From NCBI GenBank assembly GCA_964524645.1, contig CAZGEC010000002.1, positions 5,005 to 69,004 on the forward strand: a stretch of DNA of 64,000 nucleotides, read 5' to 3'. Positions 1 to 64,000 of this stretch are shown piece after piece. Position 1 is the stretch's first letter. Every line of letters starts with the position of its first letter. Both the position numbers and the translations under genes were made by a program. The notes under the pieces were generated by a model, which was given only the letters and a program-made list of their open reading frames with translations, had not been told where the DNA came from and made no database searches. This DNA is from an uncultured Fibrobacteraceae bacterium (GTDB lineage Bacteria; Krumholzibacteriota; Krumholzibacteriia; LZORAL124-64-63).

Positions 1-304
1 GCAGGGTGTCGCCGTCGTGGTTGCCGGAGACCGCATGGACCTGGATACCGTGGTCCAGCAGGCGCTGGACCCCGCGCTGCAGGGGCCCGAACGCCTCGAA
101 GCGCCGGTTCGCGGAGTCGACCACGTCGCCCGCGAGCACCACCGCATCCACACCCAGCGCACAGGCCTGATCCACCGTCGACCGCCAGGCTGCCGCCGGC
201 CCCAGCTCGCGGGGGTCGAGTCTCGCCTCGACCAGGGAGGCCGGCAGACGCGCCGGCAGGCGCCCCAGGTGCATGTCACCAACGCAGAGGATGCGCAAGG
301 GCAT
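1..304 (-). CDS. metallophosphoesterase (SbcD/Mre11-like calcineurin-fold), N-terminal part; gene runs off the window start
   Basis: Minus-strand translation from ATG 304..302 reads MPLRILCVGDMHLG...VLAGDVVD...VSGNHDGD, which matches the GDxHG / GDxxD / GNHD metallophosphatase motifs. The plus-strand track ORF 17..634 is the shadow of this gene. Confidence 0.65.
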   Translation of the reverse strand, partial: MPLRILCVGDMHLGRLPARLPASLVEARLDPRELGPAAAWRSTVDQACALGVDAVVLAGDVVDSANRRFEAFGPLQRGVQRLLDHGIQVHAVSGNHDGDTL

Positions 305-426
305 GGCTTACCTCTCTCGATGAGCCGGTGCAGCCGTGCGCCGGCCCGTGGTCCGGGCAGAGAGTATGCGACGCGGTCACCTTCCCGTCCAGGGGCAGGC
401 GGCCGCGCAGCCTCTGGAGTTCTCGC

Positions 427-1308
427 TCAGCCGGTGAGCTGGAGGATCTCGAGGGCGCGCTCGATCTCCTCGCGGAAGGTGGCCTCGAAGGAGAGGGCCT
501 GGTCCAGATCCAGACCGAGGATCTGCAGGCAGCCGTCGCTGCAGTCGGCCGGCGGCTGGCCGAGCGGCGATCCCATGTTCAGCCGGTGGGAGAGGATGTT
601 GCCCAGATGCACGAGGGCCGTCAGCTGTGGATAGGCACCGCCCTCGCCCGGGACGTGGTGGAGCTGGATCGACTCGACCACCGGATCGGGGAAGTCCCAG
701 GCGCGGAAGACGGCGCGCCCGATGCTGGCATGGTTGACGGGGAACATCTCCCGCTCGGCCTCGATCCAGGTCGAGCGTTCTTCCAGGAGACGGTTCACGA
801 TGGCGTCGAAGTCCTGCGGGAAGTAGCGCTTCTCGACCAGCTTGCCCACGTCGTGGAGCAGCCCGGCGATGAAGGCCTCTTCCTGATGCTGCGGCAGGGT
901 CTTCTCCGCCAGCACCTTGCAGATGCTGGCCGAGGCCACGCTGTGCTGCCAGAACTGCCCGAGGCTGTAGCCGGCCGTGGACTCCTCGTCCTTGAACTGG
1001 TCGAAGATGCTCAGGGCCAGGGCGGCGTTGCGTACGGCCCGGAAGCCGAGCACGATCAAGGCGCGGCTGATGGTGCTGATCTGGCGCTGCTGCTTGTAGA
1101 AGGCGGAGTTGACCAGGTGCAGGATCTTGCTGGTCAGGGCCTGGTCGTGGGAGATCAGCTCCCCGACGGCGGCGATGGTGACGTCGGGATCCTGCATCAA
1201 CTGGAAGAGCTGCTGGTAGATGACGGGCAACGTCGGGATCTCCCGCACCACACTCTTCAGCTCGCGGGGATGCACGTCGCGCAGGGACGGCGCCACTCTC
1301 GGGGCCAT
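427..1308 (-). CDS. HDOD (HD-related output domain) signalling protein
   Basis: Lies inside track ORF 427..1476. Conserved HDOD blocks are present: ISHDQALTSKILHLVNSAFY, ALIVLGFRAVRNAALALSIF and AGLLHDVGKLV. The start was moved to the internal Met (MAPRV...); the upstream extension is Arg/Gly/Pro-rich. Confidence 0.65.
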   Translation of the reverse strand: MAPRVAPSLRDVHPRELKSVVREIPTLPVIYQQLFQLMQDPDVTIAAVGELISHDQALTSKILHLVNSAFYKQQRQISTISRALIVLGFRAVRNAALALSIFDQFKDEESTAGYSLGQFWQHSVASASICKVLAEKTLPQHQEEAFIAGLLHDVGKLVEKRYFPQDFDAIVNRLLEERSTWIEAEREMFPVNHASIGRAVFRAWDFPDPVVESIQLHHVPGEGGAYPQLTALVHLGNILSHRLNMGSPLGQPPADCSDGCLQILGLDLDQALSFEATFREEIERALEILQLTG

Positions 1309-1426
1309 GGCCGACTCCAGAGGCGAAGCGGGATCATGGTCTTCGGAGCCCCGCCGCGGGACTCCACCTCTGCTCCCACCTATCGGCCCGGCCTGGAGCC
1401 GCTTGAGCGACAATGCGCGTAGAGAC

Positions 1427-2485
1427 TTAGGAAAAAACGAGATAGGGCCCGCCGGCGTCGCGCGGCCGGACCTCACCCACCACCGGAGCGCAGAGGGCGC
1501 CGGCGGCCAGCACCCCCGCCGCCAGCCGGTCGCAGGCGGCGGGCGGCACGGCCACGAGCAGGCCGCCGGAGGTCTGGGGATCGTGCAGCAGGCCGATCAG
1601 GCCCTCGTCCAGACCGGCGGGGAAGCGCAGGTGCTCGCCGGTGAAGGCCGCGTTGGAGCGCGTGCCGCCGCAGGTGAAGCCGCGCCCGCAGAGCGCGGCG
1701 GCCTCGGGCAGCTGCGGCAGGGCGGCGGTGTCGATCACCAAGGTCACGCCCGCCGCTCGCGCCATCTCGTAGCCGTGACCCGTCAGGCCGAATCCGGTCA
1801 CGTCGGTGGCGGCCGTGGCGCCCAGCTCGAATAGGATCTCACCCGGCCGGTTGAGGGACGTCATGACCTCGACGAGGGCCGCATAGCCTTCGCTGCCAGG
1901 AGGCAGCTGGCCCGCCCGGTGGGCCGCGACCAGGGCGCCGGTGCCCAGGGGCTTGGTCAGGATCAGCCGGTCCCCGGGTCGGGCCGTGCTGTTGCGCAGG
2001 ATACGGTCCGGATGCACGAGGCCGGTGACCGCCAGACCGAACTTGATCTCGGTGTCCCGCACCGTGTGGCCGCCGGCCACCGCGCAGCCGGCCTCGGCGC
2101 ACTTGCCCGCCGCCCCGGCCAGGATGTCCCGGATGATGGCCGCCGGGACCTCCTTCTCGGGGTACCCGCAGAGGTTCAGGGCCATCAGCGGCCGGCCCCC
2201 CATGGCGTAGATGTCGCTCAGCGAGTTGGCCGCCGCCACGGCCCCGAAGGTGAAGGGATCGTCGACGACGGGGGTGATGAAGTCCGCGGACGCGACGATC
2301 GCCCGCTCGGCGTCCAGACGGTAGACGGCGGCGTCGTCCGCCGTCTCGATGCCGACCAGCAGGTCGGCCGGACGTGCGGCCAGCAGATGATCCATCAAGT
2401 GCTCCAGGTCCACCGGACCCAGCTTGGCTGCTCAGCCGGCGCTCCTGGCGAACTTGGTGAGCGCGATCCGCTCCAGCTCGGACAT
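1427..2485 (-). CDS. selD: selenide, water dikinase (selenophosphate synthetase), selenocysteine-containing form
   Basis: Track ORF 1427..2413 (GTG start) aligns with E. coli SelD from residue ~30 onward (LLVGIETADDAAVYRL, SDIYAMGGRPL, DVTGFGLTGH). Reading upstream in frame through TGA at 2434..2432 gives MSELERIALTKFARSAG-U-AAKLGPVDLEHLM, which aligns with E. coli [30 protein letters not shown]. ATG is at 2485..2483 with AAGGCAAGGGGAG just upstream. Confidence 0.85.
2407..2419 (-). promoter_or_regulatory. candidate bacterial SECIS hairpin for selD (GGUCC-GGU-GGACC), 12 nt 3' of the UGA
   Basis: mRNA reads UGA GCAGCCAAGCUG GGUCCGGUGGACC. It is a perfect 5-bp stem with a GGU apical loop at the canonical ~11-nt spacing. 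Confidence 0.4.
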
Positions 2486-2634
2486 CTCCCCTTGCCTTCT
2501 CCCGGACTTTTGGACCCGAGGTCGCCGCCGCGTGCGGCGCCGGGCCTGGCTTCAAGATAAGCTACGGCTGCATCCCGCCGCCAACGAGCCGATCCGCCCA
2601 GACTGCCCGATCCGGCGCGGCCTGTCAACGCTCT

Positions 2635-2674
2635 GCCCCTCGGCCACGGCCCCTCGGCCATGGCCCCCGGCCGG
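2635..2674. repeat. tandem direct repeat (unit GCCCCTCGGCCA, ~2.5 copies) in the divergent selD / ABC intergenic region
   Basis: The sequence reads tGCCCCTCGGCCAcgGCCCCTCGGCCAtgGCCCCCGGCCGG. Confidence 0.4.
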
Positions 2675-2709
2675 TCCCGGATCATCCCGCTGGCCGGACT
2701 CGCGGGCGG

Positions 2710-2738
2710 TTGCCAGCCGGCGTCCCGGGCCCTATGAT
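2710..2738 (+). promoter_or_regulatory. sigma-70-like promoter TTGCCA-N17-TATGAT for the ABC exporter operon
   Basis: The hexamers and the 17-nt spacer were read directly. It lies ~50 nt upstream of the GGAGG SD of the ABC ATPase. Confidence 0.35.
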
Positions 2739-2786
2739 GGATCACCCCCCGCAGTGACCGGAACCCAGCATCAGTGGAGGATCGCT

Positions 2787-3716
2787 GTGATCGAAGTCGA
2801 GGGCCTACGTAAGCAGTTCGGCGACCTGGCGGCTGTCGACGACGTCAGCTTTATGGCCCGCCCCGGCCGCATCTTCGGCCTGCTCGGCCCCAACGGCGCC
2901 GGCAAGTCCACCACCATCAACTGCATCGCGGGGCTGCTGAAGCCCAGCCGCGGGCGCGTGCGCGTGCTGGGACACGACGTGGTGACCGACGGTCCGGCCT
3001 CGCGACGGCAGCTGGGTGTGGTGCCCCAGGAGCTGGCCCTCTACGAGGATCTCTCGGCCCGCGAGAACCTGGCCTTCTGGGGCGGCGCCTACGGCCTGGG
3101 TGGAGTTCTCCTGAGGAGCCGGGTGGATGCTGTGCTGGAGCTGATCGGCCTCGCCGATCGCGCCCGGGAGCCGGTCAAGAACTACAGCGGGGGCATGAAG
3201 CGGCGGCTCAACTTCGGCTGCGGCCTCGTGCACGAGCCGCAGGTGCTGCTGCTGGACGAGCCCACCGTCGGCGTGGATCCCCAGAGCCGCGTGCGGCTGC
3301 TCGACCTGGTCCGCGAGCAGGCCGGCGCCGGCGTCTGCGTTCTCTACACGACCCACTACATGGAGGAAGCGGAGCATCTCTGCGAGGAGCTGGCCATCAT
3401 CGATCACGGCTGCATCATCGCCCACGGTACGATGCTCGAGCTGCGGGCCATGATGGGCGAGCGGGACCTGGTGCGGCTGACGGGCGAGTTCGATCCCGCC
3501 GCCGCCGGAGCGGCCCTGGGCGAGCTGCCCGGCGTCGAGCTGGTGCAGGTCGAGACCGCGGGCCTGACCCTGGCGGTTCCGGAGGCCTCGGCGCGGCTCT
3601 CGGAGATCTTCCAGGCCCTGGCCGGCGCGGGGGCCCAGATTCGCGGCACCACCCTCACCGAGCCCAACCTGGAGAGCCTGTTCATCAAGCTGACCGGCAA
3701 GGAGCTGCGGGAGTAA
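2787..3716 (+). CDS. ABC transporter ATP-binding protein
   Basis: Walker [10 protein letters not shown], signature YSGGMKRR and Walker B LLLDEPT are present. The start was set to GTG 2787, which follows GGAGG by 6 nt; the track ORF starts at 2424 with a non-homologous extension. Confidence 0.9.
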
Positions 3717-3738
3717 TCCCGCGGCGAGGCGGAGCCCC

Positions 3739-4983
3739 ATGCGCTTCCTCTGGAGCACCACGCTCAAGGACCTGCGCCGGCACCGGCGCAGCCCGGCCGA
3801 ATTCCTGGTCTGGCTCGGCGTCCCCCTGCTCATCGGCAGCCTCATCATCCTGGCCTCCGGAGGACGCAGCGGCCCCGCGCCTCAGGCCCTGGTCTGGGTG
3901 GCTGACCACGACGACAGCTTCGTCAGCAACTTCCTGCTCACGGCTCTGGGCCAGGGAGGGCACGGCAATCCGGTGCGCTCCGAGCTGGTGAGCGAGGAGG
4001 AAGGCCGCTCCAGGCTCGGTCACGGAAAGGGCTCCGCCCTGCTGATCATCCCCGCCGGCTTCGGCGAGGCGGTCCTCCGGGAGCGGCCGGCCACCCTGCA
4101 GCTGCTGACCAATCCCGCCCAGCGCATCCTGCCGGGCATCGTGGAGGAGGAGCTGAGTGTCCTGGTGGATGCCGGCTTCTACCTGCACCGGCTGTTCGGG
4201 GACGAGCTGCGGGCGATGGCCGCAGGTCCGCCAGCCGGCCGCCACGTCTTCGACGACGCCTTCGTCGCCGCCCTGAGCGTGCGGATCAACCGTCTGGTGG
4301 ACCGGCTGGCCGGCAGTCTCTCGCCGCCCCTGATCCAGCTCCGGGTCGAGGCGGTGGAGCAGGAGTCCGAGTTCGACTTCGCGAGCTTCGCTCTCGGCTT
4401 CCTGCCGGGCATACTCTTCATGGGACTGCTGTTCATGGCCCAGGGGCTCGGCGACGAGCTGTGGCACGAACGCCAGCAGCAGACCCTGCGGCGGGTGGTG
4501 GCCTCTCCCCGCAGCGTGCACGTGTTTCTGGCCGGCAAGCTGCTGGCGGGCGTGCTGATGATGGCCTGCATGAGCCTCGTGGGGCTCTGTGCCGGCTACT
4601 GGTACTTCGGCTTGCCCGCATGGACCTTGCCCCTGGCCGGGGCCTGGACGATCTGCACGGGCATCCTGTTCATGACCGGCATGACGGCACTGCAGGTCCA
4701 TGCGGCCAGCCAGCGGGCGGGCAATATCCTGACCATGGTACTGATCTTCCCCCTCATGATGATCGGGGGCAGCTTCTTCCCGTTCGAGGCCATGCCCGCC
4801 TGGATGGCGACGGTGGGGAAGCTCACGCCCAACGGCTGGGCGCTGCGGCGGCTGCGGTCCATCCTGGAGGGAAACGTCGACCTGCCGGTGGTGGCGCTCG
4901 GCTTCATGCTGCTGCTGGGTCTGAGCCTGGTGCTGTTCCTGGTCAGCGCGCGCCGCGTGCGCCGCGCCTTCGTGCAGGGTTGA
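3739..4983 (+). CDS. ABC-2 family transporter permease
   Basis: Polytopic membrane protein with ABC-2 permease topology, immediately downstream of the ATPase. Confidence 0.8.
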   Translation: MRFLWSTTLKDLRRHRRSPAEFLVWLGVPLLIGSLIILASGGRSGPAPQALVWVADHDDSFVSNFLLTALGQGGHGNPVRSELVSEEEGRSRLGHGKGSALLIIPAGFGEAVLRERPATLQLLTNPAQRILPGIVEEELSVLVDAGFYLHRLFGDELRAMAAGPPAGRHVFDDAFVAALSVRINRLVDRLAGSLSPPLIQLRVEAVEQESEFDFASFALGFLPGILFMGLLFMAQGLGDELWHERQQQTLRRVVASPRSVHVFLAGKLLAGVLMMACMSLVGLCAGYWYFGLPAWTLPLAGAWTICTGILFMTGMTALQVHAASQRAGNILTMVLIFPLMMIGGSFFPFEAMPAWMATVGKLTPNGWALRRLRSILEGNVDLPVVALGFMLLLGLSLVLFLVSARRVRRAFVQG

Positions 4984-4997
4984 GGGGAGAGGCGACG

Positions 4998-6143
4998 ATG
5001 CTCCGGGAGATCCTCTTCGTCGGTCGCAAGGACCTGCAGTACATGCTGCGGGCCCGCGAGACCATGCTCTGGGTCTTCTTCATGCCGATCGTCTTCTTTT
5101 TCTTCATCGGCAACATCACCGGCGGGATGGCCCGGAGCGGCGGTGGGGGGCAAGCCGATCCGCTGCTGCTCGAGGTCGGGGAGAGCCCGGGCTTTCTGCT
5201 GGACCGGCTCGAGCAGAGGCTCGCGGAGCGCAACTACGCGATCGTGCGCGCCGACACGGTGAGCGATCCGGCCGCCTACACCCTGCGCCTGCAGGTGCCG
5301 GCCGCCTTCACGGATTCGGTCCTGGCCGGCAGGCCGGTGAAGCTGCAGCTGAGCCACAGCCGGCGGGGGCTGGGCGCCGATTACGACGTCATCCGCTCCG
5401 GCCGGGCCGTCTACACCCTGCTTGCGGACGTCCTGGTGTCCGGCGAACCGGGCCGGCCGCTGGCTGCGGCCGACCTGGCCGCTCTCGATTCCCTGCCGCG
5501 GACGCTCGGCCTGAACGTGGCGCAGGCCGGCGCGCGGAAGCATATCCCCAGCGGCTTCGAGCAGGCCATCCCCGGCATCATGGTCATGTTCATCCTGATG
5601 GTCATGTGCACCAGCGGCGCCGTGCTGCTGGTGATCGAGCGCCGGCAGGGGCTGCTGCGGCGCCTGGCCTGCACCCCCCTGCGGCGCCTGGCCGTGGTGC
5701 TGGGCAAGTGGGGCGGCAAGCTGGGCCTGGGTGTGATCCAGATCGCGTTCGCCATGCTGGCCGGGACGGTGCTGTTCCGCATGAACTGGGGGCCGGACCC
5801 GGGCTGGGTGATCCTGGTGCTGGTGGTCTACGGCGCCATGCTGGCGGCCCTCGGGCTCCTGCTCGGCAGCCTGGCCCGCACCGAGGGGATGGCCGTGGCC
5901 ATCGGCGTCATCGCGGCCAACGTGCTGGCGGCCCTGGGCGGCTGCTGGTGGCCCATCGAGATCACGCCGCCCTGGATGCAGACCTTCGCCCTCTTCCTGC
6001 CCACGGGCTGGGCGATGGACGCCATGCACAAGCTGATCAGCTTCGGGGCCGGCCCGGTCAGCGTGGCTCCGCACCTGATCGGCATGTCCCTTGTCTTGCT
6101 GATCCTGCTGGGGGTCTCCGCAAGAGCATTCCGCTATGAGTGA
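4998..6143 (+). CDS. ABC-2 family transporter permease (second subunit)
   Basis: Begins MLREILFVGRKDLQYMLRARETMLWVFFMPIVFFFFIGN. ATG 4998 is preceded by GAGGGGAGAGG. The track ORF 4461..6143 carries an Arg/Ala-rich artefactual N-extension. Confidence 0.8.
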   Translation: MLREILFVGRKDLQYMLRARETMLWVFFMPIVFFFFIGNITGGMARSGGGGQADPLLLEVGESPGFLLDRLEQRLAERNYAIVRADTVSDPAAYTLRLQVPAAFTDSVLAGRPVKLQLSHSRRGLGADYDVIRSGRAVYTLLADVLVSGEPGRPLAAADLAALDSLPRTLGLNVAQAGARKHIPSGFEQAIPGIMVMFILMVMCTSGAVLLVIERRQGLLRRLACTPLRRLAVVLGKWGGKLGLGVIQIAFAMLAGTVLFRMNWGPDPGWVILVLVVYGAMLAALGLLLGSLARTEGMAVAIGVIAANVLAALGGCWWPIEITPPWMQTFALFLPTGWAMDAMHKLISFGAGPVSVAPHLIGMSLVLLILLGVSARAFRYE

Positions 6144-6167
6144 GTCGACACAACCCGGAGGCTGTTC

Positions 6168-6857
6168 ATGTCGCAGTTCATCACGGATCTTCTGGGAGAC
6201 AGCGAGTTCCTCGCCCGGATCCTCCTCGCCCTGGTTCTGGGCGGTCTGATCGGGGTCGAACGGCAGGCGCACGGCCGCGCAGCCGGGCTGCGCACCATGA
6301 TCCTCGTCTGCCTGGGTTCGGCCTCGATCATCGTGGCCTTCCAGAAGCTCCACCTGACCATGCAACCCGACGCCGCCGAGGTCATCCGCATGGACCCGGC
6401 CCGGGCCGCCGCCGGCATCATCACCGGCATCGGATTCCTGGGGGCGGGCACGATCCTCAAGAGCCAGGAGTTCATCCTCGGCCTGACCACCGCCGCCTCC
6501 ATCTGGGTGGTGGCCGCCATCGGCATCGCCCTGGGTCTGGGCGAGTACGACATAGCCCTGCTGCTGACCGCCCTGGTGCTGCTGACCCTGGTCGGCCTGC
6601 ACCAGATACGGATCCCGAGTCATCGCTACGCGGTGGTCCGCGTGGAGGGGGAGGACGACGGAGGGCTCTTCACGCGCGTCGAGGTCTTCCTGGCTCGCCA
6701 GAAGCTGACCATCACGGATCAGGGACTGGAAAGCGAACCCGCGCGCCGGAATCTCGTCATGCGCTTCGTGATCCGCTTCCGCGACCCCAGTCTCATGCGG
6801 GTCGTGGTCGCGGACCTCGGTGCCCTGCCCGGAGTGCGTTCGGTGCGCTGGCGGTAG
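6168..6857 (+). CDS. MgtC/SapB family membrane protein
   Basis: Contains LALVLGGLIGVERQAHGRAAGLRTMILVCLGS, the MgtC family signature. Confidence 0.8.
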   Translation: MSQFITDLLGDSEFLARILLALVLGGLIGVERQAHGRAAGLRTMILVCLGSASIIVAFQKLHLTMQPDAAEVIRMDPARAAAGIITGIGFLGAGTILKSQEFILGLTTAASIWVVAAIGIALGLGEYDIALLLTALVLLTLVGLHQIRIPSHRYAVVRVEGEDDGGLFTRVEVFLARQKLTITDQGLESEPARRNLVMRFVIRFRDPSLMRVVVADLGALPGVRSVRWR

Positions 6858-6886
6858 GGCGCGCGTCGCGATCGGCGCCGCCGCCG

Positions 6887-8299
6887 TCAGAGCTTCAGGT
6901 ACCAGCGCCGCCGGTGCAGCCCGCCGACGATCGCCAGCCAGATCAGCACCACCGACAGGGCGAACAGGAGCGAGGCCGGCCGCAGCGGGAGCCAGCCGGT
7001 GTAGAGGTGCTGGAAGAGCCAGGTCTTGAGCGCCGGCGCCCGGATCGCTCCGGACTCCGCAGCGGCCGGCACGCGGACCTCCACCAGCAGCCGTGCCACC
7101 ATGCCCGAGCCCACGAAGGCCAGGATGGCGTTGCGCCCGTACCAGCCGAACGGCTCGGCCCAGCGGCGATGCCCCCGGGTCTCGATCAGCAGGTGCAGGC
7201 CGAGCAGGGTGGCCAGCGCCAGGCCGCCGGTCAGCAGCACGTAGCTCGCGGTCCAGAGCTGCTTGTTCAGCGGCAGCACGGGATGCAGGGCCAGGCCCGC
7301 GAGCGCCAGGCCTCCCGCGGCGATCCAGGCGCCCCGCACGCCGCTGCCCGCGCGGATCCGCCGGCGCAGCCAGCGTCCCGCCAGCAGGCCCAGCAGCACC
7401 GTGGCCAGGGCGGTCGGCGTGCCGATCAGCCCCTCCGGATCGAAGGCCCAGGTCACGCCGCGGGTGCCGGGATCGTAGGTCAGCTGCAGGCTGTGCAGGC
7501 CGAAGACACGAGTATCCAGCCAGATGCCCCAGTTGCTGGCGACGCCGGCCGCTTTCGCCGCCGCGAGGTCCAGATCCGGATCCGGCCTCCCGAAGCCCGG
7601 CACCGGCACCCACAGCACCAGGAGCGTCTGCAGCACCAGCAAGCCGCCGATCCACAGCAGCAGCGTCCGTTGCCGCACGAGCCACAGCTGCAGGGCCGCC
7701 GCCAGGAGGTAGCAGACGGCGATGCGCTGCAGGACGCCGGGCAAGCGGCTGGCCACGAGATGCTGGGCGAGCCGGGAAGCCTCGCCGGGCACGGCCACGC
7801 ACCAGCCCAGCAGGCCGAGGGCCGCGCCGCCGGCCAGCGCCAGCCACCAGCGGCGTGGCCGCCGCACGCCGGCCAGCAAGACCACCGCGGCCGTCAGGAC
7901 GAGCAGCAGTCCGGCTCGCAGCATGACTCCTCCGGCACCCATCGGCAGCAGGGGGGCCGCTGGGCCCGGACCATGGAACAGGGCGGGGAAGCGCGCCAGG
8001 AAGAGCCCCAGCAGCAACAGGGCGAGCGCCCGGCGCAGCGCGTGACCGAGCAGCGAACGGCGGCTCTGGCCGGCTTCCAGCCGCCGCGCGAAGGCGAGGG
8101 CGATCGCGACGCCGACGGCGAACAGGAAGAAGGGGAAGATCAGATCCGTGGGGGTGCAGCCGTTCCAGACCGCGTGGCGCAGGGGCGGATAGATGGCCGC
8201 CGCGCTCCAGCGGCCCGGGTTGTTCACCAGCAGCATGGCGGCGATGGTCAGGCCGCGAAAAGCGTCCAGGGAAAGCAAGCGCCGGCTGGGGTCGGTCAT
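6887..8299 (-). CDS. DUF1624/DUF5009 acyltransferase-3-like membrane protein (HGSNAT-like)
   Basis: N-terminus reads RLLSLDAFRGLTIAAMLLVNNPG. It is a multi-pass membrane protein. Confidence 0.5.
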   Translation of the reverse strand: MTDPSRRLLSLDAFRGLTIAAMLLVNNPGRWSAAAIYPPLRHAVWNGCTPTDLIFPFFLFAVGVAIALAFARRLEAGQSRRSLLGHALRRALALLLLGLFLARFPALFHGPGPAAPLLPMGAGGVMLRAGLLLVLTAAVVLLAGVRRPRRWWLALAGGAALGLLGWCVAVPGEASRLAQHLVASRLPGVLQRIAVCYLLAAALQLWLVRQRTLLLWIGGLLVLQTLLVLWVPVPGFGRPDPDLDLAAAKAAGVASNWGIWLDTRVFGLHSLQLTYDPGTRGVTWAFDPEGLIGTPTALATVLLGLLAGRWLRRRIRAGSGVRGAWIAAGGLALAGLALHPVLPLNKQLWTASYVLLTGGLALATLLGLHLLIETRGHRRWAEPFGWYGRNAILAFVGSGMVARLLVEVRVPAAAESGAIRAPALKTWLFQHLYTGWLPLRPASLLFALSVVLIWLAIVGGLHRRRWYLKL

Positions 8300-8353
8300 G
8301 ATCGATTCCGCCCGCTCTGAGCTGCAAGGTGCGCTCGCGGCGCGGCCCCGGGG

Positions 8354-9700
8354 CTAGAAGTTGAAGTGGTCGGCGAACTGGAAGGCGCCCCGGCCATCCC
8401 GCGTGCGCGCGTATTCGAAGCGGAACTGTAGGTTCCAGACGTTCAGGTGCACGCCGCCGCCCCAGCCCAGCCTCGCCAGTCCCGGATCGTTGCCCACGTA
8501 CCAGGCGTCGCCCAGGTCGCTGAAGACATGCAGTCCGATGCCGATGACGTCCCCCTTGGCGGAGATCGGCATGAGGAAGAGGGGCCAGCGGTACTCCACG
8601 CTGAGCAGGTAACCCCTCTCTCCCTCGATCCGCGCGTAGGGGTAGCCGCGGATGGTCTCGGGGCCTCCCCAGTAGAGCCGGTCCTCGAAGGGCACGTGGC
8701 GGTTCACGTACCGGCTGTAGGCGTGCAGCGCCAGCACGTGCTCCCAAGGCAGGGGCACGTACTCCCGCAGGTCGATCAGGACCTCGTCGAAGGAGAGGAA
8801 GCTGCCGCTCTCCCGCTCGTGCCGCCGGTAGATCACGCGATGCCAGGCGCCGCGCGTGGGGTAGTAGGGCATGTCGCGGGTGTCCCAGCCCAGCTCCGTG
8901 CCCAGGATCAGTCGATCGCGCCACTGGGCGGGCCAGAGGGTGGGCGCGAGCGGGGCACCGCCCGGCCCGGTGGCCCAGGTGGTCGGTTCGGTGAAGGCAT
9001 CGCCCTGATGGAAGCCGGCGTAGGTCAGCGCTCCCATCACGTAGAACCTGCCGCGGGCGTTCCAGCGCAGAGTCGCGCCGGCGTCCCACAGGTCGTACTC
9101 GGTTGGGCGGAAGACGAAGCCGGCTCGCTCCCAGCCGCCGTCCACGGTCAGGATCAGGCTGCGCCGGTTCAGGAACCACGGCCGCTGCCACATGAGGCGG
9201 GCGCGCCGGATGTAGAGGGCGCTCGCCCGGATGTCCAGCCGCTCGCCCTTGCCCCGCAGGTTGTTGTCCGTCAGCATGGCGCCCAGCAGGTACTTGTGCC
9301 GCTGGTCGTACTTGATCCAGGGCTGCAGATGCGTGGTCCGCTCCTCCACGACGGTGACGACGACGTCCACCGTCCCCTCCGCATTCTCCGTGTACTCGAT
9401 GTCCACGAAGGCGAAGTAGCCCACGTCCTCCAGGTGGTCCCAGATGGTGTCCAGGTCCTCCTCGGGGAACGGCTCGCCCACGTGCAGGCCCAGCTCGCGG
9501 CGGACCACGCTCTCGTCGGTCTTGGTGTTTCCGAGGATGGTGATGCTGCCGATGAGGGGCTCCGCAGGCGGGGGCGAGGCCGGGGCCGCCGTGACGGCCA
9601 CCGCCAGCAGCATGAGCAGCCACGGAGCCACCCGGCGGATCCCGTGCGGCGGGCACCGCGGTGGAAGCGGGTCATGTGGCGACGAGCTGTGGCGTGTCAT
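8354..9700 (-). CDS. Omp85/BamA-family outer-membrane protein (single POTRA plus beta-barrel)
   Basis: A signal peptide is followed by the POTRA-like ITILGNTKTDESVVRRELGLHVGEPF. The C-terminus is the aromatic ...FADHFNF. Confidence 0.65.
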   Translation of the reverse strand: MTRHSSSPHDPLPPRCPPHGIRRVAPWLLMLLAVAVTAAPASPPPAEPLIGSITILGNTKTDESVVRRELGLHVGEPFPEEDLDTIWDHLEDVGYFAFVDIEYTENAEGTVDVVVTVVEERTTHLQPWIKYDQRHKYLLGAMLTDNNLRGKGERLDIRASALYIRRARLMWQRPWFLNRRSLILTVDGGWERAGFVFRPTEYDLWDAGATLRWNARGRFYVMGALTYAGFHQGDAFTEPTTWATGPGGAPLAPTLWPAQWRDRLILGTELGWDTRDMPYYPTRGAWHRVIYRRHERESGSFLSFDEVLIDLREYVPLPWEHVLALHAYSRYVNRHVPFEDRLYWGGPETIRGYPYARIEGERGYLLSVEYRWPLFLMPISAKGDVIGIGLHVFSDLGDAWYVGNDPGLARLGWGGGVHLNVWNLQFRFEYARTRDGRGAFQFADHFNF

Positions 9701-9739
9701 CCGTATCCGCGGTTTCCGTCAAATGGAGATTCGCAGCCC

Positions 9740-10474
9740 CTAGTGCGTCTTATTTACATGGCTATCCGCGGATTGTCCAGAGATCTCCCCGGGGGCCGGG
9801 CGGGCGCCGCCCGCCGGCCGCACCGACAGGCTCCGGCAGCTCAGGCCGAGCGCTGCGAGACCCTCCGACACGTCCGCGGGGGTCAGCCGGGGCAGCTCCT
9901 CCGCCGAGGCCTCGGGAACGAGGCCCCGCTCGCGGGCCAGATCGCCGAGGTGCTTCTCCAGACGGGCGCGGATCAGGGCGTCCACCACCCGGAAGGTCAG
10001 CTCCTCGCCCTCGCGCTCGGCATGGCGCAGGAAGGCGTTGTAGAAGGCCTCGGGGCCCGTGATCTGACAGACGCACTCGCCGGCCAGGCGCAGCTCGCTC
10101 GGCTCGCCGTCCGCTTCCGGCACCCAGATGGCGGCCTGGCCCTTCCAGGCGAAGGCCAGCGGGCGGACGAGCGAGAGGAACAGAATCTCGCTCTCGGGGG
10201 GCAGCTCGCCGTCACGGCGGCCGACGCGCAGGGTGTGGGATCCCTCCAGGAAGACCGCGCGCACCTCTCCGGCCTGGACGTGCAGCGCCACCTGCCCCGC
10301 ATTCAGCACGAGCTGCAGGACCTTGCCCATCAGGAAGCCCAGATCCAGCGGGCCCTGCACGACGTCGCCCGACTCGTCCACGGACCAGGTGATCACGTCC
10401 TGGCTGGACGGCTGGTACTCCAGCGTCCGCTGCAGGTGCAGGATGTTCTCGGGGATCGGCCTGTGCTGCGTCAT
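9740..10474 (-). CDS. hypothetical protein
   Basis: ORF is co-directional with its neighbours. No confident family assignment. Confidence 0.4.
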   Translation of the reverse strand: MTQHRPIPENILHLQRTLEYQPSSQDVITWSVDESGDVVQGPLDLGFLMGKVLQLVLNAGQVALHVQAGEVRAVFLEGSHTLRVGRRDGELPPESEILFLSLVRPLAFAWKGQAAIWVPEADGEPSELRLAGECVCQITGPEAFYNAFLRHAEREGEELTFRVVDALIRARLEKHLGDLARERGLVPEASAEELPRLTPADVSEGLAALGLSCRSLSVRPAGGARPAPGEISGQSADSHVNKTH

Positions 10475-10480
10475 GACGTG

Positions 10481-11011
10481 TCACCCCCGGGGGGCCCACC
10501 GGAACTCGGACTCCCAGCCCAGGCCCAGCAGGTAGTTGCGCTCCTCGGTGACCTCGTTGAGGGCCGCCAGGTCGCGGGACAGGAGGCAGGCGTCGCGCTT
10601 GAACCAGCCGGAGGAGGGCACGCCGCCCTTCAGCCGCTGGATCAGGTTCATCGCCTCCTCCACGAGCAGGATCAGTCGCGTGTCGATCTCTTCCAGCTCG
10701 GCGATGGTGTCCTCGCAGTCGCCGATCAGGCAGATGACGCCTTCCCGGTTCAGGCGCCGAAAGATGGAGGTGATGCTGTCCACCAGCATACCGATGGTGT
10801 GGCGCTGCTCCGAGGACAGGAGCTGGCTCTTGTTCTCGAGAACGGTCAGGAGATGATCGCCGCACTCCTTGAGCATGTTTCCGAGGGCCTGGCGGAAGAT
10901 CCGCTCGGCCACCTCCGCGTCCTCGCAGGTCCGGTAGGTCTCGTAGCTGGGCATCTGCCGCATCAAGGAGGTCATCTCGGCGCAACTGATGCTCGCGGCC
11001 CGGGTCATGGT
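10481..11011 (-). CDS. hypothetical protein (Cys-containing, helical)
   Basis: Start trimmed to the internal Met (MTRAASISCAEM...). It lies 6 bp upstream of the previous gene on the same strand. Confidence 0.35.
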   Translation of the reverse strand, partial: TMTRAASISCAEMTSLMRQMPSYETYRTCEDAEVAERIFRQALGNMLKECGDHLLTVLENKSQLLSSEQRHTIGMLVDSITSIFRRLNREGVICLIGDCEDTIAELEEIDTRLILLVEEAMNLIQRLKGGVPSSGWFKRDACLLSRDLAALNEVTEERNYLLGLGWESEFRWAPRG

Positions 11012-11299
11012 TGCCACTCCAGGGTTGCGGGTCCAGGGGAGCGCGGGTCCGCATGCCTTGCGAAGCGCACGCGCGGGATCCGTCGCCCCGGGGAATCGCA
11101 AGGAACGTTCCACCGCGAGGAGGACCGAACGGGCATTGCGGGAAGGCACGCGCTCGATGCTGCAAGCGCCATTCCCATGGCCTGTTGGCGCGACGTGGGG
11201 GCGCGGGTGCGGCCGGCCGGCGCCCCGTCCGGCGCGCGGCCGGACGCGCGCGGGAGGCGTCCCGCGCGGCCTCCGGGGTGCAAAATGCAGGGTCCCCGC

Positions 11300-12187
11300 T
11301 CAGCCGGCGATCACGGGATTGGCCAGCCGGCCGATTCCCTCGATCTCGACCTCCACGATGTCTCCGGGCCTCAGGAACACCGGGGGATCGCGGAAGACCC
11401 CCACGCCGCCGGGCGTTCCGGTGGAGATGATGTCGCCGGCCAGCAGGGTCATGTGCCGGCTGGCATGGCTGATCAGCACGTCCACGGGAAAGATGAGCTG
11501 ATCGGTCCGACTGCTCTGCATCAGGACGCCGTTCCAGCGGGCGGTGATGGCCAGGCCCGCCGCGAGATCGGGCAGCTCCTCGGGCGTGACGATCCAGGGG
11601 CCGCAGGGTCCCCCGGTGTCGATGCTCTTGCCCCGGAACCACTGCCGGTCGCTGAACTGCGCGGCCCGATCGGAGACGTCGTTGAAGCAGGTGTAGCCCG
11701 CCACGTGCTCGCGCGCCCGCTCGACCGGGATGGCGCGGCCGGCGCGCCCGATGACCACGGCCAGCTCCGCCTCGGCGTCGACCTGGTCCAGGTCGGCGTC
11801 CAGGATGATGGGGCCGTACGGGCCCTGCAGGCAGGAGGGCGCCTTGCCGAAGAGGAGGGGCGCCTGCGGCCACGGCTTGTGCTGCTCCTGCGCGTGGTCC
11901 CGGTAGTTGAGCCCGACGGCGATGATCTTCGAAGGTTCGGGCAGCGGGGGCAGCAGCAGGGCAGAGGCGAGGGGGAACAACGGGGTTTCCGGAGTGGTTC
12001 CAGCGCCGGCGACCGCCGCGTCCGCGTGGACCTCCGCAAGCTCCCGCACGCGATCCATCCGGCCGAACAGCTCGTTCCAGCGGCGCGGCAGGTCGGGATC
12101 GGCGGCCAGCAGGTCCAGGCCGACCTGCGGGTCGAGGGCCAGCCCCGGACGGGGCCCCGTCCCGTGACGGAAGGTCAGGAGCTTCAT
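11300..12187 (-). CDS. fumarylacetoacetate hydrolase (FAH) family protein
   Basis: Contains KIIAVGLNYRDHA, AGYTCFNDVSDR, GKSIDTGGPCGPWIVT and GTPGGVG. Confidence 0.85.
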   Translation of the reverse strand: MKLLTFRHGTGPRPGLALDPQVGLDLLAADPDLPRRWNELFGRMDRVRELAEVHADAAVAGAGTTPETPLFPLASALLLPPLPEPSKIIAVGLNYRDHAQEQHKPWPQAPLLFGKAPSCLQGPYGPIILDADLDQVDAEAELAVVIGRAGRAIPVERAREHVAGYTCFNDVSDRAAQFSDRQWFRGKSIDTGGPCGPWIVTPEELPDLAAGLAITARWNGVLMQSSRTDQLIFPVDVLISHASRHMTLLAGDIISTGTPGGVGVFRDPPVFLRPGDIVEVEIEGIGRLANPVIAG

Positions 12188-12216
12188 GCCCCCAAGATAG
12201 GCGCCGGCCGGGAATT

Positions 12217-12247
12217 GGAAAGGCCGGGAGTGAACCCGGCCTTTTCC
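12217..12247 (-). terminator. GC-rich hairpin between hsp20 and the FAH gene (GGAAAGGCCGGG-agtgaa-CCCGGCCTTTTCC)
   Basis: An 11-12 bp inverted repeat was read directly. It has no clear U-tract. Confidence 0.35.
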
Positions 12248-12271
12248 CGAACCTCGCCGTGCGGATCCGGC

Positions 12272-12688
12272 TCACCGGACCTCGATGCGGCGCGGCATCA
12301 TCTGCTCCGCCTTGGGCAGGGTGATCGTCAGCACTCCGTCCTCCAAGCGGGCGCTGATCTTGTCGAAGTCGATGGTCTCGTCCAGGCTGAAGGCGCGCCG
12401 GAAAGCAACCTTGCTCGCCAGCTCCTTGCGGCGGGAGCTGTAGCCCTCGGGCGAGGGCAGCTCGCGTTCGGCCGCGACGGTCAGGATCTGGTTCTCGATC
12501 TCGATGTTCAGGTCCTTCTGCGCAACGCCCGGCAGGTCGAGGCGGATCAGGTAGTCCTTCTCGCCCTCGAGGATGTCGGCCGCCGGGAGGCGGTGGGCAC
12601 CGCCGTTCTGCGGAGCGCAGGCGCCGGTCGCTAGGAAACCGTCCAGCATCTGGTCGAGGTAGTTGAAGGGAAGCAGCGCGTTCATCAT
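12272..12688 (-). CDS. Hsp20/alpha-crystallin family small heat-shock protein
   Basis: Contains DILEGEKDYLIRLDLPGVAQKDLNIEIENQILTV and GVLTITLPK. AGGAGG lies 7 nt upstream of the ATG. Confidence 0.9.
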   Translation of the reverse strand: MMNALLPFNYLDQMLDGFLATGACAPQNGGAHRLPAADILEGEKDYLIRLDLPGVAQKDLNIEIENQILTVAAERELPSPEGYSSRRKELASKVAFRRAFSLDETIDFDKISARLEDGVLTITLPKAEQMMPRRIEVR

Positions 12689-12742
12689 TGTGAGTCCTCC
12701 TGCTCTATGCTACAACTCTTGCGGTGGCATCCAGGGTTTACC

Positions 12743-12775
12743 CCTTGAACTTGCTCGCTCCTCCCCTTACAACCG
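12743..12775 (+). promoter_or_regulatory. sigma-32-like promoter motif CCCTTGAA-N13-CCCCTTAC, plus strand
   Basis: Matches E. coli RpoH consensus CTTGAA-N13-15-CCCCATnT. It points toward the Omp85-like gene at 12958, not toward hsp20. Confidence 0.25.
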
Positions 12776-12957
12776 GCGTGCCGGGCTGGGACCACGGTGA
12801 GAAAGCCATTCAAGTTGTTTATCACCAATGAATTGCCCTTGCCAACCCCGGCGAGGATTGCCGTGGAGAGCCGGAAAGAGGTCCTGAGCTGACAGGCCGA
12901 ATCTGTCATAATGTCATCATAGCTGTAGCTGCTGTCAGCATCGGACTGACAGGCCCG

Positions 12958-14631
12958 GTGCTCGCCGGTGGGCTCGCCGCCGAACCGCTGACGAATCCCC
13001 CGCCGGCCCCGCTGCGAATCGGCCACGTCCGCTTTAGCATCCGGGACATCTACACGCCTGCGGAGATCGCCCAGGCGCACGGCCTGCTCCGCTTCGTGCG
13101 CCGGAGCATGAACGCGGTCCACACCAGCACCCGCCACTACGTCCTGCGCCAGGAGCTGCTCTTTCAGCCCGGCGATCCCTTCGATCCGGCGCTGCTCGCC
13201 GAGACGGAGCGCAACATGCGGGAGCTGGGCTTCCTGCACAACGTGCGCATCGTGCCCGTGGACACTTTGGCCGACGGCCGGATCGACCTGGAGGTGCGGG
13301 CCCAGGAGGTCTGGTCCCTCCAGACGCAGTTCGCACTCTCCCGGGCCTCGGAGGGGTCGCTACGCTGGAGCGTCTTTCTGTCGGACGACAATTTCCTGGG
13401 GTACGGCCTGCAGGCCGGCGTCGGGCTGGGCGAGACCGAGGACTACAGCTACCACCAGCTGAGCTTCCAGCAGCGCCGCTTTCTGGGCAGCCGCTGGCGG
13501 CTTCGCTGCGACGGCGCGGATCTGGGTGACGGCTTCTCGGAGTCGATCAGCCTGGCCCGGCCCTTCTACGCCCAGGACGATCCCTTCCAGCTGAAATGCG
13601 AGGCCTGGCGCGGGAACGTCGAGAAGCGTTTCTACCTGAGCAACGCCGGGCCGGCGGGCCGCAATCCCGCGCAGGCGGCCAGCCTGCACGCGCTGCTCGA
13701 GACCGCAGAGGACGGCGCCCAGCTGAGCACGCTGCTGAGGATCAGCCCGCCGGGCCGCGGCCGCATCTGGCGGGTGGGCGCGGGCCTGGAGGTCCACGAT
13801 CTGGAGTTTCACTTCGACGGTCCGGACCTGGAGCTGTCGGACGATCGGCACGTTCCTTACGACGTCCTGACCGCGCCCGGCAGCCCGCTGCTGCGGGAGG
13901 AAGGGCTGGCGATGTTTCCCTACCTGCAGCTCGAGACCCTGGGACGGCAGTGGACCACGACCCGGTACCTCCTGCAGTACGGATCGGTGGAGGACGTCCT
14001 CCTGGATCCGGCGCTGACCCTCAAGATCGGACCGACCTTCTTCCCGGAGGACTCGCACACCCGGCCGCGGTTGGGTCTGGAATACGAGGCGGCGGACTGG
14101 AGCCGCGCCGGTCCGGGCTTCCTCCTGCTGCAGGCCGGCGGCTCCGCGGCTCTCGACGGCCGGAGCGGCGAGGGCACCGCGGCCCTCTGGCATGTCGTCG
14201 GCTGGGTGGGGCGGTACGGCGCCGAGGCGCATCCACGGCAGACCCGCCTCTTCGCCGAGGTGGACTGGGGGCAGCGGCTGCTGGGAACGGATGCCTTCGT
14301 CCTCGGCCTGAACCGGGGCCTGCGGACCCTGGCCTTCGACGGCATGGCCGGAGACCGGCTGGTGCGCTGGAACGCGGAACAGGGCTGGGTGCTGCCGCTC
14401 GACGTGCTGGGCTTCTATCGCGCGGGTCTGGCCGCCTTCTACGCGGGAGGAATGGCCTGGTGGCACGACGAGAAGCGGGGGCCGGAGGACGTCCGCCACG
14501 AGGTGGGCATCGGCCTGCGCTTCGGCTCCACCCGCTCGGCGCGCATGGACATGGCCCGCCTGGACCTGACCTGGGCCCCGGGAGAGGATGGCGGCCCCGT
14601 GCTTACGGCCGTGACCCGCGGACTCTTCTGA
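12958..14631 (+). CDS. Omp85/BamA-TamA family outer-membrane protein; start is probably upstream and non-canonical
   Basis: POTRA-like N-region and C-terminal ...VTRGLF. The in-frame upstream sequence RICHNVIIAVAAVSIGLTGPVLAGGLAAEP is signal-peptide-like but contains no ATG/GTG/TTG. Confidence 0.5.
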   Translation: MLAGGLAAEPLTNPPPAPLRIGHVRFSIRDIYTPAEIAQAHGLLRFVRRSMNAVHTSTRHYVLRQELLFQPGDPFDPALLAETERNMRELGFLHNVRIVPVDTLADGRIDLEVRAQEVWSLQTQFALSRASEGSLRWSVFLSDDNFLGYGLQAGVGLGETEDYSYHQLSFQQRRFLGSRWRLRCDGADLGDGFSESISLARPFYAQDDPFQLKCEAWRGNVEKRFYLSNAGPAGRNPAQAASLHALLETAEDGAQLSTLLRISPPGRGRIWRVGAGLEVHDLEFHFDGPDLELSDDRHVPYDVLTAPGSPLLREEGLAMFPYLQLETLGRQWTTTRYLLQYGSVEDVLLDPALTLKIGPTFFPEDSHTRPRLGLEYEAADWSRAGPGFLLLQAGGSAALDGRSGEGTAALWHVVGWVGRYGAEAHPRQTRLFAEVDWGQRLLGTDAFVLGLNRGLRTLAFDGMAGDRLVRWNAEQGWVLPLDVLGFYRAGLAAFYAGGMAWWHDEKRGPEDVRHEVGIGLRFGSTRSARMDMARLDLTWAPGEDGGPVLTAVTRGLF

Positions 14632-14683
14632 GCTAGCATCCCCAGCGGCAGAAGCGGACCAGAGCCCTTCGCCAGGAGCCGCC

Positions 14684-16198
14684 GTGGGCAGCACTCGTAT
14701 CATCGCCAAGAACACGCTCCTGCTCTCGCTGGGCCTGCTGGTGGGGCGCGTCCTGGCCTTCCTGGTCCTCAAGAAGATGACGCCGATCCTCGGACCGGAC
14801 GGCCTGGGGATCTGGGGCGTCGCCACCGACCTGACCACCATCCTGCTGGTCGTCGCCAACTACGGTCTCGGGACGCTGATCACGCGCGAGGTGGCGCGCT
14901 CCCGCGGCATGACCCTGCCCATTCTCTGGTCCGCCCTGCGCGTGCGCTGGGCGATGGGCGCGCTTTGCTACCTCTTCCTGATCGGCTACGTGGACGCCAT
15001 GGGCTTCGGAGCCCTGGCGCGCGCCGCCGTGCTGCTCACGGGGGTCGGTGTCTTCCTGGAGGCCACCTCCATGGCCTGCGACGCCGTCCTGCAGGCGCAC
15101 GACCGCGTGGAATACCAGACCTACGGGCAGCTCATCTCGGCGGCGATCTACTTCGGGTTGGCCGTCTGGCTGCTCGCCGCCGGTCAGGGCCTCATGGGCG
15201 TGATCTGGGCCAACGTGATCAGCCGTCTGGCACGCCTGGTGGTCATGGTGCCGCTGATGCTGCTGCGCTCGGGCCCGTGGCGCTGGCGGGACGAGAACGG
15301 CACCGACGGTCGCGCGCTCTTCGGCTGGCGCTGGATGCTGAGACTCGGGCTGCCGCTCTTCCTGTCGACCACCTTCGGCATCCTCTACTACAAGGTCGAC
15401 ACCGTCATGCTCATGGGTTTCGTCGGCGAGGCGGCGACGGGCATCTACGTGCTGGGGCACCGCGCCCTGGACGTGCTGCTGATGGCGCCCAACATCTTCG
15501 CCACCGCCCTCTTCCCCGCCCTGGCGCGCTACGGGGCGGTCTCCCAGGAGGACGCCGCCCGCATGGGCGAACGTGCCCTGCGCTACATGGTGGCGACCAC
15601 GCTGCCCCTGACCCTGTTCTTCATGCTGGCGGCCGGGCCGATCATCCAGTGGCTCGACCGGGCGCACGAGTTCCCCGACTCGATCCCGGTCTTGCAGGTG
15701 GTCATCTGGGGTCTGCCCTTCCAGGCGATCAACACCATCCTCAACCGCCTGCTGATCACCGTCGGCCGGGAGAGGGTCTTCGTGCGCATCGCTCTGGCCT
15801 GCATGCTCGTGAACGTGGGCCTGAACCTGCTGCTGATCCCGCGCTACGTCTACTACGGTGCCGCGGCGGCCACCATCGTCAGCCTGGGGACCAGCACCGT
15901 CCTCCACTGGTACTTCCTCCGGCGCACGGCCTTGCAGGTGCCGCTGCGGCGCTCGGTGGCCGGCGCCACGCTGGCGCTCCTGCTGGCCTGGGCGGTGGCC
16001 GGCGCCCTGGCGAGGCTGGTCTTTCCGGGCTGGGGAACGGACTGGCGCGTGCTGCCCCTGCACGCCGGCTGGGGGCCGTTCGCCGCCATGGCGGCCGTCT
16101 CGCTGCTGCTCTATGCCGGAGCCGTGCTCTCCCTGCGCGTGCTGCGAGCCGACGATCTGCGCCTGCTCGTTTCCCTGTTCCACCGCGAGGATACCTAG
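14684..16198 (+). CDS. oligosaccharide flippase (Wzx/MOP family) polysaccharide biosynthesis protein
   Basis: 12-14 TM protein. Its N-terminus, IIAKNTLLLSLGLLVGRVLAF, is typical of the Wzx/RfbX family. Confidence 0.7.
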   Translation: MGSTRIIAKNTLLLSLGLLVGRVLAFLVLKKMTPILGPDGLGIWGVATDLTTILLVVANYGLGTLITREVARSRGMTLPILWSALRVRWAMGALCYLFLIGYVDAMGFGALARAAVLLTGVGVFLEATSMACDAVLQAHDRVEYQTYGQLISAAIYFGLAVWLLAAGQGLMGVIWANVISRLARLVVMVPLMLLRSGPWRWRDENGTDGRALFGWRWMLRLGLPLFLSTTFGILYYKVDTVMLMGFVGEAATGIYVLGHRALDVLLMAPNIFATALFPALARYGAVSQEDAARMGERALRYMVATTLPLTLFFMLAAGPIIQWLDRAHEFPDSIPVLQVVIWGLPFQAINTILNRLLITVGRERVFVRIALACMLVNVGLNLLLIPRYVYYGAAAATIVSLGTSTVLHWYFLRRTALQVPLRRSVAGATLALLLAWAVAGALARLVFPGWGTDWRVLPLHAGWGPFAAMAAVSLLLYAGAVLSLRVLRADDLRLLVSLFHREDT

Positions 16199-16254
16199 CC
16201 CGATCGGGTTCGTGCTGCGGCTTGCGGATTCGATTCGGGCCGGCCGACCGGGCG

Positions 16255-16283
16255 TTGACTTGGCCGTATGCCTGCTGAATAAT
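16255..16283 (+). promoter_or_regulatory. sigma-70-like promoter TTGACT-N17-AATAAT upstream of agcS
   Basis: Read directly. It lies ~70 nt upstream of the ATG. Confidence 0.35.
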
Positions 16284-16354
16284 CACGCGTCCTTGACGGT
16301 CAACCGGCGGCCGCGCCAGCGCGCGGCTCTGCATCTTCATCTCGAGGAGCCGCG

Positions 16355-17803
16355 ATGCGCGAGTGGATCCACGACGCGGGCACCTTCCTGAGCCACATCG
16401 CCGACAGCTACGTGTGGGGCTGGGGTCCGTCCTTCCTGGGCGGGGTGCCGCTGATGGTCATCCTGCTGCTGGGCACGGGCATCGTGCTGACCTGCTGCAC
16501 GTTCGGGGTACAGGTGCGCTGGCTGGGTCGGGCCATCCGGCTCACCCTGACCGGCGCCGGCGGCAAGCGGATCAAGAGCCAGGTCGAGGGGGACATCACG
16601 CCTTTCCAGGCCCTGATGACCGCCCTCGCCGCGACGGTGGGCAACGGCAACATCGCGGGGGTCGCCACGGCGGTGGCCTCGGGCGGACCGGGCGCGGCCT
16701 TCTGGATGGTGATCACGGCCGTGTTCGGCATGGCCACCAAGTACTCCGAGTGCCTGCTGGGGGTGAAGTACCGCGTCAAGATGCCGGACGGGACCATGAA
16801 CGGCGGTCCCATGGACTACTGCAAGCACGGGATCGGCGGTCCGGTGGGCAAGGGCCTGGCCATGACCTTCGCCGCCTTCGGCACCATCTGCACGCTGGTC
16901 GGCACCGGGAATCCCTTTCAGACCAACTCCATGGCCCTGGCCTTGCGCACGCAGGCGGGCGTGCCCCAGTGGGTGACCGGGGCGATCGTGACCTTGCTGG
17001 TGGGCATGGTGATCATCGGCGGCATCAAGCGCATCGGCAACGTGGCGGGCAAGTTCGTCCCGTTCATGATCTTCTTCTACTTCGGCGGCTGCCTGATCAT
17101 CATCCTGGCCCGGATCACCGCCGTGCCGGGGGCGATTGCGACCATCGTGCGCTCGGCCTGGAGCCCGCAGGCCGTCTTCGGGGGTGCGCTCGGCTTCGGG
17201 ATCCAGCAGGCCATACGGTACGGCGTGGCCCGCGGCATCCTCTCGAACGAAAGCGGCCTCGGCACGGCCGGCATCGCCCAGGCGGCGGGCAAGAGCGACA
17301 GCCCGGCGGAGTCCGGTCTGGTGGGGATGATGGGCACCTTCATCGACACCATCATCGTCTGCAGCCTGACCGCCACGGTCCTGACGGTCACCGGCGTCTA
17401 TCGCTCCGGCCCGGCCTTCGGGGGCACCCTCAACTCCAGCGCCATGACCGCCGAGGCCTTCAACACGGTGATCCCCTTCGGCGGCTACATCGTGGCCGTG
17501 GCGTCCCTGCTGTTCGGGATCTCGACGCTCTTCGGGTGGTGCTACTACGGGGAGCAGTGCGTCCGCTACCTGTTCGGGCTGCGCGTAACGGCGGTCTACC
17601 GCGTGCTCTTCATCGTCATCATGTTCCTGGGCTCCCTTCCCGACGGGGAGAACTTCGACATCACCGCGGTGGTGGCCATCGGGGACATCGGCAACGGAAT
17701 GATGGCGATCCCCAACCTGATCGGGCTGCTGTTCCTGGCCCGGGTGGTCGCGCGCGAGACGCGGGACTACGCGATGGGTCATGGCGGCCCGCCTGGCGGA
17801 TGA
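16355..17803 (+). CDS. agcS: alanine/glycine:cation symporter (AGCS family)
   Basis: Contains TPFQALMTALAATVGNGNIAGVATAV, GGPGAAFWM and YSECLLGVKYR. Confidence 0.85.
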   Translation: MREWIHDAGTFLSHIADSYVWGWGPSFLGGVPLMVILLLGTGIVLTCCTFGVQVRWLGRAIRLTLTGAGGKRIKSQVEGDITPFQALMTALAATVGNGNIAGVATAVASGGPGAAFWMVITAVFGMATKYSECLLGVKYRVKMPDGTMNGGPMDYCKHGIGGPVGKGLAMTFAAFGTICTLVGTGNPFQTNSMALALRTQAGVPQWVTGAIVTLLVGMVIIGGIKRIGNVAGKFVPFMIFFYFGGCLIIILARITAVPGAIATIVRSAWSPQAVFGGALGFGIQQAIRYGVARGILSNESGLGTAGIAQAAGKSDSPAESGLVGMMGTFIDTIIVCSLTATVLTVTGVYRSGPAFGGTLNSSAMTAEAFNTVIPFGGYIVAVASLLFGISTLFGWCYYGEQCVRYLFGLRVTAVYRVLFIVIMFLGSLPDGENFDITAVVAIGDIGNGMMAIPNLIGLLFLARVVARETRDYAMGHGGPPGG

Positions 17804-18654
17804 GACCCGATCCGCCGGTGTTCTCCCTGATTTCTCGGTTCCAGCAAGGTGGTGGCTTCTTGAAGCGTTTGACGGCAAAGACCGCGGACAGGCACTGGCT
17901 CTATGAGCGCTCCGTCCAGAACCCCGATCAGGAGATCCCGTTCATCCGCCGCGTCTTCAAGCGGGAGTACGGTCGCCACCCCAGATTTCTGCGCGAGGAT
18001 TTCTGCGGCACGGCTCTGCTGAGCTGCCGCTGGGTCGCCGCCCACGGCGGCCACACCGCCCTGGGAGTGGACATTCACGGGCCGACCCTGGACTGGGGGC
18101 GCCGGCACAACCTGAAGCCGCTGGGCACCGCGGCGCAACGAGTCACGCTGGTGCAGGACGACGTGCGTCACGTGAGCCGGCCGCGGGCCGACGTCATCTC
18201 CGCGCAGAACTTCTCCTGGTGGACCTTCAAGACGCGCCGGGAGCTGTCCGGCTACCTGCACAACTGCCGGCGCTCGCTGCGGGACGAGGGCATGCTGCTG
18301 CTGGACATCTACGGCGGCCCCGAAGCACAGGTCCCCCAGCTGGAGGAGCGGGAGCAGGACGGCTGGACCTACGTCTGGGATCAGGACACGTTCAATCCCA
18401 TTACGCACGAGATCCGCTGCCTGATCCACTTCAAGTTCCCGGATCGCTCCCAGCTGAAGCGGGCCTTCCGCTACGACTGGCGCCTCTGGACTCTCCCGGA
18501 GACGCGGGATCTGCTGGAGGAGGTGGGATTCCGCAAGGTGGTCGCCTACTGGGAGATCGCGGACGGCGACGGCGAGCCCAGCGGCATCTTCCGTCCCGGA
18601 ACCCGGGGGGATCTGGCCCCGGCCTGGGTGGCCTACCTGCTGGCCTACAGGTGA
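17800..18654 (+). CDS. class I SAM-dependent methyltransferase
   Basis: Lies in the C-terminal part of track ORF 16363..18654, a frame-fusion artefact. ATG 17800 overlaps the agcS stop (ATGA). The SAM-binding region is DFCGTALLS...LGVDI. Confidence 0.65.
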   Translation: MRPDPPVFSLISRFQQGGGFLKRLTAKTADRHWLYERSVQNPDQEIPFIRRVFKREYGRHPRFLREDFCGTALLSCRWVAAHGGHTALGVDIHGPTLDWGRRHNLKPLGTAAQRVTLVQDDVRHVSRPRADVISAQNFSWWTFKTRRELSGYLHNCRRSLRDEGMLLLDIYGGPEAQVPQLEEREQDGWTYVWDQDTFNPITHEIRCLIHFKFPDRSQLKRAFRYDWRLWTLPETRDLLEEVGFRKVVAYWEIADGDGEPSGIFRPGTRGDLAPAWVAYLLAYR

Positions 18655-18807
18655 GGCAACGAGCGGGCCGAATCCCCGCGAAATGGACGGGTATTTTTTG
18701 GCAGTCCCCCCTTGCCAACCGGACTTTTCCGTGTATTGATTCCCCGCATGAGCGGCACGGGGGAGCCTGGGAATCCAACTTGTTTGGTTGTGGGAGGAGG
18801 CTTCAGC

Positions 18808-19077
18808 ATGAGCGGCGGCGAGTGCGCCTGGTGTGGCGAGGAGATCACCGGTGAGGGCGTACGTTCCAAGAAACTGGTCTTCTGTTCCGCTGAATGCCGC
18901 GAGGAGTACGAGGATGACCTCGCCGGTACCTTGAAGTCGGAGGCCGACGATCTGGACGAGGACCTCGATGGCGGGGATCTCGAGGAGTTCGACTTCGATG
19001 ACGAGGACGAGCTGATCGAGGACGAGCTGCTCGAAGACGAGGACAGCTATTCCACGGACGGGGACGACGACTACTGA
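18808..19077 (+). CDS. zinc-ribbon protein with a long poly-acidic C-terminal tail
   Basis: MSGGECAWCGEEI...VFCSAECREEYEDD is followed by DLDEDLDGGDLEEFDFDDEDELIEDELLEDEDSYSTDGDDDY. GGAGG lies 9 nt upstream of ATG 18808. Confidence 0.5.
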   Translation: MSGGECAWCGEEITGEGVRSKKLVFCSAECREEYEDDLAGTLKSEADDLDEDLDGGDLEEFDFDDEDELIEDELLEDEDSYSTDGDDDY

Positions 19078-19137
19078 GCCGAGCCTGCCGGTCCCGGACG
19101 ACCTCTCGGGCCCCGGCGGCGGCCCGCCCCGGATCTG

Positions 19138-19175
19138 AAAAGAAGAGGAGCTCGATGCCGAGCTCCTCTTCTTGC
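19138..19175. terminator. perfect 15-bp hairpin (AAGAAGAGGAGCTCG-atgc-CGAGCTCCTCTTCTT), a bidirectional terminator between convergent genes
   Basis: Read directly. On the minus strand it is followed by a TTTTCAG run. Confidence 0.6.
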
Positions 19176-19208
19176 CTCCCGGACTCGAGCTGCAGAGAAG
19201 GCGGCAGA

Positions 19209-19547
19209 TCAGCAGGAGCAATCGCTCCCGCAACCGCCACCGGCCTTGCCCAGCCTGACCAGGTAGCCCTGCCTCTGCTCCTCGTCCACGTAATCGATCT
19301 CCAGGCCACCGTTTTCCCGGAGCAGCCCGATCGTCTGGGTGTCCAGCAGGAACCGGTATCCTTCCCGCTGGACGATCGTGTCATCCTGTCGCGGCTCGTC
19401 CAGAGCCAGGCCGATGGCCGGCCCACCTCATCCGAAACCCTGCACGAAGATCCGGATGGCATCGCGCGGTGCCTGCGCGGCGAAGTCGAAGTCGCCGAAG
19501 GCCTTCTCGGCGCCGGGCGAAACCTGGATCAGACCCGAGTCTGGCAT
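19209..19547 (-). CDS. HesB/IscA-like A-type Fe-S carrier, selenocysteine-containing (UGA at 19430..19428)
   Basis: Not in the ORF track. Hand translation gives MPDSGLIQVSPGAEKAFGDFDFAAQAPRDAIRIFVQGFG-U-GGPAIGLALDEP...GYRFLLDTQTIGLLRENGGLEIDYVDEE...GKAGGGCGSDCSC. It aligns with E. coli IscA, where the first ligand Cys35 is replaced by the UGA codon, and it ends with the Cys-x-Cys-type C-terminal motif. A 112-codon frame is intact and AGGAAGGTG lies upstream of the ATG. Confidence 0.8.
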
Positions 19548-19611
19548 GAGTCACCTTCCTGTTGCTGCTGCCTCGCCTGCCGGGGCGGGCAGGTCCGAAG
19601 ATCCGGGAACA

Positions 19612-19640
19612 AGTATAGAATATTAAGAACTCTGCGGCAA
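19612..19640 (-). promoter_or_regulatory. sigma-70-like promoter TTGCCG-N17-TATACT for the HesB-like selenoprotein gene
   Basis: Read on the minus strand. It lies ~60 nt upstream of the ATG. Confidence 0.45.
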
Positions 19641-19794
19641 GCCGCTGGTTGTGCCGCGGAGACTGTGTTTCGGGATGACTGGCGGCCATTCTTTGATCTT
19701 GAATCATGTATGCAACATCTTTCGTGAGAACTTCCTGGCCCTGTAGGCATCAGACACATTTTCGACGGCACAAGCTTTGGGTTAAGCTGGCATC

Positions 19795-20262
19795 ATGATC
19801 CTGAGCTCACGCTTGCGGACCTGGCGCGACCGCCTCGTCATCAACCTCTACCCGCCCTTCTTCTTCACCGGCACCCGGTGTGTGCACGTCTCGCCCGACT
19901 ACCGGCACGCCCGCATGGAGCTGCCCCTGACTCTCCTGACGCGCAACCTGAACGGCAGCCAGTTCGGCGGGGCCATCTTCGCCATGACCGATCCCGTCTT
20001 CGCCCTGCTGCTGTTCCGGCTCCTGGGACCGGGTCACGTGATCTGGGCCAAGCGCGCCACCATCGAGTTCCGGCGGCCGGGGCGCAGCCGGCTGCGGGCC
20101 GACTTCCACGTCACCGAGCAGGATCTGACCGCGATCGCCGCCGACCTGACGGCCGCAGGCCGCCACGTGCACGAGTTCCACGTCGAGGTGATGGATCGGG
20201 CCGGCGAGGTGGTGGCGACGGTGGATCAGCAGGTTTACGTGCGGAGGGAGGAGAGGTGCTGA
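19795..20262 (+). CDS. DUF4442 hotdog-fold (YiiD C-terminal-like) thioesterase-family protein
   Basis: Contains NLNGSQFGGAIFAMTDPVFALLLF. Confidence 0.65.
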   Translation: MILSSRLRTWRDRLVINLYPPFFFTGTRCVHVSPDYRHARMELPLTLLTRNLNGSQFGGAIFAMTDPVFALLLFRLLGPGHVIWAKRATIEFRRPGRSRLRADFHVTEQDLTAIAADLTAAGRHVHEFHVEVMDRAGEVVATVDQQVYVRREERC

Positions 20263-20294
20263 TCGACTTCCGCTGAAATGTCTTCCCCGAAGCC

Positions 20295-20329
20295 ATGGCC
20301 CCGGGCGCGGGCCCGGGGCCAGAGGAAGG
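20295..20329. repeat. GC hairpin element ATGGCCCCGGGC-gcgg-GCCCGGGGCCAGAGGAAGG (copy 1), 3' of the C25 peptidase gene
   Basis: 10-bp perfect stem. It is near-identical to the copy at 24373..24407. Confidence 0.5.
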
Positions 20330-20361
20330 CTCGTCCAGCCGTTCCCTGTCGCAGAGACGGC

Positions 20362-23300
20362 CTACTTCACGAGCGTCAACTTGCGGACCCGGCGCTCACC
20401 ACTGGATCTGAGCACTGAGAAGTAGACGCCGGAGGCCACCCGCCGGCCGTGGCTGTCCACTCCGAGCCAGGTGACCTCATGGTGGCCCGGGCCGAGCCGA
20501 TCGCTGACCAGGGTGGCGACCTTCCGTCCCGAGATGTCGTACACCGCCAGCTCGACCTGCCCGGCCTGGGGCAGGTCGAACCCGATGACGGTCCTGGGAT
20601 TGAAGGGATTCGGGGAGTTGCCGCCGAGGGTCAGCTCCGACGGCAGGCTGACGAGGTCCTCGGTCACGCCCGAGAGAATCCCCCGGTCCGCCGTGAGCAG
20701 GAAGTCGTCGACCCCGGCCTCGACCAGCGATCCCGACGCGTCGTCCGAGGCCACGAATCGCACCTGCACCTGATCAGTCAGGGTGATGAAGTCGGTCAGC
20801 TCGAAGGTAAACTGGGTCCACTCGGCCAGGGTCTGCTGGGTGTGTTCCAGGCTGACCCAGTTGACGCCGTCGCTGGTCACGTCGACGGCCCACCAGTCCT
20901 GGTCCGGCGCGCTCCCCCAGGAGTTGGTGTACCAGCGATAGTAACTGATGGTGGCTGAGAGTGCGTCGCTCAGGTCGAACACCGGGGTCAGCAGCGTTGT
21001 CTTGCCGTTGTCCACGTCGTTCTCTCCGGCGGCGCCGCCCAGCGAGCCGTTGCCGGTAACGAAGCACAGCGCGCCCGCGTCCGGCGAGGAGTCGTCCTCC
21101 ATCTGGATCACATGACCGTCGTACTCGGTGCCGATGGGGTCGACCCGCACCCAGATGCCGCTCGTCGCATCATCGCCCGGAGCGCCCACTGTCCAGCCGC
21201 GGTCGGTCTCGAACGCATCGAACCAGCCGCCGACGGGCAGCTCGACGTCCAGATCGGCCAGGAAGCCGTTGGCCGCCGTGATGTTCAGGTCGAGGGTGAG
21301 AGTGGAGGGCGAGGGGCAGTCGGGCAGGATCTCCACATTGAACGACCCGATCCAGCCCTCTCCGGATACCGGCACGGCGGTGCAGCTACCGCTGCTCTGG
21401 TGCACGATCACGTTGGGGTCGGCGCAGGACAGCGTTCCGGTCAACACGTCAGCGGCCGAATGCCCGGTATTGCCGAGGCGCACTTGCAGGTTGACGGTCT
21501 CGCCGCTGTCCGCGCCGCCGTTGCCGTCGCCGATCAGATCGGTGACGAGGATACCCTGCGGTTCCAGGACCGGGGCCTGGGCCACGAGGGTGAAGCTGCC
21601 CTCCCAGCCCTCCTCGCTCCCGTTGATCGACAGGTTGAACATGATGGGGTGGCCATCGGGAACGTCTCCTGCGACCCGGACGGGATAAGGTGAGAGCGAG
21701 GTGCCGGAGCCGCCGGACGGGATGTCCGGGAAGGAGCTGGGCCGGAGATCCACCTGGACGTTTGGATCGCCGGAGCCGAGAACCGCGCTGACGCCCGTGG
21801 CGGTCTCGGTGCCCACGTTCTCCAAGGTGATCTCGATCTGGGCCCTCTCACCTTCGTCCAGTACGCCGTCCATGTCCCCTTCGGCATCGTGCACGACCTG
21901 ATCTGCCACGACCAGGTAGGGTCCGGCAGGGGACACCACGGGCACCGCCCGGCGGTAGCGGTAGTGGTTCTGCTTGGTCACCGTCACCACGAATTCGTCC
22001 CCGGGCGGCAGCGGCGGGATCGTGAAGCCGATCGGAGCACCATGGCTGGTGGCCGCGCCGATCAGTTCGCCGGCGACCGACAGGCCGATCAGGGCATCCT
22101 CATCCGCGGTGACGGTGAAGGAGTTCATCCCGCTCACCAGAACCGGAGCGTGATCGACCGCCAGATCCTCGGGCAATTCCGAGAACACGGTCATGAAGGC
22201 GCCGCCGTGGTGGTGGAAAAGATGGTACGTGTCCGCCTTGTAGCTCGAGTTGTAGGGCCAGCTGGAGGCCTGCAGGTAGTACTTGCCGTAGGCGCTGCCG
22301 AAGGCCGGTTTCACGTCGACCGGACCCGGCACGCCGTAGCCGGGATCAAAATCGGGCCACATGAAGTCGTACATGCCCCAGACGTAGGCGTCGTTCACGA
22401 AGGAGAAGGAGGTCTCCGTGGCGGCGATCAGGCCGAGCGCTCCCTGGGCGTGGCGATGGAACACCTCGGCGAAGCACTCGCCGGCCATGTTGTACATCCC
22501 CGTCAGGCAGTTGACGGAGAAGACGAAGGTCAGCTCGTCGTTGTGCAGGCCCGTCAGGTTGCCGATCTGGTAGGAGGGTTCGCCCCAGCCGGACGTCGCG
22601 CCGTGATCGCGGTGCTGCAGGATGAAGGCGCCCGCGTTCACGTCGTTGTTTATGCGGCTGGCGCTGCCCCCCCAGTCGGTCAGGTACGAGGGAGTGGCGG
22701 GTATGTACCCGAGCCCGCTGGGCCCGAAGTAGTTGACCACGGTGGCGGTGTTCGACGCGGTCGACCACGACGAGCCGGGCGAGCCTTCGTAGATGGCGTA
22801 TTCGCGCACCGGCGTCTTGCCTTGTACGTTGTTGAAGTAGCCGAACAGGACTTCGCTGCAAAGGATGAACCAGCGTTCGGTCTGCCAGCCGCCGGCGATG
22901 ATCGGATGGGCGTAGAAGCCGGGATCGGTGGGCGGTTGCCGCTCGTAGTTCAGCATCTTGCCGATCATTCCCGCCAGCTCCGCCTCGTTGCGGGCGGTGA
23001 TGCGGGCGGGGACCATGTCGGGAAGGCCGTCGCCGTCCACGTCGGCGTACATGTTGTCCGATGCGATGCTGGCCAGGTGGCCCGAGTAGAAGGGCGTGAT
23101 GAGCCCGCTGGAGCCGGTCCCGTAGTCGCCCAGCAGCAGGAACGCCGCCGGCGGGATGTCCCAGGTCTGATAGGCGTTGTTCAGGTAGCCCTCGATGGCG
23201 CTGGTCGTGTTGCCGCCGATCTCGCCGACCGTGGCGATGTCGGTGAGGATTCCCTGCTCGCTACGCCAGAGCTTGAGGGTGTCGGCCCAGGCCACGAACT

Positions 23301-24087
23301 CGGGGGAATCCTGGCAGATGATCAGGTACTCGCAGCCGGTATCCCGCGCACCGGACTGGACCTGGTCGTCGATCTCTGGCAGGGAGGCGTAATTGACCAG
23401 CAGATCCTTCATGATCGGGTCCCACCAGCGGCTGCGCAGGCGGGGCTGGCCGAACTCGCCGCTGCCGCCCTGGAAGCTCACCTCGATCTGCAGGTCGCGA
23501 TAGACGAGCAGCTCCTTGCTGACCGGGTTGTACTGGAACGGCGTGATGCCCAGCAGCACGGTGGCAACACCGCGGATCTGCTGCAGGCCAGACAGGAGGG
23601 CTGGAGCCTCCGGGTAGAAGGCGTCGCGCTGGTAGATCGCATCGTTGATGGGGTAGTCCAGGGGACCGTCCTCGGTTTCCAGGGGCAGGCGGGGCGCCGG
23701 CGCCAGATCGATGTCGCTCAGAGTCTCGGTCCGCATGGCCACGATCCGCAACGAGACCTGGGCCCCGTTGGGTACCGCGATGTACCAGCCCTGGCCGGGC
23801 AGGTTGGGCGCGCCGGCATCGTTGGGCAGCAGCATGCCCGGTACGTTCACCGTCTGCCTGGTCTGGCCGTCGATGTCGATCGTGCCGAGCTGCCAACTGT
23901 CCAGGGAGAAGGCGAGCTCGACCCTGTCGGAGGCTTGCTGCAGCAGGGTCAATCCCGGATCGCCGAAGCCGTCGGTGTAACGGAAGTCGGTCGCCAGCAG
24001 CGGGGTTGCGACCAGCAGGATCAGAAAGCAGGTGATGAAGTTCGTCGCCGGCCTTCGCAAACGAGGAGAATCATGTCGTAGGGCCAT
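20362..24087 (-). CDS. peptidase C25 (gingipain-like cysteine protease) with a T9SS C-terminal sorting domain
   Basis: The gingipain catalytic region has His (RDHGATSGWG) and Cys (VNCLTGMY). The signal peptide is MALRHDSPRLRRPATNFITCFLILLVATPLLA. The C-terminus NPFNPRTVIGFDL...VYDISGRKVATL...SGVYFSV is a T9SS/FlgD-Ig-like CTD. The start is at Met 24087; the track starts at GTG 24120. Confidence 0.8.
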   Translation of the reverse strand: MALRHDSPRLRRPATNFITCFLILLVATPLLATDFRYTDGFGDPGLTLLQQASDRVELAFSLDSWQLGTIDIDGQTRQTVNVPGMLLPNDAGAPNLPGQGWYIAVPNGAQVSLRIVAMRTETLSDIDLAPAPRLPLETEDGPLDYPINDAIYQRDAFYPEAPALLSGLQQIRGVATVLLGITPFQYNPVSKELLVYRDLQIEVSFQGGSGEFGQPRLRSRWWDPIMKDLLVNYASLPEIDDQVQSGARDTGCEYLIICQDSPEFVAWADTLKLWRSEQGILTDIATVGEIGGNTTSAIEGYLNNAYQTWDIPPAAFLLLGDYGTGSSGLITPFYSGHLASIASDNMYADVDGDGLPDMVPARITARNEAELAGMIGKMLNYERQPPTDPGFYAHPIIAGGWQTERWFILCSEVLFGYFNNVQGKTPVREYAIYEGSPGSSWSTASNTATVVNYFGPSGLGYIPATPSYLTDWGGSASRINNDVNAGAFILQHRDHGATSGWGEPSYQIGNLTGLHNDELTFVFSVNCLTGMYNMAGECFAEVFHRHAQGALGLIAATETSFSFVNDAYVWGMYDFMWPDFDPGYGVPGPVDVKPAFGSAYGKYYLQASSWPYNSSYKADTYHLFHHHGGAFMTVFSELPEDLAVDHAPVLVSGMNSFTVTADEDALIGLSVAGELIGAATSHGAPIGFTIPPLPPGDEFVVTVTKQNHYRYRRAVPVVSPAGPYLVVADQVVHDAEGDMDGVLDEGERAQIEITLENVGTETATGVSAVLGSGDPNVQVDLRPSSFPDIPSGGSGTSLSPYPVRVAGDVPDGHPIMFNLSINGSEEGWEGSFTLVAQAPVLEPQGILVTDLIGDGNGGADSGETVNLQVRLGNTGHSAADVLTGTLSCADPNVIVHQSSGSCTAVPVSGEGWIGSFNVEILPDCPSPSTLTLDLNITAANGFLADLDVELPVGGWFDAFETDRGWTVGAPGDDATSGIWVRVDPIGTEYDGHVIQMEDDSSPDAGALCFVTGNGSLGGAAGENDVDNGKTTLLTPVFDLSDALSATISYYRWYTNSWGSAPDQDWWAVDVTSDGVNWVSLEHTQQTLAEWTQFTFELTDFITLTDQVQVRFVASDDASGSLVEAGVDDFLLTADRGILSGVTEDLVSLPSELTLGGNSPNPFNPRTVIGFDLPQAGQVELAVYDISGRKVATLVSDRLGPGHHEVTWLGVDSHGRRVASGVYFSVLRSSGERRVRKLTLVK

Positions 24088-24236
24088 GGAGATCTCCTGG
24101 ATCGGGGGGTGAAGGTGCACCTGGGGTCCAGAAAGCGCTCCCCGATGATGTCCGGCTGCGATGCAGAATCAATGGCCGCACCGTTTGCGGGGATAGTACC
24201 ACGAGGGCCGGGGGTCAGGCAATTCACAAGGCCCTG

Positions 24237-24258
24237 GCCCGGATCATTCATGATCCGG
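24237..24258. promoter_or_regulatory. perfect palindrome CCCGGATCAT-tc-ATGATCCGGG upstream of the C25 peptidase gene
   Basis: It lies ~150 nt upstream of the start, just above a TTGCCT-N18-TACTAT promoter-like match on the minus strand. Confidence 0.3.
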
Positions 24259-24372
24259 GATAAAGGAGAACAACACGCTTGTATCCTGTTGCCAGGAAGC
24301 AGCACCTCGGACCTCAGCGTGCCCGGCCTGGTCCTGCCGATCGTCCGTCGCCGAGGTCGCATCTCCGAAGGA

Positions 24373-24407
24373 ATGGCCCCGGGCCGGAGCCCGGGGCCAG
24401 AGGAAGG
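24373..24407. repeat. GC hairpin element ATGGCCCCGGGC-cgga-GCCCGGGGCCAGAGGAAGG (copy 2), 3' of the second T9SS substrate gene
   Basis: Its stem and 3' flank (CAGAGGAAGG) are the same as copy 1. Confidence 0.5.
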
Positions 24408-24426
24408 TCCGACTAGACGTTCCGTA

Positions 24427-26415
24427 TCACTTCAGGATGGTCACCTTCTGCACCTGCATGACCTCGGTGCCGATGCGCAGCCGGGCGAAGTAGGTGCCGC
24501 TGGAGACACGCTGTCCACTCGTGTCGCTGCCGTCCCAGGTGATGCGGTACTCCTGCGGCGCCAGCCGGCCGTTGACCAGCGTCGAGACGAGCTGGCCGCG
24601 TATGTCGTAGATGTTCAGCTGGGTCAGCTCGTTCCGGTTCACCCGGAAGCGGATCTCCGTCTTCGGGTTGAACGGGTTCGGGTAGACCTGCAAGCCGCCG
24701 CCCGCCGGCTCCACCGGCAGCTGATCCCCGACGCCGGTGAATCCGGTCAGGGTGATGTACTCGTCCGCCAGCGGGATGATGTTGCGGCTGTAGTAGAAGT
24801 CCATGAAACCCTCGACCAGCACCACGTCACCGATGGTCGGATCGTAGGACAGGGTCACGTAGGGATCGACGTGGCAGGAGTCGGCCCGCGCGCCCGTATC
24901 CGAGATCAACCAGGCCAGCAGCACGGTGCCGCCGGTGTCCATGATCCGATCCACGACCTGGGCATAGTACGTCTTGATCCAGACGCTCTCGTAGGCCTCG
25001 CCCAGGTTGCCGTTGCCGTCGTCCAGCGTGTTGTCCGACAGGTCGCGGGTATGCGCCCTGGTCGGCGGGGGCAGGTCGTTCCCGTAGGAGACGAGGTACA
25101 CGGCCGACGGCTTGTGGGGATTCAATTCCGTCAGACCGTAGTACTCGTCGACGACGCCGCCGACCCGGACCCGGTCGCCCCGCAGGACGAAGTTGGCGGC
25201 CGTGCCCTCGTAGACCAGCACGCCGCCCCACTTGTAGGTGCCGGGATCACCCACCCCTGCGCCGTGGATGACGGGATCGTAAGGCAGAGGCTCCTGCAGG
25301 ATGAACTTGCTGTCCGCCTGCACCTGCCCCGTGCCAGCCGTGACGATGGCCTCGATGTTGATGGGCTTGCCAACAAAGGGGCTGCCCTGGTAGACGCTGT
25401 CCGGATGCGCCCACTGCATGGCGTAGATGGACGTGGTGCCGATGGCGAACGACAGGAACACGCCCGGGGCCGCGCCCGGGTTCTTGGTGGTCAGACCGTC
25501 GCCATCCAGCGTCTGGAGGTAGAAGTCCACCTGGCTGTTGGTGTGGGGCGCCGGGATCGTCCCCTCGTAGGTGTCCCCCGAGGTGTTGGTCATGGGTACC
25601 GAGGACCAGGTGCCCGTGCCGCTGCCGTCGCTGTTTCGATAGTACAGCGTGGCGCTGGAGATCGTCATCGAGCCCACCGGATCGAAGATGCTCGCCGAGA
25701 CCGTGACGGGCTCGCTCGCCAGAGGCGCCCAGTTGTCGCAGTCGATGCTCTCGATCACGGGGTAGTTGGTGACGATGTCGCTCTGCTTGCGGGGCTTCAG
25801 CTCGATCAGCCCGTTGTAGACCGTCACGGGCGAGATCACGCGGATCTCGTCGCCGTTGCCCAGGCCGCTCAGGTCGATCCCGGTGTCGCTGTCGACGTAC
25901 ACGATGATCGTGTCACCGGCCCCGTTGTGGAGGTTGAACGGATTGCTGCCGGCCCCGTCCACGAAGCCGGGGACCGACGCGAAGTTGCCGACCTGCTCGT
26001 AGTTGAACGGGTGCACCAGGTCGGCGATCGGCGTGTCGGTGGGGACCGGAACGGTGCCGCCGGGGAGAATGGTGATGGTCGGGGTGGCGAGTTGGATCTC
26101 GCCCTGGAACGTGCTGACCGTTCCCGTGACCTCGACTCGGTCACCGTAGGTCAGCGGCGGCGCGGCCGCCGCGAAGAACTGGATGCCGCCGGTGGCGCCC
26201 AGGATGTAGTGCGTGCCCGTGTTGTAGGTCCCCTTGACCACGTAGATGTCTCCCGTGACCGTCACCACCTGGCCGTTACAGGGGCTGGCCGGGGCGCCGG
26301 TTACGGGATCGTACTGCTGGATCTCGTCGATGGTAGAGCACGGCTGGGCCCAGGCCATACTGGCCAGCAGGGCACCTGCGAGCAACACGAGTGCGCCAAA
26401 AAGATGCTTCCTCAT
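24427..26415 (-). CDS. secreted hypothetical protein with a T9SS C-terminal sorting domain
   Basis: The signal peptide is MRKHLFGALVLLAGALLASMAWAQP, and AAGGAGG lies upstream of the ATG. The CTD is NPFNPKTEIRF...IYDIRGQLVSTL...SGTYFARL. The start was set at 26415; the track ORF extends to 26505. Confidence 0.7.
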   Translation of the reverse strand: MRKHLFGALVLLAGALLASMAWAQPCSTIDEIQQYDPVTGAPASPCNGQVVTVTGDIYVVKGTYNTGTHYILGATGGIQFFAAAAPPLTYGDRVEVTGTVSTFQGEIQLATPTITILPGGTVPVPTDTPIADLVHPFNYEQVGNFASVPGFVDGAGSNPFNLHNGAGDTIIVYVDSDTGIDLSGLGNGDEIRVISPVTVYNGLIELKPRKQSDIVTNYPVIESIDCDNWAPLASEPVTVSASIFDPVGSMTISSATLYYRNSDGSGTGTWSSVPMTNTSGDTYEGTIPAPHTNSQVDFYLQTLDGDGLTTKNPGAAPGVFLSFAIGTTSIYAMQWAHPDSVYQGSPFVGKPINIEAIVTAGTGQVQADSKFILQEPLPYDPVIHGAGVGDPGTYKWGGVLVYEGTAANFVLRGDRVRVGGVVDEYYGLTELNPHKPSAVYLVSYGNDLPPPTRAHTRDLSDNTLDDGNGNLGEAYESVWIKTYYAQVVDRIMDTGGTVLLAWLISDTGARADSCHVDPYVTLSYDPTIGDVVLVEGFMDFYYSRNIIPLADEYITLTGFTGVGDQLPVEPAGGGLQVYPNPFNPKTEIRFRVNRNELTQLNIYDIRGQLVSTLVNGRLAPQEYRITWDGSDTSGQRVSSGTYFARLRIGTEVMQVQKVTILK

Positions 26416-26694
26416 CCTTTCGGCCTCCTTATTGTTGTGGAGAAAGAACTGCGCTTCCGCGAACAGTGTCGTTGTCAAGTGTCGGACAGCGAGTGGAAAG
26501 GACACGTGTTCCGAGACGACAGTCTCCTGGAGAAAGCTCGCGAGCGCCGTGCTCGCGAGACGCTCACCTCCTCCCTTCCGCTAGGACGGTTGAGGACGGA
26601 CGGTTGCTTTCTGGAAGGCATTGTATCACACGAAATCGGTGATTTCCATGAACTTCAGGTAAAAAAGAGGTGATGAACGCTCGCTTATCGCCGG

Positions 26695-28251
26695 TCAGAG
26701 GAGGGAGCGACCCGTCATCTCGGACGGCTGCGGTATCCCCAGCAGCTTCAGGACGGTCGGGGCAATGTCCTGCAGGGCGTGGACGTCGCCGGTGATGGCG
26801 TCCGTCCGGCCCTGCAGGGCCCGGGAGACCGCCACGAAGGGCACGGGATTGAGGGAGTGGGCGGTCAGAGGCTCGCCCTGCGGCCCGATCATCTCGTCGC
26901 AGTTGCCGTGATCGGCGGTCACGAGGAAGGTGCCGCCCCTCTCCACGACGGGGGGGATGATCCCGGCCAGAATCCGGTCGACCGCCTGCACGGCCTGGAT
27001 CGCGGCCTCCAGCTTGCCGGTGTGCCCGACCATGTCGCCGTTGGCGAAGTTGACCACGATGACCGCGTGCTTCCCCTGCTCGGTGGCCTCCCGCACGGTC
27101 CGGGCCACGCCCGGAGCGCTCATCTCCGGCTGCAGGTCGTAGGTGGCGACCTTGGGCGAGGGGATCAGGATGCGTTCCTCGCCGGGGTAGGGCTCCTCCT
27201 GGCCGCCGTTGAAGAAGTACGTCACGTGGGCGTACTTCTCGGTCTCGGCGGTGCGGAGGTTGCGGATGCCGTGTTCGGCGAAGATCTCCGCCAGGCCCTG
27301 GCGGGGCTGCAGGGGATGATAGAGCACCGGTACGTCCAGCTTCTCGTCGTAGGGGGTCATGCAGAGGTAGGCCACGCGGGGCCGCAGGGGACGGGCGAAG
27401 CCGTCGAAATCGTCCACGTTGAAGGCCCAGGTCAGCTCGCGGGCCCGATCGGCCCGGAAGTTCCAGAAGAACACGCCGTCGTCGTCCCGGATCGTCGCCA
27501 CGGGAGCGCCATCCGCGGTCAGCACCGTCGGCAGGACGAACTCGTCGGTGACGTCCCGGGTGTACGAGGCGCGGACGGCCGCCACCGCCTCCTCGGCGGT
27601 CGGCCCCTCGCCTTGCACCAGCGCCCGCCACGCCTTCTCGACGCGGTCCCAGCGCTTGTCCCGGTCCATGGCGTAGTAGCGTCCCGCCACGCTGGCGATC
27701 CGGCCGGCCCCGAGCTCCGCGAGCCTGTCCTGTAGTTCCTGCAGGTAGCCGGCGCCGGCGTGGGGATCGGTGTCCCGGCCGTCCAGGAAGGCGTGCACGA
27801 AGATCTCCGCGATCCCGCCGTCCCGGGCGGCCGCCACGATCCCGTACAGATGGTCGGTGTGGGAATGAACCCCTCCGGGAGAGACGAGGCCGAGCAGGTG
27901 CAGCCGGCCTCCCTCCGCGCGGATGCGCTCCAGGAACCGTCGCCAGGCCGGCAGCCGGGGGAGCTCCCCCTCCGCGAGGCTCCGCGAGATGCGCACCAGC
28001 TCCTGGTCCACGACCCGACCGGCGCCGATGGTCAGGTGCCCGACCTCGCTGTTGCCCATCTGGCCCTCCGGCAGACCCACGTCCAGCCCGGAGCAGCGCA
28101 GGGTCGTGTGCGGGTAGCTCGCGAAGAGCGACTGGTAGTACCGCGGCCGGGCGAGGGCGATGGCGTTGCCGCGCTCGGAACCTGGTCCGGCGCGCCAGCC
28201 GAACCCGTCGAGAATGCAGAGGACGATCTGGGGGTCGGGATTGGCGATCAT
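26695..28251 (-). CDS. gpmI: 2,3-bisphosphoglycerate-independent phosphoglycerate mutase
   Basis: Contains ILDGFGWR, NSEVGHLTIGAGRVV, SPGGVHSH and ADHGNCDEM. Confidence 0.9.
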   Translation of the reverse strand: MIANPDPQIVLCILDGFGWRAGPGSERGNAIALARPRYYQSLFASYPHTTLRCSGLDVGLPEGQMGNSEVGHLTIGAGRVVDQELVRISRSLAEGELPRLPAWRRFLERIRAEGGRLHLLGLVSPGGVHSHTDHLYGIVAAARDGGIAEIFVHAFLDGRDTDPHAGAGYLQELQDRLAELGAGRIASVAGRYYAMDRDKRWDRVEKAWRALVQGEGPTAEEAVAAVRASYTRDVTDEFVLPTVLTADGAPVATIRDDDGVFFWNFRADRARELTWAFNVDDFDGFARPLRPRVAYLCMTPYDEKLDVPVLYHPLQPRQGLAEIFAEHGIRNLRTAETEKYAHVTYFFNGGQEEPYPGEERILIPSPKVATYDLQPEMSAPGVARTVREATEQGKHAVIVVNFANGDMVGHTGKLEAAIQAVQAVDRILAGIIPPVVERGGTFLVTADHGNCDEMIGPQGEPLTAHSLNPVPFVAVSRALQGRTDAITGDVHALQDIAPTVLKLLGIPQPSEMTGRSLL

Positions 28252-28266
28252 GATCGACGCGGCTCC

Positions 28267-28722
28267 TCAGGTTCTGCGCTGGCGCGGCTGCTTCAGGCTT
28301 CCGGGCGGCAAGATCCAGAGTTCGGTATCTCCCAGCGCGGTGAGCACAGTATCCGCGAGATTGGAGCGGTTCGCCGCCTCCGCTCCTCCGCCGCCCTCAC
28401 CGGACGCGGTGAAACCGACAGGACGGGTGCGGAAGACGGCCCCGTTCTGCAGCACGGCCCGGGTGACCTCCCGCCCGTCGGCGAGGAACTCGCTCACCCG
28501 CAGCTTGCCGCGTCGCACCACCGCGTCGATCGCCGCCGGCGGGTGGAAGAGCTGGGTGGGCACGAGCGATACGATCCGGCGTTCCCGCTCCAGCTCCCGC
28601 AGAAGGTTCCGTTCGGCGGCAAAGAGGCGGGCGTCCCGCACGAAGCTGAACCAGACCTCCGGCGGCGGCAGGGGCCTGTCCAGGTCGTCCAGCTCCGTGC
28701 CACCTCGCTGCTGCTCGCTCAT
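28267..28722 (-). CDS. hypothetical protein, possibly a cNMP-binding-domain fragment
   Basis: RRGKLRVSEFLADGREVTRAVLQNGAVF resembles a cNMP-binding beta-barrel. Start trimmed to the internal Met. Confidence 0.35.
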   Translation of the reverse strand: MSEQQRGGTELDDLDRPLPPPEVWFSFVRDARLFAAERNLLRELERERRIVSLVPTQLFHPPAAIDAVVRRGKLRVSEFLADGREVTRAVLQNGAVFRTRPVGFTASGEGGGGAEAANRSNLADTVLTALGDTELWILPPGSLKQPRQRRT

Positions 28723-28811
28723 GCGCTCCTCGCGCCTCCGGGGTCCGGCGATTCTCGTCCGTCCACGCTGCCGCAGGCACGATACCACAGGCGTCGCGGC
28801 CCTGCCACGCC

Positions 28812-28840
28812 TTGACATTCCGCGCCGGGCCGCCTATGCT
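28812..28840 (+). promoter_or_regulatory. sigma-70 promoter TTGACA-N17-TATGCT driving the TPP riboswitch
   Basis: Read directly. The TSS is ~7 nt before the riboswitch P1. Confidence 0.5.
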
Positions 28841-28848
28841 GGGCCCGT

Positions 28849-28929
28849 CGTTCCGTTAGGGGTGGCTACGGCCTGAGAGAGACCCTCCGAACCTGAACCG
28901 GATCATACCGGCGTAGGGAAACGGGAACG
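28849..28929 (+). ncRNA. TPP (THI-box) riboswitch
   Basis: GGGGUGGC...CUGAGAgagACCCuccGAACCUGAaccGGAUcAUaCCGGCGUAGGGAA matches the THI-box consensus. The P1 stem is CGUUCCGU / ACGGGAACG. Confidence 0.85.
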
Positions 28930-28945
28930 CGAGACTCTCCCTCTG

Positions 28946-28980
28946 CAACCGGCCCCCTCGGAGCCGGTTTTTTCGGCTCC
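28946..28980 (+). terminator. riboswitch expression platform: terminator hairpin AACCGGCC...GGCCGGUU plus U6, with an alternative GGAGCCG...CGGCUCC pairing
   Basis: Read directly. The U-tract is at 28969..28974, and the GGGAGG SD and ATG 29015 follow. Confidence 0.55.
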
Positions 28981-29014
28981 GCCATCGACGACTTCCTTTC
29001 CGGGAGGTCCCGCC

Positions 29015-31519
29015 ATGTCCGCTCCGCAGCGTGCGTCCGGACTGCGCGCGAGTGCGGCGCTCCTGCTCGCCGCGTGTCTGCTGGCCGGCGGCCCGGCGGC
29101 CGCCGGCGAGGTCCTCGGCGGACGCGTCACGGACGCCGAGACCGGTCTGCCGCTCGTCGCGGCCAACGTGTACGTGCAGGGCCGTACGACGGGCACCGTC
29201 AGCACCGCCGGAGGCTACTTCAGCCTCCGCAACCCGCCGTCGCAGCCCTTCACCCTGGTCGTCACCTACGTGGGCTACGCGCCTGCGCTCCTGAAGATCG
29301 ATCCCGCGACCCTCGCTCCGGGGCGGGAGCTGTCAATCGCTCTGCAGCCGGTCGTCTACACCCACGAGGAGATCGTGATCTCGGCCTCGCGCTACGGCTC
29401 GGACCTGCAGCTGACCCACACCAACATTCCCGGCGACGAGATCGAGCGGGAGCGGTCCCTGGTCGACATTCCCGTCCTGCTGGAGAACGTGCCCGGCGTG
29501 TACGCCACCAGCGACGCCGGCAACGGCGTGGGTTACACCTACCTGCAGATCCGCGGCTTCGATCAGCGCCGGATCGGCGTGCTGGTCAACGGCGTGCCCC
29601 TCAACGATCCCGAGGACCAGCAGGTCTACTGGGTCGACCTGCCCGATCTGGCCTCCTCGCTGGAGGACATCCAGGTCCAGCGCGGGGTGACGAACTCCCT
29701 GGGCGGCATGCCGGCGCTGGGCGGGACGGTCAACCTGCAGACCGACGTGCTCCCCGTGGAGCCGGGTGGCCGGATCTCGCTGCAGTACGGCAGCTACAAC
29801 ACCTCGAAGCAGACCCTGCTCTACGACACGGGGCTGCTGGGCGGGAGCTTCGCCTCCGGCCTGCGCGTCACCCATCTGGAGAGCGACGGCTACCGGGACC
29901 GGGCGGGCTCGTCCCAGTGGGCGGTGTTCTGGAGCGGGCGCTACGTGACCCCGCACAGCGCCACCGATCTGTACGTCTGGACCGGCCGCGAGCTGACCCA
30001 GCAGGCCTGGTACGGCATCGACGAGGCGACCCTCGCCCGCGACCGCACGGCCAATCCCGAAACCTACCACAACGCGGTGGACGACTTCCGGCAGCCCCAG
30101 GTCCAGCTGCATCACACCCGGGATCTCTCCGACCGGATCTCGCTGCGCAACACCTTCTTCTGGGTCCACGGCGAGGGCTACTACGAGAACTTCAAGGCGG
30201 ACGCGACGGCCCGGGACTTCAGCCTCGACTATTACCTGGGTCTGGCCCCCGACGCCGAGGTGAACCTGGTGCGGCGCAAGTGGGTGCGCAAGGACCAGGC
30301 GGGCTGGTCGCCCCAGCTTAGGGTGGAGCACGCCGGCGGGCGCCTGCTCGTCGGCGGCGACGCCTACACCTTCCACAGCAACCACTGGGGCGAGGTCCTG
30401 TCGGTCGACGGCTTCACCAGCGACCAGCTGGTGGGTGGCCTGAAGTACCACGATTACACCGGCGACAAGCAGGCCTGGTCGGTCTACCTCAACGATCACT
30501 GCGACGTCGTCGGTGGGCTGACCGCGCTGCTGGATCTGCAGTATCAGTACAGGACCTACGACTTCGCCCAGGACGAGCTGGCCAACTTCCGCGGCCTGGA
30601 GCGGAACGCCTACCGCGTGGAGTACGAGTTCTTCAATCCCAAGGGGGGGCTGCACTGGCGGCTGCCCGGCACGGTGGCCGGCGGCCGGATGGCCCTCTAC
30701 GCCCATGTGGGCATCGGCCGGCGCGAGCCCGCGGACAGCGATCTCTTCGACACCTGGCAGGGTCCGGACGACCTGGGCGCGGCCCCGCTGTTCCGCAACA
30801 GCCGTGTGGTCTACCGGGACGACGGCGTGACCGTCGACCACGTGGAGTGGTCGGATCCCATCGTGCAGGAGGAGAAGGTGGTCGACTGGGAGGCGGGGGC
30901 CACCTACCGCAGCGGATGGCTGTCGGCCACCCTGAACGGCTACTGGATGGACTTCACCGACGAGATCGTCCCCTACGGCACCGTGGACGCGGACGGCTTC
31001 GGCATCCGGGGCAACGCCGGCAAGACCCTGCACCGGGGCGTCGAGCTGGGCCTGAGCTGCCAGCCGGCCGCGGGACACCTGATCAGCCTGGCCGCCTCGC
31101 GCAGCTGGGACGAGTTCGAGCACTTCATCTTCCACGACTGGGACGGGACCGCCCTGGACTACTCGGGCAATCCCCTCCCCCTGTTTCCGCGGCACATGAT
31201 CACGCTCCGCTGGCGTGCGACCTGGGGCGCCCTGCAGACGGAGCTGCGGCTGCGGCGGATCGGCAAGCAGTATCTGGACGACACCGGCAACGAGGAGCGC
31301 ACCATCGCTCCCTACGAGACCGTCGACCTGGCCGGCTGGCTCGACCTGGCGCGGCTGGGCCTCGGCGGCTGGGAGGGAGCGCGCGTGGAGCTGCGCCTGC
31401 GGAATCTGCTGGACGCGGAGTACGAAACCAGCGGATACTTCGATGGCTGGGGGGCCGGTAACTACAAGATTCCTGCTGCCAAGCGCAACTTCCTGCTGGG
31501 CGTGCACTACGATTTCTAG
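29015..31519 (+). CDS. TonB-dependent outer-membrane receptor (carboxypeptidase-regulatory-like N-domain, plug, barrel)
   Basis: Signal peptide is followed by the CarbopepD-like VLGGRVTDAETGLPLVAANVYVQG. The TonB box / plug region is EIVISASRYGSD...IQVQRG, and the C-terminus is ...FLLGVHYDF. Confidence 0.9.
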   Translation: MSAPQRASGLRASAALLLAACLLAGGPAAAGEVLGGRVTDAETGLPLVAANVYVQGRTTGTVSTAGGYFSLRNPPSQPFTLVVTYVGYAPALLKIDPATLAPGRELSIALQPVVYTHEEIVISASRYGSDLQLTHTNIPGDEIERERSLVDIPVLLENVPGVYATSDAGNGVGYTYLQIRGFDQRRIGVLVNGVPLNDPEDQQVYWVDLPDLASSLEDIQVQRGVTNSLGGMPALGGTVNLQTDVLPVEPGGRISLQYGSYNTSKQTLLYDTGLLGGSFASGLRVTHLESDGYRDRAGSSQWAVFWSGRYVTPHSATDLYVWTGRELTQQAWYGIDEATLARDRTANPETYHNAVDDFRQPQVQLHHTRDLSDRISLRNTFFWVHGEGYYENFKADATARDFSLDYYLGLAPDAEVNLVRRKWVRKDQAGWSPQLRVEHAGGRLLVGGDAYTFHSNHWGEVLSVDGFTSDQLVGGLKYHDYTGDKQAWSVYLNDHCDVVGGLTALLDLQYQYRTYDFAQDELANFRGLERNAYRVEYEFFNPKGGLHWRLPGTVAGGRMALYAHVGIGRREPADSDLFDTWQGPDDLGAAPLFRNSRVVYRDDGVTVDHVEWSDPIVQEEKVVDWEAGATYRSGWLSATLNGYWMDFTDEIVPYGTVDADGFGIRGNAGKTLHRGVELGLSCQPAAGHLISLAASRSWDEFEHFIFHDWDGTALDYSGNPLPLFPRHMITLRWRATWGALQTELRLRRIGKQYLDDTGNEERTIAPYETVDLAGWLDLARLGLGGWEGARVELRLRNLLDAEYETSGYFDGWGAGNYKIPAAKRNFLLGVHYDF

Positions 31520-31553
31520 CGCGGGTGCCGGCCGGCACGACCACCGGAGCTGC

Positions 31554-32276
31554 ATGTCCACGCTGGAATCGCGGAGCGGGGGCGGCGAGTTCTGCCCCAT
31601 CTTTCTGAAGGAAGGCCCCCGGGCCGTCGTCCTCTGCGACGGTCCGCCGCCGCCGCCGCCGCTGCTCGACTACTGGCTGCAGGGAGTGGACCTTTTCGTC
31701 TGCACCGATGCCGCCGGTCATCCCTACGACCACCTGCCCCGCCTGCCGGACATCGTCATCGGGGACTTCGACTCGCTGACCGGGCGCATCCTGACCGGGA
31801 AGAACGGCCCGCGCTACCTGCTGGTGAAGGAGCAGGAAACCACCGATTCGGAAAAGGCGCTCCTCTACGTGGTCGAGCAGGGTCTGACCGAGGCGGTCCT
31901 GCTCGGCGCCGCCGGCTGGCGCCTGGACCACACCCTCTTCAACTGCTTCCTGCTGGAACGCTTCGCCGACCGGCTGCGCGTCTGCCTGGCCGGTCACCAG
32001 TCCGACGCCGTGCGCGTCGCCCCGGACCAGCCGGTGGTCTGGCGTCTGGATCCCGGGACCGGCTTCTCCCTCCTGCCCCTGGCTGGAGCGGCCTCCGGCG
32101 TGACGGTGGAGGGGGCACGCTACCCGCTGCGCAACGCCATGATCCGGGCCGGCGGCCCGGCCACCATCTCTAATCGCGTGCTGACCTCCCCCCTGCGGAT
32201 CACCCTGGGCGAAGGTTCGCTCCTGGTGACCGTGGATCGCGGAGGACGACCCGATCTGCTGGGCGATCTCGACTGA
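31554..32276 (+). CDS. thiamine pyrophosphokinase
   Basis: Contains AVVLCDGPPP, VDLFVCTDAAGH and DIVIGDFDSL. It lies in track ORF 31215..32276, with the start at ATG 31554. Confidence 0.75.
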   Translation: MSTLESRSGGGEFCPIFLKEGPRAVVLCDGPPPPPPLLDYWLQGVDLFVCTDAAGHPYDHLPRLPDIVIGDFDSLTGRILTGKNGPRYLLVKEQETTDSEKALLYVVEQGLTEAVLLGAAGWRLDHTLFNCFLLERFADRLRVCLAGHQSDAVRVAPDQPVVWRLDPGTGFSLLPLAGAASGVTVEGARYPLRNAMIRAGGPATISNRVLTSPLRITLGEGSLLVTVDRGGRPDLLGDLD

Positions 32277-32278
32277 TC

Positions 32279-33664
32279 ATGCTCCTGGCCGCGGTCTACA
32301 TCCTCTTCCTCGTCTACGTGGTGCTGCGTCTCTTCCGCCGGCCTACGGGGAATGCCGCGGACTACCTCGTGGTCGGCCGGCGCCTGACCCTGCCCGCCTT
32401 CGTGGCGACGCTCGTTGCCACCTGGTACGGGGGCATCCTCGGCGTGGGGGAATACGCCTGGCGCTACGGCGTGAGCAACTGGCTGGTCTTCGGGGTGCCT
32501 TATTACATCGCGGCGGGCATCTTCGGCCTGTTCCTGGCCGGCCGCATCCGGCGCAGCCAGGTCCTGACCATTCCCGACCAGCTGGAGCGCCGGTACGGGC
32601 GGGGCACCGCGCTGCTGGGCGCTGGGGTGCTCTTCGTCATGACCGCCCCGTCGGCCTACGTGCTGATGCTCGGGGTGCTGGTCCGCCTGGCCACGGGCTG
32701 GCCGCTCTGGGTGGGAGTGGCCCTCGGGACCGCGCTCTCGGTGGGCTACGTCTTCCGCGGCGGGCTGCGGGCCATCATCACCACCGACATGGTGCAGTTC
32801 GGCCTGATGTTCCTGGCCTTCCTGGTGCTGGTGCCGACCTGCATCGCGCGCTACGGAGGCTGGGAGTTCCTGAAGGGAGCGGTGCCACCGAGCCACCTGA
32901 CCTGGGATGGGGGCCGGGGCTTCCAGGCGGTGGCGGTCTGGTACGTCATCGCTTTGGCGACGCTGGTGGAGCCGGCCTTCTACCAGCGGTGCTACGCCGC
33001 CTCCAGCGAGCGGACGGCGCGGGCCGGCGTCGGGATCTCCATCCTCTTCTGGATCTTCTTCGACTTCCTGACCACGACGGCCGGCCTCTACGCCCGCGCG
33101 GTGCTGCCGGACCTGGCCGATCCCGTGGCGGCCTTTCCGGCCCTGGCCGAACGGACGCTGGCCCCCGTCTGGCAGGGTCTGTTCACCGTGGGGTTGCTGG
33201 CCGCCATCATGTCCACCGTGGACAGCTACGCCTTCATCTGCGGCATCACCGTGGGCCGGGACATCGTGCAACGCTGGCGGGCTCCGCGCGGAGCGAGCCC
33301 CGGCACCGGCCTGCTGGCGGAGGACGCCATCTCGCTGCGACCGATCCGCTGGGGATTGCTGGCCACGGCGGTCCTGGCGGTCGTGTTGGCCCTCTGGGCC
33401 GGCTCGGTGGTGCGGCTGTGGCACGATCTGGGCAGCATCGGGACGCCGGTCCTCCTGCTGCCCCTGGCGCTGGGCCACGGCCGGGCCGCACCGCGCGGCC
33501 GCTGGGTCCCGGCCGCCATGGCCCTCTCCGGGGGCACCGCCCTCGCCTGGCTGCTGCTGGGCGCGGGCCGGCCCTTCCTGGGGGTGGAGTCCATCTTCCC
33601 GGGCCTGGCCGTCTCCCTGCTGGTGCTGCTGCCGGGATGGTTCCGGGGGCGGACGGCCGCCTGA
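32279..33664 (+). CDS. sodium:solute symporter (SSF) family transporter
   Basis: 13-TM protein with SSF N-terminal blocks (YLVVGRRLTLPAFVATLVATWYGGILGVGEYAW). It starts 3 bp after the TPK stop. Confidence 0.8.
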   Translation: MLLAAVYILFLVYVVLRLFRRPTGNAADYLVVGRRLTLPAFVATLVATWYGGILGVGEYAWRYGVSNWLVFGVPYYIAAGIFGLFLAGRIRRSQVLTIPDQLERRYGRGTALLGAGVLFVMTAPSAYVLMLGVLVRLATGWPLWVGVALGTALSVGYVFRGGLRAIITTDMVQFGLMFLAFLVLVPTCIARYGGWEFLKGAVPPSHLTWDGGRGFQAVAVWYVIALATLVEPAFYQRCYAASSERTARAGVGISILFWIFFDFLTTTAGLYARAVLPDLADPVAAFPALAERTLAPVWQGLFTVGLLAAIMSTVDSYAFICGITVGRDIVQRWRAPRGASPGTGLLAEDAISLRPIRWGLLATAVLAVVLALWAGSVVRLWHDLGSIGTPVLLLPLALGHGRAAPRGRWVPAAMALSGGTALAWLLLGAGRPFLGVESIFPGLAVSLLVLLPGWFRGRTAA

Positions 33665-33690
33665 GAGGGGCTGGTCCGCCGACGAACGAA

Positions 33691-33716
33691 GGCCCCGATC
33701 CCGGGGGATCGGGGCC
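33691..33716. terminator. GC hairpin GGCCCCGATCCC-gg-GGGATCGGGGCC between the convergent SSF and htrA genes
   Basis: The perfect inverted repeat was read directly. Confidence 0.5.
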
Positions 33717-33743
33717 GGTCGTCCGTCGCGTCAGGGGCGGCGG

Positions 33744-35261
33744 TCAAGGAACCTGGATCGCCGTGAAGAAGGTGACCTGTCCGCGGCGCACCAGCAGGGC
33801 CGCGGATTCCCCGCTCTTGAGCCGGGACACGACCTTGTTGAACTCGTCCACCGACGTGATCTCGGTGCGATTCACTTCCTGGATGAGATCGCCACGCTGC
33901 AGGCCCGCATCCTCACCCGCCGATCCCGCCGCCACGTCCGCCACCAGCGCGCCCTGCTGATTCTCGTAGCCCAGCTGCTGGGCCAGAGCGGGCGTCAGGC
34001 TCTGGATGGTCAGGCCGAGCTTCTCCTGCATCTGGGGTTGCTGCTGCGGGGACTGCTGCTCGCCGGCCTTGGCGTTCTCCGGACGCTCGCCCAGCTTCAC
34101 GTCGATCGTCAGCTCCTTGCCGTTGCGCAGCACGGTCAGCTTGACCGTCGAGCCGGGCTGCATCATGGCGACCTTCTCCCGCAGCTCGACGCTGTCCTTG
34201 ATCTTCTCCCCGTTCAGCTCGGTGAGGACGTCGCCGCGCTGCACGCCGGCCTTGCCGGCCGGTCCGTCCGGCACGACGTCGCCCACCAGGCAGCCCGAGG
34301 TCGTCTTCAGGTTCAGGGCCGCCGCCAGGCTCTCGTTGATGTCCTGCGGAACGAGCCCGAGGTAGCCGCGCGTGACCTTGCCGTGGGAGATCAGGTCTTC
34401 CATGACGGTCTTGGCCATGTTGATGGGAATCGCGAAGCCGATGCCGACGTTCCCGCCCGACGGGGTGGAGATGGCGGTGTTGATGCCGATGACGTTGCCG
34501 TCCAGATCGGCGAGGGCCCCGCCGCTGTTGCCGGGATTGATGGAGGCATCGGTCTGGATGAAGTCCTCGTAGTCGGCCAGGCCCACCGAGGAGCGACCCT
34601 CGGCGCTGATGATGCCCGCGGTGACGGTGTGCAACAGCTGGAACGGGTTGCCCACGGCGATGACCCACTCGCCGATCTTCAGCTCGTCCGAGTTGCCCAG
34701 CGTGGCGGCGGGAAGATCGTCGCCCTCGATCTTGATGACGGCCAGATCCGTCTGCGGATCCGTGCCGACGATCTTGGCGGAGTACTTCTCGTTCTTCTGC
34801 AGGAGAACCGTCAGCTTGTCGGCCCCATGCACCACGTGGTTGTTGGTCAGGATGTATCCGTCCTTGCTCACGATCACGCCGCTGCCGAGGCTGTGCACGG
34901 TCTCCTTTTGATCCTGCTGGGGAACCGTGCCGAAGAAGCGCTTGAAGAAGTCGTCGCCGAAGAACTGACGGAAGGGGCTGTCCGGCGAGCCGAAGGGGCT
35001 GGCCACCTCCACCACCTGCTCGGCGTAGATGGGGATGACCGAGGGGCTGACCTTGCTCGCCGCGGCCTCGAAGACGGCGCTGAGCTGGTTGGCCAGGGTA
35101 CGGCCCTCGCTCGTGGCGGCCAGCGAGGATTGAGCTTTGGCACTGTCCTGCCGCGTGCAGGCGGGCACGAGAGCCAGTCCCGTGACCGCGGCCACCGCCA
35201 GCGCCAACCCCATGGTCGTGATGCGGCGATGATGACGAAGGCTACTCTTCACTCGAAGCAT
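33744..35261 (-). CDS. htrA: DegP/HtrA (Do-family) serine protease with two PDZ domains
   Basis: Contains GSGVIVSKDGYILTNNHVV, DLAVIKI and INPGNSGGAL, plus two PDZ regions. The start is at Met (MLRVKSS...) 35261, with AGGAGG upstream. Confidence 0.9.
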   Translation of the reverse strand: MLRVKSSLRHHRRITTMGLALAVAAVTGLALVPACTRQDSAKAQSSLAATSEGRTLANQLSAVFEAAASKVSPSVIPIYAEQVVEVASPFGSPDSPFRQFFGDDFFKRFFGTVPQQDQKETVHSLGSGVIVSKDGYILTNNHVVHGADKLTVLLQKNEKYSAKIVGTDPQTDLAVIKIEGDDLPAATLGNSDELKIGEWVIAVGNPFQLLHTVTAGIISAEGRSSVGLADYEDFIQTDASINPGNSGGALADLDGNVIGINTAISTPSGGNVGIGFAIPINMAKTVMEDLISHGKVTRGYLGLVPQDINESLAAALNLKTTSGCLVGDVVPDGPAGKAGVQRGDVLTELNGEKIKDSVELREKVAMMQPGSTVKLTVLRNGKELTIDVKLGERPENAKAGEQQSPQQQPQMQEKLGLTIQSLTPALAQQLGYENQQGALVADVAAGSAGEDAGLQRGDLIQEVNRTEITSVDEFNKVVSRLKSGESAALLVRRGQVTFFTAIQVP

Positions 35262-35329
35262 GGCTGGATACCTCCTGCCGTGATGATTTCGGACCCGAGA
35301 GTCTCCCGGATGCCCCATGTATAGAACGA

Positions 35330-37312
<1,983 letters not shown>

Positions 37313-37504
37313 GAGCTTGGCAACTTTCCAGGACTTCGTTTCAGGGCCCTCTGCGAGACCGGCCGGTCTGCTTCCTGTGCCGGACGAGCGCACAGGGGCC
37401 GGCTCGATATGACGAGGCACAATCAAAACGCTTTCCGGCTTCCCGCCAGGAATCACTGCGATCCGGGGCGCTGGCCGGGTGGCGAGATGGAACGGGTGGG
37501 GACG

Positions 37505-38470
37505 TCAGGTTCCGCAGAAGAGAGTGCGGCCCAGGCGGATCATCCTGTCCTCGAGGTCCCGGGAGGGAACGTCGTAGCTCCAGAAGAGACGGCTGCGGTC
37601 CGTCTGGCGGCCGGTCCAGTCGGGCGGCATCCGCTCCTCGAGGCCGGCGCCTTCCTGCGTGACGAGGAAGGCGAAATCGGCGTCCGGATGACCCGTCAGA
37701 GCCGCCTCCGCATGGACCAGGGGTACGTCGCCCAGGCTGAAGAGGCTGAGCTGATCGCCGCGGATCGCCGCGAGCCAGCTCCGCGGGGTACTGGCCGCGC
37801 GCGAGCCGGCGCCCGGTTCCTCCTGCCTCGCTCCCAGGATCATCAGCTCCAGCGGTTTGCAGTGCAAATCCTGGACGGAGCCCGGCGCCTCCCCGGTCCG
37901 GCCCGGCCGCCCCTCGAGGTCGACCAGCTCGAGCCGGCCCTCCGGGCACGGCCCGCCGACGGTGAAGGGATGCGTATCCAGGCGGCGAATCCGTACGTCA
38001 GCGAACCCGCGGGCCACGTGGTCGAAGCTTCCGCTCAGCAGGTCGGGCAGAGACGGCTCGCCAGCGGTGCCGGAGCCGTCCAGCCACCGGTTTACGGCGG
38101 CCAGCAGGCGGAACTCGGGCGTCCGCTGGAAATCCTCGGCCTCCTGCAGGTCGGTGGCGACGTCCTCCCGCCCTGCGGGAGTCGACAGCAGCGCCTGGGC
38201 CAGCCAGCGGCAATCGTCGTAGGCGGCGTAGAGCGCGTCGCTGCCCTCCGGCGCCAGCACGTGCGCGTTGAAGACCAGCTGACCGGCCTGATCCACCGCC
38301 TCCTCCACCAGCGCCACGACATACTGGCGGTCGAAGATGTAGTCGCCGCCGGACTTCTCGGCGCCGTCCCGGGCCAGGTCCATGAGCCTGCGCGCATTCT
38401 CGAGCAGCCTGCGGAAGCGGACGATCCACAGGCGCAGGTCCTCGACGGCTTGCTGTCTTTTCGAGAACAT
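37505..38470 (-). CDS. hypothetical protein, first gene downstream of a sigma-54 promoter
   Basis: Begins MFSKRQQAVEDLRLWIVRFRRLLENARRLMDL..., starting 18-25 nt downstream of the sigma-54 motif. No family assigned. Confidence 0.45.
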   Translation of the reverse strand: MFSKRQQAVEDLRLWIVRFRRLLENARRLMDLARDGAEKSGGDYIFDRQYVVALVEEAVDQAGQLVFNAHVLAPEGSDALYAAYDDCRWLAQALLSTPAGREDVATDLQEAEDFQRTPEFRLLAAVNRWLDGSGTAGEPSLPDLLSGSFDHVARGFADVRIRRLDTHPFTVGGPCPEGRLELVDLEGRPGRTGEAPGSVQDLHCKPLELMILGARQEEPGAGSRAASTPRSWLAAIRGDQLSLFSLGDVPLVHAEAALTGHPDADFAFLVTQEGAGLEERMPPDWTGRQTDRSRLFWSYDVPSRDLEDRMIRLGRTLFCGT

Positions 38471-38498
38471 CTCGGCCCCCTGGCGATGTCGCGTTCGT

Positions 38499-38514
38499 TG
38501 CAAGTTTCCCGCCA
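38499..38514 (-). promoter_or_regulatory. sigma-54 promoter TGGCGGG-N4-TTGCA (-24/-12)
   Basis: Minus-strand read gives ...ACTGGCGGGAAACTTGCAACGAACGCGACATCGCCAGGGGGCCGAGATG, with exact GG-N10-GC spacing. It is divergent from the NtrC-family activator gene. Confidence 0.6.
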
Positions 38515-38721
38515 GTCCCCGCCGCCCGCTCCGGAAGGTCGCCGGCCCGCGCAAGCGAGGCCCAATCCACGAGCTGGCCTCCTTCTCCATCCCGGGAGCC
38601 GCCCGCAGCCCGGCGGTCCGCCGGCGCCCGGCGGAGCGGTTCGCTGTTGCATATCGCATCAGTACCTGTAGATTTGTGCGGGAGGGACGGGAAGGCCGCT
38701 GGAACCCGGGAGAACGCCCGC

Positions 38722-40065
38722 ATGAATCGAATTCTGGTCGTCGAGGACGATCGGATCACCCTGAAGAACCTGCGCAATATCCTGCGCAAGGAGGGACACG
38801 AGGTCGAGACGGCCGGCGGCGGCGAGGAGGCCTTCCGGTTGCTGGAGGCGAAGCCCTGCGATCTCGTGCTCACGGATCTCGTGATGGAGCCGGTCGACGG
38901 CCTGGCGGTGCTGACGCGGGCCAGGGAGCGGGATCCGGAGACGCAGGTGATCGTCATGACCGGCCACGCCTCGGTCTCCACCGCCATCGAAGCGATGAAG
39001 CGCGGCGCCTTCCACTACCTGCAGAAGCCCTTCCAGCCGGAAGAGGTCCGGCACCTCGTCGCCCTGGCGCTGGAGAAGCGGCGGCTCAGGACGGAGGTCG
39101 CCGACCTCAAGCAGCAGGTCGAGGCCGGGCCGCAGCGCATCCTGGGTCACAGCCCGAAGATCGTCGCCATCCGGCGCCTGATCCGGCAGGTGGCCGAGAC
39201 GGATTCGAACGTGATGATCACCGGCGGGTCGGGCACGGGCAAGGAGCTGGTGGCCTCGGCCATTCACCGGCTGAGCCGGCGTTCCGCCAGGAAGTTCCTG
39301 CCCATCAACTGCGCCTCCTTCACCGAGGACCTGCTGGCCAACGAGCTGTTCGGCCACGAGAAGGACGCCTTCACGGGAGCCACGACCACCCGGACGGGGC
39401 TGCTGGAGGCGGCGGACGGGGGGACGATCTTCTTCGACGAGGTCGGCGACATGCCCCCAGTCATGCAGGCGAAGCTGCTGCGGGTGGTCCAGGAGCGGGA
39501 GCTGATCCGCGTGGGCGGCTCCCGGCCCATTCGGATCGACGTGCGGATCATCTCGGCCACGAACAAGAACCTGCGGCTCGCCCTGCAGCACGGGAACTTC
39601 CGCGAGGATCTCTACTACCGCCTCAACGTCGTGCCCATCGACATGCCGACCCTGGCCGAGCGCAAGGAAGACATCCCCTTGCTGGTCAAGCACTTCCTGA
39701 ATCGATTCAATCGCCGGGCCCAGGCGCGGATCCTCGGCTTCACCGGCGAGGCGCTCCAGCTGCTGGGCTCGTACGATTATCCCGGCAACGTCCGCGAGCT
39801 GGAGAACATCGTCGAGCGGGCGGCTTCCCTGAGCCGCTCCGAGGTGATCGGCGTGGAGGCCCTGCCCGAGGATCTCCAGGAGCTGGAGGTCTACGCGCTG
39901 CGCCGGGGTCAGTCCCGCATCAAGACGCTGGAGGAGATGGAGCAGGAGTACATCCGGGACGTGCTGGCCCGCTGCAACCACAACAAGAGCCGGGCCGCCG
40001 AGGCGCTCGGCATCAACCGCGTCTCCCTGTACCGCAAGCTGAAGCGGACGCAGATCACCGAGTGA
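38722..40065 (+). CDS. sigma-54-dependent response regulator (REC, AAA+ and HTH domains; NtrC/Fis family)
   Basis: The receiver domain has the phospho-acceptor Asp [14 protein letters not shown]+ motifs are [14 protein letters not shown] and ESELFGHEK-like ([13 protein letters not shown]). The C-terminal HTH is [21 protein letters not shown]. Confidence 0.9.
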
Positions 40066-40395
40066 AGCCCGCTCGCCGGTCCTCCCGCGTTGCAGAATGT
40101 TACGTCGGCGTTGAACCACCGAACTGAAAGAAACCCTTCACTGCCTGGCGATTCCCGCCCCGTGCCCCGTTCCGCCGCGGGATGTGTTACGGATTGCAAC
40201 AATGGGAATCAGCCGCCGCGCGACGGCGAGACGGGACGACGCCTCCAGCCCCGGCCGGTCTCCGAGCATGCAAGCAAGCTCCAGGCAAGTCGTTACATGA
40301 ATCGAGCCCCGGAGATCCGGCGCCGTGCGGCGGCCGACCCGGCCGGGCCCGAGACTTGCCCCTGTCCCCGGCGGATGTCGGCATGGACGTGGATC

Positions 40396-40818
40396 ATGAA
40401 GCAGTACAAGAGGATCCTGGTGTTGCTGGAGGGCCTCGCGGTCAGGCGGGAGGTGATCCAGTACGCCGCGGCCCTGGCCCAGCGGATCAACGCGCGCATC
40501 ACGCTGTTGATGCTGCTGCCCAACGAGGCGGGCAGCGGCAGCGACGGCGTCGATCCTGTCGCGCAGGGGGAGATCATCCTGGAGCAGGAGACGAAGCGCC
40601 TCGCGGGCAGCGGCGTTCCGGTCCAGTACGAGGTGATCAGGGGCGATCCCCGCTCCGAGCTGATCAAGTTCATGGCGATCAATCTCTCGTTCGACACGGC
40701 CGTGTGGGGCGGGGACCCGATCGCCCTGCGCCCCGGTTCGGGCCACCTGGCGGATCACTGGATCTCCACCATCGGGAAGCAGCTCGCCTGTCCCCTGGTC
40801 GCGCCGACCAGGAGATGA
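40396..40818 (+). CDS. universal stress protein (UspA family)
   Basis: Begins MKQYKRILVLLEG...VIQYAAALAQ. The ATP-binding glycine motif region is present. Confidence 0.75.
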   Translation: MKQYKRILVLLEGLAVRREVIQYAAALAQRINARITLLMLLPNEAGSGSDGVDPVAQGEIILEQETKRLAGSGVPVQYEVIRGDPRSELIKFMAINLSFDTAVWGGDPIALRPGSGHLADHWISTIGKQLACPLVAPTRR

Positions 40819-40858
40819 CAGGCGGCGGACAGCGGCACAACGGAGGGACGGAAGGCGC

Positions 40859-42370
40859 ATGCGGAACATTTGCATCTCGCGGGGAAGCTACTCCCAGGGC
40901 AAGGAGCTGGCCGAGGTGCTGGCCCGGAAGCTCGGCTGCGAATGCCTCAGCCGAGAGGACCTCGTGGAGGAGGCGACGAAGGCGGGCATCGCCGTCGGCA
41001 AGCTGGAGACGGCCATGCTCAAGCCCGGCAGCTTCAACGAGCGCCTGCTGCTCGAGAAGGAGCACTATCATGCCTTCGTGACCGCCCGGCTCTGCGAGAG
41101 GATGCTCGGATCGGACCTGGTCTATCACGGCCGCACCGGACACCTGTTGCTGCCCGGCGTCTCCCACGTCCTGCGCATCCGGGTGGTGGAAAGCCTCGAC
41201 GGCCGCATCAACTCGGCGATGGCGAAGCTCAGGATCCCCAGGGAGAAGGCGCGCAGGTACCTGGAGAGTGTCGACGACGACATGCGGCGCTGGGTGCGGA
41301 CCTTCTACGACGTGGACTGGGAGACCGCCGGCCACTACGACCTGGTCGTGAACCTGGAACAGATGAGCACGGGCAACGCATCCGCGGCGCTGTGCTCGGT
41401 GGCCGCGCTGCCCGACTTCGAGACCACGCCCGCCTCCCGCCAGGCCATGGAAAACCTCCTGCTGGCCGCCCAGGTCCGCCTCGAGCTCGCGAGGGAGGAG
41501 CGGACCCGCGACAGCTCGTTCCGCGTGCTGGCGGAGCGCGGCGTGGTCCTGGTCACCTATCAGCCCCGCGACGCCAGGGTGGCCGAGTTCGTGCCCGCTG
41601 TCGTGCACCGCGTGCCCGGCATCAGCGAGCTGCGCTGCACGATGGCCTCCACCAGCATCCTGTGGATCCAGGAGGAGTTCGACGCGGCCGCTGAGTCGTA
41701 CCGCCAGGTCGTCCAGCTGGCCAGGCGCTGGAACGCGGCCGTGGAGCTGCTGCGCTTCGTGCCCGGAGGGACCGAGGAGGTCGGGCCCGCGACCGCGCCG
41801 CCCGGCGCCGCGGCGACGGCCCCCCGGAGCCGGGAGTACAACGGCGGCATCGAGGACGACGTCGAGCATCCGGCCGAGGGCGAGGACGGCGGCCTGCGCC
41901 GCACCCAGGACAGCCTGGCCGGGGACGGCGTGGCGGGTGGAGCCCACGTCGCCTGCTGCCGGCCGGACCGGCTGCTGGACAAGCTCGACAGCCGGGTGAA
42001 GTACACCCTCGTGGTGGTGGGCAACGTGTTCCTGCAGAGCGGCGAGGCGGCGCGGGTCCGCAAGACCCGGGAGCTCACGAGCACGCTGAGCGACATCCTG
42101 AAGGCGCCGGTGGTCGGGGCCGACGAGCTGAAGAAGACCTACATGTTCAGCCCCGGACAGGCCGTGAAGCAGATCCTCTACCTCGCGCTGGTGGCCGCGG
42201 TCTTCGTCCTGGTCTTCACGCATCAGGAGACGGTCGTGAAGCTCCTGCACAGCGAGGGGACGCGCGCGAAGCTGCTGGCGGCCATCGGGGTCGGCGTGCT
42301 CGTACCGTGCTTCGCGTACCTGTACGGCACGGTCACCAAGTTCCTGCTGAAGCTGATCAGGATCGAGTAG
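40859..42370 (+). CDS. cytidylate-kinase-like family (PF13189-type) protein fused to a C-terminal membrane-anchored region
   Basis: N-terminus MRNICISRGSYSQGKELAEVLARKLGCECLSRE... is typical of the Cytidylate_kin2 family. The C-terminus has a hydrophobic helix, ILYLALVAAVFVLVF. Confidence 0.5.
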   Translation: MRNICISRGSYSQGKELAEVLARKLGCECLSREDLVEEATKAGIAVGKLETAMLKPGSFNERLLLEKEHYHAFVTARLCERMLGSDLVYHGRTGHLLLPGVSHVLRIRVVESLDGRINSAMAKLRIPREKARRYLESVDDDMRRWVRTFYDVDWETAGHYDLVVNLEQMSTGNASAALCSVAALPDFETTPASRQAMENLLLAAQVRLELAREERTRDSSFRVLAERGVVLVTYQPRDARVAEFVPAVVHRVPGISELRCTMASTSILWIQEEFDAAAESYRQVVQLARRWNAAVELLRFVPGGTEEVGPATAPPGAAATAPRSREYNGGIEDDVEHPAEGEDGGLRRTQDSLAGDGVAGGAHVACCRPDRLLDKLDSRVKYTLVVVGNVFLQSGEAARVRKTRELTSTLSDILKAPVVGADELKKTYMFSPGQAVKQILYLALVAAVFVLVFTHQETVVKLLHSEGTRAKLLAAIGVGVLVPCFAYLYGTVTKFLLKLIRIE

Positions 42371-42380
42371 GAGGCCAGCG

Positions 42381-43478
42381 ATGATTCCTCACATTCTCTC
42401 GGACATGTTCATCGAGCTGAACCTGAGCACGGCCATCCAGGTCGTCGTCCTCGGGTTCATCGGCGGAATCCTGAGCGGCTTCATCGGGAGCGGAGGCGCC
42501 TTCTTCATGACCCCGGGCATGATGAACCTCGGGGTGCCGGGCGTCGTCGCGGTGGGGAGCAACATCACCCACAAGTTCGGCAAGGCGATGATGGGCTCCC
42601 GGATGCACGGCGAGCTGGGCAACGTGGACCGCAAGCTGGGCATCTTCCTGATCCTGACCTCCTTCGTGGGGATCCGGTTCGCGGTCTGGCTGAACACCAT
42701 GCTCTTCGAGGGCGGCACGGGCGGCCACGGCGAGGGGGGCAGCGCCGCCGCGGACCTCTACATCTCGCTGATCTTCGTCTGCATCCTGTCCCTGGTGGCC
42801 ATCTCCATGCTGCGGGACGCGCTCAGGGCCACCAAGGAGGACAGCGGCCCCTCCCAGCGGATCGCCGAGTATCTCTCCCGCCTCAAGCTGTTTCCGATGA
42901 TCCACTTCCCGGTGGCCGACGTGCGGGTCTCCCTCTGGGTGATCAGCGCGGTGGGCTTGGCCACGGGCTATCTCGCCGGCACGATCGGCGTCGGCGGCTT
43001 CATCGGGGTGCCGGCCATGATCTACGTCTTCGGCGTGCCCACCGCCGTGGCCGCGGGCACCGAGCTTTTCCTGGCCATGTTCATGGGAGCGTTCGGCGCC
43101 CTGAACTACGCCTTCCAGGGCTTCGTGGACCTCCGTCTCACCCTGCTCCTGTACCTGGGCTCCCTGGTCGGCATCTACATCGGGGCGTACGGGACGAAGG
43201 TCGTCAAGGAGATCATCATCCGCATCGTCACGGGAGTGATCATCATCCTCTGCGTCATCAGCCGCGCCATCGCCATACCCATGTACCTGAGGCAGCTCGG
43301 CTACGTGGAGATGAATCCCGAGTGGGACCGGTACTTCAACCAGGCCAGCAAGATCATGCTGTTCGCCGCTGGCATCTCGGGCTGCGCCATCATCCTGTGG
43401 AACGTGTACCGGGGCTACCAGCGGAGGAAGCAGGTGGCCTCGACGCTGAAGATCGCACGGGCCGAAACCGTCGCATGA
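42381..43478 (+). CDS. TauE/SafE (TSUP family) sulfite/anion exporter
   Basis: Two halves share the Gly-rich FIGSGGAFFMTPGM / IGVGGFIGVPAMIY motifs. Confidence 0.8.
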   Translation: MIPHILSDMFIELNLSTAIQVVVLGFIGGILSGFIGSGGAFFMTPGMMNLGVPGVVAVGSNITHKFGKAMMGSRMHGELGNVDRKLGIFLILTSFVGIRFAVWLNTMLFEGGTGGHGEGGSAAADLYISLIFVCILSLVAISMLRDALRATKEDSGPSQRIAEYLSRLKLFPMIHFPVADVRVSLWVISAVGLATGYLAGTIGVGGFIGVPAMIYVFGVPTAVAAGTELFLAMFMGAFGALNYAFQGFVDLRLTLLLYLGSLVGIYIGAYGTKVVKEIIIRIVTGVIIILCVISRAIAIPMYLRQLGYVEMNPEWDRYFNQASKIMLFAAGISGCAIILWNVYRGYQRRKQVASTLKIARAETVA

Positions 43479-43499
43479 CGTGATCAGGAGGCTCCTTCC

Positions 43500-43898
43500 A
43501 TGGACAAGGCGCTGAGAATCATGGTCGTGGACGACGAGTCGATCGTCGGCCGGCGTCTCAAGCCGGCGCTGGAGAAGTCGGGGTACCAGGTCGAGGTGTT
43601 CGAGGACGGCAAGAGCGCCATCGATCGGATCGCCCTGGAACCGTTCGACATCGTCGTCACGGACGTTCGCATGGACGAGATCGACGGCATGCAGGTGCTG
43701 CAGCAGGTCCTCACCAGCTCGCCCCGCACCAAGGTCATCATCATCACCGGCTATGCCACGGTGGAACTCGCGCGCGAGGCGCTGATCAAGGGGGCCTTCG
43801 ACTTCATCGCCAAGCCGTTCAAGCCGGACGATCTGCGCAACGTCATCGAGAAGGCCGCCCGCAAGCTCCGCGAGGAGCAGGAGTCCGGCGAGCGGTGA
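43500..43898 (+). CDS. single-domain response regulator (CheY-like receiver)
   Basis: Begins IMVVDDESIV and contains DIVVTDVRMDEIDG and KVIIITGYA. Confidence 0.85.
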   Translation: MDKALRIMVVDDESIVGRRLKPALEKSGYQVEVFEDGKSAIDRIALEPFDIVVTDVRMDEIDGMQVLQQVLTSSPRTKVIIITGYATVELAREALIKGAFDFIAKPFKPDDLRNVIEKAARKLREEQESGER

Positions 43899-43923
43899 AG
43901 CGGGCCGGGCCCGGGGAGGGCAG

Positions 43924-46410
43924 GTGATGAACACGGAGCGTCCAGCGGCCGCCGCCGGCAAGCTGACGGACCTGAGCTTCCGTCTCCAGTACGAGACCCT
44001 GCGCTCGCTGCTCTTCAAGAACGGCGTCGCCCTGCAGCTGATGGCCGATCTGGAGGCGGATCTGAATCATCTGGACCACTCCGATGCGCACATCCAGCGC
44101 CCGGTGCAGCGGCTGCTGGACGAGACCCTCCTGATGGCCCAGGAGCTGAACATCCTCACCGGCAACCGCCACCGGTCGCTCTACGGCGTGATCGAGAGCA
44201 TCCACGGACAGCTCCGGGCGGTGTTCGCGGCGGAGCCGGAGAGCGGGCGCTGGCCGCTGGCCGTCCCGCTGAGCGCGGACGAGGCCTTCACTTCGCGCAT
44301 CGTGGGGGGCAAGGCCGCCGGCCTGGCGACCCTGCGGCAGCACTTCCCCGACCGCATCCCGGAGGGGTTCGTCATCACCACGGCCGCCTATCGCGCCTTC
44401 ATCGAGGCGAACGGGCTGACCGACCGCATCCGGCTCCTGCTCGGGGATCTCGACGTGATGACGGACCATCCGCGATTCCGGGAACGGACCGGGGCGATCC
44501 GGGAGCTGATCCTCGCCGCCCCCGTGCCGGAGCCCATCCGCGAGGCGATCCAGCGCCAGGCCGACCGCGTAGCCGGCGCCGCGGCGGGGACCTGGGCCGT
44601 CCGCTCGAGCGCCTGGAAGGAGGACGAGGCATTCTCCTTCGCGGGCCAGTTCGACAGCAAGCTGAACGTCCGGACCGCCGACCTCACCGACGCCTACCGG
44701 GCCGTGCTGGCCAGCCGGTTCTCCAACCGCGCTGTCGCCTACCGCCTGCACTGCGGGCTGCGCGAGGTGGACACGCCCATGGCGGTCCTCTTCATGCCCA
44801 TGATCGACGCCCGGGCGGCCGGGGTGATCTACACCGCCGATCCGCAGCACCCGGACTCCGGCTGCATGGTGCTCTGCGCGGTCCGCGGCTTGGCCGACCG
44901 CATGATCCGGGGGGAGGAGGAGGGCGAGATCCAGTACCTCGCCCGGTCCCCGCAAGCGGAGCAGGTGCCGGCCAGGCAGGCGCCGCGGCACGGCGCCGCG
45001 GGCGGAGCCGGGGAGGCGTCCGTCGTCGCCGAGAGCATCGCCGCCGAGATCGGTCGCCTCGCCGACAGTGCGGCCCGGGCGCTCGGGCACGAGATGGATC
45101 TGGAGTGGGTGCTGGATCGGCAGGATCGACTCTGGCTGCTGCAGGGACGCCGGCTGCGCGTGTCCGGGCCGGAGCGCGCCCGAGCCGGCGGGGCCGGACG
45201 GGAACCGCCCCTGCTCGAGAGCGGCTTCACGCTGGCCCCCGGGCGGGCCGAGGGGCCGGTGGAGTGCCTGCGGGCGCAGCAGGCGCCGGAGATCCGGCGC
45301 CAGGCCCCGGTCCTGGTGATCGACCAGGGCACGCCCGCCTTCGCCCCCCTGCTCCCGCGCATCGCGGCGCTGCTGATCGAGCACGGCAATCCGGTGGGAC
45401 ACCTGGCGGCGCTGGTCCGCGAGTTCAGGGTGCCCGCCATCTACGGCCTGGAGGACGGCGCCCGACTGCTCCGGCCCGACGACGTGATCAGCGTGGACGC
45501 CACCCGGCGCCGGATCTACCGGGGCTCCCGCTGGCCGGAGGTCCGGGACCGGGTGCTGGCCCGCGTCGCCTCGCCGTCCTCGCGCACGCCCGCGGGTCCC
45601 CTCCACGAGCTGGTGCTCGCCCTGAACCTCACCGATCCCTATGCCTCCTCCTTCAAGGCCCGCAACTGCCGCTCCATCCACGACGTGATCCGCTTCATCC
45701 ACGAGATGTCGGTGCGCTCGATGTTCCGCCTGGGCGATCGTCAGAACCGCTTCTGGAAGAGCTCCCTCAAGCGGCTCGACTCGCGGCTGCCGATCAAGCT
45801 GCGGCTGGTCGACCTGGACGGCTGCACGCCGGCGGGGAAGTCCCGGCTCGGGCCGGAGGAGGTCGAAAGCCGGCCCTTCCAGGCTCTCTGGCGCGGGGTG
45901 GCGGATCCCCGCGTCGCCTGGGACCGGAAGCAGGTCCACCACCTCGAGAACATGCCGCGCGACTTCGTCGAGCAGGTCCTGGGGGGCTCGCGGGGCCCGC
46001 GACGCTCCGGGGACGCCAACTACGCCATCGTCGCCGCGGACTACCTGAACTTCAACGCCCGCTTCGCCTTCCACTACGCCATGCTCGATGCGATCGTGAG
46101 CCCGAGCAAGGAGAGCAACCACGTGCACTTCCGCTTCCGGGGCGGAGGCGGCGACGAGGCCCAGCGCATCCGCCGGGCCACCTTCCTGGAAACGGTCCTG
46201 CGCCATCACCACTTCGGGGTGGATCGGCGGGGCGATCTCGTGACCGCCTGGCTGCGCAGCTATCCCCGGGCCGACTCGGAGCGCGCCCTGGAGATGCTGG
46301 GACGCCTGATGGCCTGTTCCCGGCAGCTTGACATGTTCCTCGTGAGCGATGATATGATCGAGGCGTTCATCCAGCGGTTCCTGAGCGAGGACTACTCGGC
46401 ATTCCGATGA
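43924..46410 (+). CDS. PEP-utilising enzyme (PEP synthase / pyruvate, water dikinase family) with an extra ~350-aa C-terminal domain
   Basis: PPDK_N/ATP-grasp blocks include GGKAAGLATLRQ. The swivel phospho-His motif is GNPVGHLAALVREFRVPAIYG. A long C-terminal extension follows. Confidence 0.7.
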   Translation: MMNTERPAAAAGKLTDLSFRLQYETLRSLLFKNGVALQLMADLEADLNHLDHSDAHIQRPVQRLLDETLLMAQELNILTGNRHRSLYGVIESIHGQLRAVFAAEPESGRWPLAVPLSADEAFTSRIVGGKAAGLATLRQHFPDRIPEGFVITTAAYRAFIEANGLTDRIRLLLGDLDVMTDHPRFRERTGAIRELILAAPVPEPIREAIQRQADRVAGAAAGTWAVRSSAWKEDEAFSFAGQFDSKLNVRTADLTDAYRAVLASRFSNRAVAYRLHCGLREVDTPMAVLFMPMIDARAAGVIYTADPQHPDSGCMVLCAVRGLADRMIRGEEEGEIQYLARSPQAEQVPARQAPRHGAAGGAGEASVVAESIAAEIGRLADSAARALGHEMDLEWVLDRQDRLWLLQGRRLRVSGPERARAGGAGREPPLLESGFTLAPGRAEGPVECLRAQQAPEIRRQAPVLVIDQGTPAFAPLLPRIAALLIEHGNPVGHLAALVREFRVPAIYGLEDGARLLRPDDVISVDATRRRIYRGSRWPEVRDRVLARVASPSSRTPAGPLHELVLALNLTDPYASSFKARNCRSIHDVIRFIHEMSVRSMFRLGDRQNRFWKSSLKRLDSRLPIKLRLVDLDGCTPAGKSRLGPEEVESRPFQALWRGVADPRVAWDRKQVHHLENMPRDFVEQVLGGSRGPRRSGDANYAIVAADYLNFNARFAFHYAMLDAIVSPSKESNHVHFRFRGGGGDEAQRIRRATFLETVLRHHHFGVDRRGDLVTAWLRSYPRADSERALEMLGRLMACSRQLDMFLVSDDMIEAFIQRFLSEDYSAFR

Positions 46411-48035
46411 AGCGGCCAGACCACCAAGCCCCGGACGGCGGCCAGGACGTCGCGAACGCCCAGGGCGGCGGAAGCACCCTGGACGGGACCTTTCTGCCGG
46501 ATCAGGAAGACGCGCTGAAGTCGGAGCTGGAGCTGGAGAAGGAGCGTCTCACCCACCGGCCGACCCTCCGCATCCGCACTCGCATCACGCTCTCCTTCCT
46601 CTTCGTGTTCGCCTTCTGCGTCGTCATCACGCTCTGGATCATGTACACCCTCTCGCGGATCCAGGAGAAGACCCGTTTTCTCGAGCTGGCGGACAGCTAC
46701 ATGAGTGAGATCCAGCAGGCCCGCCGCTTCGAGAAGAACTTCCTCCTGTACGGCACGAATCTCGAGGATGCCCAGGAGCACCTGCACAACGCTCAGGATC
46801 TGCTGAACGTCAACCGCAACATGGTGCGCAAGATCCTCGGTCCCCGGAACCTCGGCACCCTGTCGCAGCACGTGTCCGATTACGACCGGCTGCTGACGAA
46901 GCTGGGGGAGGCGCCAGAGGGTCCCCGGCGGGAGGCGATGGAGGCGGAGCTGCGCCTGCACGGTTCGGAGATGATCTCCTTCGCCATGGACTTCTCGGGT
47001 CAGGAACGGAGGGCCGTCGATCACACCTTCATGCTGGCCCGCCGGGTCCCGTTCGTCTTCCTGGGCGTCCTGCTGCTGACCATGCTGATCATCGCGCGGT
47101 TCTTGACCCGGCAGTTCCTCGGCACGCTGTCCCGCTTCATGGAGTACACCCGCCGCATCGGCGAGGGCAACTTCTCGCCCATCACGCCGGTGCGCAAGTA
47201 CAGCGACGAGTTCAGCCAGCTGGCCCTGGCCTTCAACCAGATGATCTACGAGCTGGATCATCGCCAGCGGATCCTCGTGGAATCGCACAAGGTGCGGGCG
47301 ATCGGCACGCTGGTGGCGGGCGTGGCCCACGAGCTGAACAATCCCTTGAACAACATCATGCTGACCGCGGCCCTGCTGCTGGAGGATCACAAGAACCTGA
47401 GCGAGGAGGAGCTGCGCGAGATGATCGGAGACGTGATCGGCGAGACCGAGCGCTCCCAGAAGATCGTGCGCAACCTGCTCGACTTCGCCCGCGAGAGCGA
47501 GATCAAGGTCAAGCCGCTGCACCTGGGCGAGATCGTGGAGAACGCCGTCCGCCTGGTGGGCAATCAGGTCAAGATGCACAAGATCCGGCTCGAGGTGGAG
47601 ATCGGCAAGGACCTGCCGACGATCCACGGCGACAGCCAGATGCTCTGCCAGGTCTTCGTGAACCTGATCCTGAACGCCGTCGACGTGCTGCCGGAAAGGG
47701 GCCGCATCCAGGTGCGCGCGTTCCGGAGCGACGAGAAAGGCTACCTGGCGGTGGAGATCGCGGACAACGGGCCGGGCATCCCGGAGCACATCCTGCCGCG
47801 GATCTTCGAGCCCTTCTTCACGACGAAGACCAAGGGGAAGGGCACGGGCCTCGGTCTGTCCGTGTCCCGGGGCATCATCGGCAAGCTCGGCGGTTACATT
47901 CGCGTCAGGAGCAAGGTCGGCGAGGGCACCGTCTTCACCGTTCTGCTGCCGACGACCAACATCCCCTTCGAGGCGACCGGACCCGCCCGGGACGAGACGG
48001 CTCCCCTCGTCTCCTCGCCGCCGTCGGCGCCGTGA
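46407..48035 (+). CDS. sensor histidine kinase (TM-HAMP-HisKA-HATPase)
   Basis: The H-box is HELNNPLNNI. N, G1 and G2 boxes are NLILNAVD, DNGPGI and GTGLGLS. ATGA overlaps the stop of the previous gene. Confidence 0.85.
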   Translation: MKRPDHQAPDGGQDVANAQGGGSTLDGTFLPDQEDALKSELELEKERLTHRPTLRIRTRITLSFLFVFAFCVVITLWIMYTLSRIQEKTRFLELADSYMSEIQQARRFEKNFLLYGTNLEDAQEHLHNAQDLLNVNRNMVRKILGPRNLGTLSQHVSDYDRLLTKLGEAPEGPRREAMEAELRLHGSEMISFAMDFSGQERRAVDHTFMLARRVPFVFLGVLLLTMLIIARFLTRQFLGTLSRFMEYTRRIGEGNFSPITPVRKYSDEFSQLALAFNQMIYELDHRQRILVESHKVRAIGTLVAGVAHELNNPLNNIMLTAALLLEDHKNLSEEELREMIGDVIGETERSQKIVRNLLDFARESEIKVKPLHLGEIVENAVRLVGNQVKMHKIRLEVEIGKDLPTIHGDSQMLCQVFVNLILNAVDVLPERGRIQVRAFRSDEKGYLAVEIADNGPGIPEHILPRIFEPFFTTKTKGKGTGLGLSVSRGIIGKLGGYIRVRSKVGEGTVFTVLLPTTNIPFEATGPARDETAPLVSSPPSAP

Positions 48036-48108
48036 CCCCGGGCGCCGGAGTGTGCTATCCTGGCGCCCGTTCCCCAGGCAGATCCCTCAACACTGCGGCC
48101 GGGCGCCC

Positions 48109-51100
48109 ATGAAGCTCCACGAGCACACCGTCGGCTACGAGACGCCGCTGTTGCCGGCGCTGGCCCGCTGGCTCCTGGAGAACTCGCCCCGCGCGGCCGC
48201 GGGCGATCTGACCGGCACGCTCGTCCTGCTGCCGGCCCGGCGTCCCTGCGAGGGCCTGAAGCACGTCCTGCTGGAGGAGAGCGGTCGCGACGCTCTTCTA
48301 CTGCCGGAGATCACGACCCCGGCCTGGCTGGCCGACGCGGTGGCGGCCCGGCTGGGGCTGCTGGACGCTCCCGTGCCGCCGGAACACCTGCGAGCCCCGC
48401 TGCTGGCGACCCTGCTGGCGCAGCGGGCGGCCCCGCTGTCCTGGCTGGTGTCGACGCCCGAGAGCGCGCCGGGTCTGGCGCGCGAGCTGGTGTCCACCTT
48501 CGACGAGATCCGCCTGTACGGCCTGGTTCCGGACCTGCTGGAGGAGAGCGGCCCGGCCTCCCTCACGCCGGCCGGCAACGGGCCCGCGCTGGAGATCGAC
48601 CAGCGCGACGTGGCGCGCCTGCGCGCCGCCTGGCAGCTGTACCGCGAGCTGATCCCCCGCGATGCTGTCGACCGGCTCCTGGAGGTGCTCGCAGCGCTGC
48701 GGGAACGGAGGAACTGGCCGGCGCCGCCCTGCGAGCGCCTGGCCGCGGCCGGTTTCGTGGCGCTGGATCCGGCCACCGCCGAGCTGATCCGCCGGCTGGC
48801 GGGCGGGCGTGACCTGCACCTCTTCCAGCCGTCCACTCCCGGACCGCTCTGCCGCCTGTTCCTGGCCTCCTACGGGGCGGACCCGGGCCCGCAGCATCCG
48901 CTGGCCCCCGCCAGCGAAGTGGCCGCGCTCCTGGCCGGCGAAGCGGCTTCCGACTCACCGGCCGCCGGCACTGGACCGCCCGATCTCACACCCTACCGCG
49001 AGCAGCTGGAGCGGCTGCGCCCCAAGCTGCGTCGCTGGCCGGACGCTCACACGCTCGACCTGCTGGCCTGCGGCGATCCGGAGGACGAGAGCCGGACCGT
49101 GGCGGCGCTGGTGGCCGCCGAGCTCGCGGCCTGGCAGGCGCGTGGCGATCCGCATCCCCCGCGCATCGGCGTCGCGACGGCCGACACCGTGCTGGCCCGC
49201 CGCATCGCCGCCCAGCTGCGGGACGCGGGCCTGGACTTCGACGACACCGGCGGCATCCCCTTGGCCGAGCTGCCGGCCGGCCGTCTCGCCCGGCAGCTCC
49301 TGCAGGCTGCCCTGACCGGCCTGCGCCATGGGCCCCTGCTGGAGCTGCTGACCCATCCCTTCGTGCGGCTGCGCGAGGACGCGGCCGCCCATCGCAAGTG
49401 GACCCTCCACTTCGAGAAGATGCTCCGCGGCGAGCAGCAGCGGATGGGGCTGCCGAGCTACCTGGAACGGGCGATCGCCTGGGACGAGGCGGTCGCGGAC
49501 CTCTATCGCCAGCGCGACGGCCGGATGCAGGACTTCGTGACGGCCCTGGGCGAGGCCCTGGCGCCGCTGCTGCACAGGGCCGGCGGGGGGGAGGCGGCCT
49601 GGACGGAGCACCTGACCGCGCTGGTCGAGAGCTGGGAGCGCATGGCGCCGGACCGGCCGCTCGGCGGTGCCGAGCTGCCGCCGGATCAGACGGCTCTGGG
49701 CCGCCTGCTGGACGATCTGGGACGCGTTGCCCGCGGCGAGGGGCTGGCCGGAACGCCCCCCCGCCTCGGGTTCGCGGACTTCGCGAACCTCCTGGACCGC
49801 CTGTTGAGCGAGGGACCGCGGTCGCACGTCCGCCCCAACCGGCGCGAGTTCCTGCCGGTGCAGCTGACCGGTCTGCTCGAGGCGCGGCTGGAGGAGTACG
49901 ACCTGCTGATCCTGGCCGGCACAGGGGAGGAGGTCTTTCCCGGCCGCCTGCGCCGGCCGCTGCTGCTCGGCGAGGGGTTCCGCATGGTCATGGACCTACC
50001 CCGCTGGCCGCAGGAGCTGGGGCGGCAGGCCGATCTCTTCCTGCGCCTGCTGCATGCGGGCCGCAGCGTGGTCGTCACCTGGCCCGCCGAGCGGCTGGGT
50101 CAGCCCTGCCTGCCCTCGTCCTTTGTCCTGCGGCTGGCCCTCAGCGGGCTGGTCCCGTGCCAGCGCACGCTGCCCGCTCCCCTGTTTCGCAACGCGAGGG
50201 ATCTGGCCCCCGCCGCCCGGATCGCCGCCGCGCAGGAGCGGTTTCGCAGCGAGCCGGCGGAGATTCCCCTGAGCGCCGCCGGGCGGCCGCTCCGGCGGCT
50301 GAGCCACACGGCCCTGCGGACCTACCTGGACTGCCCCTACCGCTTCCTGCTGGAGCGGGGCTTCGGCCTGCGCGAGGAGGAGGAGGTCCTCGAGGAGTTC
50401 CGCCGCCTCGACTACGGCAGCCGGGTGCACGAGTGCCTGCGGCGTCTCCTCGCCCCCCGGAGTCCCGCCCACGCGGCCCTGGAACGCGGCGAGCGGGAGC
50501 CGGCCCTGACCGAGCTGCAGCGACTGGCGGCCGAGGTCTTCGCGGCGGATGCCGAGGCGCTGCCCCAGAGCCGGCTCTGGGCGGCGACCTTCCGTTCCTG
50601 CGCCCCCGGTCTGGTTGATTACGAGCTGCAGCGCTTCGCCGCCGGCTGGCGACCCTGGTGCCTGGAGCAGTCCTTCGACCTGCCGCTGCGCAAGCTGCGC
50701 GACTGGCTGCTGCGGCAGCCGGCCGCCGCGGAATCCGCTGACGCGCCCGCCGCACCGCCGGAGCTGCCCGCCGACGTGGCGGATCTGCGGCTGGTCGGCA
50801 CCATCGACCGCATCGACCGCCGCGGCGAGGGGGCGGACGCGGCCTGGTCGATTCTGGACTACAAGACCGGGCAAACGCCCACCCTCGCCAGCGTGCGGGA
50901 CGGCCGCGAGCTGCAGATCGTGCTCTACGCCCTGATCGCCGAGGCGGGCGGTCTGTCGGGCGTGCGCGAAGCGCCGCGGCCGGTGGTCGAGGGGGCCTAC
51001 TATCGCGTCCATCCCACGCAGATCGGTTTCGATCCGGAACGTCCGGCGCTGCCTGGCAGCACGCCGGAAGGGCGCCGCATCCTGCAGGAGGGCGCCCGCA

Positions 51101-51303
51101 CCATCCTGGCGGCCGCCGCGGCGGCCCAGGATCGCACGCATCCCTATCCCCTGGTGCCGGCTTTCTGGACCGCCGGGACGGGCGGCCCCCTGCCCTGCCG
51201 GACCTGTGCTTTTGCGGCGGTCTGCCGGCTCGAGGAGCGCGCGCTGCCGGCTCACCTGGACATCAAGCTGCGCGGGGAGCTGAACGCTTCGCGCTCGTCC
51301 TGA
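48109..51303 (+). CDS. addB: AddB-like helicase-nuclease subunit (inactive helicase-like N-region, PD-(D/E)XK nuclease, C-terminal Cys cluster)
   Basis: The nuclease motif is GTIDRIDR...ILDYKTG. Cysteines are at CPYRF and at C-terminal ...CRTCAFAAVCRLEE, suggesting a 4-Cys Fe-S staple. There is no Walker A. The start is at ATG 48109. Confidence 0.65.
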   Translation: MKLHEHTVGYETPLLPALARWLLENSPRAAAGDLTGTLVLLPARRPCEGLKHVLLEESGRDALLLPEITTPAWLADAVAARLGLLDAPVPPEHLRAPLLATLLAQRAAPLSWLVSTPESAPGLARELVSTFDEIRLYGLVPDLLEESGPASLTPAGNGPALEIDQRDVARLRAAWQLYRELIPRDAVDRLLEVLAALRERRNWPAPPCERLAAAGFVALDPATAELIRRLAGGRDLHLFQPSTPGPLCRLFLASYGADPGPQHPLAPASEVAALLAGEAASDSPAAGTGPPDLTPYREQLERLRPKLRRWPDAHTLDLLACGDPEDESRTVAALVAAELAAWQARGDPHPPRIGVATADTVLARRIAAQLRDAGLDFDDTGGIPLAELPAGRLARQLLQAALTGLRHGPLLELLTHPFVRLREDAAAHRKWTLHFEKMLRGEQQRMGLPSYLERAIAWDEAVADLYRQRDGRMQDFVTALGEALAPLLHRAGGGEAAWTEHLTALVESWERMAPDRPLGGAELPPDQTALGRLLDDLGRVARGEGLAGTPPRLGFADFANLLDRLLSEGPRSHVRPNRREFLPVQLTGLLEARLEEYDLLILAGTGEEVFPGRLRRPLLLGEGFRMVMDLPRWPQELGRQADLFLRLLHAGRSVVVTWPAERLGQPCLPSSFVLRLALSGLVPCQRTLPAPLFRNARDLAPAARIAAAQERFRSEPAEIPLSAAGRPLRRLSHTALRTYLDCPYRFLLERGFGLREEEEVLEEFRRLDYGSRVHECLRRLLAPRSPAHAALERGEREPALTELQRLAAEVFAADAEALPQSRLWAATFRSCAPGLVDYELQRFAAGWRPWCLEQSFDLPLRKLRDWLLRQPAAAESADAPAAPPELPADVADLRLVGTIDRIDRRGEGADAAWSILDYKTGQTPTLASVRDGRELQIVLYALIAEAGGLSGVREAPRPVVEGAYYRVHPTQIGFDPERPALPGSTPEGRRILQEGARTILAAAAAAQDRTHPYPLVPAFWTAGTGGPLPCRTCAFAAVCRLEERALPAHLDIKLRGELNASRSS

Positions 51304-51398
51304 CGCTCGGGAGGTGTCATGTCCATGGACCAGCTGCAGGTCGAGAGGACCGCCGGCATGGAGCCGGGTTCCTCAGCCGCCGAGGAGTTCGACTGATC

Positions 51399-54300
51399 GT
51401 GAGCGAACCGCGCTCGAGAAGGCCTTCCGCATCCGAGCCCGCCGCGGATCCCGTGGCGCAGGCCACGGCGGTCCAGCGCGAGGCCGCCTCCCCTGCGGCC
51501 TCCGTCGTGCTGCGCGCCGCCGCCGGCGCGGGCAAGACGAAGGTCCTGGTGGACCGCTTCGTGCGCCTCTGCCTGGCCGGCAGCCGGCCCAAGTCGATCC
51601 TGGCCGTGACCTTCACCAGGAAGGCGGCCGTGGAGATCAAGGACCGGCTGCTGCAGCAGACCCGGCTCTTCGCCTGCCTGACGGCAGCCGAGCTGGCGGA
51701 CGGGCTCCGGGAGCTGCTCGGCCGGGAGCCCACGCCGGCGGAGCGGCAGCGGGCGGCCCGGCTGCACGCCGAGGTGCTGGAGGATCTGGCGGGCCTGCAG
51801 ATCGGCACCATCCACGCCTTCTGCCAGCGGATCCTCGGCCGCATGGCCGCCGAGCTGGGCCTGGATCCGCACTTCCGCGTCCTGGAGGAGGAGGAGGCGC
51901 TGTGGGCCGAGGCCCTCGACCGACTGGAGAGGGAGGCGGCGGCCGACCCGCGGGAGCGCGACGCGCTGGCGGGCCTGGCCACGGCGCCCGATGCGGCCCG
52001 GCGGGAGCTGACGCGCCTGCGCCGCGACCGCGTGCATCTGGAGCGCTGGCTGGATCGTGTGCGCCGCGAGCGCGGAGCTGAACCGGCAGGGCCGGCCGAT
52101 CTGCTCACCGCCCGGCGGGCCCCGCTTCACGGGGAGCTGACGGCCGAGCTGCGGCAGCTGCTTTTCGTGGGGACGCCGCTGGACGGCGCCGCCGAGCCGG
52201 CGTTGCCGGATCTGCTGCCGCGGCTCCGGGAGGCCATCGAAGGGCTGGCCGGGGCCGGCCTCGAGAGCGTGCTGGCCGCCGAGTCCGCTGTCACCGCCGG
52301 CCTGCAGAAGCAGGCGGCGGAACTGCGCGAGGGGCTGACCGGGGTCCGGGCCGGGCTGCAGGATCTTCAGGATCTGGCTCCGGCCGCCGCGGCGGATCCC
52401 GCCGCCGCCGCGGAGCTGGAGACCGTGCTGGAGGATCTGCGGGGGGTCCTGCTGACCGGGCAGGGACAGCTCCGCAAGCTGCACGGCAAGAAGGAGACGG
52501 CGGCCGGCCGGCAGGCGACTTGGGCCGCCGCGGCGGCGCCGGTGCTGGGCCTGCTGCATCTGGCCGATCGCGTGACCATCTACCGCTTCGACAGCAAGCT
52601 GCTGCGCTTCGGCCTGCGGGCCCTGGACATCTACGCGGAGCTGAAGCGGCGCGATCGCTGCGTGGACTTCCAGGACCTGGAGCAGCTGGCCTGGGCGCTG
52701 CTGCGCAGTCCGGCGGGCCTGGCGGTCCAGTACCGCTTCGACGAGGCGGTGGACCACCTGCTGGTGGACGAGTTCCAGGACACCAACCGCAACCAGTGGG
52801 AGATCCTGCGCCCCTTCGCCGAGGAGTTCCTCGCCGGGGAGTCGGCCCGCGGGGTGCGGCGCACGGTCTTCCTGGTGGGAGACGTCAAGCAGTCCATCTA
52901 CGGCTTCCGCGGGGCCGAGCCCGCGCTGTTCGGCGAGGTGGCGCTCTGGCTGGAGCGGCAGGCCGGCGCGCCGCTCCTGAGCCTGCCCACCAACTTCCGC
53001 AGCCTGCCGGCCGTGGTGCAGTCCGTGGGCCGGCTGATGTCCTCCCCGCCCCTGGCTGACCTGCTGCCGCCCGGCGAGGCGGCGGCGGCGCGCCAGGTGG
53101 CGGCCCGCGGAGAGGCCGCGGGCGAGGTGGCGATCCTGCCGGTGCGGCGGGCGGACGAGGGCGGCGCCGCCGACCACCTGGCCGCCGCGGCCGCGGTGCG
53201 CATCGTCCGCCACCTGCTGCGCTGCGGCCGCGTGTGGGCGGACGGAGCCCCCCTGAGCTGCGGCGACATCCTGGTGCTGTGCCGCAGCCGCAACCGCATC
53301 ACCATCTACGAGCAGGCATTCCGCCAAGCGGGCATCCCGATTGCGCCGGCCGGACGCGGCCTGCTGGCCCGCGGCCGGGAGGTGAAGGATCTGCTGCTCC
53401 TGCTGCGCTGGCTGAGCTTCCCGGGCGACGATGCTGCGCTGGCCGGCGTGCTGCGCGCCCCGATCCTCCGCGTGGACGAGGCCACCCTGCAGCGCGCTCT
53501 CGCCCGGCTCGACGGGGACCGGGAGCGAAGCCTCTGGCACGTCCTCCAGCAACATGCTGGAGACCTGGGCCTTGCGGCCGAGGTCGAGCTGCTGGGGAGC
53601 TGGCTGGGCAGAAGCCCGTTTCTGAGCTGCCACGATCTGCTCCGCTGGATCTTCCGCACCGGCCATCTGCCGGAACGCTACGGCGCGGCCCTGGGCGAGC
53701 AGGCTCGTTACAACCTGCTGCGCCTGCACGATCTCGCGCTTGCTCCCGAACAGGGCGAGGCTCCCACCCTGCGCGAGTTCGCCGAGCTGATCCGGCGGGC
53801 CGGCGAGACGGCGGCGGAGGAGGAGGCCACGCCTCCGGAGCGCGGTTCGGGCCGCGTGCGCCTGATGACGGTGCACGGCGCTAAGGGGCTCGAGGCTCCC
53901 GTGGTCCTGCTGGTGGATGCGGCCGCCCCCCTGCGGGAGGACGTCGATCGCCTCGTCCTGGCCCCGCCGCAGGCGGACGGTCCTCTGCTCTATGGGGTGC
54001 GCCGACGCCACCTGCAAGGGTCGGAGGAGGTGGCCGGAGCCGCCGCGCCGCCGGCCACCGACCCGCTGCGGGCGGCGGGCGAGCACGAGCTGCGGCAGCA
54101 GCGCCGCGAGGAGGCCGACATCCTCTACGTGGCCATGACCCGGGCCAGGGACGCCCTCTACGTGGTGGGGGCGGAGCCGGCCCGCAAGGGGGGGAGGGAG
54201 AGCTACCAGGACTGGCTCGAGGCGGCTGCGGCCGCTGACCTGGCGGGCGGCGGGTCAGCCGCCGCGGCGCCCTATGCCCTGGCGGATCCCGCCTGGCTGG

Positions 54301-55082
54301 CCGGGGAGGCGGCGGAGGAGGCGACCGGGGCGGCCCTGCCCGTCCCGGCAGCGGCGGAGGGGAGCTGCCGCGCCTGGGAAGCCCCGTCCCTGCCGCCGCG
54401 CATCCAGCTCGTGCAGCCCTCGGCGCACGACGAGACCCTGCGGGCGGCCGCCGAGACCGGCGAGGAGGATGACGAGGACGGCGGCGGCGAGGACGCGGAG
54501 GCCGTGGCCGCCGGCGTGGCCGCCGCGGGCCGGGCCCGCAGCCAGGCCCTCGCCCATGGCGAGGCCGTGCACCTTTGGCTGCAGGTGGCGGCCGAGCAGG
54601 GCGAGCTGTCCGTGGAGAATCGGCCGCGGGATCCACACGCGCGTGCAGCCTGGGAAGAGGCCCGCAGGGTCTACGCGGAGTGCACGTCCGGCAAGCTGGC
54701 CTGGATCTTCCAGCCCGAGTGCGAGGGCGGCATGGGCTACGCCGAGGTCCCGATCCTGCACCACCTCCCGCCTCCGGAGGGCGCGACGGGTGCGGCGGAG
54801 CGGCGGGTCGTCGGCGTGATCGACCGGTTGGTCGTCTTCCCCGGGCGGGCAGAGATCGTGGACTACAAGTCCGACCGGGACGCGGCCACAGCCGCCGGTC
54901 GCGACCGCCTGCGGGAACGCTACGGCCCGCAGCTGGCGGCCTACCGGGCGGCCGTCGCCGCCCTCCTACCCGGGCACGAGGTGCGCGCCCACCTGCTCCT
55001 GACCGCACCCGCGGTCCCGCAGGCGGCGGGTCGGCTGCTCACGCTGCCCGCGGACGCGGGTTCGAGGCCGCTGGACGATTAG
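51399..55082 (+). CDS. addA: AddA-like UvrD/REP superfamily-1 helicase with a C-terminal PD-(D/E)XK nuclease
   Basis: Walker A is AAGAGKTKVL. UvrD motifs are VTFTRKAA, LLVDEFQDTN and VGDVKQSIYGFRGA. The C-terminal nuclease motif is GVIDRLVVFPGRAEIVDYKSD. Confidence 0.8.
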   Translation: MSEPRSRRPSASEPAADPVAQATAVQREAASPAASVVLRAAAGAGKTKVLVDRFVRLCLAGSRPKSILAVTFTRKAAVEIKDRLLQQTRLFACLTAAELADGLRELLGREPTPAERQRAARLHAEVLEDLAGLQIGTIHAFCQRILGRMAAELGLDPHFRVLEEEEALWAEALDRLEREAAADPRERDALAGLATAPDAARRELTRLRRDRVHLERWLDRVRRERGAEPAGPADLLTARRAPLHGELTAELRQLLFVGTPLDGAAEPALPDLLPRLREAIEGLAGAGLESVLAAESAVTAGLQKQAAELREGLTGVRAGLQDLQDLAPAAAADPAAAAELETVLEDLRGVLLTGQGQLRKLHGKKETAAGRQATWAAAAAPVLGLLHLADRVTIYRFDSKLLRFGLRALDIYAELKRRDRCVDFQDLEQLAWALLRSPAGLAVQYRFDEAVDHLLVDEFQDTNRNQWEILRPFAEEFLAGESARGVRRTVFLVGDVKQSIYGFRGAEPALFGEVALWLERQAGAPLLSLPTNFRSLPAVVQSVGRLMSSPPLADLLPPGEAAAARQVAARGEAAGEVAILPVRRADEGGAADHLAAAAAVRIVRHLLRCGRVWADGAPLSCGDILVLCRSRNRITIYEQAFRQAGIPIAPAGRGLLARGREVKDLLLLLRWLSFPGDDAALAGVLRAPILRVDEATLQRALARLDGDRERSLWHVLQQHAGDLGLAAEVELLGSWLGRSPFLSCHDLLRWIFRTGHLPERYGAALGEQARYNLLRLHDLALAPEQGEAPTLREFAELIRRAGETAAEEEATPPERGSGRVRLMTVHGAKGLEAPVVLLVDAAAPLREDVDRLVLAPPQADGPLLYGVRRRHLQGSEEVAGAAAPPATDPLRAAGEHELRQQRREEADILYVAMTRARDALYVVGAEPARKGGRESYQDWLEAAAAADLAGGGSAAAAPYALADPAWLAGEAAEEATGAALPVPAAAEGSCRAWEAPSLPPRIQLVQPSAHDETLRAAAETGEEDDEDGGGEDAEAVAAGVAAAGRARSQALAHGEAVHLWLQVAAEQGELSVENRPRDPHARAAWEEARRVYAECTSGKLAWIFQPECEGGMGYAEVPILHHLPPPEGATGAAERRVVGVIDRLVVFPGRAEIVDYKSDRDAATAAGRDRLRERYGPQLAAYRAAVAALLPGHEVRAHLLLTAPAVPQAAGRLLTLPADAGSRPLDD

Positions 55083-55087
55083 CAGGA

Positions 55088-56779
55088 CTAGCGGATCAGA
55101 CCGAGCTTGCAGGCCGGGCCGACCGCCCGCCCGTCCAGCAGGAGGCGGCCGCAGTAGACGCCGCTCGGCAGCTCGCGGCCCGCGGCGTCCCGGCCCTCCC
55201 AGGTGATTCCCTGCTCGCCCGCCGGCCGCTCTCCGCCTTCCAGGCGTGCGACGAGCCGCCCGCGCGCGTCGTACAGCCGCAGGCTCACCTCTCCCGGACG
55301 GGCCAGGACGAAGCGGATCTCCGTGCGCGGGTTGAAGGGATTGGGCCGCCCGCCCAGCAGGGTCGCGGTCCAGGCGCTGCGATCGGTCTGTGCGGGAGTC
55401 CGGGCGTTCGCCACGTTCGAGAGGGCCGAGACGTGGCCCGGCTCGCCGTAGGCGCCCCACTCGTCGAGCACCCGGAGGGCGAAGTAGTAGCGCATACCAG
55501 GCTCCAAGCCGCTCGCCCGTGCCTTCTGCCAGCTCCCGGGTGCGCCAGGCGGCGGTACATCGCTCACCGGCGTGGCCGTGGCGAAGCTGGACGCATCGAG
55601 TGGCTCGGTGGCCCGGCGGAGATCGTAGGCCGCTGCCCTGCCCTCGGTGCCGTCGTCGCCCGTGGCCGTCCAGCGGAGCAGCAGCGTGGTGCTGTCGGCA
55701 TCGTAGACCGCGAGATCGAGCACGGGTGCGGGTGGAATGCTGTCCGGTTCCGCGAGGGCCCGGAAGGCGTCGAGCCGGCCGCCCGTGATCACCAGGCCCG
55801 CCAGCTCGGGCGTCGCAACGGTGCCGGCAAGGATGCGGGCCTTGACCGCTCCGGCGTCGAGCGCCGGGAAGCGCCCCCGCACCAGAGCGGCCACGCCGGC
55901 CACCATGGGCGTGGCAAACGAGGTGCCCAAGACGTAGTCGAAGCCGCCGCTGCCCGCCGGCACCAGGATGCGCACCCCCGGTGCGGCCAGATGCACGCTC
56001 TCGTCGCCGTAGTTGAAGATCTGCTGGCCGTCGGGTTTCAGACCGGTCACGCAGATGATGTTGGGCAGGTCGTAGCAGCACGGGTACTCCGGCGCGGCGT
56101 CCACGTCCCGGCCGTCGTTTCCCGCGGAGCAAACGATCAAGAGATCGTGCTCCAGGGCGTAGAGGCAGGCCGCGTAAAGGTCGTCGAGATAGTGCTGGGG
56201 GGCGGAGTACGGGATGTCCCAGCTGACGTTGATGACCTCGGCGCCCGCGTCGGCCGCCGCGTAGATGGTCAGGATCCGCGAATCGATGAGTGACGAGCTG
56301 CGCACCGGCAGCAGCGAGACCTCCCAGTTGATGCCGGTCATGCCAAGCCCGTTGTGGCCGACGGCGCCGATGATGCCCGCGATGGCCGTGCCGTGATGGA
56401 CGCTCTTGGGGGTGGGCTCGTTCGCCAGCTCGTAGCCCTTCCCGCCGCGGAGGGGAGGAATGACGATCGCCGGCAGCAGGTTGGCGGCCAGGTCCGGGTG
56501 CCCGGCGAGATCGAAGTCGCTGTCGCTGATCGCCACGATGACGGAGCGCGAGCCCGTCGAGACGTTCCAGGCGGCCGGGGCCGCGATGTCGATGCCGGCG
56601 ATCGCCGGCAAAGGGCCGGCGTTGTCCCCGGTGTTCTGCAGCGACCACTGGTCGGGAAAGCGGGGATCGTCCGGCAGGATGGCCGGAGCCAGCGCGGCGA
56701 TGGCGAGCAGGACGGCCGCAGGGATCGCCAGGAGCCGCCGCCGGGCGGTCGAAACGGATACGCGTCGAGAAGCCATCAC
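55088..56779 (-). CDS. S8 (subtilisin-like) serine peptidase with a T9SS C-terminal sorting domain
   Basis: The His motif is HGTAIAGIIGA and the Ser motif is GTSFATPMVAGVAAL. A signal peptide is present. The CTD is NPFNPRTEIRF...LYDARGRLVARL...SGVYCGRL. Confidence 0.85.
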   Translation of the reverse strand: MMASRRVSVSTARRRLLAIPAAVLLAIAALAPAILPDDPRFPDQWSLQNTGDNAGPLPAIAGIDIAAPAAWNVSTGSRSVIVAISDSDFDLAGHPDLAANLLPAIVIPPLRGGKGYELANEPTPKSVHHGTAIAGIIGAVGHNGLGMTGINWEVSLLPVRSSSLIDSRILTIYAAADAGAEVINVSWDIPYSAPQHYLDDLYAACLYALEHDLLIVCSAGNDGRDVDAAPEYPCCYDLPNIICVTGLKPDGQQIFNYGDESVHLAAPGVRILVPAGSGGFDYVLGTSFATPMVAGVAALVRGRFPALDAGAVKARILAGTVATPELAGLVITGGRLDAFRALAEPDSIPPAPVLDLAVYDADSTTLLLRWTATGDDGTEGRAAAYDLRRATEPLDASSFATATPVSDVPPPGAPGSWQKARASGLEPGMRYYFALRVLDEWGAYGEPGHVSALSNVANARTPAQTDRSAWTATLLGGRPNPFNPRTEIRFVLARPGEVSLRLYDARGRLVARLEGGERPAGEQGITWEGRDAAGRELPSGVYCGRLLLDGRAVGPACKLGLIR

Positions 56780-56944
56780 TGCCCTCCTTGTGGTTGTGCC
56801 CCACGATTCTAACGGCCGCGTGGTGCCGATACAAGCTGCTCGCGGTGCCGCTCACGGACCACCGTGGCGCCGGCGGTTCAGGTGTGCGATCCTTGGTGGG
56901 GGAATCCGGCGGTGCGCAAGGCGCCGGATCGCCGGGAGGAGCCC

Positions 56945-57685
56945 GTGAACGGGATCATCTTCAACCTGCAGCGCTTCTGCATTCACGACGGGCCCGGCAT
57001 CCGCACGACCGTCTTCCTGAAGGGCTGCCCCCTGAAATGCCCGTGGTGCCACAATCCCGAGGGCCGCCTCGCGGACTTCCCCGAGGATCGCGAGGTGAGT
57101 GTCGGCGACCTGCTGCAGGAGGTCGAGTGCGACCGCCCCTTCTACGAGGAGACCGGCGGCGGCATCACCTTCTCCGGCGGCGAGCCCTTGGTCCAGGGCG
57201 ACTTCCTGCTCGAGTGCCTGGACGCCTGCCGAAAGCGCGGCCTGCGGACGGCCGTGGACACCTGCGGCTACGCTCCGCCGGAGCTGATGCAGCAAGTGGC
57301 TGCGCGCACCGACCTGGTGCTCTTCGACCTGAAGCTGACGGACGAGGTGCGGCACCGCGAGCTGACCGGGGCGCCCCTGGCGCCGATCCTGGCGAATCTG
57401 CGCGAGCTTGACGTCCGTGGCCGGCGGATCTGGATCCGGCTGCCGCTGGTCCCCGGGATCAACGACCGGCCCGCGGATCTGGAGGCGGTCGGAGCCCTGG
57501 TCGCCTCGTTGGAGGCAACCCGCCAGGTGCACCTGCTCCCCTTCCACAAGCTGGCCGCCGCCAAGTATCATCGTCTGGGCCGGGACTGGCCGCCGGCGGG
57601 TCTCGACAGCCGGGTGCCGGCCGACCTGCAGGAGGCGGCAGCGCGCCTGCGGCGATACGGGCTGAAGGTCGTCATCGGCGGCTGA
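56945..57685 (+). CDS. glycyl-radical enzyme activating protein (radical SAM, PflA family)
   Basis: Begins VNGIIFNLQRFCIHDGPGIRTTVFLKGCPLKCPWCHNPE, which carries the CX3CX2C motif. GTG 56945 follows GGGAGGAG. The track ORF starts earlier, at 56864. Confidence 0.85.
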   Translation: MNGIIFNLQRFCIHDGPGIRTTVFLKGCPLKCPWCHNPEGRLADFPEDREVSVGDLLQEVECDRPFYEETGGGITFSGGEPLVQGDFLLECLDACRKRGLRTAVDTCGYAPPELMQQVAARTDLVLFDLKLTDEVRHRELTGAPLAPILANLRELDVRGRRIWIRLPLVPGINDRPADLEAVGALVASLEATRQVHLLPFHKLAAAKYHRLGRDWPPAGLDSRVPADLQEAAARLRRYGLKVVIGG

Positions 57686-57760
57686 GCCGCCGCGGGAATC
57701 GTTGCCCGGGCGGCGGCCGGGCCGCGATCGAGAACACGATCCGAACCGGAGGCAGGGCGC

Positions 57761-60136
57761 TTGAACGAGCGGGTCCGCAAGCTGAGAGAGCGCAGCCTGG
57801 CCGGGCGGCCCCGCCTGTCCGTGGAGCGGGCCCGCTTGCTGACCGCGTTCTACCGCGAGAACCTGGGCCGCCACGGCGCGCCGGTCCTGCGCGCGCTGGC
57901 CTTCCGGCATCTCTGCGAGCACAAGACCATCACCATCGAGCCGGGCGAGCTGATCGTGGGCCAGCGGGGTCCGGCGCCCCTGGCCGTGCCCACGTATCCC
58001 GAGCTGACCTGCCACGGCCGCGAGGACCTGGAGCAGCTCGACCGCCGCGAGAAGACGAGCTACGCCGTCAGCGCCGAGGACCTCCGCCTCTACGAGGCGG
58101 AGATCATCCCCTACTGGCGGGGACGCAGCCTGCGCGACCGCATCTTCGCCGTTCTGCCGCCGGAGTGGCACGCCGCCTACGAGGCCGGCGTCTTCACCGA
58201 GTTCATGGAGCAGCGAGCGCCCGGCCACACCGTCGCCGACGGCAAGATCTACCGCCGCGGTCTGCGCGATCTGCAGGCCGACCTCGCCGCCGTCCGCGCG
58301 CGGATCGACCTGCTCGCCGACCCGCTGGCCGGTGCGCGGCTGGAGCAGCTGCAGGCCATGGAGATCGCCGCCGACGCGGCCATCCTCTTCGCGGAGCGGC
58401 ATGCCGCGCTCGCCGAGACGCTGGCCGAGCGCGAGCAGGATCCGCAGCGCCGGCAAGAGCTGGCCAGGATCGCCGCGATCTGCCGGCGGGTGCCGGCCGC
58501 CGCGCCGCGCGACTTTCACGAGGCGCTGCAGATGTACTGGTTCTGCCACCTCGGGGTCATCACGGAGCTGAACGGCTGGGATGCCTACAGCCCCGGGCAC
58601 CTGGACCAGCATCTCGAGCCGTTCTACCGGCGGGGCCTGGCCGACGGCAGCCTCAGCTTTGAAGCGGCGCGCGAGCTGCTGCAGTGCTTCTGCCTGAAGT
58701 TCAACGACCATCCCGCCCCGCCCAAGGTGGGCGTCACCGCGGCGGAGAGCGGCACCTACACCGACTTCGCCAACATCAACCTGGGCGGCCTGCATCGCGA
58801 CGGCAGCGACGGCACGAACGAGGTCTCGTACCTGCTGCTGGAGGTGATCGACGAGCTGCACGTCCTGCAGCCCAGCAGCAACGTGCAGATCTCGCGCCGC
58901 ACGCCGGACCGCTTCCTGCGGGCGGCGCTGGAGGTGATCCGCAAGGGCTACGGCTACCCGTCGGTCTTCAACGCCGACGGGGTGGTCGAGCTGCTCGTGC
59001 GCCAGGGCAAGAGCGTGGAGGACGCCCGCGAGGGGGGGACCAGCGGCTGCGTCGAGGCCGGGGCCTTCGGCAAGGAGGCGTACATCCTGACCGGCTACTT
59101 CAACCTGCCCAAGGTGCTCGAGCTGGCCCTGCACAACGGTCGCGATCCGCGCACGGGCCGCCAGCTCGGCCCCCGCACCGGCGCTCCCGCCTCCTTCGAG
59201 AACTTCGCGGCGCTCTGGAGCGCGTTCACCGGGCAGCTCCGTCACTTCGTCGATCTGAAGGTCCGGGGCAACCACCTCGTCGAGCGGCTCTACGCCGAGC
59301 AGATGCCGGCTCCCTTCCTCTCCCTGCTCACCGACGACTGCATCGCCAGCGGCCGGGACTACAACGCCGGCGGCGCGCGCTACGACACCTCCTACATCCA
59401 GGGGGTGGGGATCGGCACGATCACCGACAGCCTGGCCGCTCTCCGGCACCTCGTCGACGAGGAGCGGGCGCTCGATCTGCCCGGCTTCGTCGCGGCCCTC
59501 GATGCCGACTTCGCCGGCCAGGAAGAGCTGCGCCACCGCCTGCGCAACGGCGACGGCGGACCGCTCCTGCCCAAGTGGGGCAACGACGACGACCGGGCCG
59601 ACGAGCTGATGCGCCGCGTGTTTGCGGCCTTCTACGAGGCGGTGGAGGGGCGGCCCACGGCGCGCGGCGGCGTCTACCACATCGACATGCTGCCGACGAC
59701 CTGCCACATCCACTTCGGCCAGGTCACCGGGGCCACGCCCGACGGCCGCCAGGCGGGCGCGCCGCTCTCGGAGGGCATCTCGCCCGTGCAGGGCATGGAT
59801 CGCCGCGGGCCCACGGCGGTGCTGCTCTCGGCAGCCAAGATGGATCACGTCAAGACCGGCGGCACGCTGCTCAACATGAAGTTCACGCCGCAGGTGCTGC
59901 AGGACGAGCGCAGCCTGGAGGGGGTCGCCGGCCTGGTGCGCACCTACTTCCGGCTGGGTGGGCACCACGTCCAGTTCAACGTGGTGAGCGCCGAGACGCT
60001 GCGGGCCGCCCAGCGCGATCCCGAGTCCCATCGCGACCTCATCGTGCGCGTGGCCGGCTACAGCGACTACTTCTGCAACCTGTCCCGGGCGCTGCAGGAC
60101 GAGATCATCACCCGCACGGAGCAGGAGCTGCACTGA
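57761..60136 (+). CDS. glycyl radical enzyme, PFL2/glycerol-dehydratase-like family (substrate unknown)
   Basis: The C-terminal glycyl-radical loop is RVAGYSDYF. The catalytic Cys-Glu is GTSGCVEAG. The protein is ~790 aa, typical of PFL2 enzymes, and has a TTG start. Confidence 0.85.
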   Translation: MNERVRKLRERSLAGRPRLSVERARLLTAFYRENLGRHGAPVLRALAFRHLCEHKTITIEPGELIVGQRGPAPLAVPTYPELTCHGREDLEQLDRREKTSYAVSAEDLRLYEAEIIPYWRGRSLRDRIFAVLPPEWHAAYEAGVFTEFMEQRAPGHTVADGKIYRRGLRDLQADLAAVRARIDLLADPLAGARLEQLQAMEIAADAAILFAERHAALAETLAEREQDPQRRQELARIAAICRRVPAAAPRDFHEALQMYWFCHLGVITELNGWDAYSPGHLDQHLEPFYRRGLADGSLSFEAARELLQCFCLKFNDHPAPPKVGVTAAESGTYTDFANINLGGLHRDGSDGTNEVSYLLLEVIDELHVLQPSSNVQISRRTPDRFLRAALEVIRKGYGYPSVFNADGVVELLVRQGKSVEDAREGGTSGCVEAGAFGKEAYILTGYFNLPKVLELALHNGRDPRTGRQLGPRTGAPASFENFAALWSAFTGQLRHFVDLKVRGNHLVERLYAEQMPAPFLSLLTDDCIASGRDYNAGGARYDTSYIQGVGIGTITDSLAALRHLVDEERALDLPGFVAALDADFAGQEELRHRLRNGDGGPLLPKWGNDDDRADELMRRVFAAFYEAVEGRPTARGGVYHIDMLPTTCHIHFGQVTGATPDGRQAGAPLSEGISPVQGMDRRGPTAVLLSAAKMDHVKTGGTLLNMKFTPQVLQDERSLEGVAGLVRTYFRLGGHHVQFNVVSAETLRAAQRDPESHRDLIVRVAGYSDYFCNLSRALQDEIITRTEQELH

Positions 60137-60140
60137 GCCC

Positions 60141-60998
60141 ATGTCCGCGCTGATCGTCATCCTCGCCGTCCTGGCAGTCGTCTACCTGTTGATCTGCCTG
60201 CTGATGGTGATTCTCCAGGGGCGCTTCGTGTTCTTCCCGACGCGCGAGCTGGCGGCGACGCCCGCCGAGCGCGGACTGTCCTACCGGGACGTCGAGCTGC
60301 GGGCGAGCGACCACGTGCGGCTGCACGCCTGGTTCGTGCCGCGCGAGGGCGCCCGGGGCGTCCTGCTCTTCTGCCACGGCAACGCGGGCAACATCGGCGA
60401 CCGGCTGGACTCGCTGCAGCTCTTCCACGAGCTGGGTCTCGCGGTGCTGATCTTCGACTACCGCGGCTACGGGCGCAGCGCGGGCCGGCCGAGCGAGGCG
60501 GGGCTCTACCGCGACGCCCGTGCGGCCTGGGACCACCTGGTGGATCAGGAGGGATTCCCCGCGGAGCGCATCGTCGTCTTCGGCCGCTCCCTGGGTGGAG
60601 CCGTCGCGGTGCAGCTGGCCTCGCAGGCGGATCCCGGCGGCCTGATCGTCGAGTCGAGCTTCACCTCGGCGGCGGAGCTGGGCGCGCGGCTCTATCCGTG
60701 GCTGCCGGTGCGCCAGCTGGCGCGCATCCGCTTCGACGCCGCCGCACGCCTGCAGGACGTCAGCTGCCGCCAGCTGTTCGTGCACAGCCTGGACGACGAG
60801 GTCGTCCCCTACGGACTGGGCCTGCGGCTCTACCGCCAGGCCCACCTGCCGAAGCAGTTCCTGCGGATCCGGGGCGGACACGGCGACGGCTTCCTGGTCT
60901 CCGGGCAGCGCTACCGGTCGGGCCTGGCGGCCTTCCTGGCCTCGCTGGGCCTGGCCGCCGACCAGGCCTTGCCGCCGGCCTCCGAGCCGGAGACCTAG
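60141..60998 (+). CDS. alpha/beta hydrolase (N-terminal membrane anchor)
   Basis: The oxyanion region is LLFCHGNAGN. The nucleophile elbow is GRSLGG. It starts 5 bp after the GRE stop. Confidence 0.75.
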   Translation: MSALIVILAVLAVVYLLICLLMVILQGRFVFFPTRELAATPAERGLSYRDVELRASDHVRLHAWFVPREGARGVLLFCHGNAGNIGDRLDSLQLFHELGLAVLIFDYRGYGRSAGRPSEAGLYRDARAAWDHLVDQEGFPAERIVVFGRSLGGAVAVQLASQADPGGLIVESSFTSAAELGARLYPWLPVRQLARIRFDAAARLQDVSCRQLFVHSLDDEVVPYGLGLRLYRQAHLPKQFLRIRGGHGDGFLVSGQRYRSGLAAFLASLGLAADQALPPASEPET

Positions 60999-61077
60999 AA
61001 ACGAGGAAGCCGCGCGCTGCGCGGCTTCCCCGGCGTGGGATCGATTCCGAACGCTTCCCTCGCTGCCTTTCCGGACT

Positions 61078-62163
61078 CTAGCTGCCGCCGCCGCCCATGC
61101 CGCCGCCGTGCTGGCCGCCGGAGCCGCCCTGGTGATCGCCCGGGCCGCCGCCGGCGTCGTCGATGGGATTGTGGCCGCCGGGCTCGTGATCCTCGCCCGG
61201 GCCCATCCAGCCGGCCTGGTACATGCGCTGCGCCATCTCCTGCCAGGCCAGGCCCTCACCGAGACACCGTTCCAGGTCGCCGGCGATCTCGTCCACGGGG
61301 CCGCCGTTCTGGTGGTTGGCCAGGACCATGAAGCGCAGCTGGCGCATCTCCTGGGCCGTGTAACCCTGCTGCAGGGCCTCGCCGGCCAGGCGGACGGCGC
61401 GCGCACGCTGCAGGCCCTCGGCGTTCAGCTGGACGGCGGTCTCGGTGGCCGCGGCCAGCTCCTCCACGCTGCAGCTCCCATCGCGCAGGCGCAGGCGGGC
61501 CTGTTGGCGGAGCTGCTCCAGGTCGCCCTCGTTCAGGCCGGACCACATGTTCTGGGCCATCTGCCGGACCAGCTGGCGCGTGCGGACCGGGTCGCCGGTC
61601 GGCTCTACGCCGTCCTGGACGGCCTGATTCATGACGCGGCTGGCGGTGCGCACGTGGGCTTCCATGCGCAGGGCCGCCTGCTCCAGGGCCTGCTCCGGAG
61701 CGCCCTTCATCAGTCCTTCCTGGATCTTCGCGAGCACCGGCTCGGTGGGCAGGCCCTCGCGGGCCGCCGCGAGCACGCGGTGCTGCAGGCGGAGCCGGGT
61801 GCGCGCCTGCAGGGGATCGCCCGTCTCGCCGGCGGCGAACAGGGTCCTCAGCTCGCGCTCGCCCAGGCCCAGCTGCAGGCAGGCGTCCAGGTTCTCGACC
61901 ATCTGGCCGCGCTCCTCCGCGGAGAGCCCGGGTGCCGTGTCGATACGATCACGGAGCTGCTGGCGCAGCTGCAGGCGATCGGGATCGCCCTGCTGATCGC
62001 CGCTGCCGTCGTGCAGCCGCAGCTGATCCTGCACCTGGTCCCGCGTCCGGTCCTGGTCCTGAGCCAGCGCGGTCGCCGTGGCGAAGATCAGCAGCAGGGC
62101 CAGGGTCGTCAGGACGACCGCGCCCCTGCCTCGGCTCGGGAAGATTCGCCTTGTGGTCCGCAT
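61078..62163 (-). CDS. secreted helical hypothetical protein with a His/Gly-rich C-terminal tail
   Basis: The signal peptide is MRTTRRIFPSRGRGAVVLTTLALLLIFATATALA. The tail is GGHNPIDDAGGGPGDHQGGSGGQHGGGMGGGGS. The start was set at Met 62163. Confidence 0.45.
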   Translation of the reverse strand: MRTTRRIFPSRGRGAVVLTTLALLLIFATATALAQDQDRTRDQVQDQLRLHDGSGDQQGDPDRLQLRQQLRDRIDTAPGLSAEERGQMVENLDACLQLGLGERELRTLFAAGETGDPLQARTRLRLQHRVLAAAREGLPTEPVLAKIQEGLMKGAPEQALEQAALRMEAHVRTASRVMNQAVQDGVEPTGDPVRTRQLVRQMAQNMWSGLNEGDLEQLRQQARLRLRDGSCSVEELAAATETAVQLNAEGLQRARAVRLAGEALQQGYTAQEMRQLRFMVLANHQNGGPVDEIAGDLERCLGEGLAWQEMAQRMYQAGWMGPGEDHEPGGHNPIDDAGGGPGDHQGGSGGQHGGGMGGGGS

Positions 62164-62254
62164 GTCCTTGTCTCCTGTCTCGTGACCGGGACGGTGCGTG
62201 GGCTCTACGCTCCGTCCGGATTCCACCACCTGAGACGCCGCGGCCGCTCCGAGG

Positions 62255-63511
62255 TTACCGGCCGGCGGGCAAGACCCGCAGCAGGCCGTTGCGGCCGCCG
62301 AAACCGTCGTCTACCGTGACGGTCGCCTCGCTCGGCGTCACCGTCCGGCCGTCGATCCAGTAGGCATACTGGTGGGATCCCGCCGGGAGGGGCAATTCCA
62401 GCTCCCACCAGCCGTCGCCGGCTGGCCGGAGCCCGTTGGCAGCGGGATCCCAGCCATTGAAATCTCCCACCAGGGCCACCCGCGTGGCCCCGGGTGCGTG
62501 GACACGGAAGCGGATCGGCACGCCCGCGCGCGGCCCGTCCGGAGCGGCCGGCAGGGAGCGGGGCGCCGGGGGGTCCAGGGCGACGCCGCGGCCGCCCGGA
62601 CCGGGCCGCCAGGTGAGGGCGAGGGCGACGCGGTGGATGTCCTGGTTGTCCGCGTCGGGCCAGACGTAGCGGGCGAAGCCGTAGCGCAGCGCCAGGGAGA
62701 GGCTCGGCCCCAGCTCCTGCTCCAGGCCCACGCCCAGCTGCCCGTAGTGATCGTGGTCCTCCGCCGCCGGGCGGCCCGCGAAGTCGCGCTCCTGCCAGAC
62801 GCCGCCCAGGCTCAGCCAGAGGGCGGGCGCCGCCCGCAGCCAGGCTGTTCCCTGCACCAACCAGCCGCGGCTGTCGTACCAGGGATCGCGGGCCGCGGTG
62901 CCGAGGCGGCTGGCCTCCGCCTGCAGGACGAGCCCCGAGGCGGGGGCGAGCGTTCCCCGCCCGCCCAGCCGCCAGGCCGCCTCGCTGTAGATGCCGACGA
63001 GCCCCAGGTCGTCCGGGGCCAGCAGGTCGGGGTAGCGCCGTCCCTGCAGGCCGCCGAGCAGCTCGAGCCGCCAGCGGGGGTGCGCGTACCCGAGAGCCGC
63101 CTCGCCGCCGCCGGTGTAGCGCCGCACGCTGGCGCGCTCGGAGTCGTCGAAGATCGCGCCGCCGCCCCGCAGGCGCAGCTGCCAGGGACCGCTGCCGCGC
63201 AGCAGCAGGTCGGCCGAGACCTGCCCCGAGAGCAGGCGCCGCTCCAGCGTGTTGAAGAACTGCTCGAGGGTCGTGTACGCCGACAGCCGCAGGATCGAGC
63301 GTGCGCCCAGCCGCCGGCCGAGGCTCAGGCCCGGGCTGAAGTCGAGGAAGGCGCCGCCAGATACGGTCTCGCGCGCCAGGTCCGGGTCCAGGACCAGATC
63401 GCTCTCGTGGCCCGTGGCCACGGTCAGCCAGGGCTCCCACACCCAGGCGTGCGCGGGGGAGGCCGCGGCGCCCCCGACCACAACCAGGATGCAGAACGAG
63501 CCCACGAGCAT
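62255..63511 (-). CDS. secreted/outer-membrane protein with a C-terminal CBM48/E-set (glycogen-binding-like) domain
   Basis: The signal peptide is MLVGSFCILVVVGGAAASPAHA. The C-terminal domain is VPIRFRVHAPGATRVALVGDFNGWD...YAYWIDG. The start was set at Met 63511. Confidence 0.5.
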   Translation of the reverse strand: MLVGSFCILVVVGGAAASPAHAWVWEPWLTVATGHESDLVLDPDLARETVSGGAFLDFSPGLSLGRRLGARSILRLSAYTTLEQFFNTLERRLLSGQVSADLLLRGSGPWQLRLRGGGAIFDDSERASVRRYTGGGEAALGYAHPRWRLELLGGLQGRRYPDLLAPDDLGLVGIYSEAAWRLGGRGTLAPASGLVLQAEASRLGTAARDPWYDSRGWLVQGTAWLRAAPALWLSLGGVWQERDFAGRPAAEDHDHYGQLGVGLEQELGPSLSLALRYGFARYVWPDADNQDIHRVALALTWRPGPGGRGVALDPPAPRSLPAAPDGPRAGVPIRFRVHAPGATRVALVGDFNGWDPAANGLRPAGDGWWELELPLPAGSHQYAYWIDGRTVTPSEATVTVDDGFGGRNGLLRVLPAGR

Positions 63512-63539
63512 CCTGACCGCGGCGCGGGGGCGTCCGCGA

Positions 63540-64000
63540 CTACAGCGTGAGGTCGAGGACCGCATTCTGCCGGCCAAAACCATCATCCCTTGTCTGCAGG
63601 GCGAGGGGATCGGTCCGCCAGGTGCGGCCGTCCTCCACGAACATGTACTCGTAGGTGTCGGCGGGCAGCAGCAGCAAGGCCGTCCAGGCTCCATCGTGCT
63701 TCTCCATGGGTGTCCGGCGTGGATCCCAGTCGTTGAAGGTTCCGGCCACGCTCACCTGCCCGACTTCTCCGGCCGGCGGGACGTAGACCAGGCGCACCAG
63801 GCGCAGGCCCGCGCTGCCGCCGGCGAACTGCGCGGCATCCGCGGGGACGAAGGCCACCGGCGCACCGCCCGGCCCCTGGCCGCCGGCGGCCAGGTCCCGG
63901 CCGCTTCCTGCGGTCCCTTGCAGGACACCGGGCCCCACGCGGGCGGCCAGCCAGCCCAGCCCGAAGACGACGGCCAGCGAGGCCGCCAGGGCCAGCGCCC
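63540..64000 (-). CDS. CBM48/E-set domain protein, C-terminal part; the 5' end lies beyond the window
   Basis: Contains VRLVYVPPAGEVGQVSVAGTFNDWD...YEYMFVEDG. The reading frame stays open to the window edge. Confidence 0.5.
   Translation of the reverse strand, partial: ALALAASLAVVFGLGWLAARVGPGVLQGTAGSGRDLAAGGQGPGGAPVAFVPADAAQFAGGSAGLRLVRLVYVPPAGEVGQVSVAGTFNDWDPRRTPMEKHDGAWTALLLLPADTYEYMFVEDGRTWRTDPLALQTRDDGFGRQNAVLDLTL

What the first reader, a model, noticed from the sequence alone, without database searches (positions are those of the whole stretch)
40396..48035. Signalling island combining a PEP-utilising phosphotransfer enzyme with two-component and stress modules
Seven co-directional genes, some with 4-bp overlaps or short gaps: USP, cytidylate-kinase-like fusion, TauE exporter, stand-alone receiver, an 828-aa PEP-synthase-family enzyme and a HAMP histidine kinase, all following the sigma-54 activator. 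The PEP-family enzyme has ATP-grasp and swivel phospho-His (GNPVGHLAALVREFRVPAIYG) domains but an unrelated ~350-aa C-terminal domain, rather than a PEP/pyruvate-binding TIM barrel. It resembles antibiotic or metabolite phosphotransferases built on this scaffold. Embedding such an enzyme between a receiver and a kinase suggests a phosphorelay or a small-molecule phosphorylation system under two-component control.
Basis: inference. Interest (0 to 1): 0.5.

Follow-up and report, generated by a model that had tools for sequence, protein, structure and literature searches.

The report
PEP-synthase-like enzyme in permease signalling operon
An 828-residue relative of PEP synthase has kept its ATP-binding and phospho-histidine domains but replaced the pyruvate-binding barrel with an undescribed domain, and in many anaerobic bacteria it is encoded in an operon with an anion permease, a kinase-like protein and a two-component/sigma-54 regulatory system.

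Summary
Seven co-directional genes lie at 38722-48035: sigma-54 activator, USP, Cytidylate_kin2 fusion, TauE permease, receiver, an 828-aa PEP-synthase-like protein ("PPSL") and a HAMP histidine kinase.

PPSL has an intact ATP-grasp and a swivel domain with a conserved His493. Its last ~285 residues are not a PEP/pyruvate TIM barrel:
- no Pfam hit even at E<=10;
- no match to the E. coli PpsA barrel;

The domain defines a large unnamed family: 1,481 clusters at 50% identity, always at the C-terminus of ~830-920-aa proteins.

The neighbourhood is conserved across Desulfobacterota, Myxococcota, Acidobacteriota and Zixibacteria. Of 49 well-flanked loci, 44 have a permease, 41 CK2, 43 a receiver and 42 a kinase. 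Sigma-54 promoters precede the USP gene.

The cluster extends left of the given coordinates. A divergent gene (37505-38470) encodes a catalytically stripped copy of PPSL's N- and C-domains.

The gene set resembles the Desulfovibrio "nitrate cluster", whose mutants resist nitrate. I therefore favour a receiver-gated phosphotransferase that controls an oxyanion permease. The acceptor is unknown. I rate it a new variant of a known enzyme scaffold, of moderate interest.

The parts
37505..38470 (-). 'NC paralog': a stand-alone protein made of the PPSL N-terminal domain plus a degenerate PPSL C-terminal domain, with no ATP-grasp or swivel domain. The ORF runs to 38659; the likely start is the ATG at 38470.
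   Evidence: No Pfam hit. phmmer E 8e-39 to the 325-aa ORF found between permease and receiver in related loci. hhalign probability is 96.5% to the PPSL N-domain profile and 96.7% to the C-domain profile over 213 columns. At H586, R590 and H593 the window's copy has Pro, Ser and Phe, and the N709/R713/H717 block is not recognisable in the alignment. Homologues are present in 35 of 49 well-flanked loci.
38500..38514 (-). Candidate sigma-54 promoter TGGCGGGAAACTTGC, 29 nt upstream of the ATG at 38470.
   Evidence: Matches 8 of 10 consensus positions with GG and GC in register. The two closest relatives, L029 and L009, carry TGGCAAAGGAATTGC and TGGCAGAATATTTGC at the same place.
38722..40065 (+). 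NtrC-type sigma-54 enhancer-binding response regulator (REC - AAA+ - HTH_8), with DAFTGA in place of GAFTGA.
   Evidence: Pfam Response_reg 8e-30, Sigma54_activat 9e-67, HTH_8 1e-15. Orthologues are present in 28 of 49 well-flanked loci.
40345..40359 (+). Candidate sigma-54 promoter GGGCCCGAGACTTGC, 36 nt upstream of the USP start codon.
   Evidence: Matches 8 of 10 positions and is not significant on its own. About 20 of the 27 related loci that have a USP gene carry a 9-10/10 site (TGGCA-N6-TTTTGC) near the start of that gene.
40396..40818 (+). Universal stress protein, first gene of the operon.
   Evidence: Pfam Usp 7e-8. The same position is kept in Desulfobacterales, Myxococcota, Acidobacteriota and Desulfovibrionaceae loci.
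40859..42370 (+). Cytidylate_kin2 P-loop-like domain (aa 1-175), a family-specific middle domain, and a C-terminal hydrophobic stretch read as a membrane anchor (503 aa, 'CK2').
   Evidence: Pfam PF13189 5e-29. The N-terminal motif ISRGSxSxGK is conserved in homologues. CK2 genes occur in 41 of 49 well-flanked loci.
42381..43478 (+). TauE/SafE (TSUP family) anion permease.
   Evidence: Pfam TauE 8e-37. A TauE or a CitMHS/DASS-TrkA_C permease is present in 44 of 49 well-flanked loci.
43500..43898 (+). Stand-alone receiver domain; the sequence TDVRMDEIDG holds the expected acceptor Asp.
   Evidence: Pfam Response_reg 2.5e-30. A receiver lies directly upstream of PPSL in 34 of 49 well-flanked loci. 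Receivers are found fused to a PPSL paralog (L006) and to the NC paralog (L033).
43924..44298 (+). PPSL N-terminal helical domain (aa 1-125), specific to this family.
   Evidence: No Pfam hit. It is conserved in the family alignment and shared with the NC paralog.
44299..45174 (+). PPSL ATP-grasp nucleotide-binding domain (aa 126-417).
   Evidence: Pfam PPDK_N 3e-53. The positions G.K, RSS..ED, S.AG, D.EW and Q.R are conserved in at least 90% of 97 family members. The family profile aligns to E. coli PpsA residues 4-457 with E 5e-120.
45310..45507 (+). PPSL swivel (mobile) phospho-histidine domain, with His493 at 45400-45402.
   Evidence: Pfam PEP-utilizers 2e-11. The His is conserved in at least 90% of 97 family members and in all three Desulfovibrionaceae paralogs.
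45556..46410 (+). PPSL C-terminal domain (aa ~545-828): an undescribed alpha+beta domain that replaces the PEP/pyruvate TIM barrel.
46407..48035 (+). Sensor histidine kinase: two hydrophobic segments flanking a ~130-aa sensor region, then HAMP, HisKA and HATPase_c.
   Evidence: Pfam HAMP 1e-7, HisKA 3e-15, HATPase_c 1e-28. It overlaps PPSL by 4 bp. A kinase lies directly downstream of PPSL in 25 of 49 well-flanked loci and somewhere in the locus in 42 of 49.

Best explanation
The locus is a conserved module that controls an oxyanion permease and is itself under sigma-54 and two-component control.

Shown:
- The kinase, the sigma-54 activator and a stand-alone receiver are encoded together with a TauE-family permease, a Cytidylate_kin2 protein with a hydrophobic C-terminus, a USP and PPSL.
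- In relatives the operon (USP to kinase) and the divergent NC-paralog gene carry sigma-54 promoters.
- PPSL keeps the conserved motifs of the first half-reaction of PEP synthase: an ATP-grasp and the swivel His493.
- The pyruvate-binding barrel is replaced by a new domain with a nearly invariant His/Asp/Arg/Asn constellation.

Inferred:
- The kinase senses an extracytoplasmic signal and phosphorylates both receivers.
- The activator switches on the two sigma-54 promoters.
- The phosphorylated stand-alone receiver, probably together with the NC paralog, gates PPSL.
- PPSL autophosphorylates His493 from ATP and passes the phosphoryl group to an acceptor held by the C-terminal domain.
- This step is needed for the permease to work. 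PPSL would therefore be a regulatory or energising output of the signalling pathway, not a gluconeogenic enzyme.
- The transported substrate is probably a sulfur oxyanion such as thiosulfate, sulfite or sulfate.
For: Domain anatomy and intact catalytic motifs.

The C-terminal domain is new and carries about 14 nearly invariant residues, mostly polar, across a family of 1,481 clusters at 50% identity.

Neighbourhood in 49 well-flanked loci from several phyla:
- permease in 44
- CK2 in 41
- receiver in 43
- kinase in 42
- NC paralog in 35

Desulfovibrionaceae keep the order USP-TauE-Alph_Pro_TM-PPSL-REC-PPSL-PPSL beside a divergent HAMP kinase; the sigma-54 activator next to that kinase is visible in L083. 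A receiver is found fused to a PPSL paralog (L006) and to the NC paralog (L033). Sigma-54 promoters precede the USP gene in about 20 of 27 relatives, and precede the NC gene in the two closest relatives.

Literature:
- Korte et al. 2014 (PMC4001038) describe a Desulfovibrio cluster of a TauE permease, a HAMP kinase, a receiver-only regulator and an ATP-grasp/mobile-domain protein for which no PEP/pyruvate barrel annotation is listed (DVU0246).
- Transposon mutants in the permease, the receiver and DVU0246 each became nitrate-resistant.
- G20 mutants in the cluster were mildly sick on thiosulfate.
- If the cluster is transcribed permease-first, as the gene numbering suggests, a polar effect on the permease cannot explain the DVU0246 phenotype. 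The enzyme then appears to be needed for the permease-dependent phenotype.
- In Dissulfuribacter a 'PEP synthase' adjacent to TauE/Alph_Pro_TM rises 3.4 log2-fold during thiosulfate disproportionation (PMC13490349).
- One related locus (L002) sits beside sat/aprBA.
Against: - No acceptor has been identified and nothing here shows phosphotransfer.
- Whether DVU0246 and the Dissulfuribacter protein belong to the C-domain family could not be tested, because their sequences could not be retrieved.
- The transcription direction of the Desulfovibrio cluster was not stated in the text I read.
- The window's own sigma-54 sites match only 8 of 10 positions, and such matches are no more frequent in the window than chance.
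- A strongly conserved polar pocket suits a small ligand at least as well as a protein target.
- The window contains no sulfur-metabolism genes.
- The Desulfovibrionaceae clusters lack CK2, so CK2 is not universal.
Confidence: 0.4

Rival explanations
1. PPSL is a metabolite kinase. It phosphorylates a small anionic molecule brought in by the neighbouring permease (His493~P to ligand in the C-terminal pocket). CK2 acts on the product or on a nucleotide co-substrate. The two-component system only controls expression and activity.
For: About 14 nearly invariant residues, mostly polar (His, Asp, Arg, Asn, Glu), are kept at ~30% overall identity across the family, as expected for a small fixed ligand. 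By my recollection of the literature, other PpsA-scaffold enzymes (rifampicin phosphotransferase, phenylphosphate synthase, glucan water dikinase) phosphorylate non-pyruvate substrates. A permease and a P-loop kinase-like gene are the most widely kept neighbours. Some paralogous modules (CK2-TauE-PPSL-PPSL) have no receiver or kinase within the operon.
Confidence: 0.27
2. PPSL is an unorthodox phosphodonor in a phosphorelay. His493~P, charged from ATP by the ATP-grasp rather than by a HATPase_c domain, is passed to the Asp of the adjacent receiver, and the C-terminal domain docks the receiver.
For: A receiver lies directly upstream in 34 of 49 well-flanked loci, and somewhere in 43 of 49. A PPSL-receiver fusion with the receiver at the C-terminus resembles a hybrid kinase (L006); P0341, a 435-aa C-domain hit whose only recorded Pfam domain is Response_reg, may be a second example. 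His-to-Asp transfer is ordinary two-component chemistry.
Against: A conventional kinase is already present in 42 of 49 loci. Some PPSL paralog modules have no receiver in the operon. The NC paralog, which lacks the catalytic domains, is also found fused to a receiver (L033), which suggests the receiver binds the N/C domains as a regulator. An invariant His/Asp/Arg/Asn cluster is more than a docking surface needs.
Confidence: 0.15
3. It is an ordinary or slightly divergent PEP synthase (ppsA) or pyruvate phosphate dikinase that happens to sit among regulatory genes.
For: Public annotations call family members 'pyruvate, water dikinase' or 'PEP/pyruvate-binding domain-containing protein'. The first 530 residues are clearly homologous to PpsA.
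Confidence: 0.02

Closest known systems
PEP synthase / pyruvate, water dikinase (PpsA) and pyruvate phosphate dikinase
   Same: It has an N-terminal ATP-grasp (PPDK_N) followed by a swivelling phospho-His domain, in the same order. The conserved nucleotide-binding motifs and the catalytic His are kept. The family profile aligns to E. coli PpsA residues 4-457 at E 5e-120.
   Different: The C-terminal PEP/pyruvate TIM barrel is absent and replaced by an unrelated ~285-aa alpha+beta domain. There is an extra ~125-aa N-terminal domain. The sequence before the His is GNPVGH; by my recollection PpsA and PPDK carry a regulatory Thr there, which is absent here. The genomic context is signalling and transport, not gluconeogenesis.
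Desulfovibrio 'nitrate cluster' DVU0251-DVU0245 / Dde_0597-0605 (Korte et al. 2014, PMC4001038)
   Same: The cluster combines a TauE permease, a HAMP histidine kinase, a receiver-only regulator and an ATP-grasp + PEP-utilizer mobile-domain protein for which no barrel annotation is listed. It is the only genetic phenotype available for such a gene set: mutants resist nitrate and are mildly sick on thiosulfate.
   Different: That cluster also has a PtxB-like periplasmic binding protein and a dual-specificity phosphatase, and no sigma-54 activator, USP or Cytidylate_kin2 gene is listed. DVU0246 is 744 aa. Whether it carries the C-terminal domain described here could not be tested.
Rifampicin phosphotransferase and prodigiosin ligases PigC/RedH
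   Same: They share the ATP-grasp plus swivel-His scaffold, reused for a non-pyruvate acceptor.
   Different: By my recollection of the published structures, those enzymes place the acceptor-binding domain in the middle and the His domain at the C-terminus. NCBIfam scores are 134 against a cut-off of 999 (rifamycin phosphotransferase) and 123 against 1300 (PigC). No such chain appears among the listed fold-search hits for the C-domain.
Enzyme I-Ntr (PtsP) and other regulatory uses of PEP-utilising enzymes
   Same: The concept is shared: a swivel-His phosphotransfer enzyme with an added N-terminal sensory domain, used for regulation rather than bulk metabolism (from my own knowledge).
   Different: As I recall, PtsP uses PEP through a TIM barrel and has no ATP-grasp. 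Here the donor is predicted to be ATP and the barrel is missing. No HPr-like or EIIA-like partner is encoded in the cluster.
NtrC-type two-component systems with sigma-54 promoters
   Same: HAMP kinase plus a REC-AAA+-HTH_8 activator, with GG-N10-GC promoters in front of the controlled operons.
   Different: There is an additional stand-alone receiver paired with a non-transcriptional enzyme output. The activator has DAFTGA instead of GAFTGA.

Membership tests
PEP synthase (PpsA, pyruvate, water dikinase) | ATP-grasp nucleotide-binding domain (PPDK_N) | tested here: met
   Pfam PF01326, E 3e-53, residues 126-417. Motifs are conserved in the family.
PEP synthase (PpsA, pyruvate, water dikinase) | Swivelling domain with a catalytic histidine | tested here: met
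   Pfam PF00391, E 2e-11, residues 463-528. His493 is conserved in at least 90% of 97 homologues.
PEP synthase (PpsA, pyruvate, water dikinase) | C-terminal PEP/pyruvate-binding TIM barrel (PEP-utilizers_C) | tested here: not met
PEP synthase (PpsA, pyruvate, water dikinase) | Score above the NCBIfam equivalog cut-off | tested here: not met
   NF005057 scores 190.9 against 598; TIGR01418 scores 176.7 against 739.75.
Rifampicin phosphotransferase / PigC-type enzymes | Domain order ATP-grasp, then acceptor domain, then C-terminal swivel His domain; score above the family cut-off | tested here: not met
   The swivel domain is central (463-528 of 828) and the novel domain is C-terminal; the domain order of the reference enzymes is from my recollection. 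NF041857 scores 133.8 against 999, and PigC 123.4 against 1300.
PPSL family as defined here (PpsA-like with the new C-terminal domain) | C-terminal ~285-aa domain with the CRSxHDxxRFxHE, YLNxNxRxxYH and FRFxGGG motifs, following ATP-grasp and swivel domains | tested here: met
   The window protein is the seed. A profile search finds 1,481 cluster representatives at E<=1e-3 and 740 at E<=1e-30, and in every listed hit of about 800 aa or more the domain lies in the C-terminal part of the protein.
Desulfovibrio 'nitrate cluster' type system | Clustered TauE permease + HAMP kinase + receiver-only regulator + ATP-grasp/mobile-domain protein without a barrel | tested here: met
   Window gene content compared with Table 3 of PMC4001038.
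Desulfovibrio 'nitrate cluster' type system | Orthology of the dikinase-like protein (DVU0246/Dde_0604) with PPSL, i.e. the same C-terminal domain | not testable with these tools
   The sequences were not retrievable. Two profile searches listed only the best 120 hits and did not show them. Other Desulfovibrionaceae do carry bona fide family members.
Desulfovibrio 'nitrate cluster' type system | PtxB-like periplasmic binding protein and dual-specificity phosphatase in the cluster | tested here: not met
   None of the window genes between 37505 and 48035 has such a domain.
Desulfovibrio 'nitrate cluster' type system | Loss-of-function gives nitrate resistance or a thiosulfate growth defect | not testable with these tools
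   Needs genetics.
NtrC-type sigma-54 two-component regulon | REC - sigma-54 AAA+ - HTH activator together with a sensor kinase | tested here: met
   The GAFTGA loop reads DAFTGA.
NtrC-type sigma-54 two-component regulon | GG-N10-GC (-24/-12) promoter in front of the controlled operon | tested here: inconclusive
   The window sites match 8 of 10 positions, at 40345-40359 (+) and 38514-38500 (-), and are no more frequent than chance window-wide. Relatives have 9-10/10 sites at the homologous positions.

The most novel reading that the evidence does not exclude
PPSL is a new kind of signalling output. It would be a receiver-gated, ATP-driven swivel-His phosphotransferase that phosphorylates a membrane permease or its partner proteins (CK2 or Alph_Pro_TM). 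This would resemble the sugar phosphotransferase system in using a swivel-His enzyme, but would not depend on PEP. It would switch or energise oxyanion uptake by TSUP/DASS carriers in sulfur-cycling anaerobes, and would explain the Desulfovibrio nitrate-resistance cluster.
Probability: 0.2. Interest if true: 0.8.

Novelty: new variant of a known kind. Interest (0 to 1): 0.55.

Why it matters
- The family is large (1,481 clusters at 50% identity) and spread over several anaerobic phyla, including cultured sulfate reducers. It is annotated everywhere as 'pyruvate, water dikinase' or 'PEP/pyruvate-binding', and for its C-terminal half that is wrong. Metabolic reconstructions that count these genes as PEP synthase are misled.
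- The C-terminal domain has no Pfam model and no solved structural relative.
- Its fixed partnership with TauE/DASS permeases, kinase-like proteins and receivers gives a concrete hypothesis for the poorly annotated Desulfovibrio nitrate cluster, which matters for nitrate-based control of oil-field souring, and for how sulfur-cycling anaerobes regulate oxyanion transport.
- The stripped N+C paralog and the conserved residue set give direct handles for mutagenesis.

Tried and rejected
- **Degenerate TIM barrel.** The motif 'DYLNLNARLAYHYAMVDA' looked like the 'SIGTNDLTQYTLAVDR' motif I recalled from enzyme I. This was rejected by the structure model, by the lack of any Pfam hit at E<=10, and by the direct profile test against E. 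coli PpsA.
- **AlphaFold-database search.** The afdb50 Foldseek library was not available.
- **Retrieving DVU0246/Dde_0604.** Two profile searches did not list them.
- **Literature.** Searches for a described function of the family, or of Cytidylate_kin2 + TauE + PpsA-like clusters, found only Korte 2014 and a 2026 Dissulfuribacter proteomics table.
Full report
**Observation**

The window is about 70% G+C. Seven co-directional genes with GC3 of 0.84-0.95 lie at 38722-48035:
- a REC-AAA+-HTH_8 sigma-54 activator (38722-40065);
- a USP (40396-40818);
- a 503-aa protein with an N-terminal Cytidylate_kin2 domain and a hydrophobic C-terminus ("CK2", 40859-42370);
- a TauE/TSUP permease (42381-43478);
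- a stand-alone receiver (43500-43898);
- an 828-aa PEP-synthase-like protein ("PPSL", 43924-46410);
- a HAMP-HisKA-HATPase_c kinase (46407-48035) that overlaps PPSL by 4 bp.

Gaps between the operon genes are 10-40 nt. Pfam confirms each domain. In PPSL it finds PPDK_N at residues 126-417 and PEP-utilizers at 463-528, and nothing before 126 or after 528.

**The enzyme**

The family profile aligns to E. coli PpsA residues 4-457 with E 5e-120, and homology stops there. In an alignment of 97 full-length homologues, most only 29-33% identical to the window protein, several positions are conserved in at least 90% of sequences. These are the ATP-grasp motif positions (G.K, RSS..ED, S.AG, D.EW, Q.R) and the swivel His493. 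The first half-reaction of PEP synthase, ATP to His~P, is thus very probably retained.

The C-terminal domain is a different matter:
- It has no Pfam hit even at E<=10.
- It has no PDB sequence hit at E<=10.
- It has no match to the PpsA barrel with HMMER filters off, and hhalign probability is 0.08%.
- It has no similarity to the protein's own other domains.

A first model built from 31 sequences was only half confident (pLDDT 75). A second model from 144 diverse homologues reached pLDDT 89 and pTM 0.79. It shows a long helix, two short strands and several helices, and then an antiparallel sheet packed against helices. It is not a (beta/alpha)8 barrel.

NCBIfam scores for PpsA, rifamycin phosphotransferase and PigC/RedH are all far below their cut-offs.

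The domain carries a striking set of nearly invariant residues, mostly polar: C582, H586, D587, R590, H593, E594, N709, R713, H717, D722, N732, G740-G741 and D803.

**The family**

A filter-free profile search of 1.84 billion cluster representatives found 1,481 proteins at E<=1e-3 and 740 at E<=1e-30. In every listed hit of about 800 aa or more the domain lies in the C-terminal part of the protein; nearly all of these are 800-950 aa. Members are named 'pyruvate, water dikinase' or 'PEP/pyruvate-binding domain-containing protein'. They include cultured sulfate reducers: Desulfomarina profundi, Desulfonatronum, Nitratidesulfovibrio vulgaris Miyazaki F, Halodesulfovibrio aestuarii and Desulfovibrio subterraneus.

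**Neighbourhood**

A scan of one genome per species returned 98 loci, of which 80 were kept. They come from Desulfobacterales, Myxococcota, Acidobacteriota, Zixibacteria, Latescibacterota and others, and none exceeds 59% identity to the window's C-domain.

I searched their ORFs with the window's proteins. Among the 49 loci with at least 5 kb upstream and 1.8 kb downstream:

| Neighbour | Loci (of 49) |
|---|---|
| TauE or CitMHS/DASS-TrkA_C permease | 44 |
| Cytidylate_kin2 gene | 41 |
| Receiver anywhere | 43 |
| Receiver directly upstream of PPSL | 34 |
| Histidine kinase | 42 |
| Sigma-54 activator | 28 |
| USP | 22 |

The window's exact order recurs in Myxococcota, Desulfobacterales and Acidobacteriota. 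Many Desulfobacteraceae replace TauE by a 603-aa CitMHS/TrkA_C carrier and have two short CK2 genes.

Desulfovibrionaceae have USP-TauE-Alph_Pro_TM-PPSL-REC-PPSL-PPSL next to a divergent HAMP kinase. In L083 a sigma-54 activator lies beyond that kinase, and all three PPSL paralogs there carry the C-domain.

Paralogous modules of the form CK2-TauE-(Alph_Pro_TM)-PPSL-PPSL also occur, and one lies beside sat/aprBA. Receiver fusions exist with a PPSL paralog (L006) and with the NC paralog (L033).

**Regulation**

A GG-N10-GC site matching 9-10 of 10 consensus positions (TGGCA-N6-TTTTGC) sits near the start of the USP gene in about 20 of the 27 related loci that have a USP gene. The window has GGGCCCGAGACTTGC (8 of 10) 36 nt before the USP start codon. 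On its own this is not significant, because such matches are no more frequent in the window than chance. It is, however, at the homologous position.

**Outside the given coordinates**

A 325-aa ORF with no Pfam domain lies between permease and receiver in many relatives. Its homologue in the window is the divergent gene 37505-38659, with a probable start at 38470 (phmmer E 8e-39).

Profile-profile comparison shows that this gene is the PPSL N-terminal domain (probability 96.5%) joined to the PPSL C-terminal domain (probability 96.7%, 213 columns). It has no ATP-grasp or swivel domain. At H586, R590 and H593 the window's copy has Pro, Ser and Phe, and the N709/R713/H717 block is not recognisable. 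It is present in 35 of 49 loci.

It has its own sigma-54-like site, TGGCGGGAAACTTGC, 29 nt upstream. The two closest relatives have 9-of-10 versions at the same place.

The functional unit is therefore 37505-48035. The N- and C-domains behave as a module that also exists as a catalytically stripped partner.

**Literature**

Korte et al. 2014 (PMC4001038) describe a 'nitrate cluster' in D. vulgaris Hildenborough and D. alaskensis G20. It comprises:
- a TauE permease;
- a hypothetical protein;
- a PtxB-like binding protein;
- a HAMP/PAS kinase;
- a receiver-only regulator;
- a 744-aa protein annotated with ATP-grasp, PPDK_N and PEP-utilizer mobile domains but no barrel (DVU0246);
- a phosphatase.

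Transposon mutants in the permease, the receiver and the dikinase-like gene grew unaffected in 100 mM nitrate but were not resistant to nitrite. G20 mutants in the cluster were mildly sick on thiosulfate. The authors proposed a leaky thiosulfate transporter.

In Dissulfuribacter thermophilus, a 'PEP synthase' adjacent to Alph_Pro_TM and TauE genes rose 3.4 log2-fold during thiosulfate disproportionation. A USP and a SAC1-like carrier in the same neighbourhood fell (PMC13490349).

I could not retrieve these proteins to confirm that they carry the C-domain. The link therefore rests on gene content and listed domain annotation only.

**Mechanism**

Shown:
- a PpsA-type ATP-grasp and swivel His joined to a new domain;
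- obligatory genomic partnership with an anion permease, usually with a P-loop-like protein, and with a receiver and kinase;
- sigma-54 promoters in relatives.

Inferred:
- The kinase phosphorylates both the activator, which gives transcription of the two units, and the stand-alone receiver.
- The receiver, probably with the NC paralog, gates PPSL.
- PPSL charges His493 from ATP and delivers the phosphoryl group to an acceptor in the C-domain.

The argument for a regulatory role runs as follows. If DVU0246 is a member and the cluster is transcribed permease-first, its nitrate-resistance phenotype cannot be a polar effect on the permease. Nitrate is not metabolised by these bacteria. The enzyme then looks necessary for permease function rather than for downstream metabolism.

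I therefore favour a regulatory or energising role towards the permease (confidence 0.4) over the two alternatives:
- a small-molecule kinase acting on the imported anion (0.27), which the invariant polar pocket would suit;
- a His-to-Asp phosphorelay to the receiver (0.15), suggested by the hybrid-kinase-like fusion.

An ordinary PpsA is excluded for the C-terminal half (0.02).

**Verdict**

It is a widespread, misannotated PpsA-scaffold family with an undescribed acceptor domain, embedded in a conserved permease and two-component module. It is a new variant of a known kind of enzyme. Its function is not established, but it is now testable. Interest: 0.55.

Noticed in passing
window 37505-38659 (-), probable start 38470: A divergent gene encodes a stand-alone copy of the PPSL N- and C-terminal domains, without the ATP-grasp or swivel domain. 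The window's copy has lost several of the C-domain's invariant residues. It has its own sigma-54-like promoter at 38514-38500. It belongs to the cluster but lies outside the coordinates given.
   Followed up: yes
window 28848-28936 (+), and genes 29015-33664: A TPP riboswitch (Rfam RF00059, 71 bits) lies upstream of a TonB-dependent receptor. This is followed by a thiamin pyrophosphokinase domain protein and a sodium:solute symporter, which looks like a thiamine uptake and salvage operon.
   Followed up: partly
window 38722-40065 (+): The sigma-54 activator has DAFTGA (HEKDAFTGA) where the sigma-54-contacting loop normally reads GAFTGA.
   Followed up: no
window 48052-55082 (+): AddB-like (PD-(D/E)XK, 1083 aa) and AddA-like (UvrD helicase plus nuclease, 1227 aa) genes start only 16 nt after the kinase stop codon, with no room for a terminator. 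They are not found next to the cluster in relatives.
   Followed up: partly
L083 7434-9998; L084 5903-9004; L085 6128-9004; L086 6410-9004: Desulfovibrionaceae clusters hold three tandem PPSL paralogs. For the middle one only a PEP-utilizers Pfam hit is on record, with no PPDK_N hit, although in L083 it keeps the catalytic His and the RSS..E motif in the alignment. This may indicate a hetero-oligomer with a degenerate subunit.
   Followed up: partly
L002 4259-16440: In one long metagenomic contig, two TauE/Alph_Pro_TM pairs and two convergent PPSL genes (each called as two pieces) lie directly beside ATP sulfurylase and APS reductase genes.
   Followed up: no
P0345 (1799 aa); P0158, P0172, P0179 (1048-1072 aa): One family member is twice the normal length, apparently two PPSL units fused in tandem (or two adjacent genes merged in the gene call). 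Others carry about 200 extra residues after the C-domain, with no Pfam hit.
   Followed up: no
window 20362-24120 (-), 24427-26505 (-), 55088-56779 (-): Large secreted proteins, a C25 gingipain-like protease, a subtilase and one protein with no other recognised domain, end in FlgD_ig domains, and one also has a Por_Secre_tail domain. This suggests a type IX secretion-type sorting signal in this high-GC genome, which also encodes pyruvate formate-lyase. PFL and its activase are at 56864-60136.
   Followed up: no
window 40090-40300: The sequence TGTTACG occurs twice (about 40098 and 40186) and CGTTACA once (about 40292), between the activator gene and the USP promoter. These may be activator binding sites.
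   Followed up: no

What the first reader, a model, noticed from the sequence alone, without database searches (positions are those of the whole stretch)
56945..60998. Orphan PFL2-family glycyl radical enzyme and activase pair with a coupled alpha/beta hydrolase; substrate unknown
The activase has the CX3CX2C radical-SAM motif. The ~790-aa GRE has the RVAGYS glycyl loop and a GCVE Cys-Glu catalytic dyad. This is typical of dehydratase/lyase-type PFL2 enzymes (glycerol dehydratase, choline TMA-lyase, hydroxyproline dehydratase, isethionate sulfite-lyase) rather than pyruvate formate-lyase. None of the usual partner genes (BMC shell, P5C reductase, 1,3-PD dehydrogenase, sulfite reductase) is adjacent. 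Instead a membrane-anchored alpha/beta hydrolase follows 5 bp downstream. A TauE sulfite exporter exists elsewhere in the window (42381..43478) but is not linked. The enzyme also implies an anaerobic lifestyle.
Basis: partly seen in the sequence, partly recalled or inferred. Interest (0 to 1): 0.55.

Follow-up and report, generated by a model that had tools for sequence, protein, structure and literature searches.

The report
Hydroxyproline dehydratase (HypD) with short activase
The "orphan" glycyl radical enzyme is a clear ortholog of the well-studied trans-4-hydroxy-L-proline dehydratase HypD, so its substrate is not unknown; the only unusual points are an activase that has lost its extra iron-sulfur domain and a neighbouring hydrolase found beside hypD only in this lineage.

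Summary
All three genes are real and lie at the stated coordinates: activase 56945-57685, glycyl radical enzyme (GRE) 57761-60136, alpha/beta hydrolase 60141-60998.

The GRE is not an orphan.
- It passes NCBI's equivalog model for trans-4-hydroxy-L-proline dehydratase (1184 bits, cutoff 1100).
- It is 53.8% identical over 781 residues to the crystallised C. difficile HypD. It scores 988 bits there, against 495 for the next structure.
- It keeps all 15 published catalytic and substrate-binding residues.

A missing adjacent P5C reductase is normal for hypD. It is reported for most hypD genomes, and I found no conserved partner beyond the activase in 80 related loci.

The hydrolase is next to hypD only in the window and one 92%-identical relative. 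It is absent from 80 other hypD loci, and none of 80 loci holding its own relatives carries hypD. Functional coupling is therefore unsupported.

One mildly unusual feature is the 246-aa activase. It derives from HypD-type activases (56-61% identical, versus 32% to PflA) but lacks the ~54-residue ferredoxin-like insert with 8 cysteines. Only 2 of 71 hypD-adjacent activases and 5 of 119 homolog clusters lack it. GRM5 activases are a published precedent.

Verdict: an ordinary new member of a known family; low interest.

The parts
56945..57685 (+). HypD-activating enzyme. A radical-SAM GRE activase of 246 aa, in a short form that lacks the ferredoxin-like auxiliary-cluster insert.
   Evidence: Pfam Radical_SAM + Fer4_12. 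TIGR02494 GRE-activase subfamily 265 bits against a cutoff of 174. It sits directly upstream of HypD, as in 72 of 80 related loci. It is 56-61% identical to insert-bearing HypD-adjacent activases and 32% to E. coli PflA. The spacer between CX3CX2C and GGxTxSGGE is 36 aa with 1 Cys, against 70-115 aa with 4-10 Cys in 69 of 71 activases.
57026..57049 (+). CX3CX2C motif (CPLKCPWC, aa 28-35) that ligates the radical-SAM [4Fe-4S] cluster.
   Evidence: Motif located. It aligns with the cluster motif of PflA structure 3c8f.
57761..60136 (+). trans-4-hydroxy-L-proline dehydratase HypD, a glycyl radical enzyme of 791 aa.
   Evidence: NF043068 glycl_HYPD equivalog 1184 bits against a cutoff of 1100. PDB 6vxc/6vxe HypD 988 bits against 495 for the next structure. 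53.8% identity over 781 aa, with 15 of 15 active-site residues conserved.
59045..59056 (+). Cys loop GCVE. Cys430 carries the thiyl radical and Glu432 is the Glu of the CXE motif. These equal Cys434 and Glu436 of C. difficile HypD.
   Evidence: Roles are from PMC7077986.
60047..60064 (+). Glycyl radical loop RVAGYS. Gly766 equals Gly765 of C. difficile HypD.
   Evidence: Pfam Gly_radical 123 bits.
60141..60998 (+). Membrane-anchored alpha/beta serine hydrolase of 285 aa, with HGNAGN and GRSLGG motifs. It is adjacent and probably co-transcribed, but a functional link to HypD is not shown.
   Evidence: Pfam Hydrolase_4 / Abhydrolase_1. No NCBIfam model reaches its cutoff. The best PDB match is a MARTX alpha/beta-hydrolase domain, 60 bits. 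It follows hypD only in the window and L081. It is absent from 80 hypD loci. None of 80 loci with its relatives carries hypD.

Best explanation
This is a two-gene anaerobic hydroxyproline-utilisation module, hypD plus its activase, in an uncultivated high-GC bacterium.

Proposed mechanism:
1. The radical-SAM activase reductively cleaves S-adenosylmethionine on its CX3CX2C [4Fe-4S] cluster. [quoted passage not shown]
2. During turnover the radical passes to Cys430. The thiyl radical abstracts the C5 hydrogen of trans-4-hydroxy-L-proline.
3. The C4 hydroxyl leaves as water, helped by Asp274, His156 and Glu432.
4. The hydrogen returns to C4, giving (S)-delta1-pyrroline-5-carboxylate (P5C).
5. P5C is then either reduced to proline or oxidised to glutamate by enzymes encoded elsewhere in the genome.

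Shown here: family membership, conserved catalytic and substrate-binding residues, and the conserved activase-hypD gene pair.

Inferred by homology with the C. difficile enzyme (PMC7077986): the reaction itself and the fate of P5C.

The activase is a derivative of HypD-type activases that has lost the ferredoxin-like insert. It presumably takes its electron directly from flavodoxin or ferredoxin, as PflA does.

The downstream alpha/beta hydrolase is most likely an unrelated membrane serine hydrolase that sits in the same transcription unit in this lineage only.
For: Family assignment:
- The GRE exceeds the curated cutoff of the NCBIfam equivalog for trans-4-hydroxy-L-proline dehydratase (1184 bits against 1100).
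- Every other GRE equivalog falls far below its cutoff: HpsG 532/1000, CutC 462/1050, PFL 121/994.
- Among solved structures, HypD 6vxc scores 988 bits. The next are glycerol dehydratase 495, HpyG (8id1) 433, HpzG (8iof) 432, HplG (7vua) 377 and isethionate sulfite-lyase IslA (7kq3) 378.

Active site:
- 53.8% identity over 781 aligned residues.
- F152, R156, H160, W277, D278, K326, S334, D339, F340, C434, V435, E436, Y450, T645 and G765 of C. difficile HypD are all identical.
- The catalytic and binding residues among these were shown by mutagenesis to matter, and D278, D339, S334, Y450 and T645 are described as HypD-specific (PMC7077986).
- Fourteen of the 15 positions are invariant in all 86 sequences of the 58-92% identity clade; V435 is Ile in four.

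Gene pair:
- An activase sits directly upstream in 72 of 80 related genome loci.

Missing proC:
- Lack of an adjacent proC is the reported norm (PMC6219649).
- Clustering of flanking ORFs across about 83 loci found no partner family in more than 11 loci.

Short activase:
- It is present and 86.6% identical in an independent metagenome assembly, L081.
- Codon changes are mostly synonymous.
- It is colinear with PflA structure 3c8f over residues 9-243.
Against: - No enzymatic data exist for this protein or for any member of its environmental clade. The closest characterised enzyme is 54% identical.
- The activase fails the HypD-activase equivalog cutoff (245 bits against 425), because the ferredoxin-like insert is missing.
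- For 4-hydroxyphenylacetate decarboxylase, that domain was reported to be needed for a lasting glycyl radical (cited in PMC13450708). Efficient activation here is therefore assumed, not shown.
- No P5C-consuming enzyme and no dedicated Hyp transporter was identified in the 64 kb window.
Confidence: 0.92

Rival explanations
1. The enzyme is a HypD-like eliminase with a different but related substrate. Candidates are another hydroxyproline stereoisomer or an N-methylated hydroxyproline, as for HpyG, HpzG or HplG.
For: Several GREs acting on hydroxyproline derivatives are now known (PMC13450708). The window enzyme is only 54% identical to the one characterised HypD.
Against: HpyG (8id1), HpzG (8iof) and HplG (7vua) score 433, 432 and 377 bits, against 988 for HypD. 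All carboxylate-, amine- and hydroxyl-contacting residues of HypD are identical and are invariant across 86 clade members. The score is above the HypD equivalog cutoff.
Confidence: 0.04
2. This is an orphan PFL2-family GRE of unknown substrate, and the alpha/beta hydrolase 4 nt downstream is its functional partner, defining a new pathway.
For: The hydrolase start lies 4 nt after the GRE stop, with no terminator-like site between them. The three-gene order is kept in L081. The hydrolase shows mostly synonymous change.
Against: The substrate is predictable from orthology. L081 is a 92% relative in which the whole neighbourhood is syntenic, so its conservation says little. The hydrolase is absent from 80 other hypD loci. 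The next-closest relative (75% identity, L082) has an AAA_14/DUF4143 (predicted ATPase) gene downstream instead. Eighty loci with hydrolase relatives at 45-55% identity carry no hypD and share no conserved neighbour.
Confidence: 0.03
3. The GRE is HypD, but the hydrolase is a real accessory in this lineage. It would be a membrane-anchored peptidase or esterase that frees hydroxyproline or proline from imported peptides, feeding HypD. The secreted S8 protease encoded divergently upstream would act together with it.
For: The hydrolase is probably co-transcribed (4-nt gap; no terminator). It hits Pfam Hydrolase_4, named 'serine aminopeptidase S33', the clan that contains prolyl aminopeptidases. 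A secreted S8 subtilase lies divergently upstream at 55088-56779, and other secreted proteases are in the window.
Against: Proline iminopeptidase models score far below their cutoffs: NF045948 28.9 bits against 500, and TIGR01250 19.1 against 167.65. The best structural relative by sequence is a MARTX toxin alpha/beta-hydrolase domain, not a peptidase. There is no co-occurrence with hypD outside the lineage. The hydrolase family has no conserved neighbours at all, which is typical of a stand-alone housekeeping gene. Matches to the S8 protein in four hypD loci cover only its C-terminal ~75-90 residues, the region of its FlgD Ig-like domain.
Confidence: 0.08

Closest known systems
Clostridioides difficile HypD
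   Same: Same length class (791 against 789 aa) and colinear over 781 residues at 53.8% identity. The Gly loop, the GCVE Cys loop and all 15 listed active-site residues are identical. A dedicated activase is encoded directly upstream.
   Different: There is no adjacent proC (P5C reductase) and no prd proline-reductase context in the window, so there is no evidence here that it is tied to Stickland fermentation. The host is an uncultivated, ~70% GC environmental bacterium. The activase lacks the ferredoxin-like insert.
Environmental HypD clade in MAGs labelled Acidobacteriota/Thermoanaerobaculia, Planctomycetota, Eiseniibacteriota, Krumholzibacteriia and others
   Same: 58-72% identity, identical active-site residues, and the activase-hypD gene order.
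   Different: Sixty-nine of 71 activases in this set carry the 70-115-aa Cys-rich spacer (4-10 Cys), which the window's activase lacks. None has the alpha/beta hydrolase downstream.
E. coli PflA (pyruvate formate-lyase activating enzyme; PDB 3C8F/3CB8)
   Same: Same minimal architecture: a radical-SAM domain only, 246 against 245-246 aa, colinear over residues 9-243, with no auxiliary-cluster insert.
   Different: Only 32% identical, whereas HypD-type activases are 56-61% identical once their insert is ignored. It scores below the PFLA equivalog cutoff, 214 against 232. It is encoded next to HypD, not next to a PFL.
GRM5 microcompartment GRE activases (Ferlez et al. 2019, PMC6325248)
   Same: A published case of activases for non-PFL GREs that lack the ferredoxin-like insertion.
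   Different: They belong to a different GRE class and to a microcompartment context. No sequence comparison was made here.

Membership tests
HypD (trans-4-hydroxy-L-proline dehydratase, NCBIfam NF043068) | Score at or above the curated equivalog cutoff over the full length | tested here: met
   1184 bits against a cutoff of 1100, covering residues 2-789 of 791 and model positions 1-783 of 784.
HypD (trans-4-hydroxy-L-proline dehydratase, NCBIfam NF043068) | GRE core: a C-terminal glycyl radical loop (RVxG) and a Cys loop with the CXE motif | tested here: met
   RVAGYS at aa 763-768 and GCVE at aa 429-432. Pfam PFL-like + Gly_radical.
HypD (trans-4-hydroxy-L-proline dehydratase, NCBIfam NF043068) | HypD-specific substrate-binding and catalytic residues: His160, Asp278, Asp339, Ser334, Phe340, Tyr450, Thr645, plus Phe152, Arg156, Trp277 and Lys326 | tested here: met
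   All are identical in the alignment to 6vxc. Residue roles come from PMC7077986. They are invariant in 86 clade members.
HypD (trans-4-hydroxy-L-proline dehydratase, NCBIfam NF043068) | Closer to characterised HypD than to any other characterised GRE | tested here: met
   988 bits to HypD against 495 or less for glycerol dehydratase, CutC, propanediol dehydratase (5i2a), HpyG, HpzG, HplG, IslA and PFL. No explicit tree was built.
HypD (trans-4-hydroxy-L-proline dehydratase, NCBIfam NF043068) | Catalyses Hyp to P5C + H2O after activation | not testable with these tools
   This needs anaerobic biochemistry.
HypD activase (NCBIfam NF043069 T4HPD_activ_SAM) | Score at or above the equivalog cutoff, with full-length architecture including the ferredoxin-like insert | tested here: not met
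   244.8 bits against a cutoff of 425, matched in two stretches. The ~54-aa insert with 8 Cys is absent. It works like a HypD activase by position and descent, but it is an atypical short form.
GRE activating enzymes (TIGR02494 PFLE_PFLC subfamily) | Subfamily cutoff, CX3CX2C cluster motif, and the N-terminal DGPGIR glycine-rich motif | tested here: met
   265.1 bits against a cutoff of 174.35. CPLKCPWC at aa 28-35. DGPGIR is visible in the sequence.
Pyruvate formate-lyase (TIGR01255) and PflA (TIGR02493) | Equivalog cutoffs | tested here: not met
   GRE: 121 bits against 994. Activase: 214.1 against 231.75.
Choline TMA-lyase CutC, sulfopropanediol dehydratases HpsG/HpfG, and the aromatic decarboxylases (indoleacetate, 4-hydroxyphenylacetate) | Equivalog cutoffs | tested here: not met
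   CutC 462/1050, HpsG 532/1000, HpfG 451/1000, indoleacetate decarboxylase 375/1100, 4-hydroxyphenylacetate decarboxylase 313/1150.
Proline iminopeptidase / S33 prolyl aminopeptidase (considered for the downstream hydrolase) | NCBIfam cutoffs for NF045948 and TIGR01250 | tested here: not met
   28.9 bits against 500, and 19.1 against 167.65. Only the generic alpha/beta-hydrolase Pfam families are met.

The most novel reading that the evidence does not exclude
The 246-aa activase is a naturally minimal HypD activase. It descends from insert-bearing HypD activases, has cleanly lost the ferredoxin-like domain with its two auxiliary-cluster motifs, and still activates HypD.

Similar insert-less forms occur in at least three apparently separate lineages:
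- the window group, P0126/P0127/P0128;
- P0196;
- P0244, which lies next to a bona fide HypD in a Thermoanaerobaculales MAG.

If they are functional, these pairs would be natural experiments showing that the auxiliary clusters, whose role is still unknown, are dispensable for an eliminase-type GRE.
Probability: 0.6. Interest if true: 0.3.

Novelty: new member of a known kind. Interest (0 to 1): 0.12.

Why it matters
The result removes a false lead. The enzyme's substrate can be predicted with high confidence, and NCBI's HypD equivalog model already recognises this enzyme.

It adds one more uncultivated, high-GC, apparently proteolytic lineage to the long list of anaerobes that can dehydrate hydroxyproline. 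That fits the published view that HypD is widespread beyond the gut.

The one point a GRE specialist might use is the set of natural HypD/activase pairs in which the activase has no ferredoxin-like domain. The function of that domain is described as unknown in a 2026 review (PMC13450708). Matched short and long activases at 56-61% identity would make a clean comparison. Because GRM5 activases already lack the insert (PMC6325248), this is an incremental observation.

Tried and rejected
- **Regulatory RNA or terminators in the locus.** There is no Rfam match at E <= 0.1 in 56600-61300 and no terminator-like site. There is one weak promoter-like site inside the activase gene. The GC-rich hairpin in the 75-nt activase-hypD spacer folds no better than shuffles (z = -0.87).
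- **Conserved partners of hypD.** All-against-all clustering of flanking ORFs in about 83 loci found nothing beyond the activase in more than 11 loci. By eye, the 11-locus family is an ABC transporter and a 7-locus family is a GntR-type regulator. Several other clusters looked by eye like spurious antisense ORFs of high-GC DNA.
- **Hydrolase linkage.** tblastn of the hydrolase against 80 hypD loci gave no hit. HypD against 80 hydrolase loci gave no hit. The hydrolase family has no conserved neighbour.
- **Hydrolase as proline iminopeptidase.** Rejected on NCBIfam scores.
- **Taxonomy.** The FtsH search gave no named relative above 69% identity. Labels were mixed (Deferribacteres, Desulfobacterales, KSB1), so the phylum stays undetermined.
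- **Extending beyond the window.** Exact-sequence look-ups of P0001, P0121 and P0126 were not on record. The hydrolase look-up returned only a 2.4 kb contig. The fate of P5C (proC, P5C dehydrogenase, prd) therefore could not be checked in the rest of the genome.
- **Structure prediction.** Not run. With 54% identity to a substrate-bound crystal structure and identical active-site residues, it would add nothing.

Full report
**1. Observation**

- a 246-aa radical-SAM protein, 56945-57685, GTG start;
- a 791-aa glycyl radical enzyme, 57761-60136, TTG start, preceded by a GGAGG ribosome-binding site;
- a 285-aa alpha/beta hydrolase, 60141-60998, whose ATG lies 4 nt after the GRE stop codon.

Exact copies of all three products, with these lengths, exist in the public protein collection.

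Pfam assigns Radical_SAM + Fer4_12 to the first, PFL-like (715 bits) + Gly_radical (123 bits) to the second, and Hydrolase_4 / Abhydrolase_1 to the third.

The quoted motifs are present: CPLKCPWC in the activase, GCVE and RVAGYS in the GRE. The hydrolase has a hydrophobic N-terminus and a GRSLGG nucleophile elbow.

**2. What the GRE is**

The protein scores 1184 bits against NCBIfam NF043068, the equivalog model for trans-4-hydroxy-L-proline dehydratase. That is above the curated cutoff of 1100. Every other GRE equivalog is far below its cutoff: HpsG 532/1000, CutC 462/1050, HpfG 451/1000, PFL 121/994.

Against all PDB chains, the best match is C. difficile HypD (6VXC/6VXE) at 988 bits. Next come:
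- glycerol dehydratase, 495;
- HpyG (8ID1), 433;
- HpzG (8IOF), 432;
- isethionate sulfite-lyase IslA (7KQ3), 378;
- HplG (7VUA), 377.

I took the functionally important residues of HypD from Backman et al. 2020 (PMC7077986) and mapped them through the alignment. Identity is 53.8% over 781 aligned positions. Phe152, Arg156, His160, Trp277, Asp278, Lys326, Ser334, Asp339, Phe340, Cys434, Val435, Glu436, Tyr450, Thr645 and Gly765 are all identical.

That paper describes Asp278, Asp339, Ser334, Tyr450 and Thr645 as conserved in HypD. [quoted passage not shown] The match is therefore specific.

That is what the data show.

**3. Relatives and context**

The protein search returned the full 8000 scored candidates at E <= 1e-50, and the 120 best listed are all full-length. 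A scan of one genome per species returned 80 loci at 58-72% identity. The MAGs are labelled Acidobacteriota/Thermoanaerobaculia, Planctomycetota, Eiseniibacteriota, Krumholzibacteriia, Verrucomicrobiota, Chloroflexota, Bacillota and others.

In an alignment of 86 clade members, 14 of the 15 active-site positions are invariant, and Val435 is Ile in four. The whole clade is HypD.

An activase lies directly upstream in 72 of 80 loci. Beyond that, clustering of all flanking ORFs found no family shared by more than 11 loci.

This agrees with Huang et al. 2018 (PMC6219649). [quoted passage not shown] The absence of proC, which I confirmed across the window by Pfam scans of the high-GC3 ORFs, is therefore ordinary and not a sign of an orphan enzyme.

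**4. The alpha/beta hydrolase**

It matches only generic alpha/beta-hydrolase families. It reaches no NCBIfam cutoff; the proline iminopeptidase model gives 28.9 bits against 500. Its best PDB match is a MARTX toxin alpha/beta-hydrolase domain, at 60 bits over about 100 residues. One source names a cluster member 'FrsA (DUF1100 family)'.

The activase-hypD-hydrolase order recurs in L081, a JGI metagenome contig. There HypD is 92% identical and the downstream unknown gene and CBM48 genes are also syntenic. That is shared ancestry, not independent evidence.

Other tests of the linkage:
- The next relative (75% identity, L082) has an AAA_14/DUF4143 (predicted ATPase) gene downstream instead.
- None of the 80 genome loci has the hydrolase within 8 kb.
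- None of 80 metagenome loci carrying 45-55% relatives of the hydrolase has hypD.
- Those hydrolase loci share no conserved neighbour at all.

The 4-nt gap and the lack of a terminator-like site make co-transcription likely. Functional coupling remains unsupported. I give an accessory, Hyp-releasing role about 8%.

**5. The activase: the one unusual feature**

In 69 of 71 hypD-adjacent activases, the stretch between CX3CX2C and the GGxTxSGGE motif is 70-115 residues long with 4-10 cysteines, usually 8. That is the ferredoxin-like insert. In the window and L081 the stretch is 36 residues with 0-1 cysteine.

With the insert columns ignored, the window protein is 56-61% identical to those long activases and only 32% to E. 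coli PflA. It is nevertheless colinear with PflA structure 3C8F over residues 9-243. It is thus a HypD-type activase that lost the insert, not a recruited PflA.

This also explains why it fails the HypD-activase equivalog cutoff (245 bits against 425) while passing the GRE-activase subfamily cutoff (265 against 174).

The short form is not an assembly artefact. It is 86.6% identical in L081, and the differences are mostly synonymous: 42 synonymous against 33 nonsynonymous codons.

Of the top 120 homolog clusters, 119 could be classified: 5 are short and 114 long. P0126, P0127 and P0128 group together. P0196 and P0244 are each closest to long forms, which suggests at least three separate losses. 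This rests on BLAST partners, not on a tree.

P0244 sits directly upstream of a 784-aa GRE in a Thermoanaerobaculales MAG. That GRE is 67% identical to the window HypD and keeps all 15 residues.

A 2026 review states that the vast majority of GRE activases carry this domain, that only the PFL and class III RNR activases consist of the radical-SAM domain alone, and that the domain's function is unknown (PMC13450708). Ferlez et al. 2019 note that GRM5 activases also lack it (PMC6325248). The feature is rare but not unprecedented.

**6. Mechanism**

Inferred by homology:
1. The activase cleaves SAM reductively and installs a radical on Gly766.
2. Cys430 relays the radical and abstracts the C5 hydrogen of Hyp.
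3. Water leaves from C4 with help from Asp274, His156 and Glu432.
4. The hydrogen returns to C4 and P5C is released (PMC7077986).

What happens to P5C is unknown here.

The surroundings suggest a proteolytic lifestyle that could supply Hyp-containing peptides. This is circumstantial. The relevant genes are:
- a divergently transcribed secreted S8 subtilase with a FlgD Ig-like tail (55088-56779);
- a C25 gingipain-like peptidase (20362-24168);
- a protein with a Por_Secre_tail (secretion-system C-terminal sorting) domain (24427-26580);
- a sodium:alanine symporter (16283-17803).

**7. Other checks**

- There is no Rfam match in the locus. The spacer hairpin between the activase and hypD is not significant.
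- The host could not be placed. FtsH has no named relative above 69% identity.
- Look-ups aimed at reaching beyond the window failed.

**8. Verdict**

The eliminase-type classification was right. The claim of an orphan enzyme with unknown substrate is wrong: this is a HypD ortholog with its activase, a new member of a known and already widely distributed family.

The hydrolase is a lineage-specific neighbour. The insert-less activase is a minor variant that could be useful for studying the auxiliary-cluster domain. Interest is low, at 0.12.

Noticed in passing
window 28848-28936 (+), with ORFs 28877-31519, 31200-32276 and 32174-33664: A TPP riboswitch (Rfam RF00059, 71.3 bits against a gathering score of 54.3) precedes a TonB-dependent receptor, a thiamin pyrophosphokinase and a sodium:solute symporter. 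This looks like a riboswitch-controlled thiamine uptake and salvage operon.
   Followed up: partly
window 55088-56779 (-), 20362-24168 (-), 24427-26580 (-): Several large secreted proteins carry a C-terminal FlgD Ig-like domain: an S8 subtilase divergent from the activase, a C25 gingipain-like peptidase, and a protein that also has a Por_Secre_tail (secretion-system C-terminal sorting) domain. This suggests a proteolytic organism that exports proteins bearing C-terminal sorting domains. tblastn matches to the C-terminal ~75-90 residues of the S8 protein, where its FlgD Ig-like domain lies, also occur in hypD loci L007, L022, L031 and L039.
   Followed up: partly
L085:5001-5795 and 5779-8133; also proteins P0128 and P0196: Other insert-less, 251-272-aa HypD-type activases exist. 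One sits directly upstream of a bona fide HypD in a Thermoanaerobaculales MAG. P0196 and P0244 are each closest to long-form activases, which suggests repeated independent loss of the ferredoxin-like insert.
   Followed up: partly
window 57686-57760: The activase-hypD spacer is 75 nt in the window but only 16 nt in the 92% relative L081. The extra ~59 nt form a GC-rich hairpin, GCCGCCGC...GCGGCGGC. Its folding energy is not better than shuffles (z = -0.87), and there is no Rfam match.
   Followed up: yes
window 61078-62229 (-): A 383-aa predicted protein has no Pfam match and ends in a Gly-rich tail (GGGPGDHQGGSGGQHGGGMGGGGS). Unannotated genes of 361-363 aa occupy the same position in L081 and L166, though I did not compare the sequences. 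In the window and L081 it is followed by CBM48-domain proteins at 62255-63998.
   Followed up: no
window 47674-55082 (+): Two very large ORFs, about 75% GC, encode an AddB-like PD-(D/E)XK nuclease and an AddA-like UvrD helicase-nuclease. They lie immediately upstream of the S8 peptidase.
   Followed up: no
window 38386-48035 (+): The TauE/SafE-family permease (42357-43478) sits in a co-directional cluster. The cluster holds a sigma-54 activator/response regulator, a Usp-domain protein, a cytidylate-kinase-like protein, a stand-alone receiver protein, a PPDK_N/PEP-utilizer protein and a HAMP histidine kinase. It is unrelated to the GRE.
   Followed up: no
window about 17880-19100: This stretch has lower GC (0.64 for 18001-20000) and no ORF passing my GC3 filter. 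It contains the tail of the long ORF 16363-18654, which by eye looks methyltransferase-like, and a small ORF at 18712-19077 with CxxC pairs and a very acidic tail. Neither was tested.
   Followed up: no
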